Part shown: positions 1 through 64,000 of the stretch, in pieces
Layout: each line of letters starts with the position of its first letter
How positions within the stretch are numbered: the first letter of the stretch is position 1
From: Deltaproteobacteria bacterium
Lineage (GTDB): Bacteria > Desulfobacterota > Desulfobaccia > Desulfobaccales > 0-14-0-80-60-11
NCBI GenBank assembly: GCA_021813445.1
Contig: JAKAKP010000140.1
Coordinates: forward strand, 1,280 to 65,279
DNA: 64,000 nucleotides
Reading direction: 5' to 3'
The notes under the pieces: generated by a model
What the model saw: only the letters and a program-made list of their open reading frames with translations
Database searches by the model: none
What the model was told of the DNA's origin: nothing
Position numbers and translations under genes: made by a program

Positions 1-119
1 ACTAACTGCTATTTAGGCGCAGTTTAAATCAAAACATTTCATATTCGATATGGGAATCATAGTTAGGCATTGGATTCTACTGAAATCTTAAATTTTCCCT
101 CCATCAAATCTGACGGATT

Positions 120-1253
120 TTAAAGGAGCCCCACCAAATCTTTCAACCCGACCACCTTTACCTTCAACCCTTTATACTCTCGCCCATACGGACAGTCCAC
201 ATCGTGGGCCACTACCAGGTTTTCACCCAGGGGATACTGTTTTCTGAAGATGCTGAGATTGCCGGGATCAAAATCCCCGGCAGACCATTTGCACTCGATG
301 GCCGTCGGCTCAGCCGGCTTCTTTCTGAGAATAAAGTCGACCTCATGTGCCCGTTTGTCCCGCCAGTAAAATATCTGCCGGGTTTGGAGGTGGGCCTGCA
401 TTTCATTCAAAACCAGATGCTCCCAGAGGAGGCCGTAATCCTCCCGTCTTAGTTGCTGCCAACCTCGAAAGTAGCAAATAAAGCCGGTATCGAAGGCGTA
501 AACCTTGGGGGCCGAAACAATCTCAGTGGGACGGTGAGAACTGAAAGGTCTCACCACATGCATGAGGAATGTGGCCTCGAGGACACTCAGGTAGTTGGAG
601 ATGGTGGTGCGGCTCACTTCGCAGGGCCTGGCAAAGCTGCTGGCCTCAAAAATGCCGCCACTTTTAAGCAGCAACAACTCGACAAATTTTAAAAAAGCAT
701 GCCGCCTCTCCAACCGGAAGAGTTCCTGGATGTCCTTGGCCCAATAGGAATCCAGCCACTCCTGAAAATCCCGCTCCGGTATCTCGCTGGCCAGAAAGAA
801 AGGAGGCAATCCCCCAAAGAGAAATCGATGGCCCAGGTCCGTATTCTGAAAATCCTCAAGATCGGCCAAGATCATCGGGGTGAGCCATAACTCCGCTTTC
901 CGGCCGGCCAAGGTATCCCGAAATTTTGCCGATGCCCCCAGCGTTGAAGATCCGGTAGCCAGTACCTTCAGGCCAGGGAAATGATCCGCAGCAATTTTCA
1001 GCAGTTCTGAGGGGTTGGATAAGCGATGGATTTCATCCAGAACTAGGGTGCGGCTGCCAAGACCAGAGAGGAAAGACTGCGGGTCCTCCAGCATCCGCCT
1101 CACCCGGGGCAGCTCGCAATCAAAATACTCGATGTCGGCTAGGCTTCGGGAAAGATAAGTCTTCCCAACCCGCCGCACCCCGGCAAGCCAGACAATGGGG
1201 CGACGTTCCCAAGCCCTATTTAGCTGTTCCAGCCAAAATCGACGATTTACCAT
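120..1253 (-). CDS. AAA+ ATPase of the AAA_14/DUF4143 type
   Basis: 377-aa ORF. Walker A GVRRVGKT and Walker B-like LVLDEIH are present, and the C-terminal half is typical of DUF4143 ATPases. The gene is flanked by AT-rich DNA and gene relics. Confidence 0.8.
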   Translation of the reverse strand: MVNRRFWLEQLNRAWERRPIVWLAGVRRVGKTYLSRSLADIEYFDCELPRVRRMLEDPQSFLSGLGSRTLVLDEIHRLSNPSELLKIAADHFPGLKVLATGSSTLGASAKFRDTLAGRKAELWLTPMILADLEDFQNTDLGHRFLFGGLPPFFLASEIPERDFQEWLDSYWAKDIQELFRLERRHAFLKFVELLLLKSGGIFEASSFARPCEVSRTTISNYLSVLEATFLMHVVRPFSSHRPTEIVSAPKVYAFDTGFICYFRGWQQLRREDYGLLWEHLVLNEMQAHLQTRQIFYWRDKRAHEVDFILRKKPAEPTAIECKWSAGDFDPGNLSIFRKQYPLGENLVVAHDVDCPYGREYKGLKVKVVGLKDLVGLL

Positions 1254-1321
1254 TTGCAGCTATATTAGCATTTGGTGCTACTAATTGCAAATCAATATGC
1301 AATGAGTACATATTTTTCCCG

Positions 1322-1588
1322 CTACCCTAATCCTTTATTTTCGCTTTCATGTGGCTTATCTGTACCTCCGGGGAGACATTGCAATTTTCTAACAAGGGAA
1401 AGGTGCCGAGAATCAGAATTTTCCTCGACCTTAAGTTTGACTGTTAAGGTAGCTCCCGGAAGAGGTAATTCCCCAAAGAATCTTTTTCCTTCTTCCTCGC
1501 TGATTTCCGCAGTGTAGGTACGTCCCCGCTCAAAACCTTCCTCCCCGGATAGCTGGAAAAGAAATTCCCCCAAGGCTTCAAGATCCAT
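1322..1588 (-). CDS. Small acidic hypothetical protein (88 aa)
   Basis: The ORF has no recognisable motif. It is listed only because it is the sole non-overlapping ORF here and is co-oriented with its neighbours. Confidence 0.3.
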   Translation of the reverse strand: MDLEALGEFLFQLSGEEGFERGRTYTAEISEEEGKRFFGELPLPGATLTVKLKVEENSDSRHLSLVRKLQCLPGGTDKPHESENKGLG

Positions 1589-1600
1589 AGTTTTCCCCTT

Positions 1601-1726
1601 CTACCGCCACAACCTTTCAAACCTTGCCGGGTTTGCCGCCGTGTAAATGACGGTATGCTGAATGTTCCGGTGGCCCAGGTAGTCTATATCCGTGGATGAG
1701 AGCGTAAAGCACCAGGTCCGCCAGAG
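1601..1726 (-). pseudogene. 3' relic of a tyrosine recombinase/integrase gene
   Basis: My translation of the minus strand gives ...STDIDYLGHRNIQHTVIYTAANPARFERLWR*, the typical C-terminus of phage-integrase-family recombinases (LGH...T..Y with the catalytic Tyr). There is no upstream ORF or start, so the gene is truncated. Confidence 0.45.
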
Positions 1727-2115
1727 TTTTGAGATGCAATTTTCTCATGATGCTGCCGCAGGTGCGTCATGAAGGCGGCGAACCGGACCTCCCGGAGCCG
1801 GTCCTCAGCCTGCTGCCGTTCTTCGATTTCCTGTAGCAATTGCTCATTGGCCAGGATTGGCGGTCCTGATCTATCGATATCGCGAGTATTTATACCGCTG
1901 GATCAAAGCCTGGCATCTGGAAAAATTATAACCTACCCAGACACCGATACTGACTCATTCACTACCCCACTTCTTGTTATCCCCCGCAGCCATGATTAAT
2001 TTTGAATAGAAATAAGGCTCCCAAAGGCAATCATGCCGTCGGTTGGCCGAGAACGGAACTTGACAAATAACATTGGCTACATGTTTGGAGAAAAACCAGA
2101 AAGGGAACTCATCCT

Positions 2116-2670
2116 ATGGAAACATGGTTTGGGATCACAGCCATTTTCGTCGGTCTGGCCAGCTGCTTTTATGGCTACCCCTTATTCCGTATCCTTTTGA
2201 TCATTTCCGGCTTGATTTATGGGTACGTGCTTGGCCATTCCTGGATGTCGGCCAGCCATCCCTTTATGTCCCTGGCGATCGGGGTGGGGGCCGCGATAAT
2301 CCTGGCTATGCTCGCCTATCCTCTGTGGAGCATCGGAGTCGTCGTCATCGGTGCGGTATTGGGCCTGATGATCTTTGCCTCCATAGGGCTGGCCTTAAAT
2401 GCCTCCCAAGCGGTCAGAATCATGCTGGGGGTCATAGGTGCCGCGTCCATAGGGCTGCTGTTTTATCATGTACGGGACCTCTTCGTGATGCTGACCAGTG
2501 CCTTAAACGGGGCAGCCCTGGTGGTTTTTGGCCTGGGAGGTTTTTTCCCTGCCCCGGCGTTTGCCAGCCGGGGTAACCCATTTAATCTCGTGATCATGAT
2601 GGTTCTGGGCGCCTTTGGTTTTGCAGTCCAGTACGGGATGTTCAAAGAGCGCCGCACCTATTCAAAGTAG
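2116..2670 (+). CDS. Polytopic inner-membrane protein, about 6 TM helices (DUF4203/TMEM198-like)
   Basis: 184-aa ORF made almost entirely of hydrophobic helices rich in G/A/I/L. The family assignment is from memory only. Confidence 0.6.
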   Translation: METWFGITAIFVGLASCFYGYPLFRILLIISGLIYGYVLGHSWMSASHPFMSLAIGVGAAIILAMLAYPLWSIGVVVIGAVLGLMIFASIGLALNASQAVRIMLGVIGAASIGLLFYHVRDLFVMLTSALNGAALVVFGLGGFFPAPAFASRGNPFNLVIMMVLGAFGFAVQYGMFKERRTYSK

Positions 2671-2734
2671 CAGGGCCTTAGCCAATGTCCTTTTCTTGGG
2701 TTTCTTTACCTGCTGCAAATATTTGCCAAAAGCA

Positions 2735-3358
2735 TCAATCCAGGCTTTTGACGATATTTAATAGATGCCCTAAAATTTCCCGAAAGCGTTTCAGGAGGTC
2801 GATGTAAATGGACCAGGCGTCGGCCTGGCCTGGACTATCCATCATGCGGGTTTCATGCTCCGCTTCATTACGGAAACAACTGTCTCTGAGCTTCTCCCCT
2901 TCGGTTAGGACGTAAGCCTTCAGGGAAGCATCATTAATATGGAAGATATCAACCAGGGTGCTCATAACTCCGGTCAGCCGGGAAAACAGATCGTTGATGA
3001 AAAACAAATCCTGATCCGCCAGGATGGCCCCGCGGTTGCCCTTACGGCGTATGGGGTCCGCGAGTTTAGCGATCTTGTCCGCCATTGCTTCCATCTGGAA
3101 GACTATCCCTTGATGTTTGAGTAGATCAGGCTTTTCCCCTTCGGTGCAATTCTTTAAGTTTATTTCTAATTTCTCAAAAATCGGGTCCAGGTCCAAAATG
3201 ATATCATCCCGCAGCCGGGCAATTTCTGCCAATTCTGCCTGACTGTGCCGGTTGAAGGCGTGCCGCGCCGCCACCAGCATGAGGCGCAGATTGTCCATCG
3301 TGGGCCATAACTCCTTCATCAGGAGCAAAAAGGCCTCCTTTTTCGATTCCCCTGTCAC
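2735..3358 (-). CDS. Cytoplasmic helical hypothetical protein (possibly PhoU/DUF47-like)
   Basis: 207-aa ORF with charged, helical composition and normal codon usage. Function is not established from the sequence. Confidence 0.5.
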   Translation of the reverse strand: MTGESKKEAFLLLMKELWPTMDNLRLMLVAARHAFNRHSQAELAEIARLRDDIILDLDPIFEKLEINLKNCTEGEKPDLLKHQGIVFQMEAMADKIAKLADPIRRKGNRGAILADQDLFFINDLFSRLTGVMSTLVDIFHINDASLKAYVLTEGEKLRDSCFRNEAEHETRMMDSPGQADAWSIYIDLLKRFREILGHLLNIVKSLD

Positions 3359-3719
3359 GGTGTCTCCTCATTATCCTGGAATAGTTGTTTTCGCGGCTGC
3401 TCCCGGTCAGGCTTTATCGCGCTGAGACTATTATAATACCTAAAGAGCCGTAAAAGTCCTCAGCGCCGCCCAGGTGTGAATTAATTTCTTCTTCCCGATT
3501 CCGTGGAAAAATGGGTAGTGGGTTCTTGCTTTGTCCAGGCAATGGCTGCAATAAATCCAGCTCCATATCTTCTATCATTGCCAGAGGTGGATCTGCAGAT
3601 GGACTTAGGGGTTGCATCTCCAACTATCGTTATTAATTTTTACCCAAGTTCTGCCGGCTCACATAGCCTGCAGTAAGTCTTTCTGCACACCATGAACCCC
3701 AACTTTTCAGGATGTAATC

Positions 3720-4610
3720 ATGGGAAACCAGGATTCACCCAAATTTATGGCACTCTGGCCACAGGTATGGGTACTGTTAAAAAATACGTATGGGGAATGG
3801 AGCAAAGTGGATGCCCCGGTATTGGGAGCAGCCCTGGCCTTTTATACCATTTTTTCTCTGGCCCCGATTTTCATCATTGTGGTGGCCATTGCCGGAGTTA
3901 TTTTAGGCAGGGAATCCGTCCAGATATATATCATGGGCCAACTGGCGCAATTTGTAGGGCAGCATAATGCGTCAAGTATTATCCATATTATTCAGAATAG
4001 CTATAAAGTCGGCTCCGGTTTCGGAGCCACGATAATTGCTATTATCCTGATTCTTGTTGGCTCTACCACAGCCTTTGTCATGCTGAAAAATGCCTTAGAT
4101 ACCATTTGGGGAGTAAGCCATGCCGGCGGCTTGATAAATATAATTAAAAGCCGTTTAAAATCATTATTAGTCGTTTTATCTATAGGATTCTTATTATTAA
4201 TCTCAATGATATTGAGTTCGGTCATCTATGCCATGCAAAAATTTATGGGCGATATTATGCATATTCCATTCAACGTGATTGCCCTGAGTAATAATGTTTT
4301 GATGATCGTTATGGTTGCTTTTTTGTTTGCCATGTTATTTAAGATACTGCCGGATGTGAAAATTTCCTGGGGAGACGTCTGGATCGGAGGGGCAATAACC
4401 GCGGTATTATTTGCTTTAGGGAAATACCTCCTCGGCTTATACCTGGCGCGCAGCAGCATCAGCTCGGCTTATGGCGCTGCCGGTTCCCTGGTAGTCTTTC
4501 TGATGTGGGTCTATTATTCCGCCCAGATCTTTTTCTTCGGTGCGGTCTTCACCCGGGTTTATGTCAGAAGTTATGGCCCCGCAATAATCCCCCAGAAACC
4601 TGAAGGCTAG
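3720..4610 (+). CDS. YihY/BrkB (virulence factor BrkB / former RNase BN) family membrane protein
   Basis: 296 aa. The N-terminal ...GEWSKVDAPVLGAALAFYTIFSLAPIFII... signature is followed by 5-6 TM helices, which is characteristic of the YihY family. Confidence 0.85.
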   Translation: MGNQDSPKFMALWPQVWVLLKNTYGEWSKVDAPVLGAALAFYTIFSLAPIFIIVVAIAGVILGRESVQIYIMGQLAQFVGQHNASSIIHIIQNSYKVGSGFGATIIAIILILVGSTTAFVMLKNALDTIWGVSHAGGLINIIKSRLKSLLVVLSIGFLLLISMILSSVIYAMQKFMGDIMHIPFNVIALSNNVLMIVMVAFLFAMLFKILPDVKISWGDVWIGGAITAVLFALGKYLLGLYLARSSISSAYGAAGSLVVFLMWVYYSAQIFFFGAVFTRVYVRSYGPAIIPQKPEG

Positions 4611-5050
4611 GGCAGCTTGAGCGTCACCTGCCATCGGGGTGACCAAGCCCCTCACCAAAGGGGTGACTCTGTCGGTGGGACGCAAGTTAAATCCCGCGGA
4701 GGGGGATAATCCGTGCAATTGCGCCTGGAATACCGTATCAACCGCCATTTCAGCCTGGAAGCGGAAGGAGGTCAGAACCGGAAGGCAGCCGATGCCTTGT
4801 TCAACTATGAATGGTATTTCCCTGTATCCGATCAGGGGAATAAGTGCCGGTTAACCTTCGGCTAGATCGCCAGGTTTTGTTTAGGGCACCCAAGGCAATT
4901 CAAGATCCATTCTCGGGTTAGTTAAGAATGCCGATTACTCCTAGGTGCAAAGTCAAGTTCCAACGGCGCCCCGGTATTCTTTATAGAATCCAAGCCAGTC
5001 TCCTATTCGTGGTACCCCTCGCAAGTAGGACCGCAAGGAAGGTCGCGGAG

Positions 5051-5857
5051 TTACATAAACTCGGGCTCCGCCTGGGGTTCTTCCCTTTGCTTGAAGGGCT
5101 TGCGCTCTTCCCTGGCGGGTTTCTGTCCCCGGGGATAAATCACCGGCAGGGTTTGCAGAGCGCGGCCCGGGACCCAGCCCACCGCGCCGCTGGCAGGCTG
5201 GCGCACCTTAAACCAGCCGCCGCTCTCCCCGATCTTTTCCACCTGGGTGTTAAACTTAAGGGTTCTGATGACCTCGCTCCGGGGCGCGGGCTTGGATTTC
5301 AGGTTAAGTCTGGCAACCGCCACATAGTAATAGTTGCGGGCCGGCTTTTGCTGGGTCTCTTCGTACTGCGCGGTCAAAGCCGCGGCCGGAACCCAGCCCA
5401 AACTATGGCCCTTGATCACCAGGACCCGCCACCACCCCTGCTCTCCCTCCGCCACTTTTTGCACTTTCTCCCCCCGAAACAGCATCTGCAAGGGGAGGCA
5501 ATCTTGGCGGGGACACTCCTTAAGCGCTACGGTATCCGCGTTGATATAGTAAAACGCGGTGGGAACGGCCTCGGCACTGAGCAGCCCCTTCCGGACCCAG
5601 CCGCTCTGGCCGCTGCGCCGCACTTTCACCCGCCACCAGCCGGACTTGCCTTCCTCCATCTTTTCCACTTCATCACCCTGATAAAGCTGGCCCATGACAT
5701 TGGCAGCGTCACTGGGATTGTCTTTCAGATAGGTGATTTCCTGGTTCACATAGAAATGGGCCTGCGGGGCAGTAACCGGAGCAGTGGCGCAGGACCAGGC
5801 CAAGACCGAGACCAGGACCGCCAGCAGAAATCTTATCAGATGCTTGCGCGGCATCAC
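5051..5857 (-). CDS. Lipoprotein with three bacterial SH3 (SH3b) repeats
   Basis: Signal peptide with lipobox LAWSC. Three repeats end GWWRVKV..GQSGWVRKGLL, GWWRVLV..HSLGWVPAAAL and GGWFKVRQ..GAVGWVPGRAL. Confidence 0.8.
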   Translation of the reverse strand: MMPRKHLIRFLLAVLVSVLAWSCATAPVTAPQAHFYVNQEITYLKDNPSDAANVMGQLYQGDEVEKMEEGKSGWWRVKVRRSGQSGWVRKGLLSAEAVPTAFYYINADTVALKECPRQDCLPLQMLFRGEKVQKVAEGEQGWWRVLVIKGHSLGWVPAAALTAQYEETQQKPARNYYYVAVARLNLKSKPAPRSEVIRTLKFNTQVEKIGESGGWFKVRQPASGAVGWVPGRALQTLPVIYPRGQKPAREERKPFKQREEPQAEPEFM

Positions 5858-5871
5858 CGGTTCCTTCAGGA

Positions 5872-6459
5872 CTAGTCCGCCTTAGCCAAGGCGGAGATTT
5901 GCCATTGACCCGACTCCCGGGAAAAGGTGATCCAATAGGTCCGGGAAATATTCTGCTGCTTCATGGTGCTGATATTCTGCGCCTCAATCAGCCAGGTTAC
6001 CCGGGCCACCGCGGTATTGTCGGTCACGGGTTTGATCTCCTGGATCTCGAATGCCATTTTCGGGTAGTTATAGATCCTCCAGGCCTTGGAGATGCCTTGG
6101 GTGCGCTGCGTCAACTGCGGGAAGTTCGGGGAATAATAGCTCAAAAGTTGTGACAAATCCCTCTTCTGATTGGCCTCCCGGATGCCGGCCAGCACCTGCT
6201 CCAACTGGCTCCTTAAGTCGGGAGCCGGCGCGGTCGGGACTTTGGCGGCAATGGGAGGGGCGGCAGCCGCCTCGGGAGCCGGTAGGGCTTGCACCGGCGG
6301 AGCCTCTACCCCCTTGCCGGAGGTGGCAAAAAAGGCCCTGCCGTGAACAATAAACCAGAGGAGGTAGCTGACGAGCACCAACCCCAATACCGGCCCCAAG
6401 CCGTGAAACCAGAGAGATTTCCAGCGGGGCCAGAGGGTGGATTTAGGTCTATCAGTCAT
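5872..6459 (-). CDS. Membrane-anchored hypothetical protein with a Pro/Ala linker and a C-terminal NTF2/SnoaL-like region
   Basis: 195 aa with one N-terminal TM helix, a PA-rich linker and a C-terminal globular domain. It ends 15 nt upstream of the SH3b gene start, on the same strand. Confidence 0.55.
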   Translation of the reverse strand: MTDRPKSTLWPRWKSLWFHGLGPVLGLVLVSYLLWFIVHGRAFFATSGKGVEAPPVQALPAPEAAAAPPIAAKVPTAPAPDLRSQLEQVLAGIREANQKRDLSQLLSYYSPNFPQLTQRTQGISKAWRIYNYPKMAFEIQEIKPVTDNTAVARVTWLIEAQNISTMKQQNISRTYWITFSRESGQWQISALAKAD

Positions 6460-6656
6460 TTCCGGCGCTCAGCGAATCCTTAGGGGATATGATACCAAAA
6501 TTTGTACTGCTAAGGAAGGTGCGGGCCAGCCTCACCTGGGAATTGCCGTATGGTGCCGCGGCTCAATCTGTGGTAAGATAATATTGGGCATAATTTCTCA
6601 TAATAATTAACAAATGGCATCGTCATTTTTTACTGGCCTGAATCTAGTGCTACTGG

Positions 6657-8750
6657 TTGCCGAATTATGGAGTGCAAGTTAAGTTGATGTCAGCCACTGA
6701 TGATCTTCGAAAATTTCCCTGGTATTTTATTCTGATATTCTGCATTCTCTCCCTGGGAATACTAACGACGGGATATTTATATTACAAGAACCAGGAGGGG
6801 TACATCAAGAAAGAAAAGCAGCAAGAACTTGCTGCCATTATTGCCCTGAAAGTGGAGCAGATTATCTCCTGGCGCCAGGAACGCCTGGATTATGCCAGCA
6901 CTATTATGGATGACCCCTTTTTCGCCATGCAGGTGATGGATTTTTTCCGGGGGAAACCCAAGCCTCTGCTCCGGAAACAGATTCTGGAGCGGCTGACCAC
7001 CCTGGCCACATATCAATATCGCAGCCTGACTTTAGTCGACCCCCAGGGGCATGTCAGATTGGCGGCGCCGGCCTCAGGGCGGGAGCTTAACCCTTACCTG
7101 CAATCCCTGGCGGCGCAGGCAATCCAGACCCAAAAAGTCATTTTTTCAGATCTGTATCTGGATGAAGACTCGAAGCCCAGGCTCTGCGTCCTCACGCCGC
7201 TCCTGGTCATGCAGGGGGACAAGAAGATTACCGTGGGCGTGACTCTGATGAGCATCGAACCCTATCAGTTTCTTTATCCTCTGTTGAAAGAATGGCCCAC
7301 CCCGAGTCTGACCGGAGAGACCGAGCTGGTCCGCCGGGAGGGCCAGGAAGTGGTGTTTCTCAATGAACTCCGGCATCAGAAGAACGTTCCCCTGCACCTG
7401 CGGTTGCCCCTGGATTCCCCCCACCTGCTGGAGGCCAGGGTCGCCAGGGGGCAAAGAGGCATTGTGGAGGGCCTGGATTATCGGGGAGTGCCGGTTATTG
7501 CCGCGGGAGGAGCCATTCCGGACTCCTCCTGGTTTATCATCGCCAAGATCGACGCCGGCGAAATTTATGCCCCGCTGAAAAAGCTGACCCATGAAGTCGT
7601 TTTTCTCCTGATTATCTTGATCGGCAGCGCCGGCCTCGGTGTGGCCTATTTCTCGCGGAATCAGCAAATCAGCTTCTACCGCCGGCAATATGAAGTGGAG
7701 CGGGAGCGCCGCGCCCTGGCGCAGCGTTATGAGTATCTCACCAGGTTTGCCAATGACATCATCCTGGTGGCGGACAGGAATCTACTGATTGTGGAAGCCA
7801 ACGACCGGGCGGCGGTGGCCTACGGCTATGAGCGCGCTGAACTCCTGAAGCTCCATCTCCTGGATTTATATCCGCCGGGGTCGGAACGGGTTCTGGATAC
7901 CCTGATACTGCATGGCAAAGAAACCAGCGGGCTGATTTTTGAAGCTATTCAACAAAGGAAAGATGGTACGACTTTTCCAGCGGAGGTCAGCCTGCGCCAA
8001 TTGGAGATCGAAGGGGAGGTGTTGTTTCAGGAAATCATCCGGGATATCACTGAGCGCCAACGTACCGAGGAGGTGCTGCAAGAATCGGCCAAGAACCTGC
8101 GCCACCTGGCCTCGCAGCTGCTGCGGGCCCAGGAAGACGAGCGGAAACGAATCTCCCGGGAATTGCATGATCAACTGGGACACGCCTTGCTGGCCTTGAA
8201 GCTGCAGATCGAAGCGGTGGCCACCAAACTGTCTCCGGCCCAGAGTACTCTTAAAACCGAGATGCATAAGATCTTGGGCTACATGGGCACTACCATAGAA
8301 GAGGTGCGCCGCCTTTATCTGGATCTCAGCCCTGGCGACCTGGAGGACTTGGGTCTCACCGCGGCCCTGCAATCGTTGGTGGAGGATTTTGCCGACCTCC
8401 AAAAGCATGCGAAATTTACGCTCGATCTGGATGACCTGGACGGCCTCTTTGCCTTGCCGGTGCAGACCGCGATCTACCGGGTGGTGCAAGAAGCTTTGAC
8501 GAATATCGGCAAACACGCCCAACCGCAGCACGTGTCGCTGCAGATCAAGCGGGACGGGCAAAATGTCTCTTTTCTGATTGCCGACGACGGCAAGGGCTTT
8601 GACCGTCATTCAAACACCGACAAGAAAACCTTGGGCCTCCTGACGATGGCAGAGCGGGTGAGAATCCTGGGGGGCTCTTTTGACTTATGGAGCCAAAAAG
8701 GGCACGGCACCAAGATCTCCTTTACCATTCCCATAACCGGAGAATCATGA
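6657..8750 (+). CDS. Sensor histidine kinase (periplasmic sensor domain, PAS, HisKA_3, HATPase_c; NarX/DegS type)
   Basis: Two TM helices flank a domain of about 270 aa, followed by a PAS domain. H-box RISRELHDQLGHALLALK and ATPase motifs ALTNIGKHA and DDGKGF are present. TTG start at 6657; an alternative ATG (MSATDD) lies at 6687. Confidence 0.9.
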   Translation: MPNYGVQVKLMSATDDLRKFPWYFILIFCILSLGILTTGYLYYKNQEGYIKKEKQQELAAIIALKVEQIISWRQERLDYASTIMDDPFFAMQVMDFFRGKPKPLLRKQILERLTTLATYQYRSLTLVDPQGHVRLAAPASGRELNPYLQSLAAQAIQTQKVIFSDLYLDEDSKPRLCVLTPLLVMQGDKKITVGVTLMSIEPYQFLYPLLKEWPTPSLTGETELVRREGQEVVFLNELRHQKNVPLHLRLPLDSPHLLEARVARGQRGIVEGLDYRGVPVIAAGGAIPDSSWFIIAKIDAGEIYAPLKKLTHEVVFLLIILIGSAGLGVAYFSRNQQISFYRRQYEVERERRALAQRYEYLTRFANDIILVADRNLLIVEANDRAAVAYGYERAELLKLHLLDLYPPGSERVLDTLILHGKETSGLIFEAIQQRKDGTTFPAEVSLRQLEIEGEVLFQEIIRDITERQRTEEVLQESAKNLRHLASQLLRAQEDERKRISRELHDQLGHALLALKLQIEAVATKLSPAQSTLKTEMHKILGYMGTTIEEVRRLYLDLSPGDLEDLGLTAALQSLVEDFADLQKHAKFTLDLDDLDGLFALPVQTAIYRVVQEALTNIGKHAQPQHVSLQIKRDGQNVSFLIADDGKGFDRHSNTDKKTLGLLTMAERVRILGGSFDLWSQKGHGTKISFTIPITGES

Positions 8751-9391
8751 GCATGGCTGGCTATACCATCGTCATCGCCGATGATCACGTGATGTTCCGT
8801 GAAGGAGTTAAACACATTATTGAGCAGAGCCCGGAGGTCTGCATCAGCGGTGAGGCCAATGACGGACTCGAACTGATGGATTTGTTGAAAAAGTCTCCCC
8901 CGGACCTGGTCGTTCTGGACATTTCCATGCCCAATCTGCGCGGCCTGGAAGCCATTAAAGAAATTAAGCGCGGCTACCCCCAGGTAAAAATCCTGGTCTT
9001 GACCATGCACAAAAAAAAGGAGTTCATCCGCCAAGCCCTGGCCGGCGGTGCCGATGGCTATTTGCTCAAGGAAGATGCCGGCGGCGAACTGATTCAGGCG
9101 GTGCAGGCCATCAGAAAAGGCGGCAAATATTTTTCTCCCCTGGTGGCCTCCTTGATGACCAGCCTGGTCCTGGAGCCGGCCAAGGCCGAAATCTTATCAA
9201 TCCGGGAAAGGGAGGTCCTAAAACTCCTGGCGGAAGGGAAAAAAACCGAGGAAATCGCCGCCATTCTGTACATCAGCCCCCATACCGTGCGCCGCCACCG
9301 CGCCAATATCATGGAAAAGCTGGAGATCAACAACTTGGCCGATCTGCTCAAGTATGCCATTTCCCACCACTATCTCGTTGACTTTTCTTAA
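8747..9391 (+). CDS. Response regulator, NarL/LuxR family (REC + LuxR HTH)
   Basis: MSMAGYTIVIADDH...VVLDISMP, with C-terminal LSIREREVLKLLAEGKKTEEIA...TVRRHRANIMEKL. The ATG at 8747 overlaps the kinase stop as ATGA (translational coupling). The ORF-track start at 8687 is an artefactual extension. Confidence 0.9.
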   Translation: MSMAGYTIVIADDHVMFREGVKHIIEQSPEVCISGEANDGLELMDLLKKSPPDLVVLDISMPNLRGLEAIKEIKRGYPQVKILVLTMHKKKEFIRQALAGGADGYLLKEDAGGELIQAVQAIRKGGKYFSPLVASLMTSLVLEPAKAEILSIREREVLKLLAEGKKTEEIAAILYISPHTVRRHRANIMEKLEINNLADLLKYAISHHYLVDFS

Positions 9392-9422
9392 AAGCCATTT
9401 CCAAACCTCGACTTCCCCTATT

Positions 9423-9494
9423 TGTCATTCTGAGCGCCGCGAAGAATCTCGTTTTTTCAAGGCGTTGAGATCCTTCACTGCGTTCAGGATGACA
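9423..9494. repeat. 72-nt hairpin repeat, family A (TGTCATTCTGAGCG...CGTTCAGGATGACA)
   Basis: Arms of about 28 nt form an imperfect inverted repeat. A second 72-nt copy lies at 26506-26577. It generates spurious HSERSEESR / FTAFRMT peptides in the ORF track. Confidence 0.8.
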
Positions 9495-9916
9495 AAAAAA
9501 GAAGGGTTTGAAATAGCTTGCAGGCTTGCCATCCGGCAATTGATCAAAATGATCATGAGAAAATGGTCAGCGCATGTATCGACTTCCCGCCCCACCCTGC
9601 CCATACTAAAAGCCGAATGAAAGATTTTTCGGTTTTATACCAAGTTCGTTTTTGCACGTGACAAAGCCTAAAGACCGGCGTGCATCGGCGGATTATCTTT
9701 AACCGCCGATAAACGCAGATGAACGCCGGCTGATTCTGGCGGTTTGTTGCGTGGCAATATGAATTTGGTATTACTTGGCCTGGAGTAAGGCCCGGGGAAT
9801 AAAACTTTTCCCAGGCCCAATAACATCAGGACCAGCGGCGTCGGGGCCGGGATGCCAGGGCCTTTGGCGGCATCCGCCTCAATGCCAGGATTTCGCCTAC
9901 AAGGGGGAAGGAAACA

Positions 9917-10147
9917 ATGAAGTCAATCGTTCTGCCAATGGTGCTAATGCTGGCTTTGGCGGGCTGTTCCGGCATGACTCCCACCGAACAACGGGTGCTG
10001 AGCGGCGGGGCCATGGGTGCCGCGGGTGGCGCTCTCATCGGCGCAGCCGCGGGTTCGCCCGCCATAGGTGCAGCAGTCGGTGGTGGTGCCGGCCTCCTGG
10101 GAGGGTTGGCCTACGACCAATATCAAAAATCCCAGGGGAGACCTTGA
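9917..10147 (+). CDS. Small glycine-zipper lipoprotein (OsmB/YMGG-like)
   Basis: 76 aa. Signal peptide with lipobox LAGC, followed by the GGAMGAAGGALIGAAAGSPAIGAAVGGGAGLLGG glycine zipper. Confidence 0.75.
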   Translation: MKSIVLPMVLMLALAGCSGMTPTEQRVLSGGAMGAAGGALIGAAAGSPAIGAAVGGGAGLLGGLAYDQYQKSQGRP

Positions 10148-10244
10148 GGCCTGGGACTGGAAGCCAGATGTTTGGGGTCCAGCGCCGAGACGCGGCATTT
10201 CTGAGGATTGGCTTTTAAGGGAGATTGATCTGCTCCTGAAAAGT

Positions 10245-10494
10245 TGTCGGTGGTCAGTGGTCAGTAAAAGACAAGGCATACCGGAGGATTTCTCCCTCTC
10301 CCCCCGCCCCAGGAGTCCATTGCTCCTAACCGGCAATTCGCGGGGGGAGAGGGCTGGGGTGAGGGGGGCAAACTTTTCATCCTTTGTGGGTGCGCCTCAG
10401 GCCCATGAGGAGCTGTTACGAAAAGTTCCTATAGGTGGCGCAGGCTTTCCAGCCTGCGCGCCATTGCCGGGCGGGCGAGGACGCCGCCCCTACG
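10245..10494. repeat. Cluster of several short palindromic repeat elements
   Basis: Contains GGTCAGTGGTCAGT. Also contains CCCTCTCCCC...GGGGGGAGAGGGCTGGGGTGAGGGGGG. GGTGGCGCAGGCTTTCCAGCCTGCGCGCC is related to 29844 and 45531. ...CGCCGCCCCTACGA is related to the family B cores. Confidence 0.5.
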
Positions 10495-10566
10495 ATTCTT
10501 TTCATAATTTATGGGCGGGCCATAGGCCCTTCGGCCGTACCCCCGGGAAATGGGGAGAGAATAACC

Positions 10567-11316
10567 ATGCATCCCTATAAGATCGTCCTGGCCGATGATC
10601 ACACGATATTTCGGCAAAGCGTCAGGAGAGTGGTGGAAGAGGTCCCCGGCCTGGAGATCGTGGGAGAGGCCGCCAGTGGGCATGAATTGTTGCTGCTTCT
10701 GCAACAGACTTCTCCCCAGTTGGTTATTCTTGATCTTTCCATGCCGGATTATGGAGGCATGGCAGCCCTTAAAGAAATGAAACGCCCCCATCCCCGGGTT
10801 AAGGTGTTAATCTTAAGCATGCACAAAACCCGGGGACATGTTTATCGGGCAATATCCATGCAGGTTCAAGGATACCTGCTCAAAGAAGATACTCATGAGG
10901 AACTGATTGCCGCGATAAAGCTAATCCGGAGTGGCGGCACCTATTTTTCGCCGCTATTGGCCGGACAGATTTCCGAGATCAACGTAAAAAAGCGCCTCAG
11001 GGATTTGCTATTTCAAGAAGATCCTTTGAGTAACCGGGAAGCGCAAATCCTTAGTTTTTTGGCGGAAGGCAAAACCAGCCAACAAATCGCGGACCTTCTA
11101 TCTCTCAGCATCAAAACCGTAAATACCCATCGCCTGAAGATCAAAAGAAAGTTGGACCTTGGGAAATCCATTGAGTTGATAAAATACGCCATTCTCAAAG
11201 GATACATCATGGTGGACCCCGTTGAATTCCCGGAAGCATTAAACAATCCACCTGCGGTTAACGAAAGGTCTTCTCCGAAAAACTCAGAAGTTACCAGTAA
11301 AACCTCCTCAGGTTGA
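10567..11316 (+). CDS. Orphan response regulator, NarL/LuxR family, with a C-terminal tail of about 35 aa
   Basis: MHPYKIVLADDH...LVILDLSMP, LuxR HTH LSNREAQILSFLAEGKTSQQIA. ATG at 10567; the upstream part of the track ORF runs through repeats. Confidence 0.85.
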   Translation: MHPYKIVLADDHTIFRQSVRRVVEEVPGLEIVGEAASGHELLLLLQQTSPQLVILDLSMPDYGGMAALKEMKRPHPRVKVLILSMHKTRGHVYRAISMQVQGYLLKEDTHEELIAAIKLIRSGGTYFSPLLAGQISEINVKKRLRDLLFQEDPLSNREAQILSFLAEGKTSQQIADLLSLSIKTVNTHRLKIKRKLDLGKSIELIKYAILKGYIMVDPVEFPEALNNPPAVNERSSPKNSEVTSKTSSG

Positions 11317-11437
11317 CTCTAACGCCCTGAGAGATTTAAATACCCATCTTTTCCTGAATACTACTATCCGGCATTTTGCTGTTGCGCCTCCGTGAAACAA
11401 CCCGGAGGAGGTTAAAGCAAGGGGGAGAGGCCTCTAA

Positions 11438-11926
11438 ATGAGACCATCAACCGTTAAGGAGCGCCTCGGCGCCTGGATCTGCATTTTAGGGGTGGTCATC
11501 TGCCTGCTGGGCTGTCAGACCCAGGTTAGTAAAGCGCCGCCATTGCCGCCCCCGCTGCCGCCAAAGCCGGCGCAACCCAGAGCAGTACGCCCCACTTTTT
11601 ATGTGACCGCTAATCATCTTAGTTTACGGGCCTGTCCCGGCCTAGACTGCAAAAAAATCACTACCCTGAAATTAAATGCGGAAGTGGAAAAGATGGGGGA
11701 GAGTCAAAACTGGACCCAGGTCAAGGTAATAAAGGATGGGACGATAGGTTATGTCAGCTCCCGCTATCTCTCTTCGCACCCCGTGGACGCGGCCCATCTT
11801 GCCAGGAAAAAATCCAAGAAGACCAAACCCCGCAAAGTCACCCGGCCTCCAGAAGTGACGGTGGAAGAGGGGAAAGCCTGGCCCGCGAATCAGGAGCCTG
11901 CCCCTCCCATCCCCCGGGTCATGTAA
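11438..11926 (+). CDS. SH3b-domain lipoprotein
   Basis: Signal peptide with LLGC lipobox, Pro-rich linker and an SH3b core ...NWTQVKVIKDGTIGYVSSRYL. Confidence 0.75.
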   Translation: MRPSTVKERLGAWICILGVVICLLGCQTQVSKAPPLPPPLPPKPAQPRAVRPTFYVTANHLSLRACPGLDCKKITTLKLNAEVEKMGESQNWTQVKVIKDGTIGYVSSRYLSSHPVDAAHLARKKSKKTKPRKVTRPPEVTVEEGKAWPANQEPAPPIPRVM

Positions 11927-12231
11927 GAGGAGGCAGGAATTAGGGGCTTGGATTTGCAGGATGGAAATTTATGCCTTCCTGAAGCTTTTTCCCTGAAAGC
12001 TGCTAGCTCATTCTCGCGTATGTCCAGTGGGTTTCCGGTGCCAAGAAAAAGGGCGCAGACTGGCTGCGCCCTGAAATGGCAGAAGCAAATTTCAGCCTCA
12101 CCGGGTCAGTCCTAAGCCTTGGGGTAAGTTGCAGGTTTCTTCCTGGCTTAGAGGTTATGACCCTTCCAAAAATAGGCCCAAATCTTGAAAAGCTTTTGTG
12201 TTCATCACCTGGGGCTATGCCGGAATGCCAA

Positions 12232-12912
12232 TCAATGTCCAGCTCCAAGTTTGCCCAGCGCCTTGGTAAGTTCCATGGCCACGCCCAGGCCCTGCCGGGC
12301 TTCTTTACTACCCATGGCGCTCAACATGCCCAAGGGGCCCAAGGGTTTGGCCTCCTCCAGGTGGATGGCCGCGGGGAGTTCCAGCAGGCGATTCATGAAG
12401 TCGATCATCTGGGGATCGGACAACTTTTTCAGCATGCTCAAGAGCAGCACAAAGGCGTCGCTCATGGTGGCAATTTCCTCGGGGTCGTAATGGGCCGCCA
12501 CCTTGGCGCGGACCTCCAGCATGGCGGCATAAGTGCGAAAAACCCCTTTGCGCTCCAGGTTATCCATGTAGTTGATGAGATTGGGAACGGCGCTTTTTAA
12601 TAAAGGCTCCATGCATTTCCACATCTCGGAGAGGTTCTCCAGGGTCTCCAGGGCCTGGGTGAGGTTGCGGACGCTGCGGAGTCCCTGTTTCAGCAGGGCG
12701 AAGAGGTCTTCCAGTTGGAAGCCGGTCTCCAGGGTCCCCAGTTCCTCCAGCAGGATTTTACAGGCTGAATTCATCAGGGGCGCGAGGTCGTTCTTCAACT
12801 CGGTCAGGCCCTGTTGAGACTTGACCAGGGTTTGTATCTGGCCCTCCATCCGGTCGAGCCTCTCCAAGATCAGTTCTTCTGTGCCAGGTTTCTTCTCATT
12901 CTTATTAGGCAT
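12232..12912 (-). CDS. DUF1641-domain protein
   Basis: Helical protein with repeated L..L..L segments, as in DUF1641. ATG at 12912 is preceded by GAGAGGAGA; a TTG at 12930 would overlap the flavoprotein stop. It lies immediately downstream of the FAD oxidoreductase, the usual partner of this family. Confidence 0.7.
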   Translation of the reverse strand: MPNKNEKKPGTEELILERLDRMEGQIQTLVKSQQGLTELKNDLAPLMNSACKILLEELGTLETGFQLEDLFALLKQGLRSVRNLTQALETLENLSEMWKCMEPLLKSAVPNLINYMDNLERKGVFRTYAAMLEVRAKVAAHYDPEEIATMSDAFVLLLSMLKKLSDPQMIDFMNRLLELPAAIHLEEAKPLGPLGMLSAMGSKEARQGLGVAMELTKALGKLGAGH

Positions 12913-12926
12913 GGCCGTCTCCTCTC

Positions 12927-14171
12927 TCAACCATAGACATGATAGACATGTCCCAGCATTTTACCGGCCATGAACATCTGGGGTTCCAGGGGCAGTTCTT
13001 TGCCTTTGAGCATCATGTTGAAGTAGACCCACTTAAACATCATCTTGCCCCAGTAGTTGAAATGGCTTTCGCCCAGAAGGGTGAAGGGCCCCAGGCCCGG
13101 GAAGGGATATTTGCCCGGCAAGGGTTCTACTTTGTAGTTGAAGTCAATGAGGCTGGCCTTTTCGTAGCCGGTGACGATGAAGCAGGTGGAGTGGCCGTCG
13201 AATTCCGGCAGGGGCTCCTGGCCGTCGATTTCCCGGAGCAGGTTTTCCACGATGATGTCCGATTCATAGTGGGCCACGGCCCCGGCCTTGGAGGTGGGCA
13301 CGTTGGTGGCGTCGCCCACGATGTACATGTTCTCGTATTTTTTGGATTTTAAGGTGCCGTGGTCAGTGTCGAGGTAACCCATGGGGTCGCCGATCTCGCT
13401 GTCGATGATGACCTGGGCTCCGAAGTTGGGCGGAATAGTCACCAGCAAATCGTAATTGACCTCGTCGCCCTTGGCGGAAGATATTATCTTCTTGGCGGGG
13501 TCGACTTCGGCGATATCGAAGTTCGGGGTGATCCTGATCTTCTTCTCTTCGCACAGCTTGGTCAAAGCTGCGGTGGCCACCGGCTTGGTGAAGGCCCCGG
13601 AGAGCGGGGTCACCAGTTCCAGTTCGATGTCGTCCCGGACCCCGTTGACCGTGAAAAACCAGTCGGCCATGAAGATGAACTCCAGGGGCGCCACCGGGCA
13701 TTTGATGGGCATTTCGGCAATATTGAGGACGATCTTGCCTTTTTTGAAGTATTTCCATCTCTTGTAAAGGGCGATGGCGCCATCCGGGGTATAGAAGTCG
13801 TGGATGTCGCCGTGCCAGTCGTCCTTCATGCCGTCGATTTCGCCAGGCATGATCCGGCAGCCGGTGGCTATCACCAGCCAGTCATAGTCAACCTGCCCCT
13901 TTTTGGTCTTGATCCGTTTCTTGACCGGGTCGATATTGGTGACTTCGTCCAACACGAAATCGATACCCGGGAGGACAAAATCCATCTTGGGTTTAATGCA
14001 GTCCTCGGCCTTGTAAACGCCGAAGGGGATGAAGAGCCAGCCCGGCTGATAGTGGTGCTGCCGGTCCCGGTCAATCACGGTAATCTTCCAGTCGTTGTCG
14101 AGCTTCTCTCGCATTTTCGTGGCTACCATGGTGCCACCGGCTCCATACCCCAAAATTACCAGTTTTTTCAT
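12927..14171 (-). CDS. NAD(P)/FAD-dependent oxidoreductase, sulfide:quinone oxidoreductase/NDH-2-like (Pyr_redox_2)
   Basis: 414 aa. N-terminal dinucleotide fold MKKLVILGYGAGG, then ...HHYQPGWLFIPFG..., and a second Rossmann fold KIVLNIAEMPIKCPVAPLEF, typical of SQR-type flavoproteins. Confidence 0.85.
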   Translation of the reverse strand: MKKLVILGYGAGGTMVATKMREKLDNDWKITVIDRDRQHHYQPGWLFIPFGVYKAEDCIKPKMDFVLPGIDFVLDEVTNIDPVKKRIKTKKGQVDYDWLVIATGCRIMPGEIDGMKDDWHGDIHDFYTPDGAIALYKRWKYFKKGKIVLNIAEMPIKCPVAPLEFIFMADWFFTVNGVRDDIELELVTPLSGAFTKPVATAALTKLCEEKKIRITPNFDIAEVDPAKKIISSAKGDEVNYDLLVTIPPNFGAQVIIDSEIGDPMGYLDTDHGTLKSKKYENMYIVGDATNVPTSKAGAVAHYESDIIVENLLREIDGQEPLPEFDGHSTCFIVTGYEKASLIDFNYKVEPLPGKYPFPGLGPFTLLGESHFNYWGKMMFKWVYFNMMLKGKELPLEPQMFMAGKMLGHVYHVYG

Positions 14172-14323
14172 AGACCTCGCCTTTCTTGTAATTTGATCCA
14201 GTTCCTCGGCAGGAATTGGAAGGCATTCCTGTACTTGAGATGGTTGGCCGCCAGGCCAACGTTTGGAAAACCTGCGTTAAGGGCAGACCTGCGGGTCCAC
14301 CTCGAGAGCGCCTCCTGAGGCTC

Positions 14324-15091
14324 TTACAAACCCTTTTTCTTCCAGTTGCGGGTCACATTGGTCAGGAAAAATTCTTTAACCAGACGGCGCCAGCCAAGCT
14401 GCGGAAAATGGCCATAGACATCGCCGACGAGCGCGCCGCCGGACGGCAAGGTTAATCCCACCGTGGTTTCCATGAGGTTCAGCAAGCGCCAGGATTCTTT
14501 GGCAATCCAGGCCTCGTTATTCTCTTTGGAAGAGAGGCTGGCCAAATTCTGCCGGAGATTGGTCGGTTTGACCTTGAACAGCCAGCCTTCGCCATAGGGA
14601 TCGCGATGGAGCAGACGGGGATTCTGACAAACCTCGGGATTGACTGCCGTGACTAGACCGTCCACCGGAGCCTCAAAGGAAGCCTTGTGCTCCTTTTTGA
14701 TCAGAGCCATGCAGATGTGATCCTGAAAAAAGACTGCGCCCACTTCGGGTAATCTCAGGGCGTCAGCCGGACCCAGTATCTTCTGGGAAAAGTCATCCAG
14801 CCCCACCCGCACTTCGCCGCTCTCTTCGAGCGCTACCCAGGCGTGGCCCCGGTGCAGATAATAGTCCTCGGGAGGGGCTTGTACCCCGAGGGCTTCCACC
14901 ATCCCCGGTTCAGGGTGGGGTTCGGGGGCTGGGCCACCTTCTTTCAGAGGGTGGTGGTCTACCCGCCAGACTGCCCCACATTTTTGACACACGCACTTAT
15001 ACTCTGACTGGGTGCCGTTCTTAGGGCCAGGAACCTCACAGACCAGCCAATGCCCGGCCATGGCCCCGCAATTCTTACAATCGAGTCTCAT
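14324..15091 (-). CDS. Zinc-ribbon / GcvH-fold protein with conserved C-terminal extension (paralog 1)
   Basis: N-terminal CKNCG...CQKCG ribbon. The core YYLHRGHAWV..VRVGLDDFSQKILGPADALRLPEVG...APVDGLVTAVN...DPYGEGWLFKV aligns with glycine-cleavage H proteins. An extra tail of about 80 aa ends in WKKK. RBS GGAGG. Confidence 0.8.
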   Translation of the reverse strand: MRLDCKNCGAMAGHWLVCEVPGPKNGTQSEYKCVCQKCGAVWRVDHHPLKEGGPAPEPHPEPGMVEALGVQAPPEDYYLHRGHAWVALEESGEVRVGLDDFSQKILGPADALRLPEVGAVFFQDHICMALIKKEHKASFEAPVDGLVTAVNPEVCQNPRLLHRDPYGEGWLFKVKPTNLRQNLASLSSKENNEAWIAKESWRLLNLMETTVGLTLPSGGALVGDVYGHFPQLGWRRLVKEFFLTNVTRNWKKKGL

Positions 15092-15136
15092 GTGATCAGT
15101 CCTCCACCAGGACGGATTTCCGCCCCGGACCTCCGG

Positions 15137-15751
15137 TTAACGTTTCTTCCAGTCCTTGATCAAGTTGGTTAAAAAGAACTCCTTAGCCAGACGCCGCCAG
15201 GTCAAACGGGGATAATGCCCGCAAACATCATCGAGGATGACCCCGCCCATGGGGAGAGCGGCTCCCACAGTGGTGCTGAGGATAAAAAGCAACCTCTGGG
15301 CCTCCTGTTCGATCCAGGTGACATTGGAATCACCGTAAAACAACTGGTCGAGATTTTGCGGCAGATTGGTGGGTTGGACCGTGAACAGCCAGCCTTCGCC
15401 ATAAGGATCGCCATGGATCAGGCCGGGGCTCTGCCGCGCCCGGGGATTGATGGAAGTGATAATGCCGTCCACCGGGGCTTCGATGGAGGCTTTGCGTCCT
15501 TCCCGGAACAGCGCCAGGCACACATGGTCCTGATAGTAGGTCTTGCCGATTTCGGGCAATTGCACTTCGTCCGCCGGCCCCAGGATCTTCTGGGAAAAGG
15601 CGTCCAAACCGACCCGCACCAGGCCCGAGTCTTCAGGCACCGCCCAGGTGTGGCCCCGGTGCAGATAATAAATATCGGTCGGCACTTGGAAGCCGTAGAC
15701 GTCCACAAGCTGATGCCTTGGGGCGCGGGTTTCGCAACTGGCACCGGTCAT
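15137..15751 (-). CDS. GcvH-fold protein with conserved C-terminal extension (paralog 2, no zinc ribbon)
   Basis: Same core and tail as paralog 1. ATG at 15751 has GGAGG 8 nt upstream; the track start at 15766 is a GTG. Confidence 0.8.
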   Translation of the reverse strand: MTGASCETRAPRHQLVDVYGFQVPTDIYYLHRGHTWAVPEDSGLVRVGLDAFSQKILGPADEVQLPEIGKTYYQDHVCLALFREGRKASIEAPVDGIITSINPRARQSPGLIHGDPYGEGWLFTVQPTNLPQNLDQLFYGDSNVTWIEQEAQRLLFILSTTVGAALPMGGVILDDVCGHYPRLTWRRLAKEFFLTNLIKDWKKR

Positions 15752-15811
15752 GACTTGGACCTCCACCTCAAGCCTTCCTCTGATCTGATCCCCACCTTGG
15801 CATGACGGCCA

Positions 15812-16559
15812 TCAGGATTTTTTCTTCCATTCCCGGGTCAGGCTGGTGAGAAGAAACTCCTGGACCAGGGGCCGCCAGCCCAACTGGGGATAATTTCCAT
15901 AGACGTCATCAATAATGGTGCCGCCATCCGGCCCGGTGACTCCCACTTCGCTTTCCATGAGATTGATTAAGCGATGGGACTCCTGATGCATCCAATCGGC
16001 CGTGGCGTCTCCGGAAAACAGGTTGGTCAAATTGCGCTGGAGGTTGATGGGCCAGACCTTGAACAGCCAGCCGGCGCCAAAAGGATCGTTATGGATCAGG
16101 CGGGGATTCTCACGCACCTTGGGATTGATTGCCGTAATGGCGCCATCCACCGGGGCGAGAAAGGAAGCCTTCCGGCCCTGTCTGACCAGGGAGAGGCAGA
16201 TGTGATCCTGATAGTACGTCTTGCCGAGATCTGGCAGCTTCACCTCGTCTGCGGGCCCGAAGATCTTCTGGGAAAAGGCGTCCAGTCCCACCCTCACTTC
16301 GCCGGTGTCTTCGAGCACGGCCCAGCTATGTCCCGGGTGCAGGTAACAGTCACTGGCGGGCACTCCAAAACCGAAGATTTCCACTTCCTGGTTATTCCTG
16401 CTCTTCATGTCTGCCATTCCTTCCTTAAAAAGGTTGTGTTTTTCGATGAACCAGGTTCTTCCCACATTTGCGGCAGATGCACTTGCCGAGGGGTTTAGTT
16501 TTGTCGTGATAAAAGATCTCACTCCGCCAAGGCCCGCATCTTTTGCAAAGGATTTCCAT
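15812..16559 (-). pseudogene. Zinc-ribbon / GcvH-fold paralog 3, split by a 1-nt frameshift (or two coupled ORFs)
   Basis: A 44-aa ribbon ORF (MEILCKRCG...CRKCGKNLVHRKTQPF*, 16559-16425) is followed by the GcvH-fold body in another frame. The frame of the body upstream of its first Met reads GRTWFIEKHNLFKEG, homologous to paralog 1 AVWRVDHHPLKEGG. AGGAGG RBS precedes 16559. Confidence 0.7.
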
Positions 16560-16656
16560 GCAACTGTCCTCCTGTAGGACTTGAGGTTTGCGGCTTTCCC
16601 ATCTCCTCTCCGTCATCTTTGCCAGGAATGTCTCATCCGCAGCCCAGCTTCCTTTA

Positions 16657-16673
16657 GGCAAATTACGGGCCAA
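16657..16673 (-). promoter_or_regulatory. Sigma-54 (-24/-12) promoter candidate for the GcvH-like/flavoprotein operon
   Basis: The minus strand reads TTGGCCCGTAATTTGCC, against the consensus TGGCACG-N4-TTGCW. GG and GC are separated by exactly 10 nt. It lies about 100 nt upstream of the ATG at 16559. Confidence 0.6.
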
Positions 16674-16833
16674 ACCTGCGATGCCAGGGTAACCATCTAT
16701 AATTACAGCAATATTTATGATCACTCCCCATGCTTTCCCATCATCCGCCAGCGGCAAGGCGAGGTTTTGGTGAAAATTCGCACAGAGGCTCGGCTAAAAT
16801 TCGCTAACCCATTGATAATTATGGATGATTATT

Positions 16834-16850
16834 TGTACGAAAATCGCACA
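16834..16850. promoter_or_regulatory. 17-bp imperfect palindrome TGTACGAAAATCGCACA (putative activator-binding UAS, copy 1)
   Basis: TGTACGA-N3-TCGCACA. The 20-nt core GTACGAAAATCGCACAAAGA is identical to copy 2. It lies about 165 nt upstream of the sigma-54 promoter. Confidence 0.5.
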
Positions 16851-16908
16851 AAGATAGGAGGTAAGATGCCCGAATAAGGGTATCATATTGTTTTGATTAA
16901 TTATTAAT

Positions 16909-16925
16909 CGTACGAAAATCGCACA
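16909..16925. promoter_or_regulatory. Palindrome CGTACGAAAATCGCACA (putative UAS, copy 2)
   Basis: Exact 20-nt repeat of copy 1, 75 nt further upstream. Confidence 0.5.
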
Positions 16926-16993
16926 AAGAAGATTGGAGCGAGCCTGAGAACGGGCGTGAGCCGGGTCTTAGTGACAGTGGAGAGGCGGGGTGG

Positions 16994-17599
16994 TTACAGG
17001 TCTTGGAGGCTTTGAAAGTAATCGTCCAGCAGGATCAGACAATATTTGCACAGTCCGGTTTTCTTTTGGTCCAATTTTTCCAGGTTGGCGGCAAAGCCCA
17101 TGAGACAGCCGTCTTGGCGGCAGTGGGGGAGGCCGAAGGTATGGCCCAATTCATGTAAGCTTAACTTGATGAGCCGGCTTAATAAGAGGGATCTGGACGG
17201 TTTGACTTCCCCGGCGCCGGCGCCGGGACGAAAGGTTGAAATAATGGCGGCTTTGCCGTCCAACTGGGCCTCGCCAAAGACAAAAGTGAATATGGGAATG
17301 TAAAGATCCGCCGCGGTTATCCCCAGGATTCGAAAAGGATCTTCTCCGTGCTCGTCATTGAGCAGATAATCCAGGAGTTGGGTGGAATAATACTGATTAC
17401 GCCCTGGGTGATGGGTCTGGGGGGGCAGAGGTCTGGTGGGCAAAATCTTTACCGGCAGGAAAAGAAAATCGGCAATGGCCTGGCGTAAATCAGGCAAGAT
17501 CAGGTGATCCACCGGGGCCAGGGGAACCAGGCCCAGAAACGGACGGTATGACATATAGTGAACCGCTCTACAGCCCGGAAGCCGCAGGCTGAGCCCCAA
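16994..17599 (-). CDS. Archaemetzincin-family zinc metalloprotease (Amz-like)
   Basis: HELGHTFGLPHCRQDGCLM...CKYC matches the archaemetzincin signature HExxHxxGx3Cx4CxM...CxxC. The TTG start abuts the regulator stop; an alternative ATG lies at 17554. Confidence 0.85.
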   Translation of the reverse strand: MGLSLRLPGCRAVHYMSYRPFLGLVPLAPVDHLILPDLRQAIADFLFLPVKILPTRPLPPQTHHPGRNQYYSTQLLDYLLNDEHGEDPFRILGITAADLYIPIFTFVFGEAQLDGKAAIISTFRPGAGAGEVKPSRSLLLSRLIKLSLHELGHTFGLPHCRQDGCLMGFAANLEKLDQKKTGLCKYCLILLDDYFQSLQDL

Positions 17600-18949
17600 T
17601 CAGGGCGTTAAGCCATACTTTTTCATTTTTTCATAGAGAGTGCCGCGATTGATCCGAAGGACCTTGGCCGTATTGGAGATGTGACCACCCTGTGCGGTCA
17701 GGACTAAAGCGATGTGGCGGCGCTCCATTTCCCCCAAGGAGAGGTTGGCCACTTCCTCGGTGCCCTCCGAAGTCAGCGCGAAGGGCAGGTCACCGGGTTT
17801 GATCTGCCGGCCTTTGCCCACCACCACCGCCCGTTCGATGGCGTTTTGCAATTCCCGGATGTTTCCCGGCCAGGAATAACGCCGCATCGCCGCCAGAGAC
17901 TCCAGATGAATGCCATCAATCTTTTTGCCGGTCTCGGTGGCATAGCGTCGCAGGAAGTGCTTGGCCAGCAGGGGAATATCTTCCTGCCGCTCCCGCAAGG
18001 GAGGGACCTGCAAGTGAATGACGTTGAGGCGGTAGTAGAGATCCTGGCGGAAAGTCCGGTTGCGGATGCTTTCCTGCAGGTCCTGATGCGTGGCGGCAAT
18101 GACCCGGAAGTCGCTGGTGATCGCCGTGGTTCCTCCAACCCGGCTGAATTCGTGGGTTTCCAAGACTCGCAGAAGATCGATCTGCATCTTCATGGAGATG
18201 TCCCCCACTTCATCCAGAAAGAGGGTGCCGGTATTGGCCATTTCCAACCGGCCTTTCTTGGTGAATTTGGCATCGGTGAAGGCGCCTTTCTCGTGGCCGA
18301 AGAGCTCGCTCTCCAGGAGATGTTCCGTAAAGGCGCCGCAGTTGATGGCAATGAAGGGATTGTAACCGCGAGGGCTATGGGTGTGAATGGTCCGGGCCAC
18401 CAACTCCTTGCCGGTGCCGGTCTCCCCGGTAATCAACACGGTGGCGTCGCTTTGGGCCACCTTGACGATGGTCTCAAAAAGACTGAGCATCGGGGGGGAT
18501 TGGCCCACCAGGTTGTCAAAGCGGCTGATGGACGCTATCTGGTCCTTGAGAATCAAGTTTTCCATGGCCAGGGTCTGAATTTGCACCAGTTTCTCGATGG
18601 TGAGGCTGAGCTCATCCAACTCGAAAGGCTTCAGGAGATAATCGTTGGCCCCCAGCTTCATGGCCTCCACCGCGTCCTGAATGGCGCCGTGGGCCGTCAT
18701 CATCACTACAGAGGAATCGGGATCTTCCTCTTTCAGTTTCTTGAGCAGGGTGATCCCATCCATTCCCGGCATTTTGACGTCCACCAGCATGATGTCGTAG
18801 TGGCGTTCTTTGACCTTGGCCAGGGCCTCCAGGCCGCCGGCCGCAGTTTCCACCTCATAGCCATCCTGCTTTAGCCAATCACAGAAGGCTTCCCTGATGC
18901 TCAACTCATCATCCACTACCATGATGCAGATTTTTTTATGAGGCAACAT
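17600..18949 (-). CDS. Sigma-54-dependent response regulator (NtrC family: REC, AAA+, Fis-type HTH)
   Basis: REC (MVVDDE...MLVDVKMPGMDG), Walker A GETGTGKE, sigma-54 contact loop ESELFGHEKGAFTDA and a C-terminal HTH ...NTAKVLRINRGTLYEKMKKYG. The ATG at 18949 (MLPHKK) overlaps the kinase 3' end by 14 nt. Confidence 0.95.
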   Translation of the reverse strand: MLPHKKICIMVVDDELSIREAFCDWLKQDGYEVETAAGGLEALAKVKERHYDIMLVDVKMPGMDGITLLKKLKEEDPDSSVVMMTAHGAIQDAVEAMKLGANDYLLKPFELDELSLTIEKLVQIQTLAMENLILKDQIASISRFDNLVGQSPPMLSLFETIVKVAQSDATVLITGETGTGKELVARTIHTHSPRGYNPFIAINCGAFTEHLLESELFGHEKGAFTDAKFTKKGRLEMANTGTLFLDEVGDISMKMQIDLLRVLETHEFSRVGGTTAITSDFRVIAATHQDLQESIRNRTFRQDLYYRLNVIHLQVPPLRERQEDIPLLAKHFLRRYATETGKKIDGIHLESLAAMRRYSWPGNIRELQNAIERAVVVGKGRQIKPGDLPFALTSEGTEEVANLSLGEMERRHIALVLTAQGGHISNTAKVLRINRGTLYEKMKKYGLTP

Positions 18950-21227
18950 GGTCTTCCCCCGATTTTTGGGCGGGCAGACGTATGCTGAAGCAAGTACCCC
19001 GCCCCACCACACTGTGAACTCGAATGACCCCCTGGTGGTCCCCGATTATGCCCTGCACCACGGCCAGACCCAGCCCCGCGCCCAGGCCACCCGGCTTGGT
19101 GGTATAGAAGGGTTCAAAAATCTGGGCAAACTTGTCTCGGGGTATGCCCCCGCCGGTGTCGGCGATGAGCACCAGGGCCTCCCGATGTCTGGTATTTCTG
19201 GTGACAACGGTTAAGGTGCCCTCTTTGGGCATGGCATCCCGGGCATTGATCAGCAGGTTCAAAAAGACCTGCTTCATCTTCGCCGGATCGGCCCGCACCG
19301 GCAAGAGATCGGGAGCATAACGCGTTTCCACCGTGATTCCTTGCAACCGCATCTGGAATTCGGTTAACGCTAAAGTCTCCCCCAATAAGTTGTTGAGATC
19401 CACCGCCTTGAATTCCGGCTTGGCGCGGCGGGAAAAAGGCAGCAAGCTGGAAACGGTTTTGCTCACCCGTAATATTTCTTTGTAGATCAACTCCGTATGT
19501 TTTTTCATCATGCCCATGGCCTCCTGGTCGGGAGACTCCGCATCCATGATGCGTTTGATCATCCTGGCGGAACTGAGAATACCGGTCAACGGATTGTTGA
19601 TCTCGTGGACGACGCTGGCGGATAATTTTCCCAAAGAGGCGATCTTGTCTTCGTCCATCATGCGGGTGCGGCTGATTTCATGGGTGATATCCCGGGACAG
19701 ATCGACCACTCCCCGGATTTGTCCTTCCTCATCGAACAGCGGGTGGCAAACCACGTGTAGATAACTTTCCCGGCCATCCTTGTCAAAGTGGATGTGGATG
19801 GCGGAAGCGGCCTTGCCGGTGGCTACGGTCTTTTTTAAGGGACAGGGATGGTCAGGGCTGGAGCAAGGCTGCTGCGAGCGGTGGGATACTTCATAACAAT
19901 GCCGCCCCACCACGTCTTCGCGTTTTAGACCTATCATTTCCAGCAGCGCCCGGTTGACCTCGACAATGCGATAATCGAGATCAATGACCATCATATGGTC
20001 CTTGATGCCGTTGACGATGGTTTCCAGAAAGGCCTTCTCCTTGATGGCCTGCCGCAGCAGCTCCCGGGTTTCGGCTTGCGATCTTTGCAGAGCTTCTTCC
20101 AACTGCTTCCGGGCGGTAATGTCCGTGATGACCTCCACCACCCGTTTTTGGGTGGCTTCCGGAGGGAATAAAGGCGACATGGTGATTTCGTCGACCCGTA
20201 TCATTCCCTCGGGACTGGCATGCCACTGACAGACCTGGACGGTTTCGCAGTTTTCGAGGACGCGGGGCATAGGACAGGTCAAGCCTTTCCGGTCACAAGG
20301 CTCATCGATCTGATGCAGCACCTCATAACAAGGCCTGCCGATAACCTCTTCCAACTTTTTTTCAAAGCGGGCCAAGAAGGTGCGATTGGCTTCATCCACT
20401 ACATAATTGGGGAGTAAGACGAGCACCGGATCAGGCAGGTGGTCAAAAATCTTTTGGAACCGGCTGCGCTGTCCGGCCAGCTTAATTTCGCTTTCCACCT
20501 TGCAGCGCAGACGGTCTCCATTCCTCTGCAACAATTCCCAGAAAAGCCGGGCCTTAATATGATCGATAATCTGGGTGTGGGGGTGCCGGCGCTGGATAAT
20601 GCCCTCCCGCACCAGCGGGTCGCCGGTAAGTTCCAGGATCAAGTCCGGGGCCTTTTCCAGCAAAGAGGAATAGTCGCTAAAGGTGGAGATGCCCAGACGC
20701 TCAGCCAAGGCTAACCCCGGGGCCCGGGAATTGGAATCAGCCACCCCGACAATCTCGATCTTGCGCCGGTATCCCGGCTTCCTGGTGATCAGCTGCAGCA
20801 CCTCTTGACCTGCCCTGCCAGCGCCGACAATGGCGATTTTCAAGGGAGAGACGTCCTGAATCGACAGGTCCACAGGAATGAGGTCCCAAAAGGCCTCCAG
20901 AGTAAATTCCGGCCGGTCCGCACTCAGAACCGTTAACCGTTTGGGAGCTTGCTCATAAAGCTGTTGAGCTACTTCGGGACGCCCAGTGGCGTCGACAATG
21001 ATGTCCACTTCCGGGAGATGGAATAAGTCAGCCAGATCCAGGGTCACAAAGAGGTTAAAGCGATAGGCATAGATTATCCCGGGAGCTTCCGGGTTAATGT
21101 CCGCCACCGCCACGATCCGCAAGGATTGCTCTTGTTTTCGGGGAGGCACCAAGGCTTCCAGGATCGCCATGCCTTGCCGCCCCGCGCCGACAATAGCCAG
21201 GTTATATGACTTTTTGTCAGGATTCAT
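18936..21227 (-). CDS. Histidine kinase with two N-terminal Rossmann-like modules and two Cys-rich PAS domains
   Basis: YNLAIVGAGRQG and LKIAIVGAGRAG (GxGxxG) lie in two modules of about 130 aa. Two PAS domains each carry CYEVxH-x5-PC-x6/7-CP. H-box SASVVHEINNPLTGI, then HATPase (DTGGGIP, GLGAGLGLAVV). Start MNPDKK at 21227. Confidence 0.9.
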   Translation of the reverse strand: MNPDKKSYNLAIVGAGRQGMAILEALVPPRKQEQSLRIVAVADINPEAPGIIYAYRFNLFVTLDLADLFHLPEVDIIVDATGRPEVAQQLYEQAPKRLTVLSADRPEFTLEAFWDLIPVDLSIQDVSPLKIAIVGAGRAGQEVLQLITRKPGYRRKIEIVGVADSNSRAPGLALAERLGISTFSDYSSLLEKAPDLILELTGDPLVREGIIQRRHPHTQIIDHIKARLFWELLQRNGDRLRCKVESEIKLAGQRSRFQKIFDHLPDPVLVLLPNYVVDEANRTFLARFEKKLEEVIGRPCYEVLHQIDEPCDRKGLTCPMPRVLENCETVQVCQWHASPEGMIRVDEITMSPLFPPEATQKRVVEVITDITARKQLEEALQRSQAETRELLRQAIKEKAFLETIVNGIKDHMMVIDLDYRIVEVNRALLEMIGLKREDVVGRHCYEVSHRSQQPCSSPDHPCPLKKTVATGKAASAIHIHFDKDGRESYLHVVCHPLFDEEGQIRGVVDLSRDITHEISRTRMMDEDKIASLGKLSASVVHEINNPLTGILSSARMIKRIMDAESPDQEAMGMMKKHTELIYKEILRVSKTVSSLLPFSRRAKPEFKAVDLNNLLGETLALTEFQMRLQGITVETRYAPDLLPVRADPAKMKQVFLNLLINARDAMPKEGTLTVVTRNTRHREALVLIADTGGGIPRDKFAQIFEPFYTTKPGGLGAGLGLAVVQGIIGDHQGVIRVHSVVGRGTCFSIRLPAQKSGEDHVAS

Positions 21228-21287
21228 GAAGAACTCCCAAAACCGGATAACGCCTCTGGTGCCAGCCACGGGGCCGCTGCTACCCCT

Positions 21288-21304
21288 TGTACGATAATCG
21301 CACA
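21288..21304. promoter_or_regulatory. Palindrome TGTACGATAATCGCACA (copy 3 of the UAS-like motif) upstream of the kinase gene
   Basis: 16/17 identical to copy 1, 61 nt upstream of the kinase ATG. Confidence 0.45.
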
Positions 21305-21756
21305 AATAAGCAAGCGCCATTTGGCATTAGCTTAACACGAATCTGCAAACCATGCCATTTTTTGATTAAAAAATGAACATCGCTGCCATCAGATCAGTAA
21401 GGGAGGGGTAGGCGAGTGTGTCTGTGAGGGGGGGGACCGGAAAAAATTTTTTCTAATACTGCTTAGAAGCTAGCGAAAACCTGCCTTTCTTTTTATTATT
21501 TCAAACAGTTATCAGTTGCGCGAGGTGTTCCGCCAATCTGTGGGCCGCTGGATCGAATCCGGCAAGGCGCGCCAGTTTAGCAAAATGAACAGCCCCCCGG
21601 CAGTCACGCCAAGTTTGGAGTTGAGTCGGAGGCAAGTCAAGCCGGAAATCCTCGAGGATCATTGGGAAGCCAGGAGCTCTGGGCTGACCTGGCCCCAACT
21701 CAAACTCAAGTTCTGGGATGATCCTGGGAACCAGGTAGGTTGTTCAACCAGACATC

Positions 21757-22281
21757 CTACTTGGCTCCTTGCACCTCGTTATACTTTTTTATGACTATGT
21801 CGGTAATATCAATGGACTTCTGAGAATAGGCCACATTTTCGTTGGTGATGATCAACACGAATTTCTCTTCCTGGCCGATGGTCTCCAGGACTTTCCGGAT
21901 ATGTTCCAACACCACTTTCCTCAGGTCCGCGGCCTTCTTCTTAACTTCCCCATCGGCGGCGGCCACCAATTTCTGATACGCAGCCGCGGCCTTATTAAAT
22001 TCGTCCTTTTTCGCCTTAGAAGGTTCCCGTTCCAGGCTCTTTTTCAGCTTCTCCAAAGTCTCAGCCTTGCTTTTCAGAGCGGCCTGTCTGGCTTTCACCA
22101 GGTCGTTGACCTCGGCATTGGCCTTTTTGCCTTCATTGGATTCATTGATCACCCTGATCACATTCACCACCCCGATCTTGGGCGGCTCGCCCGTGCAGGC
22201 GATGCTCGTAAACAAGAGGAATCCCACGAGAACAGACCCCAGTCTTTTCAATTTCTTCTCCTTTTTTAAGGCCATTTGCAT
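21757..22281 (-). CDS. OmpH/Skp-family periplasmic chaperone
   Basis: Signal peptide/lipobox-like SIAC, followed by a long K/E/A-rich coiled region (IGVVNVIRVINESNEGKKANAEV...), typical of Skp/OmpH. Confidence 0.8.
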   Translation of the reverse strand: MQMALKKEKKLKRLGSVLVGFLLFTSIACTGEPPKIGVVNVIRVINESNEGKKANAEVNDLVKARQAALKSKAETLEKLKKSLEREPSKAKKDEFNKAAAAYQKLVAAADGEVKKKAADLRKVVLEHIRKVLETIGQEEKFVLIITNENVAYSQKSIDITDIVIKKYNEVQGAK

Positions 22282-22477
22282 CCATTATAGCAGCCGCTAA
22301 CAGATAAGCGGACTATAAAGAGATGTGCTTTTCAAGGTCAATAATCGTGGAGAGATGCCGCCCGCTACTGCTTTTAGGTAGGAAACGATGAAGACGCGGC
22401 ACCAGGGGCCAGGGGAGCGCCGGAGAAGATGCGCCTACCCCTGCTAATTATCCCTGATCGCAGCCGCTGGCTTTCTC

Positions 22478-22595
22478 ATACCAAGCCGCAATCAAAAGGC
22501 AACAAACTGGGCGAACCTTGTGTTCGCCCAACGAGGCAGGGCGAATACAAGATTCGCCCCTACGAAAAAATATCCGTTTGATTGCGACGTGGTAT
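22478..22595. repeat. Nested inverted-repeat element, family B (copy B1)
   Basis: The outer inverted repeat is ATACCAAGCCGCAATCAAAAGG ... CCGTTTGATTGCGACGTGGTAT. It encloses two hairpins, GGGCGAACCTTGTGTTCGCCC and GGGCGAATACAAGATTCGCCCCTAC. The cores are identical in copy B3. Confidence 0.7.
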
Positions 22596-22724
22596 CAGGT
22601 TTTGCCAGCACGCGTGGAGGCAATAATCGGACTTTTGCAGCGATGTCTGCCGTTCCTGGGGGAGGGGCTATTGGGAGAGAGAAGGAGATCATGCCCCTCA
22701 TCCAGGAGCAGGTTGATAGGCCGG

Positions 22725-24218
22725 CTACCCCTGGGCCGCCTGGATCATCTTCTTTAAGTCGGGTTTGGAAACCTTGCCCATGGCATTGCGGGGCAATTCC
22801 TTGAGGATGACGGCCTCCTGGGGAACCTTGTAGGTGGCCAGGCGCTCCTTACCCCAGGCCCTGAGGGACTTGGTATCCAGGCTGGCGCCGTTTTTAGGCA
22901 CCAAGGCCGCCACCACCCGTTCGCCCCAGACCGGGTCCGCCACCCCCACCACCGCCACTTCATTGATCCCCGGGTGGGTCAGGAGGACCTCTTCGATTTC
23001 CAGGGCCGAGACCTTATAGCCCCCGGTTTTGATGATGTCCACGCTGCTGCGCCCCAAGATGCGGTAGATGCCGTTTTCCTCCATGGCTACGTCGCCGGTG
23101 AGGAACCAGCCGTCCCGGAAAGACTTCCTGGTTTCCTCGGGCTTGCCCCAGTACTCCCGGAAGACCGCGGGGCCCCGGATTTCGATTTCCCCCGGGGTGC
23201 CGGGGGGCACGGGGCACCCCTGGTCCATCAAGCGGGCTTCCACTCCCGGCAGGGGCTGGCCGACACAGCCGGGATATCTCTGCCCTTGCAGGGAATTGGA
23301 AAGCGCCATGCCGATTTCCGTCATGCCGTACCTCTCCAGCAGGACGTGGCCGGAGATCTCCCGCCACTTCTCCAGGATGGGCACCGGCAGGGCCGCGGAG
23401 CCGGAGACCATGAGGCGCAGCCTGCGGCAGCCCGCGGACATCCGCTCCCTCTCCGCGGGCGCGGCCTTCTCCCAGGCGTCGATGAGCTTCACATAGATGG
23501 TGGGCACGGCCATAAACAGCGTCAGTTCCCCCGAGGCCAGGCGGGCCCAAACCTCCTGGGCGTCGAAGCGGGACAGGATCTCGCACACCGCCCCGGACCA
23601 CAGGGCGCAGGAGATGACGTTGACGATGCCGTGGATGTGGTGGAGGGGCAGGACTTCCAGAATCCGGTCATCGCGGCGCCAGCCCCAGGCCTCCACCAGG
23701 CTGGTGATCTGGGCGGCGATGTTGGCGTGGGTGGAAACCACGCCCTTGGGCTTGCCGGTGGTGCCGCTGGTGTAAAGAATCATGGCCTGCCGCTCCGGTG
23801 CTACCGCAGGCAGGGGACCCGCAGGATGCTTCAGGGCCGCATCAGCCAGGCCGAAGCGCAGGCCCCGCGCCGCCGCCAGGGGCTCGACGCGGTCGGCGAA
23901 ATCCGCATGGGCCAGGACCACCGCCGGGGTGGTATCATCCAGGACGTATTCCAGTTCCGGCCGGGGGTGGAACAGGGACAGGGGCACGGCAATGCCGCCG
24001 GCCCGCCAGATGCCCCACTGCAAGGCCACATACTGGAACCCCGGGGGGGCGATAAAGGCCACCGGCCGCTCTTGCAGGTCCGGGGCGCCATTTAAGAGAA
24101 AAGACGCCACCCGGGCGGAGGCGTCCAGGAGTTGCCGGTAGGAAAACTCGCCTTCCGGGGCGATGATGGCAGTCCGCGCCGCAAATTCCTCAGCCCGCGG
24201 CATCAAAAGTATCGACAT
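22725..24218 (-). CDS. AMP-forming acyl-CoA synthetase (MatB/ACSF3-like candidate)
   Basis: AMP-binding motif ILYTSGTTGKPKGV and C-terminal ...GDVAMEENGIYRILGRSSVDIIKTGGYKV. ATG at 24218 with AGGAGG 6 nt upstream. Confidence 0.9.
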   Translation of the reverse strand: MSILLMPRAEEFAARTAIIAPEGEFSYRQLLDASARVASFLLNGAPDLQERPVAFIAPPGFQYVALQWGIWRAGGIAVPLSLFHPRPELEYVLDDTTPAVVLAHADFADRVEPLAAARGLRFGLADAALKHPAGPLPAVAPERQAMILYTSGTTGKPKGVVSTHANIAAQITSLVEAWGWRRDDRILEVLPLHHIHGIVNVISCALWSGAVCEILSRFDAQEVWARLASGELTLFMAVPTIYVKLIDAWEKAAPAERERMSAGCRRLRLMVSGSAALPVPILEKWREISGHVLLERYGMTEIGMALSNSLQGQRYPGCVGQPLPGVEARLMDQGCPVPPGTPGEIEIRGPAVFREYWGKPEETRKSFRDGWFLTGDVAMEENGIYRILGRSSVDIIKTGGYKVSALEIEEVLLTHPGINEVAVVGVADPVWGERVVAALVPKNGASLDTKSLRAWGKERLATYKVPQEAVILKELPRNAMGKVSKPDLKKMIQAAQG

Positions 24219-24273
24219 GAATAACCTCCTATAAACCTGTAGTGGCACAGCTTGCTGTGCCCCTGGCTATTTT

Positions 24274-24918
24274 CTAATATCCCAAGTCCTCGCCCACCAG
24301 CTTGACGTGGATGCGGTTTTCGAAGCGGTGGCCTTCGATGATGGACCACAGGTTACAGAGCCGGGCGGGGCTCCTGCAATCGGCGCACTGGCCGGTGGCG
24401 GCGCAAGGCGTTTCCCGGCCGAGGCGGATGGCATTGATGGGCGCCGCGTGATGCTTCACCCGGGCCAGGGCCGCTTCCAGATCCGGGGCCACTTTGTTCA
24501 GGCCCACCACCAGAATGACTTTATCCGGGCCGAAACACATGGCGGCCACCCGGTTGCCCGTGGCATCCAGGTTGACCAGCCTGCCGTCCATGGTCAGGGC
24601 ATTGGAACTGGCGATCATAAAATCCGCCAGGAAGCCCCGGCGCATCAGGGCATAGGCCTCTTCCGGGCTGAGGCCGGGGGCAAAGGGGTCGAGGATTTCC
24701 ACCCCGGCCTTGGCCCTTAACGCCTCCCACAAGCCCATCTCCACCAGGGACATGGAGCCGGCCCGGCTGACCGTGGCCCCGGCCGGGATCATGGCCACGA
24801 TTTCCTCCCGGGCCTGGGCCGCAGTGGGCGCAAAGCTCGCGGCCATCCTTCTCCTGGTCAGCTGTTTGATCAGGTGCGCCGCCAATTTTTCCCGATACTT
24901 AATTTGTGGCTCGTCCAT
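24274..24918 (-). CDS. LUD-domain (DUF162, lactate-utilisation LutC-like) protein
   Basis: ...DATGNRVAAMCFGPDKVILVVGLNKVAPDLEAALARVKHHAAPINAIRLGRETPCAATGQCADCRSPARLC..., the conserved LUD-family core as I recall it. Confidence 0.65.
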   Translation of the reverse strand: MDEPQIKYREKLAAHLIKQLTRRRMAASFAPTAAQAREEIVAMIPAGATVSRAGSMSLVEMGLWEALRAKAGVEILDPFAPGLSPEEAYALMRRGFLADFMIASSNALTMDGRLVNLDATGNRVAAMCFGPDKVILVVGLNKVAPDLEAALARVKHHAAPINAIRLGRETPCAATGQCADCRSPARLCNLWSIIEGHRFENRIHVKLVGEDLGY

Positions 24919-24985
24919 GACTGCGTTCTCTTTCTTATTGCCTGGAGCAGCAGGTGATCTGGGCCAATCTTGCCCGCACCGGCCC

Positions 24986-26191
24986 TCAATCCGGTTGCTC
25001 GATGGGTTCGGTTTCCGGGATCATATAGGTGTCGGCATGGCTCAAGCCCAAACAGCCAAAGGCCGCGATTAACGCCACCGCTCCCAGGACCACGAAGCCG
25101 CTGATAAAGGTGCCGGTGAGGTCCACCAGCCGCCCGATGATGGGCGGAAAAACCATCACCCCGATGGCCCCCCAGGTGTTGACGAAACCCATGGCCACCC
25201 CGGGGCAATCCGGGCAGTTATCCCGGGCGGCGTTGAAGATGCCGGCGAAGGGCAGGCCCGCCATGATGCCGGTGAAGATGATGGCCAGGATGGCCATGCC
25301 CATGCTGGCGGACAGCCCCATCCACAGGAATCCCACAGCCAGGCCGGCGCAGGCCGCGGCCAGGAGCTTTTTGGTGGTCATCACCTTATGATCCAGGATG
25401 AAACCGCCCAGGGGCCGGGAAAAGATGCCCAGGAGCAGGACGATGGAGCCGATGATGCCCGCCGTTTTGGGGGGCAGATGAATGCTCTTGATCAACAAGG
25501 TATTGACCCAGACGCCGCAGGCGATGATTTCGCCGAAGCTGGCCAGTTGCGCCAGGGAGAGCAACCAGATATTGCGGCTGCCGATGACGCCGGACCAGTT
25601 GATCTTGGGAGTGATCGCGGCCCGGGGGGTCTCCGGGGCCAAAAAGTACCAGAGGACCAGGAGCACCGCGGCCATGCCGCCGGTGATCATGAAAATATTG
25701 TGCCATCCCACCAGGGGCAGGAGCTGGGGGATGCCGTAGATCACGAAGCCCGATCCCAAGAGGATGGAGCCGCCGTAGACGCCTTGGGCCCGTTGGATTT
25801 CCTTGCCGAGAAAGAAGGTGGGCACATACCGGGCCCCGGCGATAAAGCAGGTGCCGGTGCCGATGCCGATGATGAATTTCAACACTAGAATGGCGTAATA
25901 GGAATTGGAAAAGCCGATAATAAAATTACCCGCGGCGATGATCAGCAGCGCGAAATTGACCAGTTTCTTGGCGCCGAATTTATCCGCCAGCGCCCCGCCG
26001 GGGATCTGCAAGGCGCCATGGGTCAGGAAAATGGCGGTGGTCAGGAAACCCGCCATGGCGAAGGTGATTTCCAGTTGTTTGACCAGGGTGGGGATCAGGG
26101 GACCGTGGTTGGTGTAGTTGGCCGAGAAGACAAACCCCAGCGCGGTTACAAACCAGAGTGCTTTCCATCTCTGCGCCCATAATTCTTCCAT
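24986..26191 (-). CDS. MFS transporter (12 TM)
   Basis: 401 aa, 12 predicted helices, and an MFS loop motif GALADKFGAKK between TM2 and TM3. Confidence 0.85.
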   Translation of the reverse strand: MEELWAQRWKALWFVTALGFVFSANYTNHGPLIPTLVKQLEITFAMAGFLTTAIFLTHGALQIPGGALADKFGAKKLVNFALLIIAAGNFIIGFSNSYYAILVLKFIIGIGTGTCFIAGARYVPTFFLGKEIQRAQGVYGGSILLGSGFVIYGIPQLLPLVGWHNIFMITGGMAAVLLVLWYFLAPETPRAAITPKINWSGVIGSRNIWLLSLAQLASFGEIIACGVWVNTLLIKSIHLPPKTAGIIGSIVLLLGIFSRPLGGFILDHKVMTTKKLLAAACAGLAVGFLWMGLSASMGMAILAIIFTGIMAGLPFAGIFNAARDNCPDCPGVAMGFVNTWGAIGVMVFPPIIGRLVDLTGTFISGFVVLGAVALIAAFGCLGLSHADTYMIPETEPIEQPD

Positions 26192-26505
26192 TTTTTCCTC
26201 TCCTCTTGCAGGTAGAAGGGACAGTAAGTTGATCCAAATCTTTCTGGGAACCCTGCCGGCCGGAGACGTGGCCTCTGACTGCCCCTTGCCTCCAAGCCTC
26301 CCGGGAGATCAGGCGAAATACTCCCCGCCAGGGTTTCCCGGCCCGGGTGGGCCACCCCAATTCTGCCACCACCACCAAGCTGCTAAAAAATCCTCTTTCC
26401 CGACGCTCTCTCACCTCCCTCGGTTGACCTGGGGCTGAGCCACCGGCAGGTCGGCAGCCCTTTAGATTCCTCGAAGTCATTGCAAAACCTCAATTGGCCC
26501 TAAAC

Positions 26506-26577
26506 TGTCATTCTGAGCGCAGCGAAGAATCTCGTATTTTCGGGACGTTGAGATCCTTCACTGCGTTCAGGATGACA
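26506..26577. repeat. 72-nt hairpin repeat, family A (copy 2)
   Basis: TGTCATTCTGAGCGCAGCGAAGAATCTC...GAGATCCTTCACTGCGTTCAGGATGACA. Same length and ends as 9423-9494. Confidence 0.8.
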
Positions 26578-26601
26578 GAAAAAGTGGCTTTCCAATGGCT
26601 T

Positions 26602-27387
26602 CTAGGCTCCCTGAAAAGCCGGGGGCCTTTTCTCCAGGAAGGCGTTTTTGCCCTCCAGGTAATCCTGGCTGTCATAGACCCGCCGCCGCAGCCCCTGGAG
26701 CCGTTCAAAGGTTTCCGGACTTAAGGGGTGGGAGTTGGCCAGAATTCGCAATTGTTCCTTGAGCACCCCGATGCTCAAGGGCGAGTTGGCCGCGATTTGC
26801 CGGGCCATGGCCCGGGTAAAGGCCTCTAACTCCCCAGCGGGCACCAGGTGGTTGAGAATCCCCAACTTTTCGGCCCGGGCCGCGCCCACCGGCTGGGCGG
26901 TGAAGAGCATCTCCTTGGCCAGATTGAGACCGACGCCGCAGAGAAAGTGGAGCAGCCCGGAGGAGCTATAGGGGATGCCGATTTTGGCCGGAGTCATGGC
27001 GAAGGTGGTCCGGGGGGTGCCGATGAGGATGTCGCAGCTCAAGGCCAGGTCACAGGCCGCGCCCCAGACGCTGCCGCCGATCATGGCGATCACCGGTGCG
27101 GGGAACCGTTGAATACAGCGCCCGGCCTGGTCAAAGGGATCATCGTAAGGAAAGGGGTCCCGGCCCGGATTGGGGAGTTCGTTGACGTCGAGCCCCGCGG
27201 ACCAGACCTTGGCCCCCGCCGCGGCCCTGAGAATAATAACCCGGGCTTTTTGCTCCCGCATATCCTTGAGAGCGGCAATGAGTTCTTTTAATAACGCCGC
27301 ACTCAGACAATTGCGTTTCTCATGATTATTAAAGGTGATAGTACCGATCATTTCGCCAAAATCAGTCAAGATTAAGCTCATGTCCAA
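26602..27387 (-). CDS. Crotonase-fold methylmalonyl-CoA decarboxylase-like enzyme (YgfG/ScpB-like)
   Basis: 261 aa, collinear with E. coli YgfG as I remember it. Matching segments are ...VIILRAAAGAKVWSAGLDVNELP..GRDPFPYDDP..., GGSVWGAA, and the C-terminus RRRVYDSQDYLEGKNAFLEKRPPAF against YgfG RRAVYDSEDYQEGMNAFLEKRKPNF. Confidence 0.8.
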   Translation of the reverse strand: MDMSLILTDFGEMIGTITFNNHEKRNCLSAALLKELIAALKDMREQKARVIILRAAAGAKVWSAGLDVNELPNPGRDPFPYDDPFDQAGRCIQRFPAPVIAMIGGSVWGAACDLALSCDILIGTPRTTFAMTPAKIGIPYSSSGLLHFLCGVGLNLAKEMLFTAQPVGAARAEKLGILNHLVPAGELEAFTRAMARQIAANSPLSIGVLKEQLRILANSHPLSPETFERLQGLRRRVYDSQDYLEGKNAFLEKRPPAFQGA

Positions 27388-27610
27388 TTCTCCAAAATAA
27401 ATCTGATGATTTTGCCGGGGTCAGTAATGAATCCGGAAAATCGTCCGGACATCTAAAATAAAAAACCCCCATGTCCGGCCCCGGTTGGCTCGCACACAGG
27501 GGTAGCCCTTAAACCTTGACAAGAATCGGCAAAGGCTTTTAAAATAAACATGCGCTGTACCCAGCCCCGGCGGTGTTCCCAGCACCAAAGGGGCACTCTT
27601 TTTATCTGTT

Positions 27611-28324
27611 TTATCTTTTTCTGGTCTTAATCTCTTTCCTCAGGTTTTCCTCGGCATCGTAACTGGCCAGGGCGGCCCGTTGCGCCAGCAAATGATCATG
27701 CATGATTTTTTCGGCCGCGGCCGGGTTCTGGTTGTGAAACGCGGCCATAATCAGCCGGTGTTCTTTGAGCGAAGCCTGGAGACGGCCGGTCAGATACAAC
27801 TGCCGCCCCCGCAGGAGCTTGAGGAATTTGCGCAGGTCGCCCACGGTCTTTTGCAGCCAGAGGTTGCCGGCCAGCTTTTGCACGGCGTCATGAAAGATGT
27901 AATTCTGCTCGTAATAGCGCTCGATATCTCCGGCCGTGGCATACTTTTCCAGCTTGGCGTGGATGTCATCCAGGCGCTTGAGGTCCTGGGGCTTGGCCTT
28001 GCGCACCGCGTCATAGGCGCAGCGGCCTTCCAGGAGGGCCATGACCGGAAAGATCTCGTCCAGGTCCTGCTCGGTCAACTCCGCCACGAAACAGCCGCGG
28101 CGGGGCTTGAGCACCACCAGGCCTTCGCTGTTCAGGACCTTCAGGGCCTCCCGCAGGGGGGTGCGGCTGATGCCGAAAGATTCCGCCAGGGCCTGCTCGT
28201 CAATCCAGGCCCCCGGCTTCAGATCATGGCTGTAAATTCTCTGGCGAATGCGTTCGGCGACTTCCTGATAGAGGACCAAAGGTACGATGCGGCTGCTCAT
28301 TTTAGGCCCCCGATGTCCTTGCAT
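27611..28324 (-). CDS. GntR-family transcriptional regulator (FadR/FCD subfamily)
   Basis: Winged HTH LAESFGISRTPLREALKVLNSEGLVVLKPRRG followed by a helical FCD-like C-terminal domain. An alternative ATG lies at 28300. Confidence 0.9.
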   Translation of the reverse strand: MQGHRGPKMSSRIVPLVLYQEVAERIRQRIYSHDLKPGAWIDEQALAESFGISRTPLREALKVLNSEGLVVLKPRRGCFVAELTEQDLDEIFPVMALLEGRCAYDAVRKAKPQDLKRLDDIHAKLEKYATAGDIERYYEQNYIFHDAVQKLAGNLWLQKTVGDLRKFLKLLRGRQLYLTGRLQASLKEHRLIMAAFHNQNPAAAEKIMHDHLLAQRAALASYDAEENLRKEIKTRKR

Positions 28325-28327
28325 TCA

Positions 28328-28347
28328 TAATTCATAATTATGAATTA
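28328..28347. promoter_or_regulatory. Perfect 20-bp palindrome TAATTCATAATTATGAATTA (candidate GntR operator)
   Basis: Read directly from the sequence. It lies 4 nt (or 28 nt) upstream of the GntR start. A half-site-like AATGAAT also occurs upstream of the decarboxylase gene (about 27427). Confidence 0.4.
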
Positions 28348-28378
28348 GAAGGAAAAACCATTTCTGTCAAGTTTTTTT

Positions 28379-28580
28379 CATATCAAGTCGCAACCTAACG
28401 GCAATTTTTCTGTAGGGGCGGACCCATGTGTCCGCCCCAGCGCTCGCAACTTCCGCGGCGCCGTAATTCTATGATCACCTTGTTTTTTGGTGATCGGAAG
28501 ATGGTGTTTTACGCGCACCTGGGGGGCACACACGGGTGCCCCCCTACGAACCCCCCGCCGTTTGACTGCAACTTGGTATC
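28379..28580. repeat. Family B nested inverted-repeat element, long variant (copy B2)
   Basis: The outer arms are ATATCAAGTCGCAACCTAACGGC ... CCGTTTGACTGCAACTTGGTATC. The inner hairpins are GGGGCGGACCCATGTGTCCGCCCC and GGGGGGCACACACGGGTGCCCCCC. Confidence 0.6.
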
Positions 28581-28610
28581 AGACTTGGGGGAAAAGAACG
28601 GCGTGACCAC

Positions 28611-28640
28611 AAAAAAAGGGGCGAATCTTAGGTTCGCCCC
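28611..28640 (-). terminator. Rho-independent terminator of the alcohol dehydrogenase gene
   Basis: The minus strand reads GGGGCGAA-cctaaga-TTCGCCCC followed by TTTTTTT, about 30 nt after the stop codon. Confidence 0.6.
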
Positions 28641-28670
28641 CGGAGGGAAAGAATATCCTGGAATGCCTGC

Positions 28671-29702
28671 TTAGCCGGCAATGCGCAGCACCTTGGCGCC
28701 GCGAATCTTCCTGTCCTTCAGCTCCACCAGGGCCTGATTCGCCTCCTCCAGGGCGTACTCCTGAAACTCCGGCTTCAGCGGAATCTGCGCGGCCAGCTCC
28801 AAAAACTCGGCCACGTCCTGGCGGCTGACATTGGCCACGCTCTTGATCTCCTTTTCCAGCCAAAGATGCCGGGCGTAGTCAATTTGCAGCAGCGCCTCCT
28901 TGTCTACTTCCTCCTTGCGGATGGCATTGATCACCAGCCGGCCCCCTGGTTCCAGGTTCTTTAGGCCCTGGACAACGGGTGCCCAGACCGGGGTGGTGTC
29001 AATGGCCCGGTGCAGCTTTTCCGGGGGCTCATCTCCGAAGTCCCCGGCCCAGAAGGCCCCCAACTCTCTGGCAAAATCCCGCTCCGCCTGGGTCCGGGAG
29101 AAGACCAAAACCTTGCTCCGGGGATAGCGGTGGCGCACCATTTTCAGGACTAGGTGGGCCGAGGCGCCGAAGCCGATCAGACCGAGGCTGTCGCCGTCCG
29201 CCATATTGGTCAGCCGCAGGGAGCGATAGCCGATGGCCCCGGCGCACAGCAGCGGCGCGGCTTCTCCGTCGGCAAAGACCTCCGGGATGGGGTAGGCGAA
29301 ATCCGCGGTGACCGTAGTATATTCTGCGTAGCCGCCGTCCGCGTCCCGGCCGGTGGCCTTGAATTCGGGGCATAGGTTCTCGTTGCCCTGGCGGCAGAAG
29401 GCGCACTCGCCGCAGGCCCAGTTGATCCAGCCGATGCCCACCCGGTCGCCGACCCGGAAGCGGGTCACCTCTTTCCCCATTTTCTCGACCCGGCCGATGA
29501 CCTGGTGTCCCAAGACGATGGGGAACCTCTCCGGCGGGGTCCTCCCTTCGATTTCGTCCAACTCGGTGTGGCAGACCCCGCAGACGGAAACCCGCACCAG
29601 GATTTCCCGGTCTTTTACCTCCGGGATGGGCAAATCCATCAGTTGCAGGGGGGTTTTATTTTGAGCAAGATCGGTGACCCGGGGTAACACCATGGCTTTC
29701 AT
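28671..29702 (-). CDS. Zinc-dependent alcohol dehydrogenase (MDR superfamily)
   Basis: 343 aa. Catalytic-zinc region VSVCGVCHTELDEIEG, structural-zinc Cys cluster CGECAFCRQGNENLC, and NAD fold LGLIGFGASAH. Confidence 0.9.
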   Translation of the reverse strand: MKAMVLPRVTDLAQNKTPLQLMDLPIPEVKDREILVRVSVCGVCHTELDEIEGRTPPERFPIVLGHQVIGRVEKMGKEVTRFRVGDRVGIGWINWACGECAFCRQGNENLCPEFKATGRDADGGYAEYTTVTADFAYPIPEVFADGEAAPLLCAGAIGYRSLRLTNMADGDSLGLIGFGASAHLVLKMVRHRYPRSKVLVFSRTQAERDFARELGAFWAGDFGDEPPEKLHRAIDTTPVWAPVVQGLKNLEPGGRLVINAIRKEEVDKEALLQIDYARHLWLEKEIKSVANVSRQDVAEFLELAAQIPLKPEFQEYALEEANQALVELKDRKIRGAKVLRIAG

Positions 29703-29843
29703 GGGCTTTTCCTCTGCCTTTATCCAACAGTCATCTCAATCCTATTTCAGACCTCATCCTGTATCAACCAGGCGCGGTTAGATCAGCAAAAAAATACCCC
29801 CTTTTCTAAAGCTCATAATTACTCACAAGTTTTTTTTTTGACC

Positions 29844-29896
29844 GGTGGCGCAGCCTTTCTAGGCTGCGCCAAAAAACTGCGCAAGCCTGCCCCACC
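29844..29896. repeat. Palindromic repeat, family C (GGTGGCGCAGCCTTTCTAGGCTGCGCC...)
   Basis: Related copies lie at 10434-10464 and 45531-45588. The flank CACAAGTTTT is shared with the 45.5-kb copy. It is followed by a family D element (CCCCCTTTGAAAAAGGGGGCTGGGGGGATT) at 29927-29960. Confidence 0.6.
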
Positions 29897-30004
29897 AAAG
29901 AATACCTTAAATCAGGCACTTTCTTACTCCCCCTTTGAAAAAGGGGGCTGGGGGGATTTTGAGGCGCCCCAACCTTAAGACCCCGTGGCTCATAAGAATT
30001 TAGC

Positions 30005-30919
30005 TCAACCCACCCCGGCCCAATATGCGTCTACCCTGGCCTGGATTTCCTGCAGCAGGACCTCGTTGCGCGTAGGCGCGAAGAGGTGGGCGAAGCGGCC
30101 CTGGCGTTGCAGGTATTCCTCCACCGGCAACCGGGGGTGGGGGATTTTGGTATGGACGATCTCGCCGTCCACGTATTCCTTGAGGGGCCAGATGCCGGTC
30201 TTCACCGCCAGCCGGCCGATCTCCACCGTGGCCTGGGGGTTGAAGTCCCAGCCCGGGGGGCAGGGGGCCAGCGTGAGGATCAGCCGCGGGCCTTTGAGAT
30301 TCTTGGCTTTCTCGATCTTCCGGGCCAGATCCAGGGGTTCCGCGCCCACCGCAGTAGCGGCGTAGGCCGGCTGATGCGCGGTCCAGATGGCGAAGAGGTC
30401 CTTTTTGTAGCCCGGAAAGCCCCGGGCGCTGAGGCTGGTGGCGGTGCGGGCCGCATGGGGCGTGGCCTCGGAGTATTGCTGGCCGGTGTTGCCGAAGCCC
30501 TCGTTGTCATAACAGAGATAGAGAAAATTGAGACCCCGCTCCAGGGCGCTGGAGGTGGCCGACAACCCCATGCCGTAGGCGGAGCCGTCCCCGGTCAAGA
30601 CCACTACCTCCAGGTCCTCTTCCGGGGCCATGCGGCCCTTAGCCAGCAGCACGTCCAGGGCGTCCCGCACCCCCTGGGCCCCGGCCGGGGCCGAAGCCAT
30701 GGCCGTATAGAGCCAGGAGCCCCGGAAAGGGGTGAAGGGGTAGGTGGCCAGCAGCGTCAGACAGCCCGCGGCATTGACGAACACGGTCTTGGTCCCCAGC
30801 AGGTCATAGACCTCGTGGAGCACTTCCAGCCCCCCGCACCCGGCGCACATGGGCGTGCCGGTGCCCAAAAGATGGAGGGAGGGAAGGGGTTTGGGGGGAG
30901 TGGGTCTCGTGGCGTTCAT
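30005..30919 (-). CDS. 2-oxoacid:ferredoxin oxidoreductase, beta (TPP-binding) subunit
   Basis: CAGCGG near the N-terminus and the TPP motif GDGSAYGMGLSATSSALERGLNFLYLCYDNEGFGNTGQQ. Confidence 0.85.
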   Translation of the reverse strand: MNATRPTPPKPLPSLHLLGTGTPMCAGCGGLEVLHEVYDLLGTKTVFVNAAGCLTLLATYPFTPFRGSWLYTAMASAPAGAQGVRDALDVLLAKGRMAPEEDLEVVVLTGDGSAYGMGLSATSSALERGLNFLYLCYDNEGFGNTGQQYSEATPHAARTATSLSARGFPGYKKDLFAIWTAHQPAYAATAVGAEPLDLARKIEKAKNLKGPRLILTLAPCPPGWDFNPQATVEIGRLAVKTGIWPLKEYVDGEIVHTKIPHPRLPVEEYLQRQGRFAHLFAPTRNEVLLQEIQARVDAYWAGVG

Positions 30920-30976
30920 GGGCTTTTTCCTAAAGAATGCTGAAAGAACTCATAATATCGCGTGGGCGGTTCCACC

Positions 30977-31162
30977 TTACGGTTGCTGGATTTCGACGTC
31001 TCGGGGAAATCTATATGCGGTGGCATCATCAATGCAATTCGCCAACTCTTCCTCCGTGGCATGTTTAGGGTCTTTTAAGGCGTCCAAGGGGCAAATAAAT
31101 TCATTTCCGGCTGCATCTTTTACCCGCACAAAGCGTTTCCCAGCTTCAGTCCATTCTACCAT
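30977..31162 (-). CDS. Small hypothetical protein (61 aa)
   Basis: ATG at 31162 (MVEWTEAGKRF...) is preceded by GGGAGGAG. No recognisable family. Confidence 0.45.
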   Translation of the reverse strand: MVEWTEAGKRFVRVKDAAGNEFICPLDALKDPKHATEEELANCIDDATAYRFPRDVEIQQP

Positions 31163-31351
31163 GGCTATCTCCTCCCTTTTTCCCAGATTCCCTGGATTAA
31201 AATTAATCAGGGCCAGGAGGAAAAACAAGGGTATCTCAGATAGCGCCCAGGAGTGAATGGCAGGATTTAATGGGTTGAATCTTTGAAATCAGTCCCATGG
31301 CTTTAGTCCCAATTTGAGGTCTGTTAACCTGACTCTGTTTTCGAGGGTCTC

Positions 31352-32131
31352 CTACTCTCTTTCCCTGCAATTGGCTACTATCTTATCTTCTATCGCCATT
31401 TGCCGCCAGTAAGAGGCGTGCTCCCGGCCGGGGAACCCGGCGGTTTGGCCGGAGGCATAGATGATCTGGTAGAATTGGTATTGGTCGACCCGGCCATTCT
31501 CCGGGTTTTCGGGGTCCACTGCCCGGATGCCGTACTTCTCGACCCGTTCCTTGATGCCCAGAAGTTGCCGGCGGGCCATAATCGTATCAATTACTTGGAA
31601 GACCCCCACCGCCAGGCGGGCAGTCGGCCCGGCCATATCGCCGGAGATGCGGATTACCAAGCGGGAGCCCTCCCCCTGGGGCTCCACCAGGATATCGATC
31701 ACCATGCGGGCCATGGACCCCAAGAATAATTCCCCCCCGGCCCACCAGACCAGTTCCCGGCCCGGCTCCAGATGCCGCAGATAACCGATGGGGGAGGCGT
31801 CCCCCAACTGCGGCTCCGGGATCCAGGAGACCAGGTGGCGGGCGGACGCCTTGTTGCCGTTATCCAACAGGTCGTAGCTGTACCAACCCGCGCCCCGGCC
31901 AAGCTGCGCCAGCCAGGGCCAGACCACCTGCGGCGGCTGCGTTATGGAAACCGCCCGGGTCATGGCCACCCGGGCCGGAGGACCCCCCTCCAGATAGGCG
32001 TCCCCGGTCATCCGCCGGGCGCACTCTGCCGGGGTGGCGCCCCAACGCGCCCCCCAGGAGGTAAAGGCTTTAAAGAGAAATACGCTTCCCAGCATTAAGG
32101 CGGCGGCAATTATAAAGATGTATGGGTTCAA
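31352..32131 (-). CDS. SRPBCC (START/polyketide-cyclase-like) family protein with N-terminal TM helix
   Basis: ...VVWPWLAQLGRGAGWYSYDLLDN... resembles the Polyketide_cyc2/SRPBCC signature. 259 aa. Confidence 0.55.
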   Translation of the reverse strand: MNPYIFIIAAALMLGSVFLFKAFTSWGARWGATPAECARRMTGDAYLEGGPPARVAMTRAVSITQPPQVVWPWLAQLGRGAGWYSYDLLDNGNKASARHLVSWIPEPQLGDASPIGYLRHLEPGRELVWWAGGELFLGSMARMVIDILVEPQGEGSRLVIRISGDMAGPTARLAVGVFQVIDTIMARRQLLGIKERVEKYGIRAVDPENPENGRVDQYQFYQIIYASGQTAGFPGREHASYWRQMAIEDKIVANCRERE

Positions 32132-32285
32132 CTGTTCTCCTAAAGCAGCTGGGCTGCGGCCATCCTACCCCCGCTCGGCGCGTTTGCGGGTCCAGGTAAG
32201 CAGGACATAGACGGAGGGAAGGGGCTTGGAGGAAGTCATGGAGAAAGTGCTGTCCTCCTTTGCTCAATTTATTCTTTATTAATGA

Positions 32286-32510
32286 TCAAAGTTGCTTAAG
32301 TAACTCTTCCATAGTTACCCTGATATCCTTGGCAATTTGTCGCAACAGAATCGGGGAGATGTCCCGGCCCTGATGAAAGGGCACGGTGGTAAGCCGTCCA
32401 TCAGGGTGACGAAATTGTTTGTGGGAACCTCGCTGCCGCACTTCTATGAATCCTAATCTATTCAGAATGGCGGCAACTTCGCCGGGCTTAAGAACGGGGA
32501 TAGAACCCAT
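32286..32510 (-). CDS. hicA: Type II toxin HicA (mRNA interferase)
   Basis: 74 aa. ...[49 protein letters not shown]..., the canonical HicA/YcfA fold signature. Confidence 0.9.
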
Positions 32511-32513
32511 GAA

Positions 32514-32723
32514 TCAGGCCACTACCACGTTTTGGATGCCTACAAATTCCGTTTCCAGCTTCGGTTCGCCCTCTTCCCGGAGCATTTCGATGACCTCTTT
32601 CAGGTTCGCATTGAGCTCGTCTAAAGTTGCGCCCTGGGAATGGGCGCCAGGAAACCCCGGCACATACCCGACATATAAACCCGTATCGGGGCATCTCTCT
32701 ATGACCGCACTGAAGACTTTCAT
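32514..32723 (-). CDS. hicB: HicB-family antitoxin, minimal form (69 aa, no DNA-binding extension)
   Basis: MKVFSAVIERCPDTGLYVGYVPGFPGAHSQGATLDELNANLKEVIEML, the HicB/UPF0150 core. It stops 3 nt before the hicA start. Confidence 0.85.
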   Translation of the reverse strand: MKVFSAVIERCPDTGLYVGYVPGFPGAHSQGATLDELNANLKEVIEMLREEGEPKLETEFVGIQNVVVA

Positions 32724-32756
32724 GAAATCATCACTCCTTCTCAATGTTGATCCATT

Positions 32757-32978
32757 TCAACGGGCCAAAGCCTCCAGGGTGGCGCGGTGCTTTTTAATGG
32801 ACTCTTGGGCCAGCTCTTCAATCCGGCCCCATCTCTCTGGCTCCAGGGGACCGGCCAAAAGCAGAATATCTCCGCCGATCTCGACGGCCTCAAAGACCCG
32901 GCCTTCCTCCACTTCCTGGAAGGTGTCCGGCATCACCACTTGCCCCTTTTCCTTCTTGACGGTGCCCAGGTATTTCAT
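32757..32978 (-). CDS. AbrB/SpoVT/MazE-like small protein (possible third component of the hicBA module)
   Basis: 73 aa. The N-terminus MKYLGTVKKEKGQVVMPDTFQEVEEGRVFEAVEIGGDILLLAGP is reminiscent of swapped-hairpin AbrB-fold antitoxins. The gene lies 33 nt upstream of hicB. The assignment is tentative. Confidence 0.4.
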   Translation of the reverse strand: MKYLGTVKKEKGQVVMPDTFQEVEEGRVFEAVEIGGDILLLAGPLEPERWGRIEELAQESIKKHRATLEALAR

Positions 32979-33132
32979 GACTGCGCCTCCATCTCTAAGT
33001 AAAAATCATAAGTATTTTATGGAGGTTATTCAAGGAAAATGAAGACGTCAGGCCACTTCTTTAATGACAACTCAATGCCGTTGATTGCATACAGCAAACC
33101 AAACAACTTTGCCGCATCAGAACACCAGACGA

Positions 33133-33618
33133 TCAGCGTTTGGAAGGGCCCACCCGCCCAATATTATCAACAATCTCTTGCCTGGTTACCTTGCCCTGCT
33201 CCACCGTAATCACCAGGTCCTTTTCATGGATGGGCTGGGGCACGCCGACTTTGAGGATCTTGCCCTGGGGGACCCGGAGCTGGCCGGTAAACCAGGTGGC
33301 GGGGATGGGCGCTTTTTGGCCCGGGAAGAGGGCCTCCAGCCCTACCTCCTTTTTCCCGATCCAGGCCCGGATGCTTTTTAAATATAAGCGCCCCCGGTCA
33401 ATCTCCCAGGTGGCGACGTAGCCCCGCCAGTTGGCGGTGTGGGGCGAGCGGAACTGCGGCCGGGGGTGGCCGGCCCGGTAATACTGCTCCAGGGGCAGGC
33501 TATAGAGAGAATGTCTCTGGCCCTCGATGATGATGGCGTCCGGTATCTGGGTGGTGGCCAGGGCCGCCTGGGGCACCAGGAAGACCAACACCGCCAGCGC
33601 TGTGATCAAGACCCGCAT
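33133..33618 (-). CDS. Secreted hypothetical protein
   Basis: MRVLITALAVLVFLVPQAALA signal peptide at the ATG at 33618. No recognised domain. Confidence 0.5.
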   Translation of the reverse strand: MRVLITALAVLVFLVPQAALATTQIPDAIIIEGQRHSLYSLPLEQYYRAGHPRPQFRSPHTANWRGYVATWEIDRGRLYLKSIRAWIGKKEVGLEALFPGQKAPIPATWFTGQLRVPQGKILKVGVPQPIHEKDLVITVEQGKVTRQEIVDNIGRVGPSKR

Positions 33619-33671
33619 CTTTGCCTCCCCATGGCCCATAAGGACGTCCCTGGCTCATGCCCTGGAAAAAC

Positions 33672-34925
33672 TTACCTGGCTGGTGCGCTAACCCCCAACC
33701 TCTCCCTCTCCGCCTGGGCAATGGCCTGTAGTTTCCTGACCTCCAGCAACTCCTCTTCGGTGTAAAGGAGCCGGGGCGGCGGGGCCTGGCCGCTTTGTGC
33801 GGCCTGGCGGGTGATGGCGGCCATCTCGTAGAACTCTTCCGGCGCCAGGTCCCGGCCCCCCAGGCCGCCGATGAAGCTGGTGAGGATGGGCATGTCCTGG
33901 TGGCCGTAAAGGGCCGAGGCCAGTTCTGCGAAGAGCACCCCGCCTTTGCCCAAGGAGATATTCTGGTCGATGACCGCCGCGCCTTTCTTGCCCCCTAAGA
34001 TTTCCCGGAGCCGGGCCTCCGGGAAGGGCCGGAGCAGCCGGGGCCGCACCAGGCCGATTCGGTGGCCCGCTAGCCTGAGCCGGTCCACCGCGGCCTTGGC
34101 CTTGAGGGCAAAGGAGCCGATCATCACGAAGACTATTTCCGCGTCTGCGGAGCGGTAAGTCTCCACCGCGTCGTGGCGCCGCCCGAATTTTTGGGCGAAT
34201 TCTGCTGCCAGCTCGTCATAGACCGCCAGGCCGTTTAGGGATGCCAGGTGCATCTCGTAGCGGAAATAGGAATAGGCCGTGCCGCTGAGCACCGCCACCG
34301 CCTGGCTCACCGGGGCGCTGGCCCGGAATCGGATGTTGCCGGGCTCGAAAGGCCCCACAAAGGCCCGGGCCGCGTCGGCCTCGGGAATCTCCACCGGCTC
34401 CCGGGTGAAGGAGAGATAAAAGCCGTCCATATTGACGATCACCGGCAGGCGTACTTTTTGGTCCTCGGCCAGAAGGAAGGCCAGGAGCACGGTGTCCAGG
34501 ACCTCCTGGCAGGTGGCGCAGTGAAGCTGCAGAAAGCCCGAGTCCCGGGCCGCCAGGATGTCGTTGTGGTCGGGCTCCAGGGTGATGGGCGCGGACAGTC
34601 CCCGGGAGACGTTCACCAGGACAAAGGGCGCGCGCCAGCCCGCCACGGTGTAGAGCATCTCCATGGCATAGAGCAGACCCTGGCTGGAGGTGGCGGTGAA
34701 GACCCGGACCCCGGCGGCGGCCGCGGCCCCCGCGGCGGTCATCATGGAGTGCTCGGACTCCAGGGTCACCAGGCGGCTGTCCATGAGCCCGTCGTCCATC
34801 CAGTGGGCCAGGGTTTCGATGATCTCCGTCTGGGGGGTGATGGGGAAGGCCGGCACGTAGTCCACCCCCGCCAGCCGCGCCCCCCAGGCCGCCGCGCCGT
34901 TGCCGGTCAAAAGCACCCGGGTCAT
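33672..34925 (-). CDS. 2-oxoacid:ferredoxin oxidoreductase, alpha subunit
   Basis: MTRVLLTGNGAAAWGARLAGVDYVPAFPITPQTEIIETLA..., the typical PorA/VorA N-terminus. 417 aa. Confidence 0.9.
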   Translation of the reverse strand: MTRVLLTGNGAAAWGARLAGVDYVPAFPITPQTEIIETLAHWMDDGLMDSRLVTLESEHSMMTAAGAAAAAGVRVFTATSSQGLLYAMEMLYTVAGWRAPFVLVNVSRGLSAPITLEPDHNDILAARDSGFLQLHCATCQEVLDTVLLAFLLAEDQKVRLPVIVNMDGFYLSFTREPVEIPEADAARAFVGPFEPGNIRFRASAPVSQAVAVLSGTAYSYFRYEMHLASLNGLAVYDELAAEFAQKFGRRHDAVETYRSADAEIVFVMIGSFALKAKAAVDRLRLAGHRIGLVRPRLLRPFPEARLREILGGKKGAAVIDQNISLGKGGVLFAELASALYGHQDMPILTSFIGGLGGRDLAPEEFYEMAAITRQAAQSGQAPPPRLLYTEEELLEVRKLQAIAQAERERLGVSAPAR

Positions 34926-34985
34926 GGTGGGTCTCCTGAGTAGTGATTGGGGGGAGGGGGTAAGGGCCTGTGGCCCTTAGCCCCC

Positions 34986-35909
34986 TCACCCAGTTGCCTT
35001 TCCCGCCTCTTCCTCCGGGACGGCCCGGATGGCATGGGAGGGGCAGGAGGTCATGCAGATGAGGCAGCCCTTGCAGTGCTCGTAGTCGATCTGCGGGAAG
35101 CCTTCTTCATTAACCCTGATGGTGCTGTCCGGGCACAGGGTGCTGCAGATCCAGGCGCAGCGACGGCAGCGTTCGTAGTCGATCACCGGCCGCACCGTGC
35201 GCCACAGGCCGGTGGGCACCATCTCGCTGCTGGCCGGGGCGAAAATGTCAGGGGCTGCGAGATTGGCGGCGTCAAAGGGCAGATCGATCCAGCGGGGTTT
35301 TTCGTAAGTGTCCGCGGGCGTCTCCGGGATTTCGGCGACGCAGCCGGCGTGCTCCGCCAGGAGATCATAGGCCTCCAGGGCCACTTCCTGGTCCCGGGCC
35401 ACCACGGCTGCCCCCAGGTGGGCCAGTTCGTCCCGGATGGCCTGGGCCAGGCAGTCACGGGGAATAACCCCCACCAGCCGGGCCGCAGCCCCGGCGCAGG
35501 CCGCGCCGATAAAGCGCAATTCATGGGGGTCGGTGAGGGTCCCGGAGCGGGGCAGGGTGATGACCGGTCCGGCAAGGTTGAGTCTCTGCCGCCAGACTTC
35601 GGGGGTTTCGGCGCTGCTGATGAGGAGCACCGTCCTCGCGGTGATTCCCGCCAGCACCCCGGCCGCGGGGATGGCCACCAGGGTCTCGTCCGCGACGATG
35701 ATCAGATCGGGCCGGCGGATAATGCCCCGCTCATTGATGGGGGTCCGGGAGGCCCGGACATAGGCGAAGATGGGTGCGCCCCGGCGCTCCGCGCCATAGC
35801 GGGGGGCATCCTGGACTTCGAAACCGGCGAGGAAAAAGGCGGCGCCCAAGATGCGGCTGGCGGTCTTCATGCCCTGGCCGCCCCGGCCGTGGAAACGGAG
35901 GCGATACAT
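34986..35909 (-). CDS. 2-oxoacid:ferredoxin oxidoreductase, fused gamma-delta (ferredoxin) subunit
   Basis: Gamma motif FHGRGGQGMKTASRILG at the N-terminus, and two Cys clusters (CRRCAWICSTLCP, CKGCLICMTSCP) at the C-terminus. Confidence 0.9.
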   Translation of the reverse strand: MYRLRFHGRGGQGMKTASRILGAAFFLAGFEVQDAPRYGAERRGAPIFAYVRASRTPINERGIIRRPDLIIVADETLVAIPAAGVLAGITARTVLLISSAETPEVWRQRLNLAGPVITLPRSGTLTDPHELRFIGAACAGAAARLVGVIPRDCLAQAIRDELAHLGAAVVARDQEVALEAYDLLAEHAGCVAEIPETPADTYEKPRWIDLPFDAANLAAPDIFAPASSEMVPTGLWRTVRPVIDYERCRRCAWICSTLCPDSTIRVNEEGFPQIDYEHCKGCLICMTSCPSHAIRAVPEEEAGKATG

Positions 35910-35937
35910 GGCGCCCTCCCTGAGGGTGTTGCGCTGA

Positions 35938-37074
35938 TTAGAAAATTGACCAGCGCTTATAGGACATGGCTTTTTTCACCCGCTGCCCTGCGAAATTCAA
36001 GGCCGCTTGCCGGGGCAGGATATTTTTTGCCTTCGCTTCGTCCAACACCAGGCGGGTATTATGGCGCAGCTTTTCTTTAATGGCAGTAAAGACCTCATCC
36101 TGGCTTGCACCCCGGTATTCCATGGCCGCGCAGATCACCCCGCCGGCGTTGGCGATGAAATCCGGCACACACAGGACGCCCCAGTCATGCAGGTCTTGTT
36201 CCGCCTCGGCGGTAACGGGAATATTGGCGCCCTGGACCACCAGCTTGGCCCGGAGCCGGCGCACGTTCTCCTTATTGATCACATCCGGGCGGGCCGCGGG
36301 AATCCAGATGTCGCAGTCGAAGTCCACTACTTCCTCCCGCGCCTGCTTCCGGCCGTGGCGATAATCGGCCACGCTCCCGCTGGCTTCCTTCAACTTCCAG
36401 AGTGCGTCCACATCGAGGCCATCCGGATTATAGACCGCGCCCCGGGAATCGGACACCCCCACCGTCACGGCCCCCTGTGCGGCCAGAAAACGAGCGGCGT
36501 GTTTACCCACCGCGCCGAAGCCCTGAATTACCACCCGGGCATTTTTCAGTTGCAGGCCACAGTAAGCCGCGGCGATCTCCGCGGCCTGACACAGCCCCCA
36601 GCCGGTGGCGCCGATTTCGTCCAGGGGGATGCCGCCGATTGCCTCCGGCAGCCCCGCCGCCCGGCCTATTTCGTCTTTGACCCAGGCCATGCATTCCTCG
36701 TCCGTGCCCATGTCCGGGGCCAGGATATATTCCTGCACCTCCCGTAAGGAACAGGCCAGGGCCCGAATCAGGCGCTCCTTATCCGCTTTGGGCATATTCG
36801 GGTCGCCGTAGAGCACCACCTTGCCGCCCCCGTGGGCCAAGCCCGCGGCCGCGTTTTTCAGGGTCATGGCCCGGGCTAAACGAAAACACTCCTCCGTGGT
36901 GACATCCGGGGCCATGCGCACGCCCCCCAGTGCCGGCCCCAGGGCCACGTTATCCACCACCAGCACCGCTCTCAGGTTGATGGCGGGTTCATAGACGTGA
37001 ATAATTTTCGCCGGCCCCAAATCATCAGCAAATTTAAAAGGATCAGCCATGAGAGCTCTCTCGTTTTCTGCCAA
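35938..37074 (-). CDS. Glu/Leu/Phe/Val-family amino-acid dehydrogenase
   Basis: ...GPALGGVRMAP..., catalytic-Lys region AGLAHGGGKVVL, and NAD fold VVIQGFGAVGKHAA. 378 aa. Confidence 0.9.
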   Translation of the reverse strand: MAENERALMADPFKFADDLGPAKIIHVYEPAINLRAVLVVDNVALGPALGGVRMAPDVTTEECFRLARAMTLKNAAAGLAHGGGKVVLYGDPNMPKADKERLIRALACSLREVQEYILAPDMGTDEECMAWVKDEIGRAAGLPEAIGGIPLDEIGATGWGLCQAAEIAAAYCGLQLKNARVVIQGFGAVGKHAARFLAAQGAVTVGVSDSRGAVYNPDGLDVDALWKLKEASGSVADYRHGRKQAREEVVDFDCDIWIPAARPDVINKENVRRLRAKLVVQGANIPVTAEAEQDLHDWGVLCVPDFIANAGGVICAAMEYRGASQDEVFTAIKEKLRHNTRLVLDEAKAKNILPRQAALNFAGQRVKKAMSYKRWSIF

Positions 37075-37177
37075 TTATAAGGGATTCGACGGAGAATGAC
37101 GAGGAAGGATTGACGGGACGGCGGCTTTTATCTTTCAGCCCGGCCAGCATGAGTCCAACAGTGGGCCTTTTTCTTGC

Positions 37178-37654
37178 TCAGGATTTATTCTTCCCAGACT
37201 TTTGCAGCATCTTTTGGGCCCAATTACCCATGACCATGAGAAACTGCCCTTGCTGCACCGGCGTCATCAGGGCCAGGGCCTCATCCCGTTCCATTTTAAT
37301 GGAGGTGAAAAGCTTATCCTGGGCAGAGTTGGTGGCGCTAACCAAATTCTTAATCTTCTCTTCATCCGGTGTGGCTACGGCCAAGGCGGCTTGCATATCT
37401 CCCCGGCATTTCTGCAGGTCGGCCATAATGCTTTGGCGCTCTTTGGCATACTTTTGGTTCAAGGCCAGCAAGGCCGCTTCCTTCTCCGGGCCAAGCTTTA
37501 AGTCATGAAAGTCTTTCGCTATTTTTATCTGGTCTTTCAGGCCCTGCCAGCTCCATTCCTTGGCCTGCGCCAGATGCAGAAAAGGCAGCAGGAACAGCAT
37601 GTTCCCAATTATCCCCAGCGCTACAAACCTGGCATTTAATTTAGTTTTCATCAC
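37178..37654 (-). CDS. Periplasmic Spy/CpxP-like (LTxxQ-motif) protein
   Basis: Signal peptide, helical K/E/A-rich body, and the LTxxQ-like motif LMTPVQQGQF. Confidence 0.6.
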   Translation of the reverse strand: MMKTKLNARFVALGIIGNMLFLLPFLHLAQAKEWSWQGLKDQIKIAKDFHDLKLGPEKEAALLALNQKYAKERQSIMADLQKCRGDMQAALAVATPDEEKIKNLVSATNSAQDKLFTSIKMERDEALALMTPVQQGQFLMVMGNWAQKMLQKSGKNKS

Positions 37655-37856
37655 GGCCGTCCTTTGGCAAAGTAGTGGGCGCGGACTTTAGATACTGTTT
37701 CCGCTTTTCTCTAGAAAAACCTGGGCAATAAAAAACCGGCGCGACCGCGCAAATTTTTTTAAGCCTAAAAGAACCTTTTGCAAAATGCTTACTTAATCGT
37801 AAAAATTCTCCGCGAATTCTCTGCGTCCTCTGCGTCTGGCGGTGAATTTCCTACTT

Positions 37857-39095
37857 TTAGGCCAACATCTCCGCGGCCTCGCGCATGAACGCGGTGATGG
37901 CCAGTCCCTGGGGGCAGGCCCGCTCCGCCCGGGAGAAGTCCACCGAGGTTAACCGCTGCCGCACCTCCGCGGGCAACCCGGCAAAGGTCAGCCGGGCCAG
38001 TTCCGGCTCGCCGTAATAATGGTGGTACATGAGACAGCGCATGACCTCATTGACCGGCACGGCCCCGCCCACCGCATCCTGGCAGATCTGGCCGCAGCCG
38101 GCGCAATAGCCGGCCTGGGTCTCCAGGGCGTAGCGGCGCAAGGCTTCCACTTCCCCCCGGGTCAGCTTGGTCTGATCCCGGGCCGCGGCCACGTTGGCTG
38201 CGAGAATGGTCAAGTTGGGCATCTGCACGCAGATGCTGGCGATTTGGGGATTTTCCCAGATGAGTTTGATCTTGGCCTGCTTGTCGGTGAAGCCCCGCTT
38301 GAGGAAGCGCTCCACCAGCTCCAACTTGACCTCGCCGCCGATCTCATGCTTCCCCGGCCTGCCGGCCTGGGACTTCATGGCCACCAGGCCCACTCCCGCC
38401 TTCTCGCAGGCGTTTACGGCTTCTTTCATCTTGGGGTTATACATGACCTGGAAGTTGTAAGTAAACATCACCGCGTCGATCCAGTCCCGCTGGGCCGCGC
38501 CCAGGAGACAGTCTTCCATGTTGGTGTGGGTGCTGAAGCCGAAGAACTTGATCTTGCCGGCCTTTTTCATCTCTCCGGCCCAATCCTTGGTGGCCGGAGT
38601 CAACTCGTCGATGGCCGTAAGGCCATGCATGAAGAACAGGTCCACATAATCCGTCTGCAGCCTCTGCAGACATTTATCCAATTGAGCGCTTAAGTTGGGC
38701 TCTTTGGCCTTGAGCTTGGTTACCAGGAAGATGTCCTTGCGGGCCCCGGGGTTGCGGGCGAAGAAACGGCCCATGCCCTCTTCGCTCAGGCCATTGCCGT
38801 AAGCCTGGGCCGTGTCCCAATAGGTGACCCCCCATTTCCGGGCCTGCTTCAGGAGCAACTGGTTGTTGATGGTGTCAAACATGCCCCCCAGACAGAGAGT
38901 GGACACCTCCACGCCGGTCTTGCCCAGTTTGCCCCTGGGCATGCCCTGATTCTGGGCTTTGACCGGAGCGGGCGGCGGTTCCGGGGTGGCCAGGGCGCCG
39001 GTCACTCCGGCCCCGGCCGCGGCCAGGCCCGCCAGGCCCACGGTGGTGACGAACTCTCTGCGGGTCAAGTCGTTACCTTTGGTCTTCCGACTCAT
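37857..39095 (-). CDS. Tat-exported aldo/keto reductase with C-terminal Cys cluster
   Basis: Twin-arginine signal LTRREFVTTVGLAGLAAAGAG. AKR core (...GVTYWDTAQAYGNGLSEE...). C-terminal CAGCGQIC...C...CPQG. Confidence 0.85.
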   Translation of the reverse strand: MSRKTKGNDLTRREFVTTVGLAGLAAAGAGVTGALATPEPPPAPVKAQNQGMPRGKLGKTGVEVSTLCLGGMFDTINNQLLLKQARKWGVTYWDTAQAYGNGLSEEGMGRFFARNPGARKDIFLVTKLKAKEPNLSAQLDKCLQRLQTDYVDLFFMHGLTAIDELTPATKDWAGEMKKAGKIKFFGFSTHTNMEDCLLGAAQRDWIDAVMFTYNFQVMYNPKMKEAVNACEKAGVGLVAMKSQAGRPGKHEIGGEVKLELVERFLKRGFTDKQAKIKLIWENPQIASICVQMPNLTILAANVAAARDQTKLTRGEVEALRRYALETQAGYCAGCGQICQDAVGGAVPVNEVMRCLMYHHYYGEPELARLTFAGLPAEVRQRLTSVDFSRAERACPQGLAITAFMREAAEMLA

Positions 39096-39315
39096 ATTGA
39101 CGTCCTCCTAGTGATTTGCAGCGATATGCGTCCTGATACAATTCTTAATCTGGTCCCAAGCTCCCGCTTGGTAACCCAGGGGAAGAAAAAGCTGCTGCTA
39201 TTTTATCAGCCCTCCAGTGGCGAAGCCGGAGCTTCGCCCCCAATTGCGTCCCCCGCAAAGCTTGGGAATGAGCCATTCATGTTCCAAAGTGAACACCCAG
39301 AACCATGAAAGGAGT

Positions 39316-39373
39316 GGTGGGGCGGGCCTCCGTGCCCGCCAAGCGCTCGGCGGGCACGGAGGCCCGCCCCACC
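39316..39373. repeat. Perfect palindrome with 25-bp arms
   Basis: GGTGGGGCGGGCCTCCGTGCCCGCC-aagcgctc-GGCGGGCACGGAGGCCCGCCCCACC, verified base by base. It lies between the AKR and polyferredoxin genes. Confidence 0.8.
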
Positions 39374-39441
39374 ATCAACTGGTTTCCAAAGGAGCCTCTT
39401 CTCATCTTTTCGGCGCTTGAGGAGAGCTACGAAGGACACTT

Positions 39442-41241
39442 TCAGAGAATCGTAGCGGGCGTCTCACCCGCCCGGTAATCCACACAAGCCTGTGCCACCG
39501 TCCCATCATCAATCAGCATCCGCCCCGGCCGGGAGCGGGATTCGTTCTCGGCGAAAACCCGGATGGCCCGCTGGCCCGAAACCGGGCATTCGTGTTCGCA
39601 CATGCCGCAGCCGATGCAACGGGCCGGGTCCACGAAGGGGCGCAGCAGCCGCACCACGATATCTATCTTGCCCCCCGCGGCTTCCAGGGCCTCGGTGGTC
39701 ACGGGGCGCTCCAGGGTCAGCCCGGTGCCCGCCAGGCCGGTGATGCGTTTCAGCGCCGTTTCCGGCGCCCCCGTAGGCCGCAGGTAGTAGTCGCCGCTGA
39801 TCAAGTTGGCATGGGCGGGGAAAGCGGCCTCCAAGACCACCACCTGCCCCTGGATTTTGGCCGGTAGCCTCTGGCCGTCCCGGATGGTCTCAAACACGGT
39901 GCGGGTGAAGATGGCCTTGGGGCTCACCGGGCACAATTCATGGCAGACCAGGCAGGGCCGGTCCATGGCCCAGGGGAGACAGCGGCCCCGGTCCACAAAG
40001 GCCGTGCCCATGCGGATGGGCCCCTGGCGGGCGAACTCGCCGGAGCCCTGCTTCTCTTCCAGGCTCAAAGGGCGGATGGCCGCGGTGGGGCAGACCTGGC
40101 CGCAGGCGATGCAGTTGGGGAGGCAGCCGCTGCGGCCGCCGCGGTAGTTTACCGCCGGGGTCCACAGGCCCTCGAGGCCCGCCTCCAGGAGCGCGGGCTG
40201 GATGATGTTGCCGGGGCAGATGCGCATGCACTGGCCGCAACGCAGACAGCGGGCCAGAAAGCGCTCCTCGTCCAGGGCCCCCGGGGGCCGGATCAGGTGG
40301 GGGTTGCGGTTGGCCCCGGCCAGGCCGCCGAGGCCCCACATGGAGGTCAAAATCAGTCCGGTCCCGGCCGCGACAAAGCCGCGGCGGGACAGATCCGGCA
40401 GCCCCGCCTCTCCCGCGGCCGAGGGTTTGGCGGCGAAGGTGAGGCGGTCCGCGGGGCAGCGGTCCAGGCAGTTGAAGCACAAGACGCACTCGCCGCTGAT
40501 GATTTTGCCCGAGGGCCGGCAGGCCCCTTCGCAGTATTGCTCACAGATGCGGCAATCGCCGCAGCGGTCCGAGGTCTTGCCCAGGCGCCAGGGGGTGAAG
40601 CGGCTCAAAAGCCCGAAGAGCGCGCCCAGGGGGCAGAGGAAGCGGCAGAAGAAGCGGGGCAGGACCAGGTTCAGCCCTATCACTCCCAGAAAGATAACCC
40701 CCAGCAGCCAGGCCGAGGCATAAGAGCGGGGCGCGTCGCTGAGCAGCCCCAGGCGGTTGTCCGCCAGGGGGGCCAGGGCCAGATTGACGCTGCGGTGGAT
40801 CAGGGGCAGGGGGTCGAAGACCCCGGTCTGCACCGAACCCATGACGGCCAGGGCCAGCAGAAAGGCCAGGAGGTAGTATTTCAGGGCCTGGGAGCGGCGG
40901 TGGCGATTGGCCTCCACCCGGCCGTCCGGCTCCTGCCGCAGATTCCCTAACCAGCCGGTGAACTGGTTGAGCGCCCCCAGGGGACAGGCAAAGCCGCAAA
41001 AGAAGCGGCCCACGAACAGGGTGATGGCAATGGTGACCAAAGCCCAGAAGAGGTTTTGGTATAGCGTGCCGGTGGCCAGGACCGTGGCCAGGGCGGTGAG
41101 GGGGTCCAGCTCCAGAATCCAGTTGATGGGCCAGCCCCGCAATTGCCACCACCTGGCGCCCACGGTGGCGGTGATGCAAAACCACAGGAAGAGGGCGAAG
41201 AAAAAGATTTGGCTGAGGCGGCGGACGGTGACGATGCGCAT
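39442..41241 (-). CDS. Membrane-bound polyferredoxin (NapH/MauN-like N-terminus plus multiple 4Fe-4S domains)
   Basis: N-terminal TM helices with GFACPLGAL and RFLCPLGAL motifs. The CxxCxxCxxxCP-type clusters seen are CGDCRICEQYC, CVLCFNCLDRCP, CLRCGQCMRICP, CIACGQVCP, CLVCHELCP and CIGCGMCEHECP. Confidence 0.85.
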   Translation of the reverse strand: MRIVTVRRLSQIFFFALFLWFCITATVGARWWQLRGWPINWILELDPLTALATVLATGTLYQNLFWALVTIAITLFVGRFFCGFACPLGALNQFTGWLGNLRQEPDGRVEANRHRRSQALKYYLLAFLLALAVMGSVQTGVFDPLPLIHRSVNLALAPLADNRLGLLSDAPRSYASAWLLGVIFLGVIGLNLVLPRFFCRFLCPLGALFGLLSRFTPWRLGKTSDRCGDCRICEQYCEGACRPSGKIISGECVLCFNCLDRCPADRLTFAAKPSAAGEAGLPDLSRRGFVAAGTGLILTSMWGLGGLAGANRNPHLIRPPGALDEERFLARCLRCGQCMRICPGNIIQPALLEAGLEGLWTPAVNYRGGRSGCLPNCIACGQVCPTAAIRPLSLEEKQGSGEFARQGPIRMGTAFVDRGRCLPWAMDRPCLVCHELCPVSPKAIFTRTVFETIRDGQRLPAKIQGQVVVLEAAFPAHANLISGDYYLRPTGAPETALKRITGLAGTGLTLERPVTTEALEAAGGKIDIVVRLLRPFVDPARCIGCGMCEHECPVSGQRAIRVFAENESRSRPGRMLIDDGTVAQACVDYRAGETPATIL

Positions 41242-41278
41242 GAGGGTAGCCCGTTATCGGTTACTCCGATCCATTTTT

Positions 41279-41400
41279 ATACCAAGTCGCAATCAAACGG
41301 GAGTCAAACTGTAGGGGCGAACCTTGTGTTCGCCCGCCACACGGGGCGAATACAAGATTCGCCCCTACAGAAAAATTGTCGTTTGATAGCGATTTGGTAT
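41279..41400. repeat. Family B nested inverted-repeat element (copy B3)
   Basis: The outer arms are ATACCAAGTCGCAATCAAACGG ... CGTTTGATAGCGATTTGGTAT. The inner hairpins match B1. It is located between two co-oriented genes. Confidence 0.75.
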
Positions 41401-41499
41401 TAGTCACTGCCAAAAAGTCTTTCGAGGGCCCAGATTTGGGCGGGTTTTTCCCGGCACCGCCGGGATAGGCCCTACCCCCAGCGAACTCAGAATTAAGGC

Positions 41500-42495
41500 T
41501 CATAGTTTTAGCGGCTTAAACTTGGTGCCCAGCACCACGGGATTGAGGCTGCGGTAATCCGCCTGCCCCGCGCCCGCTTTCGCAGCCATCTGGATATAGG
41601 GAATCTCGGCCAGAGTGTGCCCCAAAAGCTCCAGGCCCACCGCGTCCGCGGCCACGGGGTCGGTGGAGATCACCATGGTGCCGGTGTCTTTCAGATCGGA
41701 CAGCGACCCGCCGGTGGGGCCGTTGGTCACCATGGACACCGTGCCGTCCAGGACGCACAGGGTGGGTTTGAGCAGTTGCGCCAGCTCGGTGATGATGCCG
41801 TTGATGTCCTGATGGAAGACGTTGCGCCGCCCCCCCAGAAAGCCGTAAAGATTCTTCAGGGTCATAGAGGCCCCGGCCCGTTGGTGGTCCTTGACCGGGG
41901 AGACGATAATGACCTTCGTCACGCCCTGGAAGGCTCCCGCCATGACCGGCCAGTTCTGGATCAGCCTGCCCCCGGGCAGGCTCAGGGGGGCAAAGAGGGC
42001 CAGCCGGGGCGGGATGATCCGGGCGCCGCTGGCCCGGGCCGCCTGGGCCAGGCCGGTGATCTCGAAACAGCTATCCGGGTTGTTGATGGGGTTGTCGGTA
42101 ATCAGCACCTGGGCCGCACCGGCCTTGAAGCACAGGTCCGCCACCGCGGCCAGGGTCTCCGGGTGGGTGGTGGCCCCCAGGGAGGCCGGGGTGGCGAACG
42201 CGGCGTTGACCTTGAGGAGCACCCGGTCGCCCTTGTGGATGAAAGCCGCCATGCCGCCAAGGGCCTTGACGCCCTTATCCACCAGCAAGACCCGGTCCGA
42301 GCCCCTGACGATGGCCATCTGCGCCGCGCCCGGGGCTCGGCCCTTGGCGGTGAAATCCCCCAACCCGGCCAGGGCCTTTGGTCCTTCGGAGGACGCGGGA
42401 CCTTTGGCGTCATGCAGGGCATACCCCAGGCCGCCTGCGGCCAGGGCCAGGGCGGAGGCATAGCCCACCCGCTTGAGGAAATCCCGGCGGTTCAT
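41500..42495 (-). CDS. Tat-signal DUF362-domain protein
   Basis: MNRRDFLKRVGYASALALAAGGLGYA twin-arginine signal at the ATG at 42495. The body (...GDRVLLKVNAAFATP...VSPVKDHQRAG...) is typical of DUF362 as I recall it. Confidence 0.7.
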   Translation of the reverse strand: MNRRDFLKRVGYASALALAAGGLGYALHDAKGPASSEGPKALAGLGDFTAKGRAPGAAQMAIVRGSDRVLLVDKGVKALGGMAAFIHKGDRVLLKVNAAFATPASLGATTHPETLAAVADLCFKAGAAQVLITDNPINNPDSCFEITGLAQAARASGARIIPPRLALFAPLSLPGGRLIQNWPVMAGAFQGVTKVIIVSPVKDHQRAGASMTLKNLYGFLGGRRNVFHQDINGIITELAQLLKPTLCVLDGTVSMVTNGPTGGSLSDLKDTGTMVISTDPVAADAVGLELLGHTLAEIPYIQMAAKAGAGQADYRSLNPVVLGTKFKPLKL

Positions 42496-42570
42496 CTCCC
42501 CGGCTTCTGGAACGCCGTCTTTTATCTTCGCTGGCAACTAATTGCCTCTGGTTGTCTCATGGTTATTAAG

Positions 42571-42653
42571 TCCCCCTTTGTTAAAGGGGGATTTAGGGGG
42601 ATTAGCGAGCGCCTATTAATCCCCCCTGCCCCCCTTTGGGAAAGGGGGAAAAA
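42571..42653. repeat. Family D palindromic elements (CCCCCTTTG-N-AAAGGGGG + GGGGGATT)
   Basis: TCCCCCTTTGTTAAAGGGGGATTTAGGGGGATT and AATCCCCCCTGCCCCCCTTTGGGAAAGGGGGAAAAAG. A related copy lies at 29927-29960. Confidence 0.6.
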
Positions 42654-42765
42654 GATTAGTTGTAAGATTCAAGGCGATGACCAGGGCTCCCTTTGGCAGC
42701 CGCAAGCTTGAGGTTGCGCGGGCTCAGGCTGGAAAGCCTGGGCCACCTTCAGCCATGGGCCAACT

Positions 42766-43773
42766 TTACGGCTTTTCCTGCAGTTTGAGCCGCAACTTGC
42801 CCGCCAGTTCCAAAGCCGCGGCCAGGGAAGTGGCGTCATGCACCCCGGCCATGGTCCGCGCCTGGACAAAGACTATTTCGAAGGAGTTATCCAGGACGAG
42901 CACCTGGGTCTCCGCCGGGGCCTCCGGGGCCTGGACCTTCTGGTAACCGTTGGCCGCCAAAAAATCGAGGTAACGCCTGGCGTCCACCTGGGCCGCGGCC
43001 GGGGTCTCCCGCGGGGCGAAAAAGGCCGTGGCCTTGCCGTTCTTCAGAGTGTATTCCCCGGTGTAGATATTATCTAAACCCTCACAACCGAAAGAATTGG
43101 CGCTGCACAGACGCACCGTGTCCGGGGCCAGGCCTTCTTTAGGAAAAGGTACGGCCAGGGCTGGAGCTTCACCCGCGGCCGCGGGAATTTTGGCCAGGAG
43201 CGCGGTGGCGTAAGCCTCCAGGGAATTCTGTAAGCCCGCCGCAGCCTTATCGGCCACGATCTCCGCATAAAACCGCCCCCGGGTGAAAAACAGGGCGTTG
43301 GCAGTGGCATAGGCGTTGGCGGTGAGAAGGATATTGGCGGCGCCCGGGCGGCGTTGCCCGCTGAACACGGCGAAGGCGTGGGGGGGCGCGCCCATATCGT
43401 AGAGAAAGGTCTCCACGCGGGTGTTCCCGGCCAAGCCGAAACTGCGGCAGGACATTTCTTTAAATCCCGCGGATAGATAGAGCTCGGCCTTGCCGTCGAT
43501 CTTGTCGGAGAGGTTTTCCGGGCCGAAGCTCTCCGGGGGAGTCAGGGGTGTAAAGCCTTCCACCTCGGGGAGGAGTGCGGCCGTGGCCTTAAGGACGGAG
43601 CCGCTCGCGGCCTGGGGCCGGCCCTGGATCGGGACGCGCAGGGCTACGTCCACCGCGGGATTGAAGCGGGATTGCTGCACCAGCAGCCAGACCGCGATCA
43701 GGCCCAGCAGCGCCAGAACGCCGAAGCTGACCACTCTTTGGGTAGGACCCACCTTGGTTTTAGCCCATGCCAT
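42766..43773 (-). CDS. Membrane-anchored/exported hypothetical protein (335 aa)
   Basis: N-terminal TM/signal anchor VVSFGVLALLGLIAVWLLV and normal coding composition. No family recognised with confidence. Confidence 0.6.
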   Translation of the reverse strand: MAWAKTKVGPTQRVVSFGVLALLGLIAVWLLVQQSRFNPAVDVALRVPIQGRPQAASGSVLKATAALLPEVEGFTPLTPPESFGPENLSDKIDGKAELYLSAGFKEMSCRSFGLAGNTRVETFLYDMGAPPHAFAVFSGQRRPGAANILLTANAYATANALFFTRGRFYAEIVADKAAAGLQNSLEAYATALLAKIPAAAGEAPALAVPFPKEGLAPDTVRLCSANSFGCEGLDNIYTGEYTLKNGKATAFFAPRETPAAAQVDARRYLDFLAANGYQKVQAPEAPAETQVLVLDNSFEIVFVQARTMAGVHDATSLAAALELAGKLRLKLQEKP

Positions 43774-43794
43774 AAATCTTCCGCGGCCCTCCGC

Positions 43795-44403
43795 CTACTT
43801 GCCCAGCCTCTGCTGCCGGTTCAGATCATAGATCGGGGCAACTTTGAGGTCCTTCAGGATTTTTTCCGGAGATTGATTCACCAGCTCCCCGTTCGTCTGA
43901 ATGAAGCGCAATTCCGCGCCCACCCCGCAGCCCGCGGCGCAGGCCTGGTCCAGCTTCGATTTGGTGGAGCCGTACTCCGGCTCTGGTTTGCTCTTGTGGA
44001 ATTTCTCCCGCCACTCGATCCATTGCTTGGGCGTCAGGTTGCTCTGGTCGATGAAGACATAGTAGACCACCTTGTCCGGGCAGTCTTCTTCCAGGTAGAC
44101 GGTGAATTCCTCCGGCTTTTCCGGGTTGGCCGCCCGAGCCAGGCGATTCTTTTGGTCCGCCTCGATGAGCCAGGCCGTGGGATATTTCCGGGAGGCAACA
44201 AAGGCTTTTACCGGACCGTAAATGAACGCAGGATTCATCTCATCGGCCACGAAATTCCCGGCCAGGAACTTGGCCGAAGGCGTGAAGGTCTCCAGCCCGT
44301 TGGCTTGCCGCAGGGCCAGGGCTTTCTGGCTGGCCGCCAGGGCTCCGGCGGCATGGCCCACCAATAATAGCAATCCTGCGACTAATGGCAATAGACGCTT
44401 CAT
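43795..44403 (-). CDS. Secreted hypothetical protein (202 aa)
   Basis: ATG at 44403 (MKRLLPLVAGLLLLVGHAAGALA) is preceded by GGAGGG. The longer track ORF is an upstream extension. Confidence 0.6.
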   Translation of the reverse strand: MKRLLPLVAGLLLLVGHAAGALAASQKALALRQANGLETFTPSAKFLAGNFVADEMNPAFIYGPVKAFVASRKYPTAWLIEADQKNRLARAANPEKPEEFTVYLEEDCPDKVVYYVFIDQSNLTPKQWIEWREKFHKSKPEPEYGSTKSKLDQACAAGCGVGAELRFIQTNGELVNQSPEKILKDLKVAPIYDLNRQQRLGK

Positions 44404-44739
44404 ACTCCCTCCTTCTTGACGGTAAGACGCGAAAGGCGTGGAGCGGCCTGGACCATGTTTATGGCCGGGAAGGGGATCAGAGGAGTACGGCCGAGGCCAA
44501 AGAGCGGGATCAGCCATGGAGATATTTCCTTCGACCAAATTATGTACAAGTTTCTCAAAAACTTGCAAGTGCCCCCCATCGATCTTATAAAAATATTACG
44601 GATTGAAACATTTCTAGTATGATACACCCTTAATGCTCCAAGAGCGCCGCGCCTGCCTTCACTGAAAAGTAAAGCGAAATTGGGGTAACTTAGACGCATC
44701 CTGCTGTCCCGGGGGCGGACTTCATTTACATAAGGAGAG

Positions 44740-45429
44740 ATGATGACCAGGAAATTATTGGCGGTCCTGGGGGTTATGCTTTTGGCGGCCCAGGCGAGCG
44801 CCGGGGAGATCAAGGAGCTTAAAACCGACAAAGACAAGGTGAGTTACGGCATCGGGGTTTCCATGGGCAAAAACCTCAAAAGCCAGAAGATCGAAGTCAA
44901 CCTTGCCCCCTTGTTACAAGGCTTGCGGGACGAGCTCGAGGGCAGCAAGCTCCTCATGACCGAGGCCGACCTCCAGGCCACCCTGGGCCAGTTTAAGCAG
45001 GAGCTGATGAAGAAGCATATAGAGGCCATGAAGAAGGCGGCGGCGGATAACCAGAAAGAGAGCGAAGCTTTTCTGGCCGCGAACAAGAAGAAGAAAGGCG
45101 TGGTGACGCGGCCCAGCGGGCTTCAGTATAAGATTATCAAAGAGGGCAAAGGCAAGAAGCCCAAAGAGAACGATATGGTGGAGGTCAACTACCGGGGCAC
45201 CCTGGTCAATGATACCGAGTTCGACAGCTCCTATAAACGGGGCCAACCCGCGACCTTTAAGGTCAAAGACATCATCCCCGGGTGGCGGGAAGCTTTGCAG
45301 CTCATGCCCGTGGGCTCCAAGTGGCAGATCGTTATCCCGGCCAAGCTGGCTTACGGCGAGAAAGGGGCAGGACCCATCGGTCCCAACTCCACTCTCATCT
45401 TTGAGGTGGAACTGCTCGCCATCAAATGA
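44740..45429 (+). CDS. FKBP-type peptidyl-prolyl cis-trans isomerase (FkpA/Mip-like, periplasmic)
   Basis: Signal peptide, an N-terminal helical dimerisation region, and the FKBP core GLQYKIIKEGKG...VEVNYRGTLVNDTEFDSSY...IPGWREALQLMPVGSKW...LIFEVELL. Confidence 0.9.
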   Translation: MMTRKLLAVLGVMLLAAQASAGEIKELKTDKDKVSYGIGVSMGKNLKSQKIEVNLAPLLQGLRDELEGSKLLMTEADLQATLGQFKQELMKKHIEAMKKAAADNQKESEAFLAANKKKKGVVTRPSGLQYKIIKEGKGKKPKENDMVEVNYRGTLVNDTEFDSSYKRGQPATFKVKDIIPGWREALQLMPVGSKWQIVIPAKLAYGEKGAGPIGPNSTLIFEVELLAIK

Positions 45430-45477
45430 GCCAGTCTAACCTGTTTCGATTATACCATTAAATTCCTCCATCTTTAT

Positions 45478-45650
45478 CCCTCTCCCCCTCGGGGGAGAGG
45501 CTTATCCTTACCCACAAGTTTTATAACCGTGGTGCGGCCTTTCCAGGCTGCGCCGAAAAACTGCGCAGGCTGGAAAGCCTGCGCCACCAAGACTCCCCTG
45601 AATCAACTGCTTCCTGACTTGTGGGTAATGCCTGGAGGGAGAGGGGGGGT
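45478..45650. repeat. Composite nested-palindrome element (families C/D-like)
   Basis: The left end is CCCTCTCCCCCTCGGGGGAGAGG. The outer inverted repeat is TTACCCACAAGT...ACTTGTGGGTAA. The core is GGTGCGGCCTTTCCAGGCTGCGCC-gaaaaa-CTGCGCAGGCTGGAAAGCCTGCGCCACC. Confidence 0.55.
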
Positions 45651-45660
45651 GCGGGGGGCA

Positions 45661-46464
45661 TCACACCCGGTGATGCAGGTTCAGGCGCACTGGCCGGCCG
45701 CCGCAGATCTCTTTGACCATCCCTTCCAGGAGCCGCAGTTCTTTAGGAGTGTGGATGATGCCGGCGACGGTGATCACCCCCTCCAGGCAACCCACCTCCA
45801 GGGTGGGGATGAGCACCCGGGGCTCGGTGGCCACCCTAGCTTTCAGCCGGTGCGCCAGGGCCAGGTCTGCCAGGTGCGCCCGGGCCTCCGGGGTGGCCTG
45901 GCGATCCTTGTCCGTCAAAGACTCGGCCAGCATCTCCGCCACCCGCTCATAAGTCAGGCTGCCGGTGTTTAAAGTCAGGTCGTAGACGTCCTCTTCAGCC
46001 CAATCCTCGCCGTAATTGGCCCGGATGTAGCAGGCCCGGTCCCCGTCCACCTGGGTAATGAGCCGCTGGGCTGCGTCCCGGCTCAGGCGCTCCCGGGCCA
46101 TGATGCGCTCCAGCCGCACCTCCAGGGGCGCCACCAGCCGCACCCGCAGGCAGAAGGGCACACCCTGGAGCAGAAAGGAGCCGCCCCGGCCGATGAGCAC
46201 CACCCTGTCGCCTGCGGCATACTCCAGGATCAAGGCCTCCACCCGGGCCACGTAGCCCCGGTATTGCCAATCATGGCGCTCCCAGAAGGTGGGACAGACT
46301 TCATCCACTTCCCGGGCCACCCGGCCCCAGCTTCCGCCGGTCTGGTCCAGGTCCTCGAAGAGCCGTTCCTTGTCTACGTATTCGTAACCCAGACGCTGGG
46401 CCACCAGCCGGCCGATCTCACGGCCGCCGCTGCCGTACTCCCGGGAAATCGTCAGGATCGCCAT
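45661..46464 (-). CDS. Cytidylate-kinase-like family protein with C-terminal BON-like domain
   Basis: MAILTISREYGSGGREIGRLVAQRLGYEYVDKE... (P-loop-like SGG) at the ATG at 46464. The C-terminus is ...LEVGCLEGVITVAGIIHTPKELRLLEGMV. Confidence 0.75.
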   Translation of the reverse strand: MAILTISREYGSGGREIGRLVAQRLGYEYVDKERLFEDLDQTGGSWGRVAREVDEVCPTFWERHDWQYRGYVARVEALILEYAAGDRVVLIGRGGSFLLQGVPFCLRVRLVAPLEVRLERIMARERLSRDAAQRLITQVDGDRACYIRANYGEDWAEEDVYDLTLNTGSLTYERVAEMLAESLTDKDRQATPEARAHLADLALAHRLKARVATEPRVLIPTLEVGCLEGVITVAGIIHTPKELRLLEGMVKEICGGRPVRLNLHHRV

Positions 46465-46498
46465 TGTCTCACCTTTGCAGCAGATGCCAGTCCGAACC

Positions 46499-47227
46499 TC
46501 ATTTGCCTTTGGAAGACGCCGTAACCCCGGCTCTGCGGAACGCCCACCAGATCCAGAACTTGCCCACCACGATGACGCCCCCCGCAAAAACTGCCTCCAT
46601 GACGTAGGTGAACCAAGGGGGCAGCTGGAGCCAACGCGCCACCAGGGGGTCGGTAAAGATCATTTCCCCGGACACCTTCCCCAGGATCGCCGCCCCGAGA
46701 TAAATGATAATGGGATAGCGGTCCATGAGCAAGGCCAGCAAGTTGCTGCTGAAAACCACGAAGGGGATGGACAGGGCCAGACCGAAGATCAGGAGAACCA
46801 GGTCGCCGTGGGAGGCCCCGGCCACCGCCAGGACGTTGTCGGTGCTCATGGTGAGGTCGGCGATGATGATCAGCCACATGGCCTGCCAGATGGTCTTGCC
46901 CGCCTGGCCGTGATCCTGCTCCGGCGCGCCCTCCAGGAAGAGCTTCACCGCGATCCAGGCGATGAGCAGCCCGCCGATGAGTTTCACCAATGGGACATTC
47001 AGCAGTTGGGCCACGAAGAAAGTGAGGACCACCCGCAGCAGCACCGCAGCCCCCGCGCCCAGGAAAATCCCCGCCTGTCTCTGCTTCCGGGGCAGGGACC
47101 TCACCGCCATGGCAATGACCACCGCGTTGTCCCCGGCCAGGATCAGGTCAATGATGACGATATTAAAGATGCCGACGCAAAAGGCCCAATTAAGCCGGTC
47201 CAGTCCCCAGGTTGCCAGGTCCATCAT
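46499..47227 (-). CDS. TerC/YjbE-family integral membrane protein
   Basis: ...IVIIDLILAGDNAVVIAMAV... and ...IIADLTMSTDNVLAVAG..., the duplicated TerC motif. The ATG at 47227 shares its A with the upstream TAA (TAATG). Confidence 0.85.
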   Translation of the reverse strand: MMDLATWGLDRLNWAFCVGIFNIVIIDLILAGDNAVVIAMAVRSLPRKQRQAGIFLGAGAAVLLRVVLTFFVAQLLNVPLVKLIGGLLIAWIAVKLFLEGAPEQDHGQAGKTIWQAMWLIIIADLTMSTDNVLAVAGASHGDLVLLIFGLALSIPFVVFSSNLLALLMDRYPIIIYLGAAILGKVSGEMIFTDPLVARWLQLPPWFTYVMEAVFAGGVIVVGKFWIWWAFRRAGVTASSKGK

Positions 47228-49887
47228 TATCCTTCCCCATGCAGGATGATGCCGGACCAGAAGTAAGGATGGGGTTCTTTGGCCCGCACCGCCTGCCGGG
47301 CCGCCTTGAGGGCCTGGATCTTGGGTTTGCCGGCTTTCAGGGCCTGGTAAAAGTCGAGGTAGAATTTGAGCGACTCGTCCACCGGGATGTTCCACAGGGT
47401 CACCATGACGCTGCGGGCCCCGGCCTGCTGGAAGGCCCGGGCAAAGTTGAGGACCCCTTCCCCCTGCATCACCTGGCCCACCCCGGTCATGCACGCGGCC
47501 AGGGTCACCAGGTCGGCGTCCAGCTTGAGGTAGAGCACATCGCTGAAGGTCAGGAAGCCGTCGTCCGGCTTTTTATTTTCCACCTGGCTGAGCACCAGGG
47601 TCGGCTCCTGCACCCCGGCCAGCTTATCCGCCAAAAACCCGTGGGTGCCGAAGAAGAGATAGCGGTACTGCCCCAAAGGAACGCGGCGCAATTTAGTTTC
47701 GGTGGCGTTGACGTCCAGGAGCACTTGGGGCGGTTGGGGCTTCTCCTGGAAGAGGGCCGCCAGCTCCAGCACGGTCTGGCGGGTCTCCGGCAGCGGCGGG
47801 AACTCCAGGCGGCCCCAGCCCCTGCTGGTGGCCGCCATGGTCAGGGCCTTTTCCGGTCCCGCAGGTTTGATCTCTCCCGCCTTCTCCTTGCCGGTTTTAT
47901 AAGCCAGATAGCGGCTGCTGCCTCTATCAAAGATGGGGTCGCCCAGAGCAAACAAGGGTTGACTGGCTCTCGCCAGCCCCAGATGCCGGTTCAGGGCCAG
48001 GATGGCCGCGGACTGGGAATAGGTCACCGGCCAGCGGTCCCCCACTAAAGCACACTTGCTCCAATCCGGCCCCGTCTGCACCACCAGGGACTCAAAGGGA
48101 AAAGCCCCCAAGGCGCCATCCGGCACGATGATCAGATGGGCGCCGGGATTTACCCCGGCCAGGGCCGGAGCCAGGATCTCCTGGTATAAAGAGGCCGCCG
48201 CGCCGATGGAAAAACGGTTCAAGTCTGCCCGATGCAACACGCTTTGCCGGAAAGGAGCCAGCATGGCCCCCAGGCGTCTCTCCAGGGCCTCCTGCCCCAG
48301 GGGCAGCCGGAAGACCTGGGTCTTGACCCCGGGCTCCACCCGGAAGAGAAAACTTTCTTTCTCCCCCAGGGAATATTCCAGGAGGACCTCTCCGGGTTTT
48401 AACGGCAGCTCCTGGGCCTTATAGGGCCGGGGATAGTGCAGGGCCGCATACCGGGGGGCGCGGCGGCGCAGCTCCGCCACCAGCCCATCCAATTCTCTTT
48501 GCAGGGCCTCCCATTTCCCCTGGAACTCCAGCACGGGCTCCTCTCGGCGCTCCGGACCTCTCCCCCGTTCCTGGTAGCTCTCCAGCCTCTGGGCCTCCAA
48601 GGTCTGAATCCGTTCCTGGATGCTTTTTTCCTTGGCCGCTAAATCCGGGGGCAGCTCAGAATTGCCCCGCTCGGCCCCGGCCGCCACGGCCTCTAGCAAA
48701 GAGCGGGCCTTGATGGATTCGGCAAAGTAGAAGGCTATGGCTGCGGCGTCCGGTCCATAGGTTTTCAGATTGCCGGGGACAGGCCCTCCTTTTTGCGCCA
48801 TTTCTGCAAGCAAGCCCACCATCCCCTGGTAGGCGCGGAAATAGCCGCCCAGACGCCCTCCTTCAAAAAAGCTGGCCCGTTCCCCCGGAGTCCGGCCGCG
48901 CAATCCTTCGATCTGGCGCACGGCTTCCGAGAAAGCCTCCAGGGCTGCTTGCTCCTGCCCCGTCCCCTTGAGCGCCAGCCCCTTTTGCGTATAAAACTGG
49001 GCCTGGTATTGGGGGGCCATCCAGGCCCAGGGAGTCAACTGGGGGAGCAGGTTCAGGGCCTCGCCATAACGCCCGGTGGCCAAATAAAGCTCCACCATGC
49101 CCTGCTTGCCCTGACGGTGTTTGGCCCGGCGGAAACAGGCCTCGGCCTGGCCATAATCTTTCTTGAGCAGGTAGAGATAGCCCAGATTTTTGAGGCTCAC
49201 CCCGGTCCACAGGTTGTCCGGTCCGAACAACTTTTCCCGGATCTGTACGGCGCGCTGGGCCAAAGGCAGGGCTTGGTCGTAAGAGCCCATCTGGGCATAG
49301 AGCAGCGCCAGATTGGTCAGGGCGGCTGCGGTCAGGGGCGTGTCCGCCTCCCCCGCCCGGTCGCTGATCTTTAAGCCTTTCTGCACCATGTGCAGGGCTT
49401 TTTCATGAGCCCCCATCTGCCCATACAGGAAGCCCAGGACAATCAGGCTTTGGGCGGTTTGGGGGTTATCCGGGCCCAAGGCTTTCTCTCGGATATGCAA
49501 GGACTTCTGGGCCAGGGGCAAGGCCTGGTCAAAGAACCCGAGCAGCGCGTAGGTCTTGGCCAAACGGGCCATACAGGCTGCGGTGAGGAGATGCTCCGGC
49601 CCCAGGGCTTTCTCGCTGCGCTGCAAGGCCTGCTGGTACACAGAAATGGCGGGATAGTTCTTGTTGGCGTTCTCTAAGGCCATGCCCTTTTTGAGCATTT
49701 CCCTGATTTCCGCGGCCTCCGGCTTCGAGTCGGCGGGCAAGACTTCTGCCGGCGGCGCCGCTTCTTTATCGACCCGCCCGTGGAACTCTCCCTTTCTGGC
49801 ATGGGCGGCAGTTCCCGGCCAACTCAAAAGCGCACAGCAGAGGCAAATGGCAATGAGCCGCAGCATCTTTTCCTCCCTGATCCGCAA
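47227..49887 (-). CDS. Exported TPR-repeat / CHAT-domain (caspase-like) protein
   Basis: Signal peptide, about 7 TPR_12-like repeats (...LAxxYxxxGxYdqAlpl...), and a C-terminal CHAT domain with candidate His (FFGTHGF) and Cys (LAACMTG) residues. Confidence 0.9.
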   Translation of the reverse strand: MRIREEKMLRLIAICLCCALLSWPGTAAHARKGEFHGRVDKEAAPPAEVLPADSKPEAAEIREMLKKGMALENANKNYPAISVYQQALQRSEKALGPEHLLTAACMARLAKTYALLGFFDQALPLAQKSLHIREKALGPDNPQTAQSLIVLGFLYGQMGAHEKALHMVQKGLKISDRAGEADTPLTAAALTNLALLYAQMGSYDQALPLAQRAVQIREKLFGPDNLWTGVSLKNLGYLYLLKKDYGQAEACFRRAKHRQGKQGMVELYLATGRYGEALNLLPQLTPWAWMAPQYQAQFYTQKGLALKGTGQEQAALEAFSEAVRQIEGLRGRTPGERASFFEGGRLGGYFRAYQGMVGLLAEMAQKGGPVPGNLKTYGPDAAAIAFYFAESIKARSLLEAVAAGAERGNSELPPDLAAKEKSIQERIQTLEAQRLESYQERGRGPERREEPVLEFQGKWEALQRELDGLVAELRRRAPRYAALHYPRPYKAQELPLKPGEVLLEYSLGEKESFLFRVEPGVKTQVFRLPLGQEALERRLGAMLAPFRQSVLHRADLNRFSIGAAASLYQEILAPALAGVNPGAHLIIVPDGALGAFPFESLVVQTGPDWSKCALVGDRWPVTYSQSAAILALNRHLGLARASQPLFALGDPIFDRGSSRYLAYKTGKEKAGEIKPAGPEKALTMAATSRGWGRLEFPPLPETRQTVLELAALFQEKPQPPQVLLDVNATETKLRRVPLGQYRYLFFGTHGFLADKLAGVQEPTLVLSQVENKKPDDGFLTFSDVLYLKLDADLVTLAACMTGVGQVMQGEGVLNFARAFQQAGARSVMVTLWNIPVDESLKFYLDFYQALKAGKPKIQALKAARQAVRAKEPHPYFWSGIILHGEG

Positions 49888-49904
49888 TGGCGGGGCTGAT
49901 TTCC

Positions 49905-50702
49905 CTAATTACATTGGGTCCGGACCCAGGCTCTCAGATCATTAAACCCCTTGTCCCCCGGCTTTTTCTGCAAGATCTGACTAAGCATCCGGTCCATTTC
50001 CGGGTATTGCCGGTGTTGCGCCAGGACTCCCAGGAAATATAATTCCGGAGTGAAATCGTCGGGGGCCGCCTTTTTCTTGAGGTCCTGGTAAACCGCCCTG
50101 GCCGCCTGGATATCCTGGCGGTCCGCAGCCGTGAGGGGAGCGGCCTGAGGACGCACCGGACAAACCGGCGCCATGGTCTGGATGACCCCGGAACGGCCCG
50201 GGGGGGCCTGCTCCATCATGGGTGTCGCGCCTCCGCGCTCCGCCCCTAATCCCCTGACCTGAGTGGCCCCGGAGAAACTGGCCCCGCCCCGGGCCAGGAG
50301 GAAAGGCGCGGCCGCCAGCTTTTTGGCGGCGGACGCGGGCAGCGTCTTCACCGCGGGGGGAGCTTGCTCCTTGCCGCCCAGGGCGGCGCTTTCCTGGTCC
50401 CCGGCCTGCAACCGGGCCGGACCGCTCCAGGTCTCCTGGCGGCCGCTGGTGAAGTAGAGGAGCTGCAACACCCCTGCCCCGGCCAACTGGAAGTGATCGC
50501 CCTGGCGCACCTTCATGAAGGCCTGCGCCTTAGCCGGCTGTTTTTCCTGGTCATTCCAGTAGGTGGCCTCGCCGCTCAGTTTGGTCACCAGGCCCACATC
50601 TGGGGGCGAGGTCTGGGCCAGGGCCGTAGCGGCGCAAAGCATGAGGGCGGCCACTCCCGGAAGGAAAGACTTTTTGGGAATCTTGATGATGAACTGCATC
50701 AC
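49905..50702 (-). CDS. Exported FecR-domain-like protein
   Basis: Signal peptide. GLVTKLSGEATYWND...MKVRQGDHFQLAGAGVLQLLYFTSGRQETW resembles the FecR beta-sandwich signature. The assignment is tentative. Confidence 0.5.
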   Translation of the reverse strand: MMQFIIKIPKKSFLPGVAALMLCAATALAQTSPPDVGLVTKLSGEATYWNDQEKQPAKAQAFMKVRQGDHFQLAGAGVLQLLYFTSGRQETWSGPARLQAGDQESAALGGKEQAPPAVKTLPASAAKKLAAAPFLLARGGASFSGATQVRGLGAERGGATPMMEQAPPGRSGVIQTMAPVCPVRPQAAPLTAADRQDIQAARAVYQDLKKKAAPDDFTPELYFLGVLAQHRQYPEMDRMLSQILQKKPGDKGFNDLRAWVRTQCN

Positions 50703-50793
50703 TTTTTCCTCCCACGTAATTTCCTTTAGATAGTGGTTAAATGGTATCCAGCAATATTAAAGAATAATTGATTACTGAAAACTAACAACTATC

Positions 50794-52641
50794 TTATTCT
50801 TCCAGGCCTTTCACCTCCAGGACCACCACCGGCTCCTGGCGGCCCTTGACCCGGCGTTCTTCCCGCCCCCCGGTCACCACTCCCGGCCCTGCCGCCTCGA
50901 TGGTGGCCTCACTGGCGACAATCTGCCACCCCAGTTCCTTGGTCAAGCCCTCCAGGCGGGAGGCCGTGTTCACGGTATCGCCGATGGCGGTGAATTCAAA
51001 CCTTTGCGGGGTGCCGATATTGCCCACCACGGTCTCGCCGGTATGCAGGCCGATGCCGATGTGGAATTCCGGGATATTTTGTCCGGGAAAACGCGCCGCC
51101 ATCCAGTCTTGAAATCCATGGGCCGCGGCGGCCATGGCCAGGGCGGCCCGCAGCGCCCGGCGGGCATGGTCCGGCTGGGGGTGGGGGGCCCCGAACACGG
51201 CCATGACCGCATCTCCCACAAACTTATCCACCATGCCCCCTTCTGCTAGAATCGGCTCGCAGGCCCGGCTGAAATAATTATTGAGCATCTCCACCACTTC
51301 ATGGGGATGCAAGGACTCGGACATGGTGGTGAAATTGCGGATATCGGCAAACAGGACCGTGACCGTGAAGGCCTCCCCTCCCAAATCGGGGGGCTTGCCG
51401 GAGGCCAGGATTTTCTCCATCACTTCCCCGGACACGTAACGCCCGAAGATTTGCCGCAGGCGGGCCCGTTCCCGTTCTTCCCCGGTGAGCCTCAGGCCCA
51501 GGACGGCCAGGTAGCCCAGCACCAGGGCCAATTGCGGCGCGGCCGTGGGCAGCAGCCAGTCCCGCCGGAACAGGAGATACGAAAAAACTGCCAGCAGCAG
51601 CCCCAGCAGGCCCAGGAGCGCCAGTCCCCGTAGCGGCGCAAAGCGGAAAAAGAGGGCGACGCCCAGGGCCAAAATGGCCGCCAGGTAAAGCAGCCGCCAA
51701 AGTGCGGGTAGTGGCCGGGGAAACCGCCCCCGGAGCAAGGTCTCCACGATGTTGGCGTGGACTTCCGGCCCGCTCATCAGCCGGGGGGGGATATTAAAGA
51801 ACCCCCGGGCATAAGGGGTTTGATGATTGTCCTGCATCCCCGAAGGTTCGTAGGCGACAATCACCACTTTGCCCTTGAGGGCCTGGATCTGCGGGTCCCG
51901 GGCGGCATCCGGGCTGAGGAAGCGCTGGAAGGAAACCCGGGGGATGGTCCCCGGCGGGCCGCTGAAGGCGATGGCCTTCAGCGGCTGGAAAGTCTCCGGG
52001 ACCTCCTGGCCCGCGGCCCGGGCGGCCAAAAGTTCGGCAAAGGTGACCCACCCCAGCCTTTTGCTTACGGGAAATACGGGCGCGAAGCGACGGACCACTC
52101 CGTCAGGATCATTAAAGAACCGGACCAGGCCCACGTCGTCCAGCTTCCCCGGCAAAGAAGCCCAGTAATCAGGGAGGGGGAGCAGGAGTTTGGCTTTGTC
52201 CTGGGCGTCAAAGGCCAGGTCTCCGGCCAGGATTACCTTGCCGGCGTCCAGTTGTTCCCGGAATGCCAGGTCATAGGTGCGGCTGAGCTGGCTTTCCGGC
52301 AGCTTGATCTTTTTCAGCCACGATTCGGCGCTGACGGAAAAGAGAAAATCCAGGCCGATGACTCTGGCCCCTACCTCCCGCAGAATCTGGATCACCCTGG
52401 CAAAATGCGGGCTCCAGAAGACCAGGGGCTCATCCTGGTGCTCCAGCCGCGTCTGGTCATCGATGGCGACAATGGCCGTATGCCGGGGTTCGTAAAGCCG
52501 GCCCGCCAACTGATGCCAGAGATCGGTGTAGCCGTTCTCCGGCCCTTGCAGCCAGGCGTCCCGGGTGGCCCATTCCGCGCCTGCGGCCAGCAAGACCACC
52601 ACCAGAACGCCATAGAGAATCTTTTTCTTCAAGGTCACCAC
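50794..52641 (-). CDS. CHASE2-sensor class III adenylate/guanylate cyclase
   Basis: N-terminal TM, an extracytoplasmic CHASE2 region of about 300 aa, and 3 TM helices. The cyclase core shows VTVLFADIRNFTTMSE, GDAVMAVFG and GLHTGETVVGNIG. Confidence 0.9.
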   Translation of the reverse strand: MVTLKKKILYGVLVVVLLAAGAEWATRDAWLQGPENGYTDLWHQLAGRLYEPRHTAIVAIDDQTRLEHQDEPLVFWSPHFARVIQILREVGARVIGLDFLFSVSAESWLKKIKLPESQLSRTYDLAFREQLDAGKVILAGDLAFDAQDKAKLLLPLPDYWASLPGKLDDVGLVRFFNDPDGVVRRFAPVFPVSKRLGWVTFAELLAARAAGQEVPETFQPLKAIAFSGPPGTIPRVSFQRFLSPDAARDPQIQALKGKVVIVAYEPSGMQDNHQTPYARGFFNIPPRLMSGPEVHANIVETLLRGRFPRPLPALWRLLYLAAILALGVALFFRFAPLRGLALLGLLGLLLAVFSYLLFRRDWLLPTAAPQLALVLGYLAVLGLRLTGEERERARLRQIFGRYVSGEVMEKILASGKPPDLGGEAFTVTVLFADIRNFTTMSESLHPHEVVEMLNNYFSRACEPILAEGGMVDKFVGDAVMAVFGAPHPQPDHARRALRAALAMAAAAHGFQDWMAARFPGQNIPEFHIGIGLHTGETVVGNIGTPQRFEFTAIGDTVNTASRLEGLTKELGWQIVASEATIEAAGPGVVTGGREERRVKGRQEPVVVLEVKGLEE

Positions 52642-53121
52642 ATCATCCTGCGGTGCATCGCCGGAGGGAGCGCCGGATGGCCCAGGGCCAGGATTGCCGC
52701 CAATGGAGCTGGCTTAACAAATTATTTTACTATTGTATCAAAAACTTGGGGCGAATGCGGATTTTAGCCGCGGGGCCGGGAAATGCCGGATAAGGTTCCC
52801 CCTACATTAATCTTTATCCTTAACCCCGCATCAGGCCAATAAGAATTAAAGAAAACCTTTTCACCCTGGGAAAAAAATTAAAAATTATGGGAATCATATA
52901 ACTTACGAAATCATTAAATAGTTTTTGAGTTTTTTATGGAAATATAGGGAATTAATAGTTAAACTAAAAAACCAGGAGCCTTTTTTAATCACCGCCTGTT
53001 TTAAGAGGGTATATTTTTCAAACCTCGATAACCCTGAAACCCGGTTGCTCCTGTACTATTCTTGTTCTTTTTTCCCAAGCGCAGACTGGCTGCGTAAGCG
53101 CTCTTAGATCTTCGATTTAAC

Positions 53122-53257
53122 TCCGGGAAAAGAGGTCCCCGACTATGGCGGGACTGCCAGGAAACCTAGCTCTTTGGTTGTGTGTCTGGCTTTTGGCAGC
53201 CTCGCTGCTGGCCGTCCCCGGCTCCTGGGCCAGGCCCACCTCGCCGCAGCAGACCCG
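53122..53257 (+). pseudogene. Duplicated 5' fragment (RBS, signal peptide, first propeptide residues) of the C10 peptidase gene
   Basis: About 135 nt align with 55612-55745, including a 29-nt exact run CCTGGGCCAGGCCCACCTCGCCGCAGCAG. The peptides are WLLAASLLAVPGSWARPTSPQQTR and WLLAALLLAVPETWARPTSPQQAR. Homology ends abruptly at about 53258 in AT-rich DNA. Confidence 0.65.
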
Positions 53258-53369
53258 GCGAACGATCAATATTGTCATAATTATCATCCTGGCCGAATGT
53301 GTCGATAACCTATGTGTTGCCGCGCAGTTATAATGTTCTGGATCAGAACGACAAGATGGGGAAAGCCAA

Positions 53370-53990
53370 ATGAATATAAAATTCCTCAAAGCAGCCTTAT
53401 TGGCGGGGGCTGTGCTTCTTCTAGTTCTTAATGCGGGCTATGCTATGCAACCTCCCCCTCCTCCCTTAAATCTTACAAAATTCAAGGACCTCATATCCCT
53501 GGCGGATATCATTGCGGTCGGCAAAATTGGTGCGGTGCGGCAAACCGATAAGTTGGTTAACGGGGAAATGCGCCGGACGGTGGAAGCCGACTTAAGCATT
53601 GAAAAGCTGTTAAAAGGCAAAGTGCCAGCAAAGAACCTTACTATTCAGGAATCCTATCCGGTCCTGAACCCTCCTGCGCCAGGGGCTGCGAGCAAAGGTG
53701 GAAATGAGTCCAAAGGGATGATTGTGGGCATGAAAGCCGGGCCCAGCGCTTATCATGGACAGTACTCAACGGGTATGCGGATAGTAGTCCTGCTTGAAAA
53801 AGCCCCAGGAACCCAGGGATATAGACCTTTGGGTTCCGGTTCGTATGATAAGTATCTCTGTGAGTTTTTGCTGGAGAAGGATGGCATTAAAACCCTCTAT
53901 TTCAGATTTGCCGAAGATATGAGCCATTACGCAAAATCTGAAGACCATTTCGTGCAATTAATTAACCGCTTGTGCAACCCAGGTTCATGA
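53370..53990 (+). CDS. Secreted hypothetical protein (206 aa)
   Basis: Signal peptide MNIKFLKAALLAGAVLLLVLNAGYA and a poly-Pro stretch. No recognised domain. It is the first gene of the peptidase island. Confidence 0.6.
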   Translation: MNIKFLKAALLAGAVLLLVLNAGYAMQPPPPPLNLTKFKDLISLADIIAVGKIGAVRQTDKLVNGEMRRTVEADLSIEKLLKGKVPAKNLTIQESYPVLNPPAPGAASKGGNESKGMIVGMKAGPSAYHGQYSTGMRIVVLLEKAPGTQGYRPLGSGSYDKYLCEFLLEKDGIKTLYFRFAEDMSHYAKSEDHFVQLINRLCNPGS

Positions 53991-54003
53991 GGGGAGAAAG
54001 AGC

Positions 54004-55323
54004 ATGAATATCCGGGCCAGGAATGCCTTTTCGTACCTTGTGCTGAGCCTTTTGGGATTATTGCTGTATGCCGGGCTGGCATTTGCCCAGCAAACTGGCA
54101 CCAGCAACCTGCCTATCAATCAATACGGCATACAGACGGACAACCCCTATGTGGTGAACCGGTTTATCTGGAATGGCCAACTGGTTGACGAGATTATTGT
54201 GCCCGGGAGACCGACACCGCCTGTCGGCTTTAAAGGGGAGGCGGCCAGCATCCCGGAGCCCAACCCTGCTGCCGGCATCAATAGTCTTAGCAATGTGCCT
54301 GCCCTGGAATGGTGTTTTGGCTGCTCTGCGACCTCCGCGGCCATGATGTTCGGCTATTATGACCGCACCGGTTGGCCCAATATGTATACCGGTCCCACCA
54401 GCGGCGGCGTCTTTCCTCTAACCAACGCGTCGTGGCCGCATGTGACGATCAATGGGGAAGACCGGGCCCAGTGCCCCCTCAGCGCCACCCGCAACGGTCT
54501 AGATGGGCGGACCATCAAAGGACATGTCGATGATTACTGGGTGAGGGTTGATGACCCGGGACCAGATCCATTCATCGGCCAGTGGACCGAGCACACCAAA
54601 GGGGATTGCACCGGTGACTTTATGGGCACGAACCAATCTTTGGTTTCCAATTCTGATGGAAGTACAACGTTCTACAATTATACCAATGGAGCCCGTCTGG
54701 TCGATTATACAGGATCAGAACCTGGGAGGCGGGATGGCTGCCATGGTATGAAGCTGTTTGTGGAGTCCCGGGGATACCAGGTGTCAACGAACGGGAACTT
54801 TTCCCAGTACATCTATGGATACAACGGGAATACCCAGGGGTTCACTTTTGCGGAGTATAAGACTGAAATCGATGCCGGCCGTCCGGTTCTCATTCAGCTC
54901 CAGGGTCATACCATGCTGGGTTTTGGCTATGATGACAGCGGCTCGGTGGTCTATATTCATGACACTTGGGATAACAGCGATCATACCATGACCTGGGGCG
55001 GCTATTATGGAGGCATGCGGCACTATGCGGTGACTGTAGTCCAACTGGTGGCTGCGCCGCCCGCTACTTTAACCATCACGGCCTCGGCCGGGACCGGCGG
55101 CTCTATTTCACCTTCCGGAGCCATCACGGTCAATTACGGGGCAAATCAGGTCTTTACTATTACTCCGTCAACTGGCTACCATGTGGCTGCCGTCCTGGTG
55201 GACAGCGCCTCAGTAGGGGCAGTGACCAGCTATACCTTCAGCAACGTCACTACCGACCACACCATTTCCGCCAGTTTCGCAAAAAACAAGGCCATTCCGT
55301 ACATGCAACTATTGCTGAATTAA
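54004..55323 (+). CDS. Secreted papain-fold cysteine peptidase (C39-like/C10-like) with C-terminal beta-repeat domain
   Basis: Signal peptide. Candidate nucleophile in EWCFGCSATSAAMMFGYYD, candidate His in LQGHTMLGFGYDD, then IHDTWD. The C-terminus LTITASAGTGGSISPSG...TPSTGYHVAAVLVDS...ISASF resembles InlB-B-repeat-type domains. Confidence 0.7.
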   Translation: MNIRARNAFSYLVLSLLGLLLYAGLAFAQQTGTSNLPINQYGIQTDNPYVVNRFIWNGQLVDEIIVPGRPTPPVGFKGEAASIPEPNPAAGINSLSNVPALEWCFGCSATSAAMMFGYYDRTGWPNMYTGPTSGGVFPLTNASWPHVTINGEDRAQCPLSATRNGLDGRTIKGHVDDYWVRVDDPGPDPFIGQWTEHTKGDCTGDFMGTNQSLVSNSDGSTTFYNYTNGARLVDYTGSEPGRRDGCHGMKLFVESRGYQVSTNGNFSQYIYGYNGNTQGFTFAEYKTEIDAGRPVLIQLQGHTMLGFGYDDSGSVVYIHDTWDNSDHTMTWGGYYGGMRHYAVTVVQLVAAPPATLTITASAGTGGSISPSGAITVNYGANQVFTITPSTGYHVAAVLVDSASVGAVTSYTFSNVTTDHTISASFAKNKAIPYMQLLLN

Positions 55324-55633
55324 TTAAAGGGAACAGCCGTACTTGTGATTAAGGGCGAAAACACGGTTCGGGGTTTGCGTCAGATTAAATATACGGGATA
55401 ATTCCCCAACCGGGGCTATCTTTCTTGGTTCGCAGGCGGTAGTATAACGTTCAACCCCTAATTAATAGGCCGTTCTTAGCCTTTTGTCAAAAGAAGGAGA
55501 GGGAGGTATTTCACCCACCCCGCCATCTTGCCGATATATTTTTTTGAGCTCTTCCTAGTATAATTCCCAGGTGCAGGACTACCTTGGGAAACCTTGGGTT
55601 CTAGACTCAATTCGGAAAAAGAGGTCCCCGTCC

Positions 55634-57175
55634 ATGCCAAGACTGCTGAGAAACGCAGCCCTGGGGCTGTTCATCTGGCTTTTGGCGGCCTTGCTGCTGG
55701 CCGTCCCCGAGACCTGGGCCAGGCCCACCTCGCCGCAGCAGGCCCGCACCGCAGTGCTCAACTGGTTAGGCTTAGACGCCAGGCCTCTGGGCGCGCGTAT
55801 GGGCCGGCAGGTCAAGGAAGTCCAAACCTTCAATTATGAAGGCGCTCCCGCTTATTATGTGGTGTACCTGAACCCCTCGGGCCTGGTCATTCTGCCGGCC
55901 GACGACCTGGTGGAGCCCATCATCTGCTTCATGCCCTCCGGGTATTATGACCCCTCCCCCGGGAATCCCCTGGCGGCCCTGGTGAGCCGGGATATTCCGG
56001 GCCGGGTCCTGGCGGCCCGGGCCCTGGAGGCCAAGGGGGCAGAGGCTCTGGCTCCCGCCAGCCGCCAGGCCAGAGCCCGGCGCCGCTGGGACTTGCTGAC
56101 GCAGGCCACCGCGCCCGAGGCCGCGGACCTCGGCGTCAGCACCATCTCCGACATCCGGGTGGGTTCCTTTGTCCAGAGCCGCTGGGACCAAAGTACGGTA
56201 AGCGGCCAAAACTGCTACAATTACTATACTCCCAATAACTATGTGTGCGGCTGCGTGGCCACCGCCATGTCCCAACTCATACGCTACTGGCAGTGCCCCT
56301 CTGGCGGTATCGGCGTCCACAGTTTCCAGATATGGGTGGACGGTGTCTCTCAATACAAGAATACCCGGGGCGGTGATGGCTCCGGCGGCGCCTATGAATG
56401 GAGCAGCATGGTGCTGGATCCCAAAAACTCAGGAGTCAATGACGCCCAGCGGGCGGCCATCGGCGCCCTCACTTACGACGCCGGTCTGTCGGTGCACATG
56501 AGCTACACCTCGGGCAGTTCCAGCGCCTATACCGAAGATGCGGCCGCCGGATTTGTTAACACCTTCGGTTATAGCAATGCCATTTACTATGCCCCTTATA
56601 GCAATATTCCCGATGACATCCGCAATGCCATGGTCAACCCCAATCTGCACGCCCGCTACCCGGTCTTATTCGGCATCACCGGGGATGGCGGCCATGCCAT
56701 CGTTTGCGACGGTTATGGCTACAACTCCTCCATCATGTACCACCACCTCAATATGGGCTGGTCTGGCGCCGACGACGCCTGGTACAATCTGCCCACGATT
56801 GACACCACCTATTACAATTTTAACAGCGTCTATAAATGCATCTATAACGTCTATCCCACCGGTTCCGGGGAGATCATCGCCGGCCGGGTGACCAATGCCA
56901 GCGGCAGCCCCTTAAGCGGGGTGACGGTGAGCGCCAGCGGCGGCTACTCCGCCACCACCGACGACAAAGGCATCTATGCCCTGGCCAAGGTCCCCTCCAA
57001 CACCACCTTTACCGTCACGGCCAGCAAAACAGGATATAGATTCACCTCCCAGACGGTGACCACGGGCATCAGTGTGAATAACAGCTCCGCCACCGGGAAT
57101 AAGTGGCCCATCGACTTTACGGGGTCCAAAGCTGGGCGCATCCCAGGCTCAGTGCTGCTGCTTCTGCTGAATTGA
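55634..57175 (+). CDS. Secreted peptidase C10 (streptopain-like) family cysteine protease with CarboxypepD_reg-like C-terminal domain
   Basis: Signal peptide and propeptide. SRWDQS...YYTPNNYVCGCVATAMSQLIRYWQCP carries the Cys. GDGGHAIVCDGYGYN carries the His. HHLNMGWSG follows. The C-terminus is GRVTNASGSPLSGVTVSA...TDDKGIYAL. ATG at 55634. Confidence 0.85.
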   Translation: MPRLLRNAALGLFIWLLAALLLAVPETWARPTSPQQARTAVLNWLGLDARPLGARMGRQVKEVQTFNYEGAPAYYVVYLNPSGLVILPADDLVEPIICFMPSGYYDPSPGNPLAALVSRDIPGRVLAARALEAKGAEALAPASRQARARRRWDLLTQATAPEAADLGVSTISDIRVGSFVQSRWDQSTVSGQNCYNYYTPNNYVCGCVATAMSQLIRYWQCPSGGIGVHSFQIWVDGVSQYKNTRGGDGSGGAYEWSSMVLDPKNSGVNDAQRAAIGALTYDAGLSVHMSYTSGSSSAYTEDAAAGFVNTFGYSNAIYYAPYSNIPDDIRNAMVNPNLHARYPVLFGITGDGGHAIVCDGYGYNSSIMYHHLNMGWSGADDAWYNLPTIDTTYYNFNSVYKCIYNVYPTGSGEIIAGRVTNASGSPLSGVTVSASGGYSATTDDKGIYALAKVPSNTTFTVTASKTGYRFTSQTVTTGISVNNSSATGNKWPIDFTGSKAGRIPGSVLLLLLN

Positions 57176-57261
57176 AGCGGTGTCTTCATCCCTTTGCTAA
57201 TTGCATCAGGAGAGTGCTGGAGACTCCCAAAGAGCTTGAAAAACGATTCCTCTTGAACGCA

Positions 57262-57289
57262 GGCGGACCTGCGGGTCCGCCCTGGTTTT
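57262..57289 (+). terminator. Candidate rho-independent terminator after the C10 peptidase gene
   Basis: GGCGGACC-tgcg-GGTCCGCC, followed by CTGGTTTTA. Confidence 0.5.
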
Positions 57290-57583
57290 ATGGAGACACC
57301 CGCCACCTACTTGCTGCCCCCCAGACCATCCTGGTTTGATCTCCAATTTGGTGTAACCCTATTAGCTACCTGGAAAATTTGTGAACGTTTTCTTTTTCAC
57401 TTCTAGACATTATTTGGGGAAAAGGCTTGCGAATTGAGTCAATCCTACCGATTTTTACATTATATGGCGTCTCAAAGATTTCCTAGAGGTAGTGGCCGGA
57501 AACCAAGCTGAATATGGGAATAGTTCCTCTCCCTGCGGCCCTTTCCGGCCTCCGGATCGGCGAAACTGCGGGAGGTGAGAACC

Positions 57584-57799
57584 ATGGGAGAAATTATTGA
57601 TTTCCACCTGACCAAAAAATCCATTTACCGGGCCGCGGTCAAAGAAATGGAGCGGATGTACCAGCTCTCCCACGGCGGCGACGACCCTATCGTGGACGAC
57701 TCCTCCCGGGAGATGTTCGAGCGAGGGGAGATTGACGAAGTGAAATGGCTGAGTTGGGAGCGGTACTGCACAAAAGTCTTGAATTTGCTGGGGGACTAG
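57584..57799 (+). CDS. Small acidic hypothetical protein (71 aa)
   Basis: ATG at 57584 has GGAGG 8 nt upstream. The opposite-strand ORF 57455-57853 lacks any such signal. Confidence 0.4.
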   Translation: MGEIIDFHLTKKSIYRAAVKEMERMYQLSHGGDDPIVDDSSREMFERGEIDEVKWLSWERYCTKVLNLLGD

Positions 57800-58277
57800 C
57801 ATATGGAAAAAGAAGCCGTATGAGCGGCCAGTTGAAATGATTTTTGATAGCACGTATTCTTACATCGATGCGGAATTCAAAAGCCGTGTGCCCGGGGGGA
57901 AACCGCGGTCATGGTTTTGGTCCAGGCCAACCCTGATGCCGCCCAGTTTGACGATATTTCCCCCGCTACCGGCGTTGGCTCACTTTTTTGGGTTATGACC
58001 CGGTTTTCCTGGTCCGGGCCACCGGCGTCAAAAACTCCGGGGATATTAACGGGCAAGGCGCGGTGCTGGCGGAGGCTGCGTCCCTGGCCCGGCGAATAAT
58101 AAATAAATAGGGCGCTTCCTATCTTTCCCCGCCATGATCGCCCTTGATTTTTTCAGGCCAGGTCTTATTTTCAGCTTACCCGCCTGAATGACAATCAATG
58201 ACATCGAGCCGCTCCAACAGCAGAAGGTGGAGTTCCACTGGTGGAGGGAAATCTGTCGTTTATCTGAAGGTAGAAAC

Positions 58278-58667
58278 ATGGAAAACCCCAGAAAAAATGT
58301 ATTGGTGGTGGACGACGTTGAAGTCACCAGGAAGATTATCTGCAATATTCTTAAATGGATCGGTTTTGAAAAAATCTTTGAAGCTGAAGATGGGAATACC
58401 GCCCTCTCTATTCTGGAGGAATCCAGGGTGGACCTAATCATTACCGACTGGAATATGCCCCAAATGTCCGGTTTGGAGCTTGTGCAAAAGATTCGGGCCA
58501 ACCCCAAGCATCAACATAGTCCGGTGCTGATGGTCACCGCCGAGGGTCAGGAGGAGTATCTTCTGGCCGCAGTAAAAGCCGGGATAGACAATTATGTGGT
58601 CAAGCCTTTTAAGGCGGAAATGCTAAAGGAGCAGATCGAGATAGCTTTCAAGAAGCATAGTGCTTAA
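58278..58667 (+). CDS. Single-domain CheY-like response regulator
   Basis: MENPRKNVLVVDDVEV...DLIITDWNMPQMSG...VLMVTAEG...YVVKPF. All REC signature positions are present. Confidence 0.9.
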   Translation: MENPRKNVLVVDDVEVTRKIICNILKWIGFEKIFEAEDGNTALSILEESRVDLIITDWNMPQMSGLELVQKIRANPKHQHSPVLMVTAEGQEEYLLAAVKAGIDNYVVKPFKAEMLKEQIEIAFKKHSA

Positions 58668-59976
58668 ACCCCCCGTTCCCCCCGCCTTGCTCACCCTTGA
58701 TTTCCCCATCACAGGTCTTATGTTCAAGTTACCTGGCAGGAGGATTACGGTCATCGAGCCCATCCAGCAAGATTTCCAAGTCCGCTATCGCTACACCGTC
58801 CATTTTACCAGGGAGGTCTTTGCCGGCAGCAACCCCCTGTTTAGTCAGGTGGCGGCCGGAGACCATGACTATCTTCCGAAAAAGCTGCTGGCGGTGGTGG
58901 ATCAGGGAGTCCACCGGCACCACCCCCGCCTGGTGGGGCAGATCGAGGCTTACTGCCGCCGCCATCAGGAGCGCCTGACGCTCGCCGCCCCGCCCCTGCT
59001 GCTACCGGGCGGCGAAACCGCCAAAAACGACAGCCGGCTGGTGGACCGCCTCCACCAGGCCATCCGGGACGCAGGGCTCTGCCGCCATTCCTTTATCGTG
59101 GCCGTGGGCGGGGGTGCGGTCATCGACCTGGCGGGCTATGCCGCGGCCACGGCCCACCGGGGGCTGCGGCTGCTCCGGGTTCCCACCACCGTCCTGGCCC
59201 AGGCCGATGCCGCCATCGGCGTCAAAAACGGCATCAATGCTTACCATCAAAAAAATTTCCTGGGGACCTTCGCCCCGCCCTGGGCGGTCATCAATGACGC
59301 GGCCTTTCTCCCCACGCTCTCCCGGCGGGATTGGCTGGGCGGCGTGGCCGAAGCCGTGAAAGTGGCCCTGATAAAAGACCCGGCCTTTTTCTCCTTTCTG
59401 GAGGCCAACATTGCCCAGCTCACCGCTCGCAGCCTGGAGACCATGGAGCAGGTCGTGTATCGTTGCGCCGCCCTGCACCTGGACCATATTGCCGGCGGGG
59501 GCGATCCCTTTGAGTGCGGCAGCTCCCGGCCCCTGGACTTCGGCCATTGGGCGGCCCACAAACTGGAGCAGCTCTCCGGCCACCGGTTGCGGCACGGCGA
59601 AGCCGTGGCCCTCGGCATGGCCCTGGACGCCACTTATTCTTATCTGGCCGGATTTCTCCTCCGGCCCGATTGGCTCCGGATCATGACGCTGCTGGAAAAC
59701 CTGGGCTTCAGCCTGTACGCGCCGGAACTGGACGACCCGGCCCGGGTCCTGGAGGGCCTCCAGGAATTCCGGGAGCATCTGGGTGGGCGGCTCACCATTA
59801 TGCTCCTGTGGGCCATCGGCCAGGGGCTGGAGGTCCATGAGATCGATCCGCAGTCCATGGCCGCGGGCATGGGCCTCCTGAAGAAACGGGCCGCGGCCGG
59901 GGCCGCGGCCACTGCGTCTATCCGGCCCCGAGCCTGGAGAAACCCGGGCTTGCCGGCCTGCGCCCTGCCGGACTAA
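58660..59976 (+). CDS. 3-dehydroquinate-synthase-family sugar-phosphate cyclase (EboD-like)
   Basis: ...GGETAKND..., SFIVAVGGGAVIDLAGYAAATAHRGLRLLRVPTTVLAQADAAIGVKNGIN, and metal-ligand His residues (HWAAHKLE...HGEAVALG). The start is uncertain: 58660, or the ATG at 58720. Confidence 0.75.
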   Translation: MLKPPVPPALLTLDFPITGLMFKLPGRRITVIEPIQQDFQVRYRYTVHFTREVFAGSNPLFSQVAAGDHDYLPKKLLAVVDQGVHRHHPRLVGQIEAYCRRHQERLTLAAPPLLLPGGETAKNDSRLVDRLHQAIRDAGLCRHSFIVAVGGGAVIDLAGYAAATAHRGLRLLRVPTTVLAQADAAIGVKNGINAYHQKNFLGTFAPPWAVINDAAFLPTLSRRDWLGGVAEAVKVALIKDPAFFSFLEANIAQLTARSLETMEQVVYRCAALHLDHIAGGGDPFECGSSRPLDFGHWAAHKLEQLSGHRLRHGEAVALGMALDATYSYLAGFLLRPDWLRIMTLLENLGFSLYAPELDDPARVLEGLQEFREHLGGRLTIMLLWAIGQGLEVHEIDPQSMAAGMGLLKKRAAAGAAATASIRPRAWRNPGLPACALPD

Positions 59977-60013
59977 AGCCCCTGGCTGCATCTCCCCCCC
60001 ACGAGGCAAAATC

Positions 60014-61237
60014 TTGCAAATCGGCCCTGACGGTTTTTTTCATCTCACCTACTGCACCAAGATTCATCCCGGCACCGGCTGGGAGGAACTCTGCCACCAC
60101 CTCCATACTCAAGTGCCCCGGCTTAAAGAGAGGTTATCCCCGGCCCAACCCTTCGGCCTGGGCCTGCGCCTCTCCGCAGGGGAATGCGAGGAGCTGCTGA
60201 CGGGAAGAAATCTGGAGGAGTTCCAGGAATTTTTGGCCGCCCAGGGTCTTTACGTCTTTACCATGAACGGCTTTCCCTACGGGGCCTTCCACGGCGGCCA
60301 GCGGGTCAAGGCCCAGGTCTTTGCCCCGGACTGGCAGACTGAAGACCGGGTGCGCTACACCCTGCGCCTCATAGAGATTCTCCGGCAACTGCTGCCTCCG
60401 GGCCTGGAAGGGTCCATCTCCACCTCCCCTCTTTCTTACAAGCCCTGGGTCAGGCCCGGGGACGCCGCGACCCGGGAGCGGATCGCCGCCAACCTGGCCG
60501 CGGTGGTGGCGGCCATGGCCCGCATCCGGGACGAAGACGGGACCTTGATCCACCTGGACCTGGAGCCGGAGCCGGACGGCCTGGTGGAAAACAGCGGGGA
60601 GTTGGCCGGGGTCTTCCGGGATTGGCTGCTGCCCCAGGCCGCGCCCCTCCTGGCCCGGGCGACCGGCATCTCTGTGGCCGCGGCCAGGGAGAGCCTGCTG
60701 ACCCACCTCCGGGTCTGCCTGGATACCTGCCACCTGGCCGTAGCCTACGAAGACCCGGCTGCGGCCCTGGATGCCTTGGCGCAGGAAGGCGTCCAGGTGG
60801 GCAAGGTGCAGATCACCGCGGGCCTAAAAGCGCTCCTGCCCCGGGACGCGGCCGGCCGGGCCGCGCTGGCCCGGCAGCTCCAGGATTTTGCCCCTTCTCC
60901 CTACCTGCACCAGGTCCTGGTCCGGAAAAACGGCGGCGGCCTGGGGCAATTCCCGGACCTCCCGGAGGCGCTGCCCACCCTGGCCGCCGGCCGGGACCGG
61001 GAGTGGCGCATCCATTACCATACCCCCCTTTTCGTGGCGGGCCACGGGCTGCTCCGGTCCACCCGGGACGAAACCCGGGAGGTGCTCAATCTCCTGGGGC
61101 AGCGGGGTTTTTGCCGCCACCTGGAGATCGAAACCTACACCTGGGAGATCCTCCCCCCGGAGCTGAAAAAGGACCTGGTGGACTCCCTGGAACTGGAATA
61201 CCGCTGGGTGTTGGGTAACCTCGGCTTTTGTCTTTGA
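60014..61237 (+). CDS. Xylose-isomerase-like TIM-barrel protein resembling EboE
   Basis: The N-terminus FHLTYCTKIHPGTGWEEL......PFGLGLRLSAGECEEL matches my recollection of EboE proteins. 407 aa, TTG start. Confidence 0.7.
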   Translation: MQIGPDGFFHLTYCTKIHPGTGWEELCHHLHTQVPRLKERLSPAQPFGLGLRLSAGECEELLTGRNLEEFQEFLAAQGLYVFTMNGFPYGAFHGGQRVKAQVFAPDWQTEDRVRYTLRLIEILRQLLPPGLEGSISTSPLSYKPWVRPGDAATRERIAANLAAVVAAMARIRDEDGTLIHLDLEPEPDGLVENSGELAGVFRDWLLPQAAPLLARATGISVAAARESLLTHLRVCLDTCHLAVAYEDPAAALDALAQEGVQVGKVQITAGLKALLPRDAAGRAALARQLQDFAPSPYLHQVLVRKNGGGLGQFPDLPEALPTLAAGRDREWRIHYHTPLFVAGHGLLRSTRDETREVLNLLGQRGFCRHLEIETYTWEILPPELKKDLVDSLELEYRWVLGNLGFCL

Positions 61238-61313
61238 ACAAGACAAAGATATTTTAAAATTTAGAAATCTGTGATAAGATGTGTAAGTTAAAGGGATTTT
61301 ATGGAATCTTGCT

Positions 61314-62009
61314 ATGAGATCAACCATACAGATTCAATTTAAATATTCAAGTGCAATTAAGATAATTTTTATCATTGCGTTTATATTCTGTGCTTTCACG
61401 TTCCTTACCCTGGGAATTCTTCTTTCTGGATTGAAATCCAGCGACTGGCTCACAGCTTATTTAACTTTTTACCTGGGGATAGCAACGGTTATATTGGCCC
61501 TAACGACTGCTGTAGTAATTATATGGCAGGGCCAACAACTAAAAAAGCAATTAGAATTACAAGTTATAACGGAATTATACAAAGAATGGAATGGGGAAGA
61601 ATTATTCGATGCGAGATGTAACTTATGTCAAATTTTAAATTCTGGAGGAGTAATCACAGAATTTGGCGGGGAAACATTAGAAAAAGTGGAAAATGTATTA
61701 GAGTTTCTTGAAAGGATAGCGTCATATTATGAGAATGAGGTATTGTCACGAAAGCTAGTTTGGGATACGTTTGGTTTTTATATCATGAGATATTATTTCT
61801 ATACACAAAATGCTATCAAAGAAATTCATATTAAATGGAGCAATGATGAAACATTATATAGAGACCTTGCTAATCTATATAAGGATTTAATGGATTATGA
61901 ATGTAAGGAGCGTAATAAAAGCAGAGATGAATTGGAGAGAACTTTTATAAATGAAATAAATAAATTTAAAAAATCCGAATGCTATGAAATTCACAAAACT
62001 GATAATTGA
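61314..62009 (+). CDS. Low-GC membrane-anchored hypothetical protein (possibly DUF4760-like)
   Basis: Two N-terminal TM helices followed by a soluble K/E/N-rich domain. It lies in DNA where a counted sample (61321-61380) has 15/60 G+C. Confidence 0.55.
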   Translation: MRSTIQIQFKYSSAIKIIFIIAFIFCAFTFLTLGILLSGLKSSDWLTAYLTFYLGIATVILALTTAVVIIWQGQQLKKQLELQVITELYKEWNGEELFDARCNLCQILNSGGVITEFGGETLEKVENVLEFLERIASYYENEVLSRKLVWDTFGFYIMRYYFYTQNAIKEIHIKWSNDETLYRDLANLYKDLMDYECKERNKSRDELERTFINEINKFKKSECYEIHKTDN

Positions 62010-62571
62010 ATTGAAGCCATCACGAATTGATAATGGCGGCGTAGGAGTGTTTGCCGTAGTCGCTATTAAGAAAAGAGAAAAAGTCACGGATGGCATCCCA
62101 ATAGAAGACTTCTCCGGGGTAGTCCCTTGGGGGGAGTTTGAATATTTAAATAAAGAATTACAAAAAAAAGTAATGGATTTCTGCGTTGGGACCTCTGAAG
62201 GCTTTATTCCACCTGATGACAATGATTTTAATAAATTATCCATCGAATGGTACTTTAATCACTCATGCAATGGAAATCTTGGCTTCGATAAAAATGGTGA
62301 TTTTATTGCAATCAGAGATATTAAGAAGGGAGAAGAATTAACTTATGATTATGGTCTAATAGAATCAAATCCAAACTTCAAGATGGAATGTAAATGCCCA
62401 GATATTAATTGCCGGCATATTATTACCGGAAATGATTGGAAATTCTTATCGAAAGACAAATCCAAAATGAAATACATGCACCCTTTCATAATATCGCTTA
62501 TTAGACAGGATCAGGCCATGAAGGGTATGACAAAAAGTATTGATGAGGCTGATAGAGGGTTACGAATGTAA
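61984..62571 (+). CDS. SET-domain protein (putative protein-lysine methyltransferase)
   Basis: GVGVFAVVAIKKREKV..., YFNHSCNGNL (NHSCxPN-like), GEELTYDYG, and a post-SET-like CKCPDINCRH. It overlaps the upstream gene by 26 nt. Confidence 0.8.
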   Translation: MKFTKLIIELKPSRIDNGGVGVFAVVAIKKREKVTDGIPIEDFSGVVPWGEFEYLNKELQKKVMDFCVGTSEGFIPPDDNDFNKLSIEWYFNHSCNGNLGFDKNGDFIAIRDIKKGEELTYDYGLIESNPNFKMECKCPDINCRHIITGNDWKFLSKDKSKMKYMHPFIISLIRQDQAMKGMTKSIDEADRGLRM

Positions 62572-62607
62572 ATATGCTATCCCTTATAACTTCCTGTTAT
62601 CCAAAGA

Positions 62608-63318
62608 TCATTTCCCCTTCTTCGTCGCCAACTCCTCCATCACCGCCAGTTGAATCTGCTGGATCTCCAGCAGGCGCCGCCATTGCCGGGTCAGCAGCAG
62701 GTCCATCTTTTCGTTGAGATGGCGCACCTCCAGCTCCGCCTTGAGATTCACCCGGTAGTCGTATTCCGAGCGCAGGCGGTCTTTGGCGTCCTGGCGGTTC
62801 TGGCTCATGAGAATAATGGGGGCCTGGACCGCCGACATCATGGAAAAGACCAGGTTTAAAAAGATGAAAGGGTAGGGGTCGAAGGGACGAACAATCCAGA
62901 CATAGGAATTGACCGCGAACCATAAGCAGGTGAAAAAGAGGAAGGAGAGGATAAAGGCCCAACTGCCGCCCCAGGCCGCCACCTTGTCGGAGAGCCTCTC
63001 CCAAAAAGTCAGGTCCTGCTCAAAGGCCACGTTGATATTCCGGGACAGCAACTCATGCTCCTTTAAGCGATCCAGCAAGCCGGTTTGCAGGGTCTCGATC
63101 TCCCCGATTCCTTCCTTGAGCACTTCCTCCACGTATTTGCCCCGGAACCGGTTCAGGTCCTGGAGACAGATGTAGCCCCGGCTGGACCACTCCGGGCATT
63201 CTTCCCGGATGGTTTTCTCCACCCCCTCCCGGACCAATTCCCCGGGCCAGACTTCGTCCAGGGTTTTGGGCTGCCTGCAAATCTGGCAGGTCACCTGCGC
63301 GTTGGGTGCATTTTCCAT
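62608..63318 (-). CDS. DUF1003-domain membrane protein
   Basis: ...GSWAFILSFLFFTCLWFAVN...FDPYPFIFLNLVFSMMSAVQAPIILMSQNRQDAKDRLRSEYDYRVNLKAELE..., the conserved DUF1003 core. An N-terminal CxxC is present. Confidence 0.85.
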   Translation of the reverse strand: MENAPNAQVTCQICRQPKTLDEVWPGELVREGVEKTIREECPEWSSRGYICLQDLNRFRGKYVEEVLKEGIGEIETLQTGLLDRLKEHELLSRNINVAFEQDLTFWERLSDKVAAWGGSWAFILSFLFFTCLWFAVNSYVWIVRPFDPYPFIFLNLVFSMMSAVQAPIILMSQNRQDAKDRLRSEYDYRVNLKAELEVRHLNEKMDLLLTRQWRRLLEIQQIQLAVMEELATKKGK

Positions 63319-63506
63319 AACTACTTAACCTTTATGCATAAATCCTTAGTGGTGGTAGCAACTTGCCCCACTCCCTCACCAAAAATAAGACTGATTTGCA
63401 GTGAATCAAGGAATGCTGCTGAAGAAAGGGATTGGTGGGGGAGTACAGGGGATCGGGGAGTTCTGCCCCTCCCCCAACCCCTTGGAGGATGATACAATGT
63501 TAAGCA

Positions 63507-64000
63507 GTGAGAATCATTGCCCACCTGGATATGGATGCCTTTTTTGCGGCCATCGAGGAGCGGGACCATCCAGAACTCCGGGGCCTGCCCCTGGTCGTGG
63601 GCGCGGATCCGGCCCAGGGCAAAGGCCGGGGGGTGGTCTCCACCGCCAATTACGCGGCCCGGCGCTACGGCATCCATTCGGCGCTGCCCATCTCCATGGC
63701 CTGGCGGCTCTCCGAAAAGGCCCGGCAGCGGGGGGAGCCCGGCGCCGTCTTTTTGGGCGTCAATCACCGCCGCTACCGGGAGGTCTCGGAGCGGATCATG
63801 GCCCTGGTGCGCCGCCATGCCCCCCTGGTGGAAGAGGCGAGCATCGATGAAGCCTATTTCGATCTGAGCCGCGCCGGTTCTTTTGACCGGGCCGCGGCCA
63901 TCTGCCGGCAACTCAAACGGGAAATCCAGGACCAGGAGCGGCTCACCGCGTCCATCGGCCTGGGCCCCAACAAATTGGTGGCCAAGATCGCGTCCGATTT
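63507..64000 (+). CDS. dinB: DNA polymerase IV (Y-family), 5' part, continues beyond the window
   Basis: My translation from the GTG at 63507 is (M)RIIAHLDMDAFFAAIEERDHPELRGLPLVVG...RGVVSTANYAARRYGIHSALP...ASIDEAYFDL.... It is absent from the ORF track because no stop falls within the window. Confidence 0.9.
   Translation, partial: MRIIAHLDMDAFFAAIEERDHPELRGLPLVVGADPAQGKGRGVVSTANYAARRYGIHSALPISMAWRLSEKARQRGEPGAVFLGVNHRRYREVSERIMALVRRHAPLVEEASIDEAYFDLSRAGSFDRAAAICRQLKREIQDQERLTASIGLGPNKLVAKIASD

Follow-up and report, generated by a model that had tools for sequence, protein, structure and literature searches.

The question posed by this locus is whether a compact block of signalling, GcvH-fold and flavoprotein genes works as one regulated unit, and which chemistry such a unit could serve. 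The block lies self-contained on the minus strand of the window (the whole stretch of DNA analysed, 64,000 nucleotides), which comes from a sulfate-reducer-type bacterium of the order Desulfobaccales. Open reading frames and profile searches against Pfam and NCBIfam bore out the positions of the genes, the -24/-12 promoter and the palindromes given in an earlier note on this DNA, with small corrections (Table 1; all coordinates refer to the minus strand). The note was also aware of no characterised system with such a composition, and a literature search likewise turned up no description of one combining a kinase, NtrC-type activator and archaemetzincin with GcvH-like, SQR-type (sulfide:quinone reductase) and DUF1641 proteins. 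The system is a new combination of known parts, with a previously undescribed role for the GcvH-like proteins.

Table 1. Genes and regulatory elements of the block, listed from the kinase side to the terminator.
Feature	Position	Strand	Basis or remark
Palindrome TGTGCGATTATCGTACA	21288..21304	-	Some 60 nt before the kinase ATG; candidate autoregulatory activator site
Cytoplasmic sensor histidine kinase	18936..21227	-	Pfam; gene call of 763 aa
NtrC-family sigma-54 activator	17600..18949	-	Pfam Response_reg, Sigma54_activat (6.6e-70), HTH_8
Archaemetzincin-type zinc metalloprotease, HELGHTFGLPHC...CLM...CKYC	16994..17554	-	Pfam Peptidase_M54
Candidate upstream activator site TGTGCGATTTTCGTACG	16909..16925	-	253 nt before the -24 element
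Candidate upstream activator site TGTGCGATTTTCGTACA	16834..16850	-	178 nt before the -24 element; offset conserved across loci
Degenerate fourth site TGTGCGAATTTTCACCA	16768..16784	-	112 nt before the -24 element; corresponds to the conserved -114 position
Sigma-54 promoter TGGCCCGTAATTTGCC	16657..16672	-	-24/-12 element; GG-to-GC spacing correct
Zinc-ribbon ORF, 44 aa	16425..16559	-	Frameshifted N-terminus of paralog 1
GcvH-like paralog 1	15812..16417	-	GcvH barrel and C-terminal helical extension; lysine in RQGRKAS
GcvH-like paralog 2	15137..15751	-	Without zinc ribbon; alternative start 15766
GcvH-like paralog 3	14324..15091	-	N-terminal zinc ribbon fused
Type III sulfide:quinone reductase-type flavoprotein	12927..14171	-	NCBIfam NF049943; catalytic Cys C159 and C331
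DUF1641 (Pfam 'HMP') protein, all-helical	12232..12912	-	May serve the flavoprotein as quinone conduit and for membrane docking
Intrinsic-terminator-like hairpin with T run	12050..12072	-	Strong; closes the operon downstream of the DUF1641 gene

Regulatory genes, promoter and candidate activator sites

The N-terminal part of the kinase contains two NAD-binding Rossmann matches in Pfam (NAD_binding_3 at residues 45-125 and GFO_IDH_MocA at 160-228), followed by two PAS domains, HisKA and HATPase. Both PAS domains bear the motif CYEVxH..PC..CP, which is kept in orthologous kinases; profile matches and motif agree with the two Rossmann-like modules and two Cys-rich PAS domains described before. 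In the ORF coordinates, the first 14 nt of the activator gene coincide with the kinase 3' end, as reported, and the receiver, sigma-54 AAA+ and HTH_8 domains make up the architecture of an NtrC-type enhancer-binding protein. Its Walker A motif (GETGTGK) is present, while the usual GAFTGA loop is replaced by GAFTDA, a variant kept in 30 of the 33 orthologues. The best NCBIfam matches were AtoC, NtrC and ZraR, each below its own cutoff. AtoS/AtoC, ZraS/ZraR and NtrB/NtrC are built from the same domains and likewise combine upstream palindromes with a -24/-12 promoter. In contrast to these systems, the two-component proteins here fall under every equivalog cutoff, the soluble kinase senses through Rossmann and Cys/His-PAS modules, the activator has the variant loop, and an archaemetzincin gene shares the operon.

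The archaemetzincin gene belongs to the kinase/activator operon. Its product matched Pfam Peptidase_M54 (7.8e-21, score 75.4, cutoff 24.4) and scored 132.6 against NCBIfam archmetzin, under the cutoff of 145. The zinc signature of archaemetzincins, HExxHxxGxxxC...CxxxxC.M...CxxC, is found in the translation, which reads HELGHTFGLPHCRQDGCLM...CKYC. The start is probably the ATG at 17554, 45 nt past the activator stop, and not the TTG at 17599 chosen originally, 1 nt after that stop, because orthologues and gene callers back the ATG. Archaemetzincin and activator occur together in 34 of the 79 loci considered below, and an archaemetzincin encoded alongside a two-component pair whose regulon is defined represents a genetic handle on the function of these proteases.

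The near-consensus -24/-12 promoter and the repeated 17-bp palindromes, one of them before the kinase gene, were all located. The palindrome has three matches (16925-16909, 16850-16834 and 21304-21288) versus 0.01 expected by chance. In a survey of about 75 loci, reaching down to 35% protein identity, almost every locus had such a promoter 10-110 nt before its first GcvH-like gene. Palindromes of the form TGT-N11-ACA had a density of 4.56 per kb upstream of the GcvH-like genes in related loci against a background of 0.17 per kb, and their offsets from the promoter were fixed across loci at -114, -179 and -212, with which the window sites at -112 and -178 agree. No terminator was found inside the operon, including the stretch between paralog 3 and the SQR gene.

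A gene-neighbourhood check, which had been proposed for the extended GcvH-like family, revealed wide co-occurrence of the regulatory and the GcvH-like genes. Among 79 GTDB loci with GcvH-like genes, an NtrC-type activator was adjacent in 41, the kinase in 43 and the archaemetzincin in 34. When only the 46 loci flanked by 5 kb or more on either side are counted, the corresponding numbers are 30, 32 and 23. The wiring of the block is kept across dozens of genomes, and this comparative genomics of 79 related loci supports the regulatory reading. The conservation of promoter, sites and neighbourhood also backs the earlier proposal of a self-contained sigma-54 regulatory unit.

Such a unit would work as a redox-responsive two-component/sigma-54 switch driving a single operon that extends between the promoter at 16672 and the terminator at 12050. 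The soluble kinase, whose two Rossmann modules have an NAD(H)-binding look and whose two PAS domains are of the Cys/His type, would phosphorylate the NtrC-type activator, which in turn would occupy the TGT-N11-ACA sites near -112, -178 and -253 and open the -24/-12 promoter. Autoregulation is suggested by the additional palindrome site before the kinase gene. The regulatory logic of a Rossmann/Cys-PAS kinase, a GAFTDA activator and TGT-N11-ACA sites at fixed offsets is directly testable.

GcvH-like proteins of the window and of related genomes

Three zinc-ribbon/GcvH-fold proteins had been ascribed to the second part of the block. The GcvH fold holds for all three; the ribbon is present in paralog 3 but frameshifted off paralog 1 and lacking in paralog 2. 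A single extra G (TGTGGGAAG) puts the ribbon ORF starting at 16559 out of frame with paralog 1, in whose orthologues the ribbon is fused in frame. The paralogs match Pfam GCV_H with E-values of 1e-17 to 1e-21, and their mutual identities are 55-58% for the proteins and 68-73% for the DNA. The AF2 model of paralog 3 (pLDDT 83.9; above 90 for residues 77-176) matched GcvH structures in Foldseek with a target TM-score of 0.89-0.93 and an rmsd of 1.4-2.3 Å. As modelled, the GcvH-like proteins combine a genuine GcvH fold with a helical extension at the C-terminus.

Although fold and Pfam matches would fit canonical H-proteins of glycine cleavage or C1 metabolism, such a function is hardly credible. 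The paralogs reached 54-74 bits against NCBIfam cutoffs of 116-117 (54-71 bits with TIGR00527, cutoff 115.85; 61-74 bits with NF002270, cutoff 117), the lipoyl-lysine is displaced, a C-terminal domain and a zinc ribbon are added, and gcvT, gcvP or lpd was found neither in the window block nor in the 79 related loci. The lipoyl-lysine of GcvH occupies the tip of a beta-hairpin (ESVKA), an arrangement absent here: in a gapless alignment, E. coli GcvH K65 (counted from Met1) stands opposite Gly/Glu134. Lys136 sits 1-2 residues past the canonical position (+2 in the gapless alignment, +1 with HMMER), and the AF2 model puts it among the first residues of the returning strand (135-140).

The same displacement speaks against the swinging-arm carriers of the earlier note, as the canonical position is Gly/Glu, the conserved lysine is restricted to one clade and ligase genes are missing from the vicinity. 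In a more elaborate form, the GcvH-like proteins would be true prosthetic-group carriers with a lipoyl or other group on Lys136, i.e., protein-bound dithiol/disulfide or sulfane carriers that pass between the SQR-type enzyme, which oxidises them, and Hdr-like complexes, which reduce them, with LbpA serving sHdr as the precedent (PMC6067878). In agreement with this, the lysine is invariant or nearly so among 67 sequences of the short, zinc-ribbon and C-extension types from Desulfobaccales, three tandem copies recall repeated carrier domains, and the family is linked to HdrB/CCG and SQR-type thiol:disulfide enzymes. It is nonetheless quite improbable. Both alignment and AF2 model leave the hairpin tip to Gly/Glu, and most of the extended family is devoid of the lysine (of 127 domains, 19 have Lys at -5 and 46 have a Lys anywhere from -7 to -5), including the P0378 triple repeat, the P0420 protein and all Desulfobacterales loci. 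Moreover, lipoate-ligase (BPL_LplA_LipB) or radical-SAM genes were not enriched among 149 neighbouring ORFs, and all three paralogs stay under the NCBIfam GcvH cutoffs.

LbpA of the sHdr system in Hyphomicrobium denitrificans and others has a canonical lipoyl-lysine and is served by dedicated lipoate ligase and LipS genes (PMC6067878). The likeness consists in GcvH-fold proteins, often as several paralogs, tied genetically to Hdr-like complexes; here, this linkage, including an HdrC fusion, is seen in sister loci, whereas the partner in the window is SQR. Unlike LbpA, the GcvH-like proteins have the lysine displaced or absent with no ligase genes nearby, possess a C-terminal helical domain and at times a zinc ribbon or Cys4 N-terminus, and are associated with sigma-54 two-component control and an archaemetzincin. 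GcvH-L of S. pyogenes is both lipoylated and ADP-ribosylated. Encoded in a SirTM/macrodomain oxidative-stress operon, it is likewise a GcvH-like protein of a stress/redox operon outside glycine cleavage, and the GcvH-like model matched its structure (PDB 5a35) with an E-value of 7.7e-6 in Foldseek; sirtuin, macrodomain and LplA2 genes are, however, absent from the window block.

In sister loci, which contain HdrA, HdrB, HdrC and MvhD genes, the GcvH-like genes are located after Hdr operons, and in several loci the gene order indicates cotranscription after HdrB. The wider family recurs beside, or fused to, HdrC, MvhD, CCG and ferredoxin modules: the fusion partner is HdrC in L037, L041 and L063, MvhD together with a Molydop_binding barrel in P0366 and P0369, a GlcD-like together with an HdrD-like CCG domain in P0378, and ferredoxin in P0420. 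A GcvH-fold family fused to or cotranscribed with bacterial HdrABC/MvhD/CCG is a concrete pull-down target toward non-methanogen partners. A second GcvH-like class, with N-terminal Cys4 modules, has a sensor-like look.

These associations bear on the idea that GcvH-like proteins and archaemetzincin act inside the signalling circuit, as feedback modulators of kinase and activator or as protease-processed regulators, and that the redox enzymes are separately controlled cargo. Kinase, activator, usually archaemetzincin, and GcvH-like genes are the sole universally kept set while the neighbouring enzymes vary, which would fit, as would the Cys4-bearing class and the position of the archaemetzincin in the kinase/activator operon. 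We regard it as improbable all the same. A role inside redox complexes is favoured because the GcvH-like domain is physically fused to HdrC, MvhD, CCG and ferredoxin modules; the cotranscription after HdrB and the sharing of one operon with SQR and DUF1641 in the window point the same way.

The SQR-type flavoprotein and its DUF1641 neighbour

NDH-2 and SQR are sister flavoprotein families. From the original label 'SQR/NDH-2-like', the SQR part can be retained and narrowed from a generic to a type III assignment, as the protein passed the type III model NF049943 (672.7 bits, cutoff 525, residues 2-404). It starts with the FAD-binding GxGxxG motif ILGYGAGG, is 86-96% identical across loci and aligns full-length with human SQOR (7e-50), which we take to be its nearest solved relative. 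C159 (IKCPVAP) and C331 (HSTCF), invariant in 13 loci, align with the catalytic cysteines of human SQOR in 'PVKCAGAP' and 'YTSCPLVTGY'. Its C-terminal amphipathic helices are homologous to the SQOR membrane anchor, and the flavoprotein may therefore reach the membrane without DUF1641.

With the type III SQRs of Caldivirga maquilingensis, Methylacidiphilum and cable bacteria, the window enzyme shares the passed NCBIfam model, an N-terminus without a signal-peptide look and a predicted cytoplasmic-face location. Its canonical pair C159/C331 compares with Cys159/Cys339 in cable bacteria (PMC10205796, PMC13047784). It differs from other type III SQRs in being part of a putative sigma-54 operon, in which three GcvH-like genes precede it and DUF1641 comes next. 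By sequence, it is a Cys version of SQR, yet matches a model named 'selenoprotein subtype'.

The DUF1641 gene starts 14 nt after the SQR stop, within the 15 nt stated before. Its PF07849 domain (38.3 bits, cutoff 21, 1.2e-9) occupies the C-terminal residues 190-227. The AF2 model of the monomer is all-helical, but unusable at a pLDDT of 46, and a DUF1641 profile search against PDB sequences found no solved relative. The notion that DUF1641 function is unassigned is outdated: HucM, ForE and Ncp of this family are described as quinone-transporting scaffolds, serving Huc hydrogenase, formate dehydrogenase and NDH-2 (PMC13524794, PMC8808070). As in Ndh-Ncp of B. subtilis, ForCE and Huc/HucM, the window gene lies directly downstream of that for a quinone-reducing dehydrogenase, and its product, like those scaffolds, is predicted to be all-helical with a C-terminal DUF1641 head. 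On the other hand, there is no detectable sequence similarity to the known scaffolds beyond the 38-aa domain, the host belongs to Desulfobacterota rather than to Bacillota or Actinobacteria, and the partner, here in a candidate complex, is a type III SQR with amphipathic helices of its own.

SQR and DUF1641 are adjacent in 12 of the 13 SQR-bearing GTDB loci, and in the 13th (L007) the contig ends inside the SQR gene; the pairing also occurs in L085 and L086, and DUF1641 of the window clade is always beside SQR and GcvH-like genes. Such a conserved pair would extend the DUF1641 scaffold principle to sulfur metabolism and to Desulfobacterota. As a conserved core of the system, however, the pair does not hold up: it accompanies only 13 of the 79 GcvH-like loci and is accessory cargo. 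In the minimal SQR loci (L011-L022), the sole GcvH-like partner is of the paralog-2 type. In loci of this type, the SQR and DUF1641 genes are oriented divergently to the GcvH-like gene and no sigma-54 promoter was found for the pair, so that co-regulation is certain only for the window-type arrangement.

In one alternative, the block would be an ordinary sulfide-handling operon, in which SQR oxidises self-produced or external sulfide to sulfane sulfur with menaquinone, the Cys-rich PAS kinase senses sulfide or polysulfide, and the GcvH-like proteins handle or accept sulfane sulfur or are irrelevant. Human SQOR requires a sulfane acceptor, both catalytic cysteines are present in the window SQR, and FisR of Cupriavidus pinatubonensis, a one-component, sulfane-sensing activator, exerts sigma-54-dependent control over sqr-pdo. 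Type III SQRs are sulfide:quinone reductases by experiment, according to work cited in PMC10205796 and PMC13047784. The window is predicted to share sigma-54-dependent SQR activation with the FisR system, but uses a kinase/response-regulator pair whose conserved target is the GcvH-like genes, not SQR. Overall, a sulfide-handling operon is unlikely. The kinase/activator/promoter unit occurs with GcvH-like genes in at least 60 SQR-free loci, which have Hdr, formate dehydrogenase or MetFV instead, and a sulfide-specific signal is unlikely for this reason. No cysteine is invariant among the GcvH-like proteins, several of which have Phe in place of Cys127, and therefore persulfide carriage is impossible without a cofactor. 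Rhodanese, TusA, DsrE and persulfide dioxygenase genes were not found in the block.

A possible electron path to menaquinone

In the preferred reading, to which we assign a probability of about 45%, the operon would provide an inducible link of thiol/sulfane or Hdr-linked chemistry in the cytoplasm with menaquinone, and the GcvH-fold proteins would be partner subunits, not classical swinging arms. The type III SQR-type flavoprotein with its intact Cys159/Cys331 redox pair would be one output part. By analogy with Ndh-Ncp, ForCE and Huc, the translationally adjacent DUF1641 protein would give it access to menaquinone at the cytoplasmic membrane face. The three GcvH-fold proteins, with their family-specific C-terminal helical domain, would be partner or adaptor subunits of thiol/disulfide-type redox enzymes, i.e., of SQR in the window and of HdrABC/MvhD/CCG complexes in sister loci, coupling or targeting these enzymes and not carrying lipoate. 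The net result would be an inducible electron path joining the menaquinone pool to a sulfide/sulfane-thiol or Hdr-linked pool in the cytoplasm. Three threads of anaerobic bioenergetics come together in this conserved inducible module: what bacterial HdrABC/MvhD/CCG complexes partner with, how far DUF1641 scaffolds extend and what archaemetzincins do.

'Adaptor' is a mechanistically weak statement, and the invariant lysine of the window clade hints at some further, unnamed chemistry. A speculative and very improbable extension takes the extended family as an unrecognised partner/carrier class for Hdr-, MvhD-, CCG- and SQR-type enzymes. The Desulfobaccales Lys-type clade, bearing a lysine-linked thiol cofactor, would then be the protein 'heterodisulfide equivalent' long sought for non-methanogen HdrABC-like bifurcating complexes, SQR-type enzyme and DUF1641 would form a carrier:menaquinone oxidoreductase, and the archaemetzincin would be a processing or demodifying enzyme.

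Gene block, promoter and conserved regulatory core

The genes listed in the earlier note for the minus strand at 12232-21304 were all recovered as ORFs with matching Pfam/NCBIfam domains. The archaemetzincin was assigned by Peptidase_M54 (7.8e-21), and the full HExxHxxGxxxC...CxxC signature is visible in its translation; its start is most likely the ATG at 17554 rather than one nucleotide past the activator stop, as had been supposed. It is followed by three GCV_H-domain paralogs, the flavoprotein gene and the DUF1641 gene, which starts 14 nt beyond the stop of the flavoprotein. A strong terminator-like hairpin lies downstream of the DUF1641 gene; the stretch from paralog 3 to the flavoprotein gene has none. 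Rfam gave no matches over 11.5-22.5 kb, and nothing relevant was found in the remainder of the window. Contigs matching the window are present in the Desulfobaccales MAGs GCA_027404775.1 and GCA_027404805.1. Directly past the operon terminator, a second two-component set is encoded, unrelated to the block, and its synteny is not kept in other loci.

Features of the block and its surroundings in window coordinates (residue numbers where indicated)
Feature	Position	Strand	Remarks
Kinase	18936-21227	-	two Rossmann NAD-binding-type matches, two PAS domains, HisKA, HATPase
Kinase PAS Cys/His motifs	residues ~331-350, ~475-494		of 794-aa ORF
NtrC-type activator	17600-18949	-	14-nt overlap with kinase end
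Archaemetzincin, most likely start	17554	-	ATG
-24/-12 element	16672-16657	-	TGGCCCGTAATTTGCC
17-bp palindromes	16925-16909, 16850-16834, 21304-21288		last copy ~60 nt before kinase ATG
Degenerate palindrome	16784-16768		
Zinc-ribbon remnant	16425-16559	-	44 aa, out of frame with paralog 1
Paralog 1	15812-16417	-	GcvH-like
Paralog 2	15137-15751/15766	-	GcvH-like
Paralog 3	14324-15091	-	GcvH-like
Flavoprotein	12927-14171	-	SQR
DUF1641 gene	12232-12912	-	
Hairpin	12072-12050		terminator-like
Rejected -24/-12-like sequence	21344-21357	-	TGGCATGGTTTGCA
Second two-component set	6657-11316	+	PAS/HisKA_3 kinase, two LuxR-type response regulators

The near-consensus -24/-12 promoter and the repeated 17-bp palindrome described previously both hold, the latter with three copies in 64 kb versus 0.01 expected. 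Searching the GTDB species representatives with a GcvH-like alignment yielded 79 loci, in Desulfobaccales and, at 35-45% identity, also in Desulfobacterales and Syntrophobacterales. In nearly every locus, a TGGC[AC]C-N5-TTGC element stands 10-110 nt 5' of the first GcvH-like gene (46 by naive ORF calls, with about a dozen more preceding GcvH-like genes which the caller missed). The exact palindrome was found only in the closest loci, a pattern expected from co-evolution of each activator with its site. Relaxing it to TGT-N11-ACA exposed conserved sites across loci, with a density of 4.56 per kb 5' of the promoters versus 0.17 per kb overall. Their offsets are fixed at -114/-115, -179 and -212, and those in the window are -112, -178 and -253. 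The copy in front of the kinase gene suggests autoregulation and is a candidate site for it. The -24/-12-like TGGCATGGTTTGCA upstream of the kinase was rejected because its GG and GC stand 2 nt too close together, and it is probably not a sigma-54 promoter. In the divergent loci of the L012 type, no sigma-54 promoter was found for SQR-DUF1641. A few kb from the SQR-type loci (L011-L017, positions ~300-3700), ammonium transporter and PII genes have their own near-consensus sigma-54 promoters and are probably an unrelated nitrogen regulon.

The co-occurrence of regulatory and GcvH-like genes is supported by neighbourhood counts, obtained by ORF clustering and by tblastn of the window proteins. 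Within 6 kb, 41 of the 79 loci have the cognate activator, 43 the kinase and 34 the archaemetzincin; for the 46 loci that extend 5 kb or more in both directions, the numbers are 30, 32 and 23, respectively. One of the SQR-bearing loci, L007, comes from a MAG assigned to Desulfobacca acetoxidans that carries the module, its contig ending inside the SQR gene. In comparison, SQR was present in 13/79 and DUF1641 in 12/79 loci, every inspected member of the SQR/DUF1641 clade adjoins GcvH-like genes, and the flanks beyond the kinase-to-DUF1641 block vary between loci. From these neighbour counts and differing flanks, the conserved core consists of the kinase, the activator, usually the archaemetzincin, and the GcvH-like genes, with the SQR-DUF1641 pair as one among several alternative cargos. 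It is highly probable that a two-component/sigma-54 switch has the GcvH-like operon as its direct, conserved target.

GAFTDA replaces the canonical GAFTGA as the sigma-54 contact loop in 30 of 33 orthologous activators of the module (cluster 2, L006-L084; residue 243 of the window activator). Nearly all Desulfobaccales kinases of the module keep the motif CYEV[SF]H-x5-PC-x6-CP in each of the two PAS domains, which suggests a set of metal, heme or Fe-S ligands. Since the Rossmann modules are restricted to Desulfobaccales, and those of Desulfobacterales show a single PAS domain behind an N-terminus without assigned domain, the conserved sensing element would be the Cys/His PAS domain; NAD(H) sensing is plausible as a lineage-specific addition. 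The best 120 matches to the archaemetzincin were close Desulfobaccales relatives only. That this protein and the GcvH-like proteins are themselves signalling components seems distinctly unlikely.

The flavoprotein and its proposed DUF1641 partner

The assignment of the flavoprotein as SQR-type stood and could be narrowed to type III, with 672.7 bits (cutoff 525) to the NCBIfam model NF049943, 'type III sulfide quinone reductase, selenoprotein subtype'. Sulfide:quinone reductase activity is accepted for type III SQRs (PMC10205796, PMC13047784). The protein aligns over the full length with human SQOR (7e-50), placing C159 and C331 opposite the catalytic cysteine positions and retaining the C-terminal amphipathic helices. 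Because the best model is a selenoprotein subtype, selenocysteine was checked and rejected: all 13 loci have Cys at every candidate position and no in-frame stops. Over these loci (the window and 12 related), SQR is 86-96% identical, compared with 60-80% for the neighbouring genes. A plain sulfide-responsive SQR operon is an unlikely description of the block.

The earlier statement that DUF1641 function is unassigned is outdated, as ForE, Ncp and HucM have been described (PMC8808070, PMC13524794). Menaquinone binding by ForC and its formate:menadione activity depend on ForE (PMC8808070), in B. subtilis, Ncp and NDH-2 together build lipid-filled tubes that transport quinone, and HucM has an equivalent role for the Huc hydrogenase (PMC13524794). 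The SQR-DUF1641 pairing is not described in the latter work since SQR served there only as an outgroup. In Ignicoccus, a flavoprotein/DUF1641 pair is co-induced (PMC3149612). The window protein has a C-terminal DUF1641 domain (Pfam) and is predicted to be all-helical; its AF2 monomer, with pLDDT 46, is unreliable. A PDB sequence search with the DUF1641 profile returned chance matches only, with no solved relative detectable, and the best 120 homologues were close Desulfobaccales relatives only. By analogy with the ForE, Ncp and HucM systems, we infer that the DUF1641 protein may form a complex with SQR. DUF1641 is explained in principle, and the view that the two proteins act as a quinone-coupled unit is slightly favored.

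GcvH-like proteins and their proposed redox partners

The GcvH fold is genuine (AF2 pLDDT 83.9; target TM-score 0.89-0.93 to GcvH structures) and is extended at the C-terminus by a helical domain peculiar to the family (helices 189-211 and 225-249). The N-terminal zinc ribbon ascribed to the paralogs holds for paralog 3, is absent from paralog 2 and lies out of frame in paralog 1, where one surplus G in TGTGGGAAG near 16466 splits it off. In the orthologues L007, L008, P0035 and P0039 the ribbon is fused in frame to the GcvH-like domain. Because the identical frameshift is seen in three assemblies, it is either a genuine mutation or a homopolymer error common to them; an SD-like AGGAAGGA and an ATG permit a ribbon-less paralog 1 protein.

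All three paralogs score well under the NCBIfam GcvH cutoffs. At the hairpin tip, Gly or Glu stands in place of the lipoyl-lysine, and the invariant Lys of the window clade comes 1-2 residues later (gapless +2, HMMER +1), where the returning strand begins. Moreover, this Lys is clade-specific, being variable in a Cys4-module class and absent from Desulfobacterales loci. For these reasons the proteins are not canonical H-proteins. The sub-cutoff scores and the Gly/Glu residue make canonical glycine cleavage scarcely credible, and the residue leaves the swinging-arm chemistry of the earlier note unsupported. True Lys-linked carriers are very unlikely too: Lys occupies the window-clade position in only 19/127 domains of extended-family representatives, and lipoate-ligase genes, like radical-SAM genes, were not enriched among 149 neighbouring ORFs. 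Cys127 was rejected as a persulfide carrier because several members have Phe there. Given this Lys and Cys127 variation and the lack of enrichment of ligase and radical-SAM genes nearby, a family-wide prosthetic-group mechanism is unlikely, though one confined to the window clade is conceivable.

In sister loci, GcvH-like genes follow operons of a GltD-HdrA fusion, MvhD, an FrhB-like protein, HdrA, HdrC and HdrB, and in other loci they adjoin formate dehydrogenase, NuoF-like or MetF/MetV genes. A GcvH-like/HdrC fusion occurs in three independent assemblies (L037:7855-8946, L041:7830-8921 and L063). The 174 clusters obtained at E <= 1e-30 by a profile search of 1.84 billion representatives include fusions to MvhD and a Molydop_binding barrel (P0366, P0369), to a 2x[4Fe-4S] ferredoxin (P0420) and, as a triple GcvH-like repeat, to a GlcD-like flavoprotein and an HdrD-like CCG module (P0378). 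These Rosetta-stone links place the domain inside Hdr/CCG-type electron-transfer machinery. Combined with the SQR pairing, they suggest that it serves thiol/disulfide-type redox enzymes as a partner or adaptor.

We infer the function of the system from these relationships: a redox-type two-component/sigma-54 switch would drive an operon of SQR, DUF1641 and GcvH-like adaptors that links a cytoplasmic thiol/sulfane or Hdr-linked pool with menaquinone (probability about 0.45), with the roles of the GcvH-like proteins and the archaemetzincin proposed tentatively. The literature search found no description of the GcvH-like family, of how it is regulated or of a pairing with SQR/DUF1641 or Hdr, nor any account of such a system in work on GcvH with Hdr, sigma-54 or archaemetzincin, in agreement with the earlier view that no system of this composition has been characterized. 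All parts are of known kinds; what is new is the way they are combined, along with the lysine-displaced, extended GcvH-like family.

Further variants were observed within the family. A second class, ~300 aa long, begins with one or two Cys4 modules (CxWMxxGVxxFKxC...C..C) unrecognised by Pfam; it occurs between paralog 3 and SQR in L006-L009 and L086 and also in L066 (9431-10516 and 10612-11538), is absent from the window and is the sole GcvH-like class in Desulfobacterales loci. There, a rubrerythrin or an OmpA/glycine-zipper lipoprotein gene borders the GcvH-like pair (L066, L069 and L080, ~1 kb 5' of that pair; L074, L079, L081 and L084), and universal stress protein genes are enriched among the neighbours. 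A ~310-aa subclass (P0077, P0101, L024:9932-10885, L018, L027, L030, L031 and L059) has a further ~100-aa C-terminal extension (…RTSEDxxFRxxL…LSxEAxxAILxGDLxWLNEHIG…); it usually adjoins HdrA-like genes, with no kinase/activator pair nearby and a sigma-54 promoter still present.

What the first reader, a model, noticed from the sequence alone, without database searches (positions are those of the whole stretch)
14324..16559. Three tandem GcvH-fold paralogs with a shifted lysine, a conserved QDH[IV]C motif and a novel C-terminal extension of about 80 aa
Seen: all three share three features. The first is the core [YC]YLH.GH.W......G.VRVGLD.FSQKI.GPAD...LP..G. The second is ...QDH[IV]C[ML][AS]L.....[HR]KAS[FI].APVDG.[IV]T[AS][IV]NP......P.L...DP[YF]G.GWLF.V.P.NL. 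The third is a conserved tail W[IM]..E..RL[LI].[LI]...[TE]VG...P.GG...[GD]DV.G.[FY]P.L.WR.L..EF.LT......WKK. An ungapped alignment with E. coli GcvH (LPEVG-22 residues-APVSG, from memory) places the lipoyl-Lys opposite E/G. The invariant Lys here lies two positions further on. Known: the position of the modified Lys at the hairpin tip is critical for lipoylation. Inference: these may be non-lipoylated, or differently modified, carrier-like proteins. The His-Cys pair and the N-terminal CxxC...CxxC ribbon in paralogs 1 and 3 suggest metal or persulfide chemistry.
Basis: partly seen in the sequence, partly recalled or inferred. Interest (0 to 1): 0.75.

Follow-up and report, generated by a model that had tools for sequence, protein, structure and literature searches.

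The report
Lysine-less GcvH-like proteins, sigma-54 operon
Three neighbouring genes encode proteins with the fold of the glycine-cleavage H protein but without its lipoic-acid attachment lysine; they belong to an undescribed family, routinely mislabelled as GcvH, that is found beside or fused to membrane and iron-sulfur redox enzymes.

Summary
The observation largely holds. Three tandem minus-strand genes (14324-15091, 15137-15766, 15812-16522) are genuine GcvH-fold proteins: Pfam GCV_H E 1e-17 to 1e-21, and the AF2 core superposes on E. coli GcvH at TM 0.91. Profile alignment puts E/G/G in the lipoyl-lysine column. The conserved Lys lies two residues further on, in the descending strand, not at the hairpin tip. 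That Lys is Arg in the closest orthologs of paralog 2 and is absent from the wider family, so lipoylation is very unlikely.

Two corrections. The extension beyond the GcvH fold is about 58 aa, not 80. Paralog 3's zinc ribbon is out of frame because of a 1-nt insertion.

The tail matches no Pfam or PDB entry and occurs only behind this GcvH-like core (122 cluster representatives among 1.84 billion proteins). QDHxC is specific to a Desulfobaccales/Syntrophobacterales subclade.

The family spans Desulfobacterota, Acidobacteriota and other phyla. It forms a conserved module: sigma-54 promoter, one to four GcvH-like genes, HmcB/HmcC-like (NrfCD-type) genes, a histidine kinase, a sigma-54 regulator and an archaemetzincin. 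Fusions to HdrC, MvhD and ferredoxin domains exist. Here, type III SQR and DUF1641 replace the NrfCD pair.

Best reading: non-lipoylated accessory or carrier subunits of quinone/Fe-S redox modules. The chemistry is untested. I found no literature on the family.

The parts
16657..16672 (-). Candidate sigma-54 -24/-12 promoter box, TGGCCCGTAATTTGCC, 98 nt upstream of the ribbon ORF start
   Evidence: On its own this is not above chance in the window. However, equivalent TGGC(A/C)C-N5-TTGC boxes lie 40-90 nt upstream of the first GcvH-like gene in about 25 loci from several phyla.
16425..16559 (-). 44-aa CxxC...CxxC zinc-ribbon ORF: the split-off N-terminus of paralog 3
   Evidence: It matches the N-terminus of the family profile (E 4e-5). 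A 1-nt insertion relative to L091/P0066 explains the split.
15812..16522 (-). Paralog 3, GcvH-like plus tail (longest ORF 236 aa; likely product 198 aa from ATG at 16408, preceded by AAGGAAGGA)
   Evidence: GCV_H E 3.4e-17.
15137..15766 (-). Paralog 2, GcvH-like plus tail, no N-terminal domain (gene call 15137-15751, 204 aa)
   Evidence: GCV_H E 8.9e-18.
14324..15091 (-). Paralog 1, 255 aa: zinc ribbon (residues 5-39), GcvH core (about 74-196), tail (197-255)
   Evidence: GCV_H E 4.1e-21. AF2 mean pLDDT 85.
14711..14725 (-). QDHIC motif of paralog 1 (residues 123-127): the loop and first residues of the strand that ascends into the former lipoyl hairpin
14684..14692 (-). E134-H135-K136 of paralog 1. 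E134 occupies the lipoyl-lysine column. K136 is the shifted Lys, the second residue of the descending strand.
14327..14503 (-). Family-specific C-terminal tail of paralog 1 (residues 197-255). Its helices flank a low-confidence loop carrying the motif P216-x-G218-G219 (Gly-Gly invariant or nearly so; consensus LPDGGxxxDD).
12927..14171 (-). Type III sulfide:quinone oxidoreductase (Cys form), 152 nt downstream of paralog 1 with no terminator between
   Evidence: NF049943, 672.7 bits against a cutoff of 525..
12232..12930 (-). DUF1641 protein, overlapping or abutting the SQR stop
   Evidence: PF07849 E 1.2e-9. The pair recurs with GcvH-like genes in L090 and L091.
12050..12072 (-). Terminator-like hairpin (9 pairs, 7 G-C, then a T run) closing the putative five-gene unit
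16994..17599 (-). Archaemetzincin-like (M54) metalloprotease with HELGHTFGLPH; a conserved module member
   Evidence: Present in 20 of 38 family loci.
17600..19012 (-). Sigma-54-dependent response regulator (gene call 17600-18949)
   Evidence: Present in 20 of 38 loci.
18936..21320 (-). Cytoplasmic histidine kinase: two NAD-binding Rossmann domains, two Cys-motif PAS domains, HisKA and HATPase

Best explanation
The three genes encode GcvH-derived proteins that have lost the lipoyl-lysine swinging arm. They have gained a family-specific C-terminal tail of about 58 aa.

They most likely act as cytoplasmic accessory, docking or carrier subunits of quinone-linked and iron-sulfur redox modules, not in glycine cleavage. 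They appear to be transcribed from a sigma-54 promoter under the adjacent histidine kinase and sigma-54 regulator. The putative unit is paralog 3, paralog 2, paralog 1, type III SQR, DUF1641.

In other lineages the same protein family is tethered to the membrane by an N-terminal helix. There it is encoded around a Tat-exported HmcB/HybA-like 4x[4Fe-4S] protein and an HmcC/HybB-like (NrfD-type) quinone-interacting membrane subunit. Other members are fused to HdrC, or to ferredoxin plus MvhD (HdrA2-like) domains.

In this window's subclade, a His-Cys pair (H125, C127) on the strand leading into the former lipoyl hairpin is the best candidate reactive site. I infer, but have not shown, that the Cys accepts or presents sulfane sulfur or a disulfide for the S-S-handling partners (SQR here, HdrB in the fused variant).

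Shown: the fold, the loss of the lipoyl site, the family-specific tail, the conserved gene module, the conserved sigma-54 boxes and the domain fusions.
Inferred: physical association with the redox partners, and thiol or persulfide chemistry.
For: Fold and loss of the lipoyl site:
- GCV_H hits. Foldseek TM 0.91 and rmsd 1.3-1.6 A to E. coli and bovine GcvH over 123-125 of 127 columns.
- The lipoyl column holds E/G/G, and only 4 of 61 relatives have Lys there.
- K136 lies in a strand and is Arg in the closest orthologs. The HEW Glu is lost in 61/61.

Tail:
- No Pfam or PDB match.
- 122 cluster representatives carry it, and wherever the sequence upstream of the tail matches anything it is the GcvH-like core; short hits look like gene fragments.
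- Gly-Gly (G218 100%, G219 98%) and Trp positions are conserved across phyla.

Module:
- Histidine kinase in 21, sigma-54 regulator in 20, M54 in 20 and FeS/NrfD genes in 19 of 38 loci.
- The FeS and NrfD proteins score best on HmcB/HybA and HmcC/HybB. Tat signals are present in six loci.
- Sigma-54 boxes lie upstream of the first GcvH-like gene in about 25 loci.

Fusions: P0098 is GcvH-like plus HdrC, between HdrA and HdrB. P0139 and P0142 are ferredoxin plus MvhD plus GcvH-like. P0222 and P0204 are ferredoxin plus GcvH-like.

SQR link: SQR and DUF1641 are adjacent in three distinct genomes. No terminator lies before the one at 12050-12072.

Reactive site: Cys127 is present in 118/123 and His125 in 123/123 subclade members.
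Against: - No direct evidence of any physical complex or of any chemistry.
- His125 and Cys127 are absent from the HmcBC-linked and acidobacterial members. Any thiol mechanism therefore cannot be the ancestral family function.
- The SQR link is limited to one genus-level clade. In L090 the SQR is divergently oriented and has no sigma-54 box of its own.
- The HmcB-like subunit is periplasmic where a Tat signal exists. The GcvH-like domains are predicted to be cytoplasmic by the positive-inside rule only, so contact would have to go through the NrfD-like subunit.
- A stress-effector or regulatory role fits the sigma-54 and two-component context equally well.
Confidence: 0.5

Rival explanations
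1. Shifted-site carrier: K136 is still lipoylated, or carries another acyl group, attached by a specialised ligase. The proteins would then work like LbpA of sHdr systems, as swinging-arm carriers.
For: Lys is present at +2 in 114/123 close homologs, in a KAS context that resembles the canonical K(A/T)(A/S)S. The Hdr association of some members recalls LbpA (PMC6067878).
Against: - K136 is in the descending strand, not on the turn.
- It is Arg in 8 homologs and Gln in 1, including four of paralog 2's closest orthologs.
- No Lys is conserved at 0 or +2 in the wider family.
- The HEW Glu is lost.
- No ligase or lipoyl synthase appears among the conserved neighbours.
- From established knowledge (Wallis and Perham 1994, recalled from memory): moving the Lys by one position in the lipoyl-domain turn abolishes lipoylation.
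Confidence: 0.05
2. Metal-binding proteins (metallochaperone, metal buffer or sensor). H80, H83, H125, C127 and perhaps D124/D144 would form a site, and the CxxC ribbons would bind Zn. The whole module would be a ZraPSR-like sigma-54 metal or envelope stress response, with a zinc protease (M54) as partner.
For: - H83 is invariant and H80 85% conserved across the whole family. H125 and C127 are conserved in the subclade.
- Cys4 ribbons or Cys-rich N-domains occur in many members.
- M54 is a conserved neighbour.
- The architecture of a sigma-54 two-component system plus a small effector resembles ZraSR-ZraP (my own knowledge).
Against: - H83 is also conserved in canonical GcvH (39/41), so it is probably structural.
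- H125 and C127 are not family-wide.
- Fusions to HdrC, MvhD and ferredoxin and linkage to HmcBC and SQR point to electron or sulfur transfer rather than metal handling.
- The geometry could not be checked because the tools return no coordinates.
Confidence: 0.12
3. Stress or regulatory effectors without redox chemistry. These would be sigma-54-induced, membrane-associated proteins, PspA-like in logic, whose GcvH fold and tail only mediate protein-protein contacts. The HmcBC-like pair would serve as the redox sensor feeding the kinase.
For: In Acidobacteriota the FeS/NrfD genes sit in the kinase, regulator and M54 operon, while the GcvH-like gene is the separate sigma-54 target. No residue beyond structural GcvH motifs and the tail is conserved across the family. 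Most members carry a membrane anchor.
Against: In six or more loci the GcvH-like genes flank the FeS/NrfD genes in one co-directional block. Covalent fusions to HdrC, MvhD and ferredoxin argue for a role inside redox enzymes.
Confidence: 0.18
4. Ordinary GcvH or LbpA paralogs, as current annotation says ('glycine cleavage system protein H').
For: Pfam GCV_H exceeds its gathering score. Database names say so.
Against: TIGR00527 scores are 54-71 bits against a cutoff of 115.85, and NF002270 scores are 61-74 against 117. There is no lipoyl Lys. No other canonical-GcvH-like ORF turned up in the 64-kb window, and no gcvT or gcvP gene sits in the neighbourhoods examined. The extra tail and the sigma-54 redox context also argue against it.
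Confidence: 0.02

Closest known systems
Glycine cleavage system H protein (GcvH; PF01597, TIGR00527)
   Same: Same barrel-sandwich fold (TM 0.91, about 30% identity to E. coli GcvH). It shares the H-x-W, VGxT/D, LPxxG, aPxxG and PYxxGW structural motifs.
   Different: No Lys at the hairpin tip and no Glu in HEW. An extra C-terminal tail of about 58 aa. N-terminal zinc ribbon, TM helix or Cys-rich domain. Scores below the equivalog cutoffs. Not encoded with gcvT or gcvP; instead under a sigma-54 promoter with redox partners.
LbpA, the lipoate-binding proteins of sulfur-oxidising Hdr-like (sHdr) systems (Cao et al. 2018, PMC6067878)
   Same: GcvH-like proteins that work with Hdr-type Fe-S enzymes rather than with glycine cleavage. 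Some members here are fused to HdrC, next to HdrA and HdrB.
   Different: LbpA has a strictly conserved lipoyl Lys and two conserved Cys, and comes with dedicated lipoate ligases. This family lacks the Lys, has at most one subclade-specific Cys in the core, has no ligase neighbour, and has a tail that LbpA is not reported to have.
GcvH-L of Streptococcus and Staphylococcus (PDB 5A35)
   Same: A GcvH paralog with a function outside glycine cleavage. It is a structural match (Foldseek E 2.4e-5, TMt 0.83).
   Different: GcvH-L is lipoylated and ADP-ribosylated, and is encoded with a sirtuin, a macrodomain protein and LplA2. It is only 14% identical and has no tail.
NCBIfam NF045810 'GcvH-related protein' (Desulfovibrio-type) and TIGR03077 'not_gcvH'
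   Same: Recognised GcvH-like side families; weak hits were found.
   Different: Scores are 27-38 bits against 150, and 26-34 against 144. These proteins are not members.
Cytoplasmic thiol/disulfide subunits and carriers of transmembrane redox complexes (HmcF, DsrK with DsrC; TusA/DsrE sulfur relays)
   Same: This is an analogy of position only. They are cytoplasmic partners of HmcBC/DsrOP-type modules or of sulfur-oxidising enzymes. A single reactive Cys is the candidate site in the subclade found here.
   Different: Unrelated fold, and no CCG domain. The chemistry is untested here.

Membership tests
GcvH (glycine cleavage H protein) | GCV_H fold and profile match | tested here: met
   Pfam PF01597 at 62.9-75.6 bits against a gathering score of 22.2. 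Foldseek TM 0.91 to 3AB9.
GcvH (glycine cleavage H protein) | Reaches the equivalog or subfamily cutoff (TIGR00527, NF002270) | tested here: not met
   53.7-70.9 bits against 115.85, and 61-74 bits against 117.
GcvH (glycine cleavage H protein) | Lipoyl-lysine at the hairpin tip (E-[ST]-[VM]-K motif) | tested here: not met
   The column holds E, G and G in paralogs 1-3. Canonical GcvH has Lys in 41/41. The AF2 turn is at 133-134.
GcvH (glycine cleavage H protein) | Conserved Glu of the HEW motif. It contacts the loaded lipoamide arm in pea H protein (from memory of Cohen-Addad et al. 1995). | tested here: not met
   0/61 family members have Glu, against 34/41 canonical sequences.
GcvH (glycine cleavage H protein) | Genomic association with gcvT and gcvP | tested here: not met
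   The neighbours are SQR, DUF1641, M54, a sigma-54 regulator and a histidine kinase. No gcvT or gcvP family appears among the conserved neighbour clusters.
LbpA (sHdr lipoate-binding protein) | Strictly conserved lipoate-attachment Lys | tested here: not met
LbpA (sHdr lipoate-binding protein) | Encoded in or next to an shdr cluster with dedicated lipoate-protein ligase and lipoyl synthase genes | tested here: not met
   No hdr or ligase genes lie in the window locus. Only a minority variant is fused to HdrC, and no ligase is seen beside it.
LbpA (sHdr lipoate-binding protein) | Actual lipoylation of the protein | not testable with these tools
   This needs mass spectrometry.
NF045810 GcvH_rel_desulf and TIGR03077 not_gcvH | Score at or above the curated cutoff | tested here: not met
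   26.9-38.1 bits against 150, and 26.4-33.6 bits against 144.05.
New family proposed here (tail-bearing, lysine-less GcvH-like proteins) | GcvH core without a lipoyl Lys, plus a C-terminal tail with W195, G212, (D/S)217-G218-G219, W234 and F241 | tested here: met
   All three paralogs carry these features. They score 375-388 bits on the family profile.
New family proposed here (tail-bearing, lysine-less GcvH-like proteins) | Sigma-54 promoter box upstream, and an adjacent histidine kinase, sigma-54 regulator and M54 genes | tested here: met
New family proposed here (tail-bearing, lysine-less GcvH-like proteins) | Adjacent HmcB/HmcC-like (NrfCD-type) genes | tested here: not met
   These are absent from the window locus. 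Type III SQR and DUF1641 occupy the downstream position.

The most novel reading that the evidence does not exclude
The lysine-less GcvH-like proteins are the cytoplasmic, substrate-handling subunits of a previously unrecognised class of sigma-54-induced transmembrane or quinone-linked redox complex. That class has HmcBC-like, Hdr-fused and SQR-linked versions. In the Desulfobaccales subclade, Cys127/His125 replaces the lipoamide dithiol as a protein-borne sulfane-sulfur or disulfide carrier. It would link intracellular sulfide oxidation by type III SQR, or S-S reduction by HdrB, to the menaquinone pool.
Probability: 0.2. Interest if true: 0.8.

Novelty: new variant of a known kind. Interest (0 to 1): 0.62.

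Why it matters
1. Annotation. Large numbers of these proteins in Desulfobacterota and soil and peat Acidobacteriota, including Candidatus Sulfotelmatobacter, are labelled 'glycine cleavage system protein H' or 'lipoate-binding protein'. Metabolic reconstructions that count gcvH, for example for the glycine cleavage system or the reductive glycine pathway, can be misled. The lipoyl-column test used here separates the two classes cleanly.

2. Biology. A GcvH scaffold has lost its prosthetic-group lysine yet is conserved across at least six phyla. It is duplicated two to four times per locus, tethered to the membrane, and fused to or encoded with Hdr, Mvh, HmcBC or SQR components. This suggests a new type of accessory or carrier subunit in anaerobic energy or sulfur metabolism.

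3. Testability. The conserved sigma-54 promoter and the dedicated two-component system give a direct experimental handle: find the inducing signal, and the function should follow.

Tried and rejected
- K136 as a shifted lipoylation site: rejected (strand position, Lys-to-Arg in orthologs, no conservation across the family).
- The tail as a known domain: no Pfam hit at E<=10, no PHROG hit, and the best PDB sequence hit is E 0.53 (NDUFB2, chance). Foldseek against PDB matched only the GcvH core.
- The tail as an independent domain found elsewhere: rejected. Among the 122 profile hits I found no example of the tail behind a different domain; where upstream sequence matches anything it is the GcvH-like core, and short hits look like gene fragments.
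- The C-terminal 'WKKK' segment as an amphipathic in-plane membrane helix: not supported. The hydrophobic moment is 0.02-0.19.
- SQR as the universal partner: rejected. It is present only in the window and in L090 and L091.
- QDHxC as the family's active site: rejected as a family-wide feature.
- The structure tool returns no coordinates, so a His/Cys metal site could not be measured.
- Seven literature searches that ran found nothing on a lysine-less GcvH family or on a GcvH plus NrfD/Hmc/SQR module. The NrfD-family review PMC8076601 does not mention one.
- One sigma-54 box match in the window is not significant on its own (29 matches against 35 expected). It gains weight only from its position and from cross-phylum recurrence.
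Full report
**What is in the sequence**

Three tandem ORFs lie on the minus strand: paralog 1 at 14324-15091 (255 aa), paralog 2 at 15137-15766 (209 aa; public gene aa) and paralog 3 at 15812-16522 (longest ORF 236 aa; gene aa). Each matches Pfam GCV_H well above its gathering score (75.6, 64.8 and 62.9 bits; E 4e-21 to 3e-17).

Two details need correcting.
- The GCV_H match runs to residue 195 of paralog 1, and E. coli GcvH aligns to about residue 199. The extension beyond the GcvH fold is therefore about 58 aa, not about 80.
- The CxxC...CxxC ribbon ascribed to paralog 3 (MEILCKRCG...CICRKCGK, 16425-16559) is in a different frame from the GcvH-like ORF and ends at a TAA. Alignment with the intact 255-aa ortholog P0066 in locus L091 shows a 1-nt insertion in the window (GGGAAGAACC against GGGGAAACC). 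The same sequence is present in three public assemblies. The split-off ORF still matches the N-terminus of the family profile (E 4e-5).

**The lysine**

I built a profile HMM from 41 canonical GcvH sequences, which have Lys in 41/41 at the lipoyl column. It aligns the three paralogs without gaps through the hairpin. It puts E134 (paralog 1) or Gly (paralogs 2 and 3) in that column, with the conserved Lys two columns later. phmmer against E. coli GcvH and a MAFFT alignment agree; the phmmer alignment to Thermus GcvH uses small gaps and puts the Lys at +1, still off the lipoyl column.

An AF2 model of paralog 1 (94-sequence alignment; mean pLDDT 85, core 96-98) has strands 126-132 and 135-140 with the turn at 133-134. 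K136 is therefore the second residue of the descending strand, not the tip. The core superposes on E. coli and bovine GcvH with target-normalised TM 0.91 and rmsd 1.3-1.6 A over 123-125 of about 127 columns. That fits an essentially ungapped structural alignment.

Among 123 close homologs the +2 position is Lys in 114, Arg in 8 and Gln in 1. The Arg forms include four of the closest relatives of paralog 2, at 75-82% identity. A residue that tolerates Arg in orthologs is not a lipoylation site.

A second GcvH marker is also lost. The Glu of the HEW motif is present in 34/41 canonical sequences and in 0/61 family members.

**The wider family**

A scan of species-representative genomes found tail-bearing relatives in Desulfobacterota, many Acidobacteriota, Eisenbacteria, Deferrimicrobiaceae, Thermoanaerobaculia, Planctomycetota, Ignavibacteria and Prolixibacteraceae.

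Across 61 such proteins the lipoyl column is G30, D10, A6, K4, S3, R3 and others. Neither the +2 Lys nor QDHxC is conserved outside a Desulfobaccales/Syntrophobacterales subclade.

What is conserved family-wide:
- the structural GcvH motifs (H83, W85, G97, D99, P142, G145, N151, PYxxGW);
- the tail (W195, G212, D/S217-G218-G219, W234, F241).

The tail has no Pfam hit even at E<=10 and no PDB sequence match (best E 0.53). A tail profile searched against 1.84 billion cluster representatives found 122 proteins. Wherever the sequence upstream of the tail matches anything it is the GcvH-like core, I found no example of the tail behind a different domain, and the short hits look like gene fragments.

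In the model the tail is a long helix (190-207), a low-confidence loop carrying the conserved Gly-Gly, and three short, confident helices.

Most members outside the window's subclade start with a TM helix followed by basic residues, which implies a cytoplasmic domain by the positive-inside rule. Others start with a Cys-rich N-domain, CxWMxAGxxxxKxC...C..C.FD.

**Genomic context**

I clustered the neighbouring ORFs of 38 family loci. Four partner families recur: a histidine kinase (21 loci), a sigma-54-dependent response regulator (20), an archaemetzincin-like M54 peptidase (20), and a Fer4_11 four-cluster protein plus an NrfD-family membrane protein (19).

The last two score best on HmcB/HybA and HmcC/HybB respectively. 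The Fe-S protein has a clear Tat signal in six loci.

A typical arrangement is: GcvH-like, FeS, NrfD, GcvH-like, GcvH-like, histidine kinase, sigma-54 regulator, M54.

TGGC(A/C)C-N5-TTGC boxes lie 40-90 nt upstream of the first GcvH-like gene in about 25 loci from several phyla. The window has TGGCCCGTAATTTGCC at 16672-16657, 98 nt upstream of the ribbon ORF start. That single match is not significant within the window alone.

Domain fusions add to the picture.
- P0098 is GcvH-like plus HdrC, between HdrA and an HdrB/CCG gene.
- P0139 and P0142 are ferredoxin, MvhD, a Molydop_binding-like domain and GcvH-like, on an HdrA2-like C-terminal part.
- P0222 and P0204 are ferredoxin plus GcvH-like.

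In the window the downstream genes are a type III SQR (NF049943, 672.7 bits; uninterrupted ORF, so the Cys form) and a DUF1641 protein. No terminator-like site appears before a strong one at 12050-12072. The SQR-DUF1641 pair recurs next to GcvH-like genes in two other genomes, with SQR 87% and 93% identical. It is absent from other Desulfobaccales loci, and in L090 it is divergently oriented with no sigma-54 box of its own.

**Interpretation**

These are GcvH-derived proteins that have lost the swinging arm and gained a private tail. They are repeatedly found beside, or covalently joined to, Fe-S and quinone-linked redox components, under a dedicated sigma-54 two-component system.

The best-supported reading is a cytoplasmic accessory, docking or carrier subunit of such modules (confidence about 0.5).

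For the window's subclade, the His125-Cys127 pair at the start of the strand that ascends into the former lipoyl hairpin is the best candidate reactive site. Its partners handle S-S bonds: SQR here, HdrB in the fused variant. A protein-borne persulfide or disulfide carrier role is therefore a reasonable inference. It is unproven and cannot be the ancestral family function.

Rivals:
- a metal-binding or metal-stress role (His-rich core, ribbons, zinc protease neighbour);
- a PspA-like stress effector with the HmcBC-like pair acting as sensor;
- residual lipoylation at K136, which is unlikely;
- ordinary GcvH, which is refuted.

**Comparison with known families**

The proteins fail the defining tests for GcvH: equivalog cutoffs, the lipoyl Lys, the HEW Glu and gcvT/gcvP context. 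They also fail those for LbpA, which has a strictly conserved Lys and dedicated ligases (PMC6067878). They fall far below the cutoffs of the two NCBIfam GcvH-like side families.

Seven full-text searches that ran, plus the NrfD-family review (PMC8076601), gave no description of such a family or module. Public annotation calls them 'glycine cleavage system protein H'.

I class this as a new variant of a known kind: a known fold with the key residue lost, a new tail and a new conserved context.

**Limits**

- No coordinates were available from the structure tool.
- Nearly every locus examined in detail comes from a metagenome-assembled genome, so no expression or biochemical data could be brought in.

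Noticed in passing
window 16408-16559 (-), insertion near 16462: Paralog 3 carries a 1-nt insertion that splits its zinc ribbon into a separate 44-aa ORF. The TAA of that ORF overlaps a Shine-Dalgarno-like AAGGAAGGA just upstream of the 198-aa GcvH-like ORF. The sequence is identical in three public assemblies, so it is probably real and not an assembly error. The two parts may be made separately by coupled re-initiation.
   Followed up: partly
window 18936-21227 (-): The histidine kinase of this locus is cytoplasmic. It has two N-terminal NAD-binding Rossmann domains (NAD_binding_3, GFO_IDH_MocA) and two PAS domains, each with the motif CYEVxH-x5,6-C-x6,7-CP. Kinases of the same module in other phyla are membrane HAMP kinases without this motif. 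This suggests a switch from an extracytoplasmic to an intracellular redox or NAD(H) signal.
   Followed up: partly
window 16994-17554 (-); 20 of 38 related loci: An archaemetzincin-like M54 metalloprotease with an intact HExxHxxGxxH motif is a conserved member of the module, always next to the sigma-54 regulator. Its substrate is unknown. The GcvH-like proteins themselves are candidates.
   Followed up: no
window 12927-14171 (-): The SQR scores 672.7 bits on the NCBIfam model named 'type III SQR, selenoprotein subtype', yet it is an uninterrupted ORF. It has Cys at positions matching the usual SQR redox cysteines by my own reading (C158 in KCPVAP, C339). It is therefore the Cys form of a family that elsewhere uses selenocysteine.
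   Followed up: no
L091 9333-10160; also L004 9332-10213, L010 10680-11573, L011, L013, L039 11713-12543: A distinct paralog type carries a Cys-rich N-domain, CxWMxAG(V/L)xx(F/Y)KxC-x5,6-C-x2-C-x-(F/L)D, duplicated in Desulfobacteraceae. It has no Pfam or NCBIfam match and lacks QDHxC. The window locus has lost this fourth gene, or never had it.
   Followed up: partly
L018, L021, L024, L025, L027, L029, L035, L040 (Acidobacteriota): Genes for 2-oxoacid:ferredoxin oxidoreductase alpha and beta subunits, and a small c-type-cytochrome-like ORF, lie just upstream of the TM-anchored GcvH-like gene. A CPBP/Rce1-like intramembrane protease lies just downstream in L021.
   Followed up: no
window 22000-52000: G+C rises from about 0.53 (1-22 kb) to 0.57-0.67 across 22-52 kb, then falls again. 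No tRNA genes were found anywhere in the window.
   Followed up: no
L015, L022, L023, L032-L034, L060: One TM-anchored paralog type has a conserved short N-terminal motif before its TM helix, x(T/A)KG(I/L)EY(L/I), shared across phyla. It may be a contact point with the NrfD-like subunit.
   Followed up: no

Follow-up and report, generated by a model that had tools for sequence, protein, structure and literature searches.

A conserved sigma-54 promoter and composite enhancer predicted to control a GcvH-like and sulfide:quinone reductase operon in Desulfobaccales

Genes at the locus

The stretch of Desulfobaccales DNA analysed here (the window, 64 kb in length) contains two operons that run in the same direction on the minus strand, with a 430-bp intergenic region between them (Table 1). 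The first encodes a sensor histidine kinase, an NtrC-type enhancer-binding protein and, as its last gene, an archaemetzincin-like peptidase of family M54. By Pfam, the kinase is composed of two N-terminal Rossmann-type NAD-binding domains, two Cys-rich PAS domains, and the HisKA and HATPase_c domains. The peptidase scores 132.6 bits against the NCBIfam archaemetzincin model, under its 145-bit cut-off. Of the 49 related loci mapped (activator identity of at least 56%), 37 have its gene after that of the activator.

The initial annotation, made from the DNA letters, had named an adjacent NtrC-type activator, and Pfam confirms this with the domain order REC-AAA+(sigma-54)-HTH_8 (Response_reg, 1.8e-34; Sigma54_activat, PF00158, 5.9e-70; HTH_8, 5.7e-11). 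The protein carries the Walker A motif GETGTGKE and the recognition helix RINRGTLYEKMKK, and its sigma-54 contact loop reads GAFTDA instead of the canonical GAFTGA, a variant that is kept in 111 of 120 homologues. Judged by these motifs it qualifies as a sigma-54 enhancer-binding protein with an AAA+ domain and a loop variant of one residue. Its REC, AAA+ and Fis-type helix-turn-helix domains, encoded together with a histidine kinase, are those of group I of the NtrC family.

The second operon comprises six genes, which encode a zinc-ribbon ORF, three GcvH-like proteins, a type III sulfide:quinone reductase (SQR) and a DUF1641 protein. The GcvH-like proteins reach 61-74 bits against an NCBIfam cut-off of 117 for true GcvH, and so are not classed as bona fide H proteins of glycine cleavage; with the Pfam GCV_H domain alone above threshold, the label “GcvH-like” is the right one. 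The zinc-ribbon ORF, to which a Pfam search assigned no family, is similar to the N-terminal part of the third GcvH-like protein and is conserved by tblastn in two related loci, L001 (74%) and L004 (53%). A literature search returned no description of the gene set of GcvH-like, DUF1641 and type III SQR proteins.

Table 1. Coordinates of the genes and regulatory features in the window
Feature	Position	Strand	Sequence	Location and remarks
DUF1641 protein gene	12930-12232	minus		Pfam DUF1641
Terminator-like hairpin	12072-12050	minus		Operon end; 9 pairs, 7 G-C
Type III sulfide:quinone reductase gene	14171-12927	minus		NCBIfam NF049943, 672.7 bits (cut-off 525); Pfam Pyr_redox_2
Three tandem GcvH-like genes	16417-15812, 15766-15137, 15091-14324	minus		Pfam GCV_H, 2.5e-17 to 4e-21
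Zinc-ribbon ORF, 44 aa	16425-16559	minus		First operon gene; two CxxC pairs; GGAGGA ribosome-binding site upstream
Sigma-54 -24/-12 promoter	16673-16657	minus	TTGGCCCGTAATTTGCC	Read directly; conserved in close relatives
Second IHF-like, A/T-rich element	16684-16708	minus	CTGTAATTATAGATGGTTACCCTGG	Centred near -50; weak in the window
UAS3 (proximal site)	16768-16784		TGGTGAAAATTCGCACA (minus strand TGTGCGAATTTTCACCA)	Centred -130; left half intact, right half degenerate
IHF-like site	16817-16805	minus	TATCAATGGGTTA	Centred -165; UAS1 31 bp upstream, UAS3 35 bp downstream
UAS1	16834-16850		TGTACGAAAATCGCACA (minus strand TGTGCGATTTTCGTACA)	Centred -196; extended TTTGT...ACAAA
Weak IHF-like match	16886-16898	minus	AATCAAAACAATA	Near -246, UAS2-UAS1 interval; one mismatch
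UAS2 (distal site)	16909-16925		CGTACGAAAATCGCACA (minus strand TGTGCGATTTTCGTACG)	Centred -271
Archaemetzincin-like peptidase M54 gene	16994-17599	minus		Last in kinase-activator operon; Pfam PF07998, E-value 7.8e-21
NtrC-type enhancer-binding protein gene	17600-18949	minus		REC, AAA+ sigma-54 interaction domain, HTH_8 (Pfam)
Sensor histidine kinase gene	18936-21227	minus		Pfam; start codon agrees with orthologues (atgagtcc...)
Kinase-proximal palindrome	21288-21304		TGTACGATAATCGCACA (minus strand TGTGCGATTATCGTACA)	61 nt upstream of kinase ATG; putative autoregulatory operator
Putative sigma-70-type extended -10	21329-21337	minus	TGtTAAGCT	Kinase-activator operon; palindrome at about +19 to +35

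The sigma-54 promoter

The promoter of the six-gene operon, TGGCCCGTAATTTGCC, has its GG at 16671/16670 (-25/-24) and its GC at 16659/16658 (-13/-12). It keeps the GG-N10-GC spacing and departs from TGGCAC-N5-TTGCW at two positions outside the core; the -24 hexamer is TGGCCC in place of TGGCAC, and the -12 element ends in C in place of A/T. Transcription is predicted to start near 16646, which would leave an 87-nt leader before the ATG at 16559. This leader folds with a z-score of -0.06, no more structured than chance, and an Rfam scan of 16300-17100 yielded one sub-threshold microRNA match and nothing else.

Conservation was surveyed in about 50 related Desulfobaccales loci. Close relatives retain the promoter as TTGGCCC-N5-TTTGC(C/T) (alignments A1 and A2), and of 54 runs of GcvH-like genes, 23 are preceded by TGGCAC/TGGCCC-N5-TTGC, where chance predicts 0.056 per run; about ten related loci have no recognisable promoter at the threshold used. 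The -24/-12 element called in the initial annotation, together with the palindromes described below, holds its position in dozens of orthologous and paralogous loci. Frequencies within the window carry no such signal: TGGC-N7-TTGC occurs three times where 4.5 are expected and, with one mismatch, 60 times where 40 are expected, and the IHF consensus WATCAANNNNTTR occurs three times where 1.3 are expected. As both kinds of match are at chance frequency, their reality rests on conservation in related loci. By that measure the promoter is a genuine, if fairly ordinary, predicted member of the sigma-54 type, conserved across Desulfobaccales.

Several further candidates and searches gave nothing. 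No internal promoter was seen in the 152-bp gap between the third GcvH-like gene and the SQR gene of the window, nor, in loci of the L006 type, was there a sigma-54 promoter reading divergently into the SQR gene. The six-frame translation of the window, the only part of the genome covered, contains no RpoN box. An 11-nt exact repeat, GCTTTCCCATC (16593-16603 and 16732-16742), is absent from relatives and was taken as chance.

Palindromic sites upstream of the promoter

Three copies of a palindrome lie upstream of the promoter, and a repeat search finds them in register, 66 and 75 bp apart. A 20-nt core, GTACGAAAATCGCACAAAGA, is identical in UAS1 and UAS2. The initial annotation had reported these copies, a fourth near the kinase gene, the promoter and an IHF match, all with correct sequences and coordinates. 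The palindrome TGTRCGANNNTCGYACA, with up to two mismatches, is found three times in the window against 0.20 expected (at least three matches in 0 of 100 shuffles), and all three flank the kinase and activator genes.

The strict motif TGTRCGA-N3-TCGYACA recurs among the relatives in L001 only. This seeming lack of conservation was undone by relaxing the search to TGT-N11-ACA, because the inner bases differ by clade. The relaxed palindrome occurs 59 times in 597 kb of related loci; about 44 of these copies sit 90-300 bp upstream of the promoters considered here, clustering at -131, -197 and -104 to -115, and nine more lie upstream of kinase genes. Position by position, a proximal palindrome at -130 to -133 is present in 14 other promoters. 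The site at 16768-16784, which had been set down as a mere degenerate copy, is by its position this family-conserved proximal site. The equivalent of UAS1, at -196 to -199, is found in six further promoters (L001, L003, L005, L008 on both strands, and L069), and distal sites of L009 lie at -179 and -189. The UAS2 position is occupied in L001 (-272), L082, L084 and L109; a third site near -271 is present in the clade of the window. Overall, inverted repeats stand 80-300 bp upstream of the -24/-12 element at positions kept in relatives. One close relative, L002 (activator 87% identical), was tried for comparison and set aside as uninformative for the enhancer; it has lost the GcvH operon, and its conserved intergenic start gives way to an unrelated gene of opposite orientation.

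These data bear on the proposal that chance matches or a dispersed repeat, with no regulatory role, account for the features. The chance frequency of the sigma-54 and IHF consensus matches in the window would agree with it, but the excess and location of the palindromes would not, and position, spacing and orientation are kept in dozens of loci while the flanks diverge. A scan of a metagenome collection with the 18-mer core TTTGTGCGATTWTCGTAC gave 23 matches, each single and on unrelated contigs of 28-68% G+C, with no kinase, activator or GcvH homologue nearby; these matches are at chance level and reveal no additional regulon members. A dispersed repeat such as a REP-like element, which the initial annotation had named as a possible refutation, is also at odds with three copies in 64 kb that all belong to the kinase-activator system. 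The proposal is considered effectively refuted.

Covariation of the activator with its predicted sites

The helix-turn-helix of the activator aligns without gaps to residues 43-97 of Fis. Across the related loci, bases 5 and 6 of the half-site covary with two residues that align with Fis Gly86 and Lys90, within the recognition helix: G/N with E/D is paired with CG, T with H/Y is paired with GA, and S with E is paired with GG. In detail, helices of the form R-(G/N)-TLY-(E/D) have G at position 6 in 10 of 10 cases, as well as in L081, L084, L109 and L110. Those of the form R-T-TLY-(H/Y) have the bases GA, with A at position 6 in 43 of 54, and those of the form R-S-TLY-E have G at position 5 in 20 of 20 and at position 6 in 16 of 20. 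Paralogous modules of one genome fall into different classes, as do L001 and L026, and L004 and L040. Since the classes coincide with clades, independent covariation events are few, roughly four.

This covariation ties the palindromes to the adjacent activator. It is the best in silico support that the activator reads these sites and activates the downstream operon, as the initial annotation had proposed. The motif requires amendment: the comparisons indicate that TGTRCGA-N3-TCGYACA is a lineage-specific form of a family-level TGT-N11-ACA with clade-specific inner bases. Half-sites of TGT and ACA 11 bp apart are a known motif class of Desulfovibrio enhancer-binding proteins, which are usually encoded beside their targets (PMC4641369; PMC8359166).

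A different regulator could in principle read the palindromes, either a paralogous enhancer-binding protein or an unrelated repressor. Desulfobaccales genomes have two or three paralogous kinase-activator modules, whose activators are 72-80% identical and have similar TGT-N11-ACA sites, so that cross-talk is conceivable. Such a reading is nonetheless quite improbable, as in four classes the inner half-site bases follow the recognition helix of the neighbouring activator, and the sites and the activator gene are linked in every arrangement encountered, whether same-strand, convergent or divergent. Moreover, the sites are at fixed distances from a sigma-54 promoter, and promoters of this type need an enhancer-binding protein.

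IHF-like elements within the enhancer

The IHF-like site at -165 matches the consensus WATCAANNNNTTR without a mismatch and has an A/T-rich 5' flank, CATAAT. It had been feared to be a chance match in A/T-rich DNA; instead, few blocks of the intergenic region vary as little in the alignments. The columns ATCAA....GTTA are invariant in the six-sequence alignment A2, and ATCAAnnnG(T/A)TA, with up to one mismatch and in fixed orientation, lies 32-35 bp upstream of the proximal site in 23 of 33 promoters, against a background rate of 2.9e-4 per position. A match with up to one mismatch also occurs at -240 to -248 in L001, L081, L082 and L084.

A second IHF-like element at about -50 had been missed by the initial annotation. 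When a weight matrix derived from the intra-enhancer sites was applied to 33 promoters, the best match fell at -49/-50 in about 20 of them, and the element exceeded the 95th percentile of shuffled sequences in 18. The copy in the window is weak, scoring 2.3 against a 95th percentile of 3.8; 16693-16705 and the flank of the IHF-like site (16809-16821) share 85% identity, and close relatives keep the element as ATTATAGATAGTTA.

The simple order of activator sites, IHF site and promoter, which the initial annotation had likened to the classical architecture, has to be redrawn. From the distal end, the order is UAS2 (-271), the weak IHF-like match (-246), UAS1 (-196), the IHF-like site (-165), UAS3 (-130), the -50 element and the promoter. 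The -165 site, which separates UAS1 from UAS3, does not occupy the classical place between enhancer and promoter; the -50 element does, yet is weak in the window. A conserved IHF-like site among the activator sites, rather than between them and the promoter, is by these alignments the unusual feature of the region.

The ATCAAnnnG(T/A)TA elements may alternatively be bound by another nucleoid protein or a co-regulator, or may be only intrinsically bent A/T-rich DNA. At Pu, nifH and glnHp2, IHF is not known to lie between activator sites, and in the NorR system it does not (PMC2831303). In addition, many copies end in ...GATA, unlike the ...TTR of Escherichia coli. Against this stand the exact IHF consensus, A/T-rich 5' flank and fixed orientation found in the window, L001, L081, L082 and L084, as well as the selection by the same weight matrix of a site at -50, the classical location of IHF. 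IHF is also required at sigma-54 promoters of the related Desulfovibrio (PMC8359166). IHF is retained as the favoured candidate, and a different identity for these elements is judged rather unlikely.

The palindrome upstream of the kinase gene

The initial annotation had correctly placed a further palindrome 61 nt upstream of the kinase ATG, and the start at 21227 matches the starts of the orthologues. This copy shares 16 of 17 positions with UAS1, and chance is very unlikely to place a match of this quality less than 100 bp from the start of the cognate kinase. It is missing from the five closest relatives that cover the region (L002 and L081-L084); among the closest activator homologues, the contigs of P0003 and P0020 stop short of the region upstream of the kinase, and that of P0001 is identical to the window.

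Just upstream of the palindrome lies a putative extended -10 element of the sigma-70 type. The assignment is an inference, as a consensus scanner gave no call there and the hexamer TAAGCT matches the -10 consensus at three of six positions. The same aligned column reads TATAAT in L082, TAAAAT in L081, TAATAT in L084 and TGtTAAATT in L002, and in most loci an element resembling TGnTAnnAT precedes the kinase gene by 90-130 bp. In none of about 30 loci do the 320 bp before the kinase gene contain a GG-N10-GC promoter. Two sigma-54-like candidates, TGGCATGGTTTGCA (21357-21344) and CTGGCACCAGAGGCG, were rejected for their spacing; the former has GG-N8-GC, a spacing that sigma-54 does not tolerate. 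A conserved sigma-70-type -10 without a nearby sigma-54 promoter makes autorepression likelier than auto-activation through sigma-54.

The autoregulation proposed in the initial annotation is sustained to the extent that the palindrome exceeds chance. Its absence from the five closest relatives and the lack of a sigma-54 promoter weaken it, and repression is the more likely role if the site is functional. Rather than a repressor site, the palindrome may be a functionless recent copy, or it may mediate positive autoregulation, through the enhancer 4.4 kb away or an unrecognised promoter. The restricted distribution, the imperfect -10 and the presence of TGGCATGGTTTGCA just upstream all lend this alternative some weight. 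It is countered by the near-identity to UAS1 and by the absence of a properly spaced sigma-54 promoter, and in a second clade of eight loci a TGT-N11-ACA element overlaps the -10 of the kinase promoter. There is also precedent in NtrC, which represses the sigma-70 promoters of its own operon by binding at glnL/glnAp1. On balance, the alternative is a minority reading and rather unlikely.

Comparison with known systems

The predicted system resembles NtrB/NtrC at glnAp2, where a two-component kinase and an oligomerising activator of REC-AAA+-Fis-type helix-turn-helix organisation act from several dimer sites more than 100 bp upstream of a -24/-12 promoter; here these features are recognised from sequence. 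The predicted kinase-proximal site is likened to those through which NtrC represses its own operon. The sites of NtrC, however, are TGCACC-N5-GGTGCA, the strong ones about three helical turns apart with no IHF between them, whereas those of the window are TGT-N11-ACA palindromes spaced by 65-75 bp, and an IHF-like site lies in between. Other differences are the NAD-binding and PAS domains of the kinase and a target outside nitrogen metabolism.

The top NCBIfam scores for the kinase and activator belong to AtoS/AtoC and ZraS/ZraR (AtoC 483, ZraR 427 and AtoS 285 bits), which share the domain order and the adjacency of the target operon. The equivalog cut-offs (714, 760 and 646, respectively) are far above these scores, that of NtrC is likewise not reached (437 against 559), and the targets and sensor domains differ. 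By these scores the pair are not orthologues of AtoS/AtoC or ZraS/ZraR.

An operon with a sulfide:quinone reductase is under sigma-54 control in Cupriavidus as well, where FisR directs sulfide oxidation genes (sqr/pdo). FisR, however, lacks a receiver domain and acts as a one-component sensor, and the SQR type, the accompanying genes (three GcvH-like and DUF1641) and the binding motif all differ. The NifA sites of nifH-type promoters (TGT-N10-ACA) and the TGT/ACA classes of D. vulgaris (PMC4641369) likewise comprise palindromes 100-200 bp upstream of a -24/-12 element, with assistance from IHF. Compared with NifA, the spacer here is 11 bp and the activator has a receiver domain, not GAF. The D. 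vulgaris regulome lists no GcvH-like or SQR target and makes no mention of glycine cleavage, GcvH or DUF1641 (PMC4641369). At norVW, three NorR sites build the active oligomer at one sigma-54 promoter with participation of IHF, but these sites are GT-N7-AC and closely spaced, and IHF is located between the enhancer and the transcription start (PMC2831303).

Proposed mechanism

The reading favoured here, with a probability of roughly 80%, is that the 430-bp intergenic region serves as a composite bacterial enhancer and sigma-54 promoter that drives the six-gene operon through the adjacent two-component activator. In this scheme, the histidine kinase would sense a signal, a redox or sulfur cue to judge from its NAD-binding Rossmann and Cys-rich PAS domains, and would phosphorylate the NtrC-type activator. 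Activator dimers would then occupy the three TGTKCGA-N3-TCGMACA sites at -271, -196 and -130. Bending of the DNA at the IHF-like sites between them, of which that at -165 is the strong one, and at the A/T-rich IHF-like element at -50 would allow the dimers to oligomerise and to reach the sigma-54 RNA polymerase at the -24/-12 element, where ATP hydrolysis would open the promoter. At the fourth, near-perfect site just downstream of the sigma-70-type -10 of the kinase gene, the activator probably represses its own operon in this lineage. Of this scheme, the analysis shows the sequence elements with their conservation and fixed geometry, and the covariation of protein with DNA, and from these it predicts binding, bending, the sign of autoregulation and the signal. 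At its core this is a conventional prediction of a sigma-54 regulon, and as such it is well supported by the comparative data.

A more elaborate extension can be drawn from the geometry of the region. The activator dimer sites are 65-66 bp apart, or 75 bp for the third site, with an IHF-like site at a fixed position between each pair, and the block as a whole shifts as a unit relative to the promoter, the proximal site usually being at -131, though -123, -114 and -110 also occur. The enhancer could on this basis be a folded nucleoprotein module in which U-turns induced by IHF stack two or three dimers face to face and so nucleate the hexamer, while the -50 site closes the loop to the sigma-54 polymerase. 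It could further be coupled to a recognition code of two residues and two bases, in which the positions equivalent to Gly86 and Lys90 of Fis pair with half-site bases 5-6 and insulate the two or three paralogous kinase-activator-GcvH modules of a genome from one another. This extension is speculative and, taken as a whole, doubtful.

Implications

The analysis predicts a regulator, a binding motif and a promoter for a conserved and uncharacterised gene set of the Desulfobaccales, and the regulatory assignment offers a handle on the inducing signal, which is most likely related to redox or sulfur. An IHF-like site amid the activator sites, if confirmed, would extend the textbook view of how IHF helps in sigma-54 activation. 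Additionally, the comparative data amount to a compact, testable specificity code for the Fis-type helix-turn-helix of enhancer-binding proteins.

Organization of the locus

All genes of the kinase-activator and target-operon context are carried on the minus strand, with the target operon running from a zinc-ribbon ORF through three GcvH-like genes to a type III sulfide:quinone reductase (SQR) and a DUF1641 protein. A search of species-representative genomes for the activator provided about 46 Desulfobaccales loci with activators 70-88% identical, to which closer relatives were added from individual contigs; additional contigs either ended before reaching the sequence upstream of the kinase or duplicated the window. 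The window itself comes from a member of Desulfobaccales. Among these related loci (numbered with the prefix L), the kinase-activator pair almost always adjoins GcvH-like genes, in a same-strand, convergent or divergent arrangement, and is usually followed by an M54 peptidase gene. The latter lies directly after the activator gene in 37 of 49 mapped loci (activator identity at least 56%), and this linkage reaches 56-60% identical relatives and one Planctomycetota locus. The peptidase is a conserved, unexplained third partner of the two-component system.

Features of the locus (positions in the window; negative values count from the predicted transcription start)
Feature	Position	Strand	Remarks
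Receiver + LuxR/GerE-type ORFs	8687-9391; 10435-11316	+	downstream of target operon
Terminator-like hairpin	12072-12050		strong; end of target operon
Type III SQR	12927-14171	-	414 aa; annotated pyridine nucleotide-disulphide oxidoreductase
Third GcvH-like gene	14324-15091	-
Zinc-ribbon ORF	16425-16559	-	44 aa; first gene of target operon
Intergenic region	16993-16560		434 bp; between M54 gene and target operon
Direct repeat GCTTTCCCATC	16593-16603; 16732-16742		exact, 11 nt; leader and about -90
-24/-12-like element TTGGCCCGTAATTTGCC	16673-16657	-	GG-N10-GC
Second IHF-like element gtaattatagatggtta	16684-16708
UAS3 palindrome	16768-16784		centred -130
IHF consensus match TATCAATGGGTTA	16817-16805		between UAS1 and UAS3
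UAS1 palindrome	16834-16850		centred -196
Hairpin GATGCCCGAATAAGGGTATC + T-run	16865-16884	+	terminator-like; between UAS1 and UAS2
UAS2 palindrome	16909-16925		centred -271; counterpart in L001 at -272
Archaemetzincin-like M54 peptidase	17599-16994	-	directly 3' of activator gene
NtrC-type activator	18949-17600	-	REC, AAA+ sigma-54 interaction domain, HTH_8
Histidine kinase	21227-18936	-	two Rossmann-type NAD-binding domains, two PAS, HisKA, HATPase_c
Kinase-proximal palindrome	21288-21304		61 nt upstream of kinase ATG at 21227
-10-like TGtTAAGCT	21337-21329
Sigma-54-like TGGCATGGTTTGCA	21357-21344	-	GG-N8-GC

The N-terminal Rossmann-type domains of the kinase match GFO_IDH_MocA, NAD_binding_3 and DapB_N, and each of its PAS domains contains the Cys-rich motif CYEV.H....PC......CP; this unusual input module suggests redox or cofactor sensing. 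The activator has the Walker A motif GETGTGKE and a sigma-54 contact loop, GAFTDA (residues 222-227), that differs from GAFTGA by one residue. GAFTDA is found in 111 of 120 homologues, with GSFTDA in 7; since it occurs alongside conserved -24/-12 promoters, the Asp variant presumably works. Because its scores all fall under the NCBIfam equivalog cut-offs for AtoC, ZraR and NtrC, the activator is not an orthologue of any of these.

The GcvH-like proteins carry the Pfam domain and score well under the true-GcvH cut-off. The N-terminus of the third has a similar CxxC...CxxC motif, and the zinc-ribbon ORF and first GcvH-like gene together look like a split version of it; in some relatives (L081, L109, L110) the first gene is annotated as a single fused 250-aa product. 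With 672.7 bits (cut-off 525), the SQR passes the NCBIfam model for the selenoprotein subtype of type III sulfide:quinone reductase, and as its ORF has no in-frame stop it is presumably the Cys-type version. Across Desulfobaccales, SQR is linked to GcvH-like and DUF1641 genes in several arrangements. No promoter of its own was seen in the divergent arrangements or in the 152-bp internal gap of the window, and the 87-nt leader of the target operon showed no structure beyond chance on folding and no Rfam family. The two plus-strand response-regulator ORFs also occur in L113, a contig identical to the window, as Response_reg + GerE proteins beside a PAS/HisKA_3 kinase.

A conserved predicted sigma-54 promoter and enhancer

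The initial annotation had listed a sigma-54 promoter, an IHF-like site and palindromes, and all of these sequences are present at the positions given, on reading both strands. Within the window, the sigma-54 core (3 matches vs 4.5 expected) and the IHF consensus (3 vs 1.3) occur at chance frequency; only the palindrome stands out statistically, with three matches to TGTRCGANNNTCGYACA at up to two mismatches vs 0.20 expected. The reality of the promoter and IHF-like site therefore had to be settled by genome comparison. Of 54 GcvH-like gene runs, 23 are preceded within 450 bp by a GG-N10-GC element matching 5 or more of 7 further consensus bases (0.056 expected per run), and TTGGCCC-N5-TTTGC is aligned across the six closest sequences, with divergent flanks. 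It is thus conservation, not frequency in the window, that supports the promoter.

UAS1 and UAS2 share an identical 20-nt core, and a repeat search showed all three copies upstream of the target operon to be in register, their starts 66 and 75 bp apart. A relaxed palindrome, TGT-N11-ACA with at least 5/7 paired positions, occurs 59 times in 597 kb of related loci, about 44 of these at 90-300 bp upstream of the GG-N10-GC promoters; nine further sites lie just upstream of kinase genes. The sites cluster at -130 to -133 and -196 to -199, and at -98 to -115 in a clade with 71-76% identical activators and an R-S-TLY-E helix. UAS3, initially labelled degenerate, thus occupies the proximal site position conserved across the family. 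A metagenome scan with the 18-mer palindrome core gave single matches at chance level.

Two observations lift the caveat that the IHF match could be chance. The columns ATCAA....GTTA are invariant when the six closest sequences are aligned, and 23 of 33 promoters match WATCAANNNNTTR with no more than one mismatch (background rate 2.9e-4 per position), oriented as transcription and placed 32-35 bp upstream from the centre of the proximal UAS. Rather than following the activator sites, as first proposed, the IHF-like site lies inside the enhancer, between distal (-196) and proximal (-130) sites spaced 65-66 bp. These three elements shift en bloc relative to the promoter; the proximal site is found at -131 in the majority of loci and elsewhere at -123, -114 or -110. 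The clade of the window has an additional weaker IHF-like match at -240 to -248, between UAS2 and UAS1. A weight matrix derived from the sites within the enhancer detected a second IHF-like site, overlooked initially, which about 20 of 33 promoters have at -49/-50, 18 of 33 scoring above the 95th percentile of shuffles. This putative site is placed as IHF sites classically are; at norVW, for instance, IHF binds between enhancer and start site (PMC2831303). The window element keeps the conserved position with a matrix score of only 2.3, and over 13 nt it shares 85% identity with the flank of the first IHF-like site.

Two minor intergenic features are not conserved in relatives. The GATGCCCGAATAAGGGTATC hairpin, preceded on the plus strand by AGGAGG and a three-codon mini-ORF (ATG-CCC-GAA-TAA), is probably chance; the other is the GCTTTCCCATC repeat. 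In L002 (8950-9200; activator 87% identical), the start of the intergenic region is kept but enhancer, promoter and GcvH operon have been lost and an unrelated opposite-strand gene stands in their place, so that its activator is an orphaned regulator.

Probable recognition of the palindromes by the adjacent activator

The inner half-site bases covary with two recognition-helix residues of the adjacent activator, which, from a gap-free alignment of its helix-turn-helix to E. coli Fis residues 43-97, fall at Fis Gly86 and Lys90. Helices of the form R-(G/N)-TLY-(E/D) (the window, L001, L081, L082, L084, L109 and L110) accompany TGTKCGA, with G at position 6 in 10/10 scored halves; R-T-TLY-(H/Y) accompanies TGTYGAA (position 6 A in 43/54), and R-S-TLY-E accompanies TGTNGGA (position 5 G in 20/20, position 6 G in 16/20). 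The single R-S-TLY-H locus is mixed. Such covariation would be expected of palindromes read by the neighbouring activator, and it argues against an unrelated regulator acting there; the classes coincide with clades and so represent few independent changes. The proposed recognition by the adjacent activator gains from this covariation; the proposed motif is narrower than the family, as the strict window palindrome was found among related loci only in the closest genome and the inner bases are class-specific. In Desulfovibrio, enhancer-binding proteins with TGT/ACA half-sites 11 bp apart, encoded beside their targets, are established (PMC4641369; PMC8359166).

Individual genomes contain two or three paralogous modules that fall into different classes (for example L001 with L026, and L004 with L040). 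Paralogous activator sets are L001/L013/L026, L003/L025, L004/L040, L014/L042, L019/L023 and L021/L022; in most pairs at least one copy adjoins its own GcvH-like genes, with none in the flank fetched for L013, L022 and L023. Whenever both copies had detected sites, these belonged to different palindrome classes, as if the paralogous circuits were insulated from one another.

Possible autoregulation

The kinase-proximal palindrome matches UAS1 at 16/17 positions and cannot reasonably be chance. It fits the proposed autoregulation, more probably by repression than by sigma-54 activation: in none of the loci do the 320 bp upstream of the kinase gene contain a GG-N10-GC promoter. The sigma-54-like TGGCATGGTTTGCA has GG-N8-GC spacing and was rejected; its counterpart in the L002 alignment is TAGCACGGTTTGTA, and TGGCATGGTTTGCA may be no more than the -35 region of the sigma-70 promoter. 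A conserved, putative sigma-70-type -10 element occupies one alignment column (TATAAT, TAAAAT, TAATAT, TGtTAAATT; TGtTAAGCT in the window), and most other loci have TGnTAnnAT-like elements upstream of the kinase. Counted from this element, the palindrome would span roughly +19 to +35. None of the five closest relatives with the region (L002, L081-L084) has the palindrome at the aligned position; in another clade, of eight loci, a TGT-N11-ACA element overlaps the -10. NtrC acts in negative autoregulation at its own sigma-70 promoters. With no sigma-54 promoter, a conserved -10 and a palindrome lacking in relatives, the site is read, with only moderate confidence, as a lineage-specific operator for negative autoregulation.

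Proposed mechanism and known systems

The direct observations are the elements, which are conserved with fixed spacing and orientation, together with the protein domains and the protein-DNA covariation. A sigma-54 enhancer-promoter switched by the adjacent activator, the core of the initial interpretation, has a probability of roughly 80%; element order and autoregulation are refined. To judge from the SQR gene of the target operon and from its own NAD-binding domains and Cys-rich PAS domains, the kinase would respond to a redox or sulfur-related cue; it would phosphorylate the activator, whose dimers would fill the three UAS sites. IHF-type bending inside the enhancer and at -50 may aid oligomer assembly and contact with sigma-54 polymerase at the promoter, with target-operon transcription predicted to begin near 16646; the activator may also damp its own operon.

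The architecture is, in kind, that of a classical enhancer-binding-protein system. Its logic most resembles that of NtrBC/glnAp2, its motif type is nearest to the NifA-type TGT...ACA sites and to the TGT-N11-ACA classes of Desulfovibrio, and for the use of three sites NorR is the nearest parallel. No paper was found on the GcvH-like/SQR/DUF1641 gene set. Two features could exceed the routine: the intra-enhancer IHF-like site with its fixed 65-bp geometry, and the apparent two-residue, two-base specificity code.
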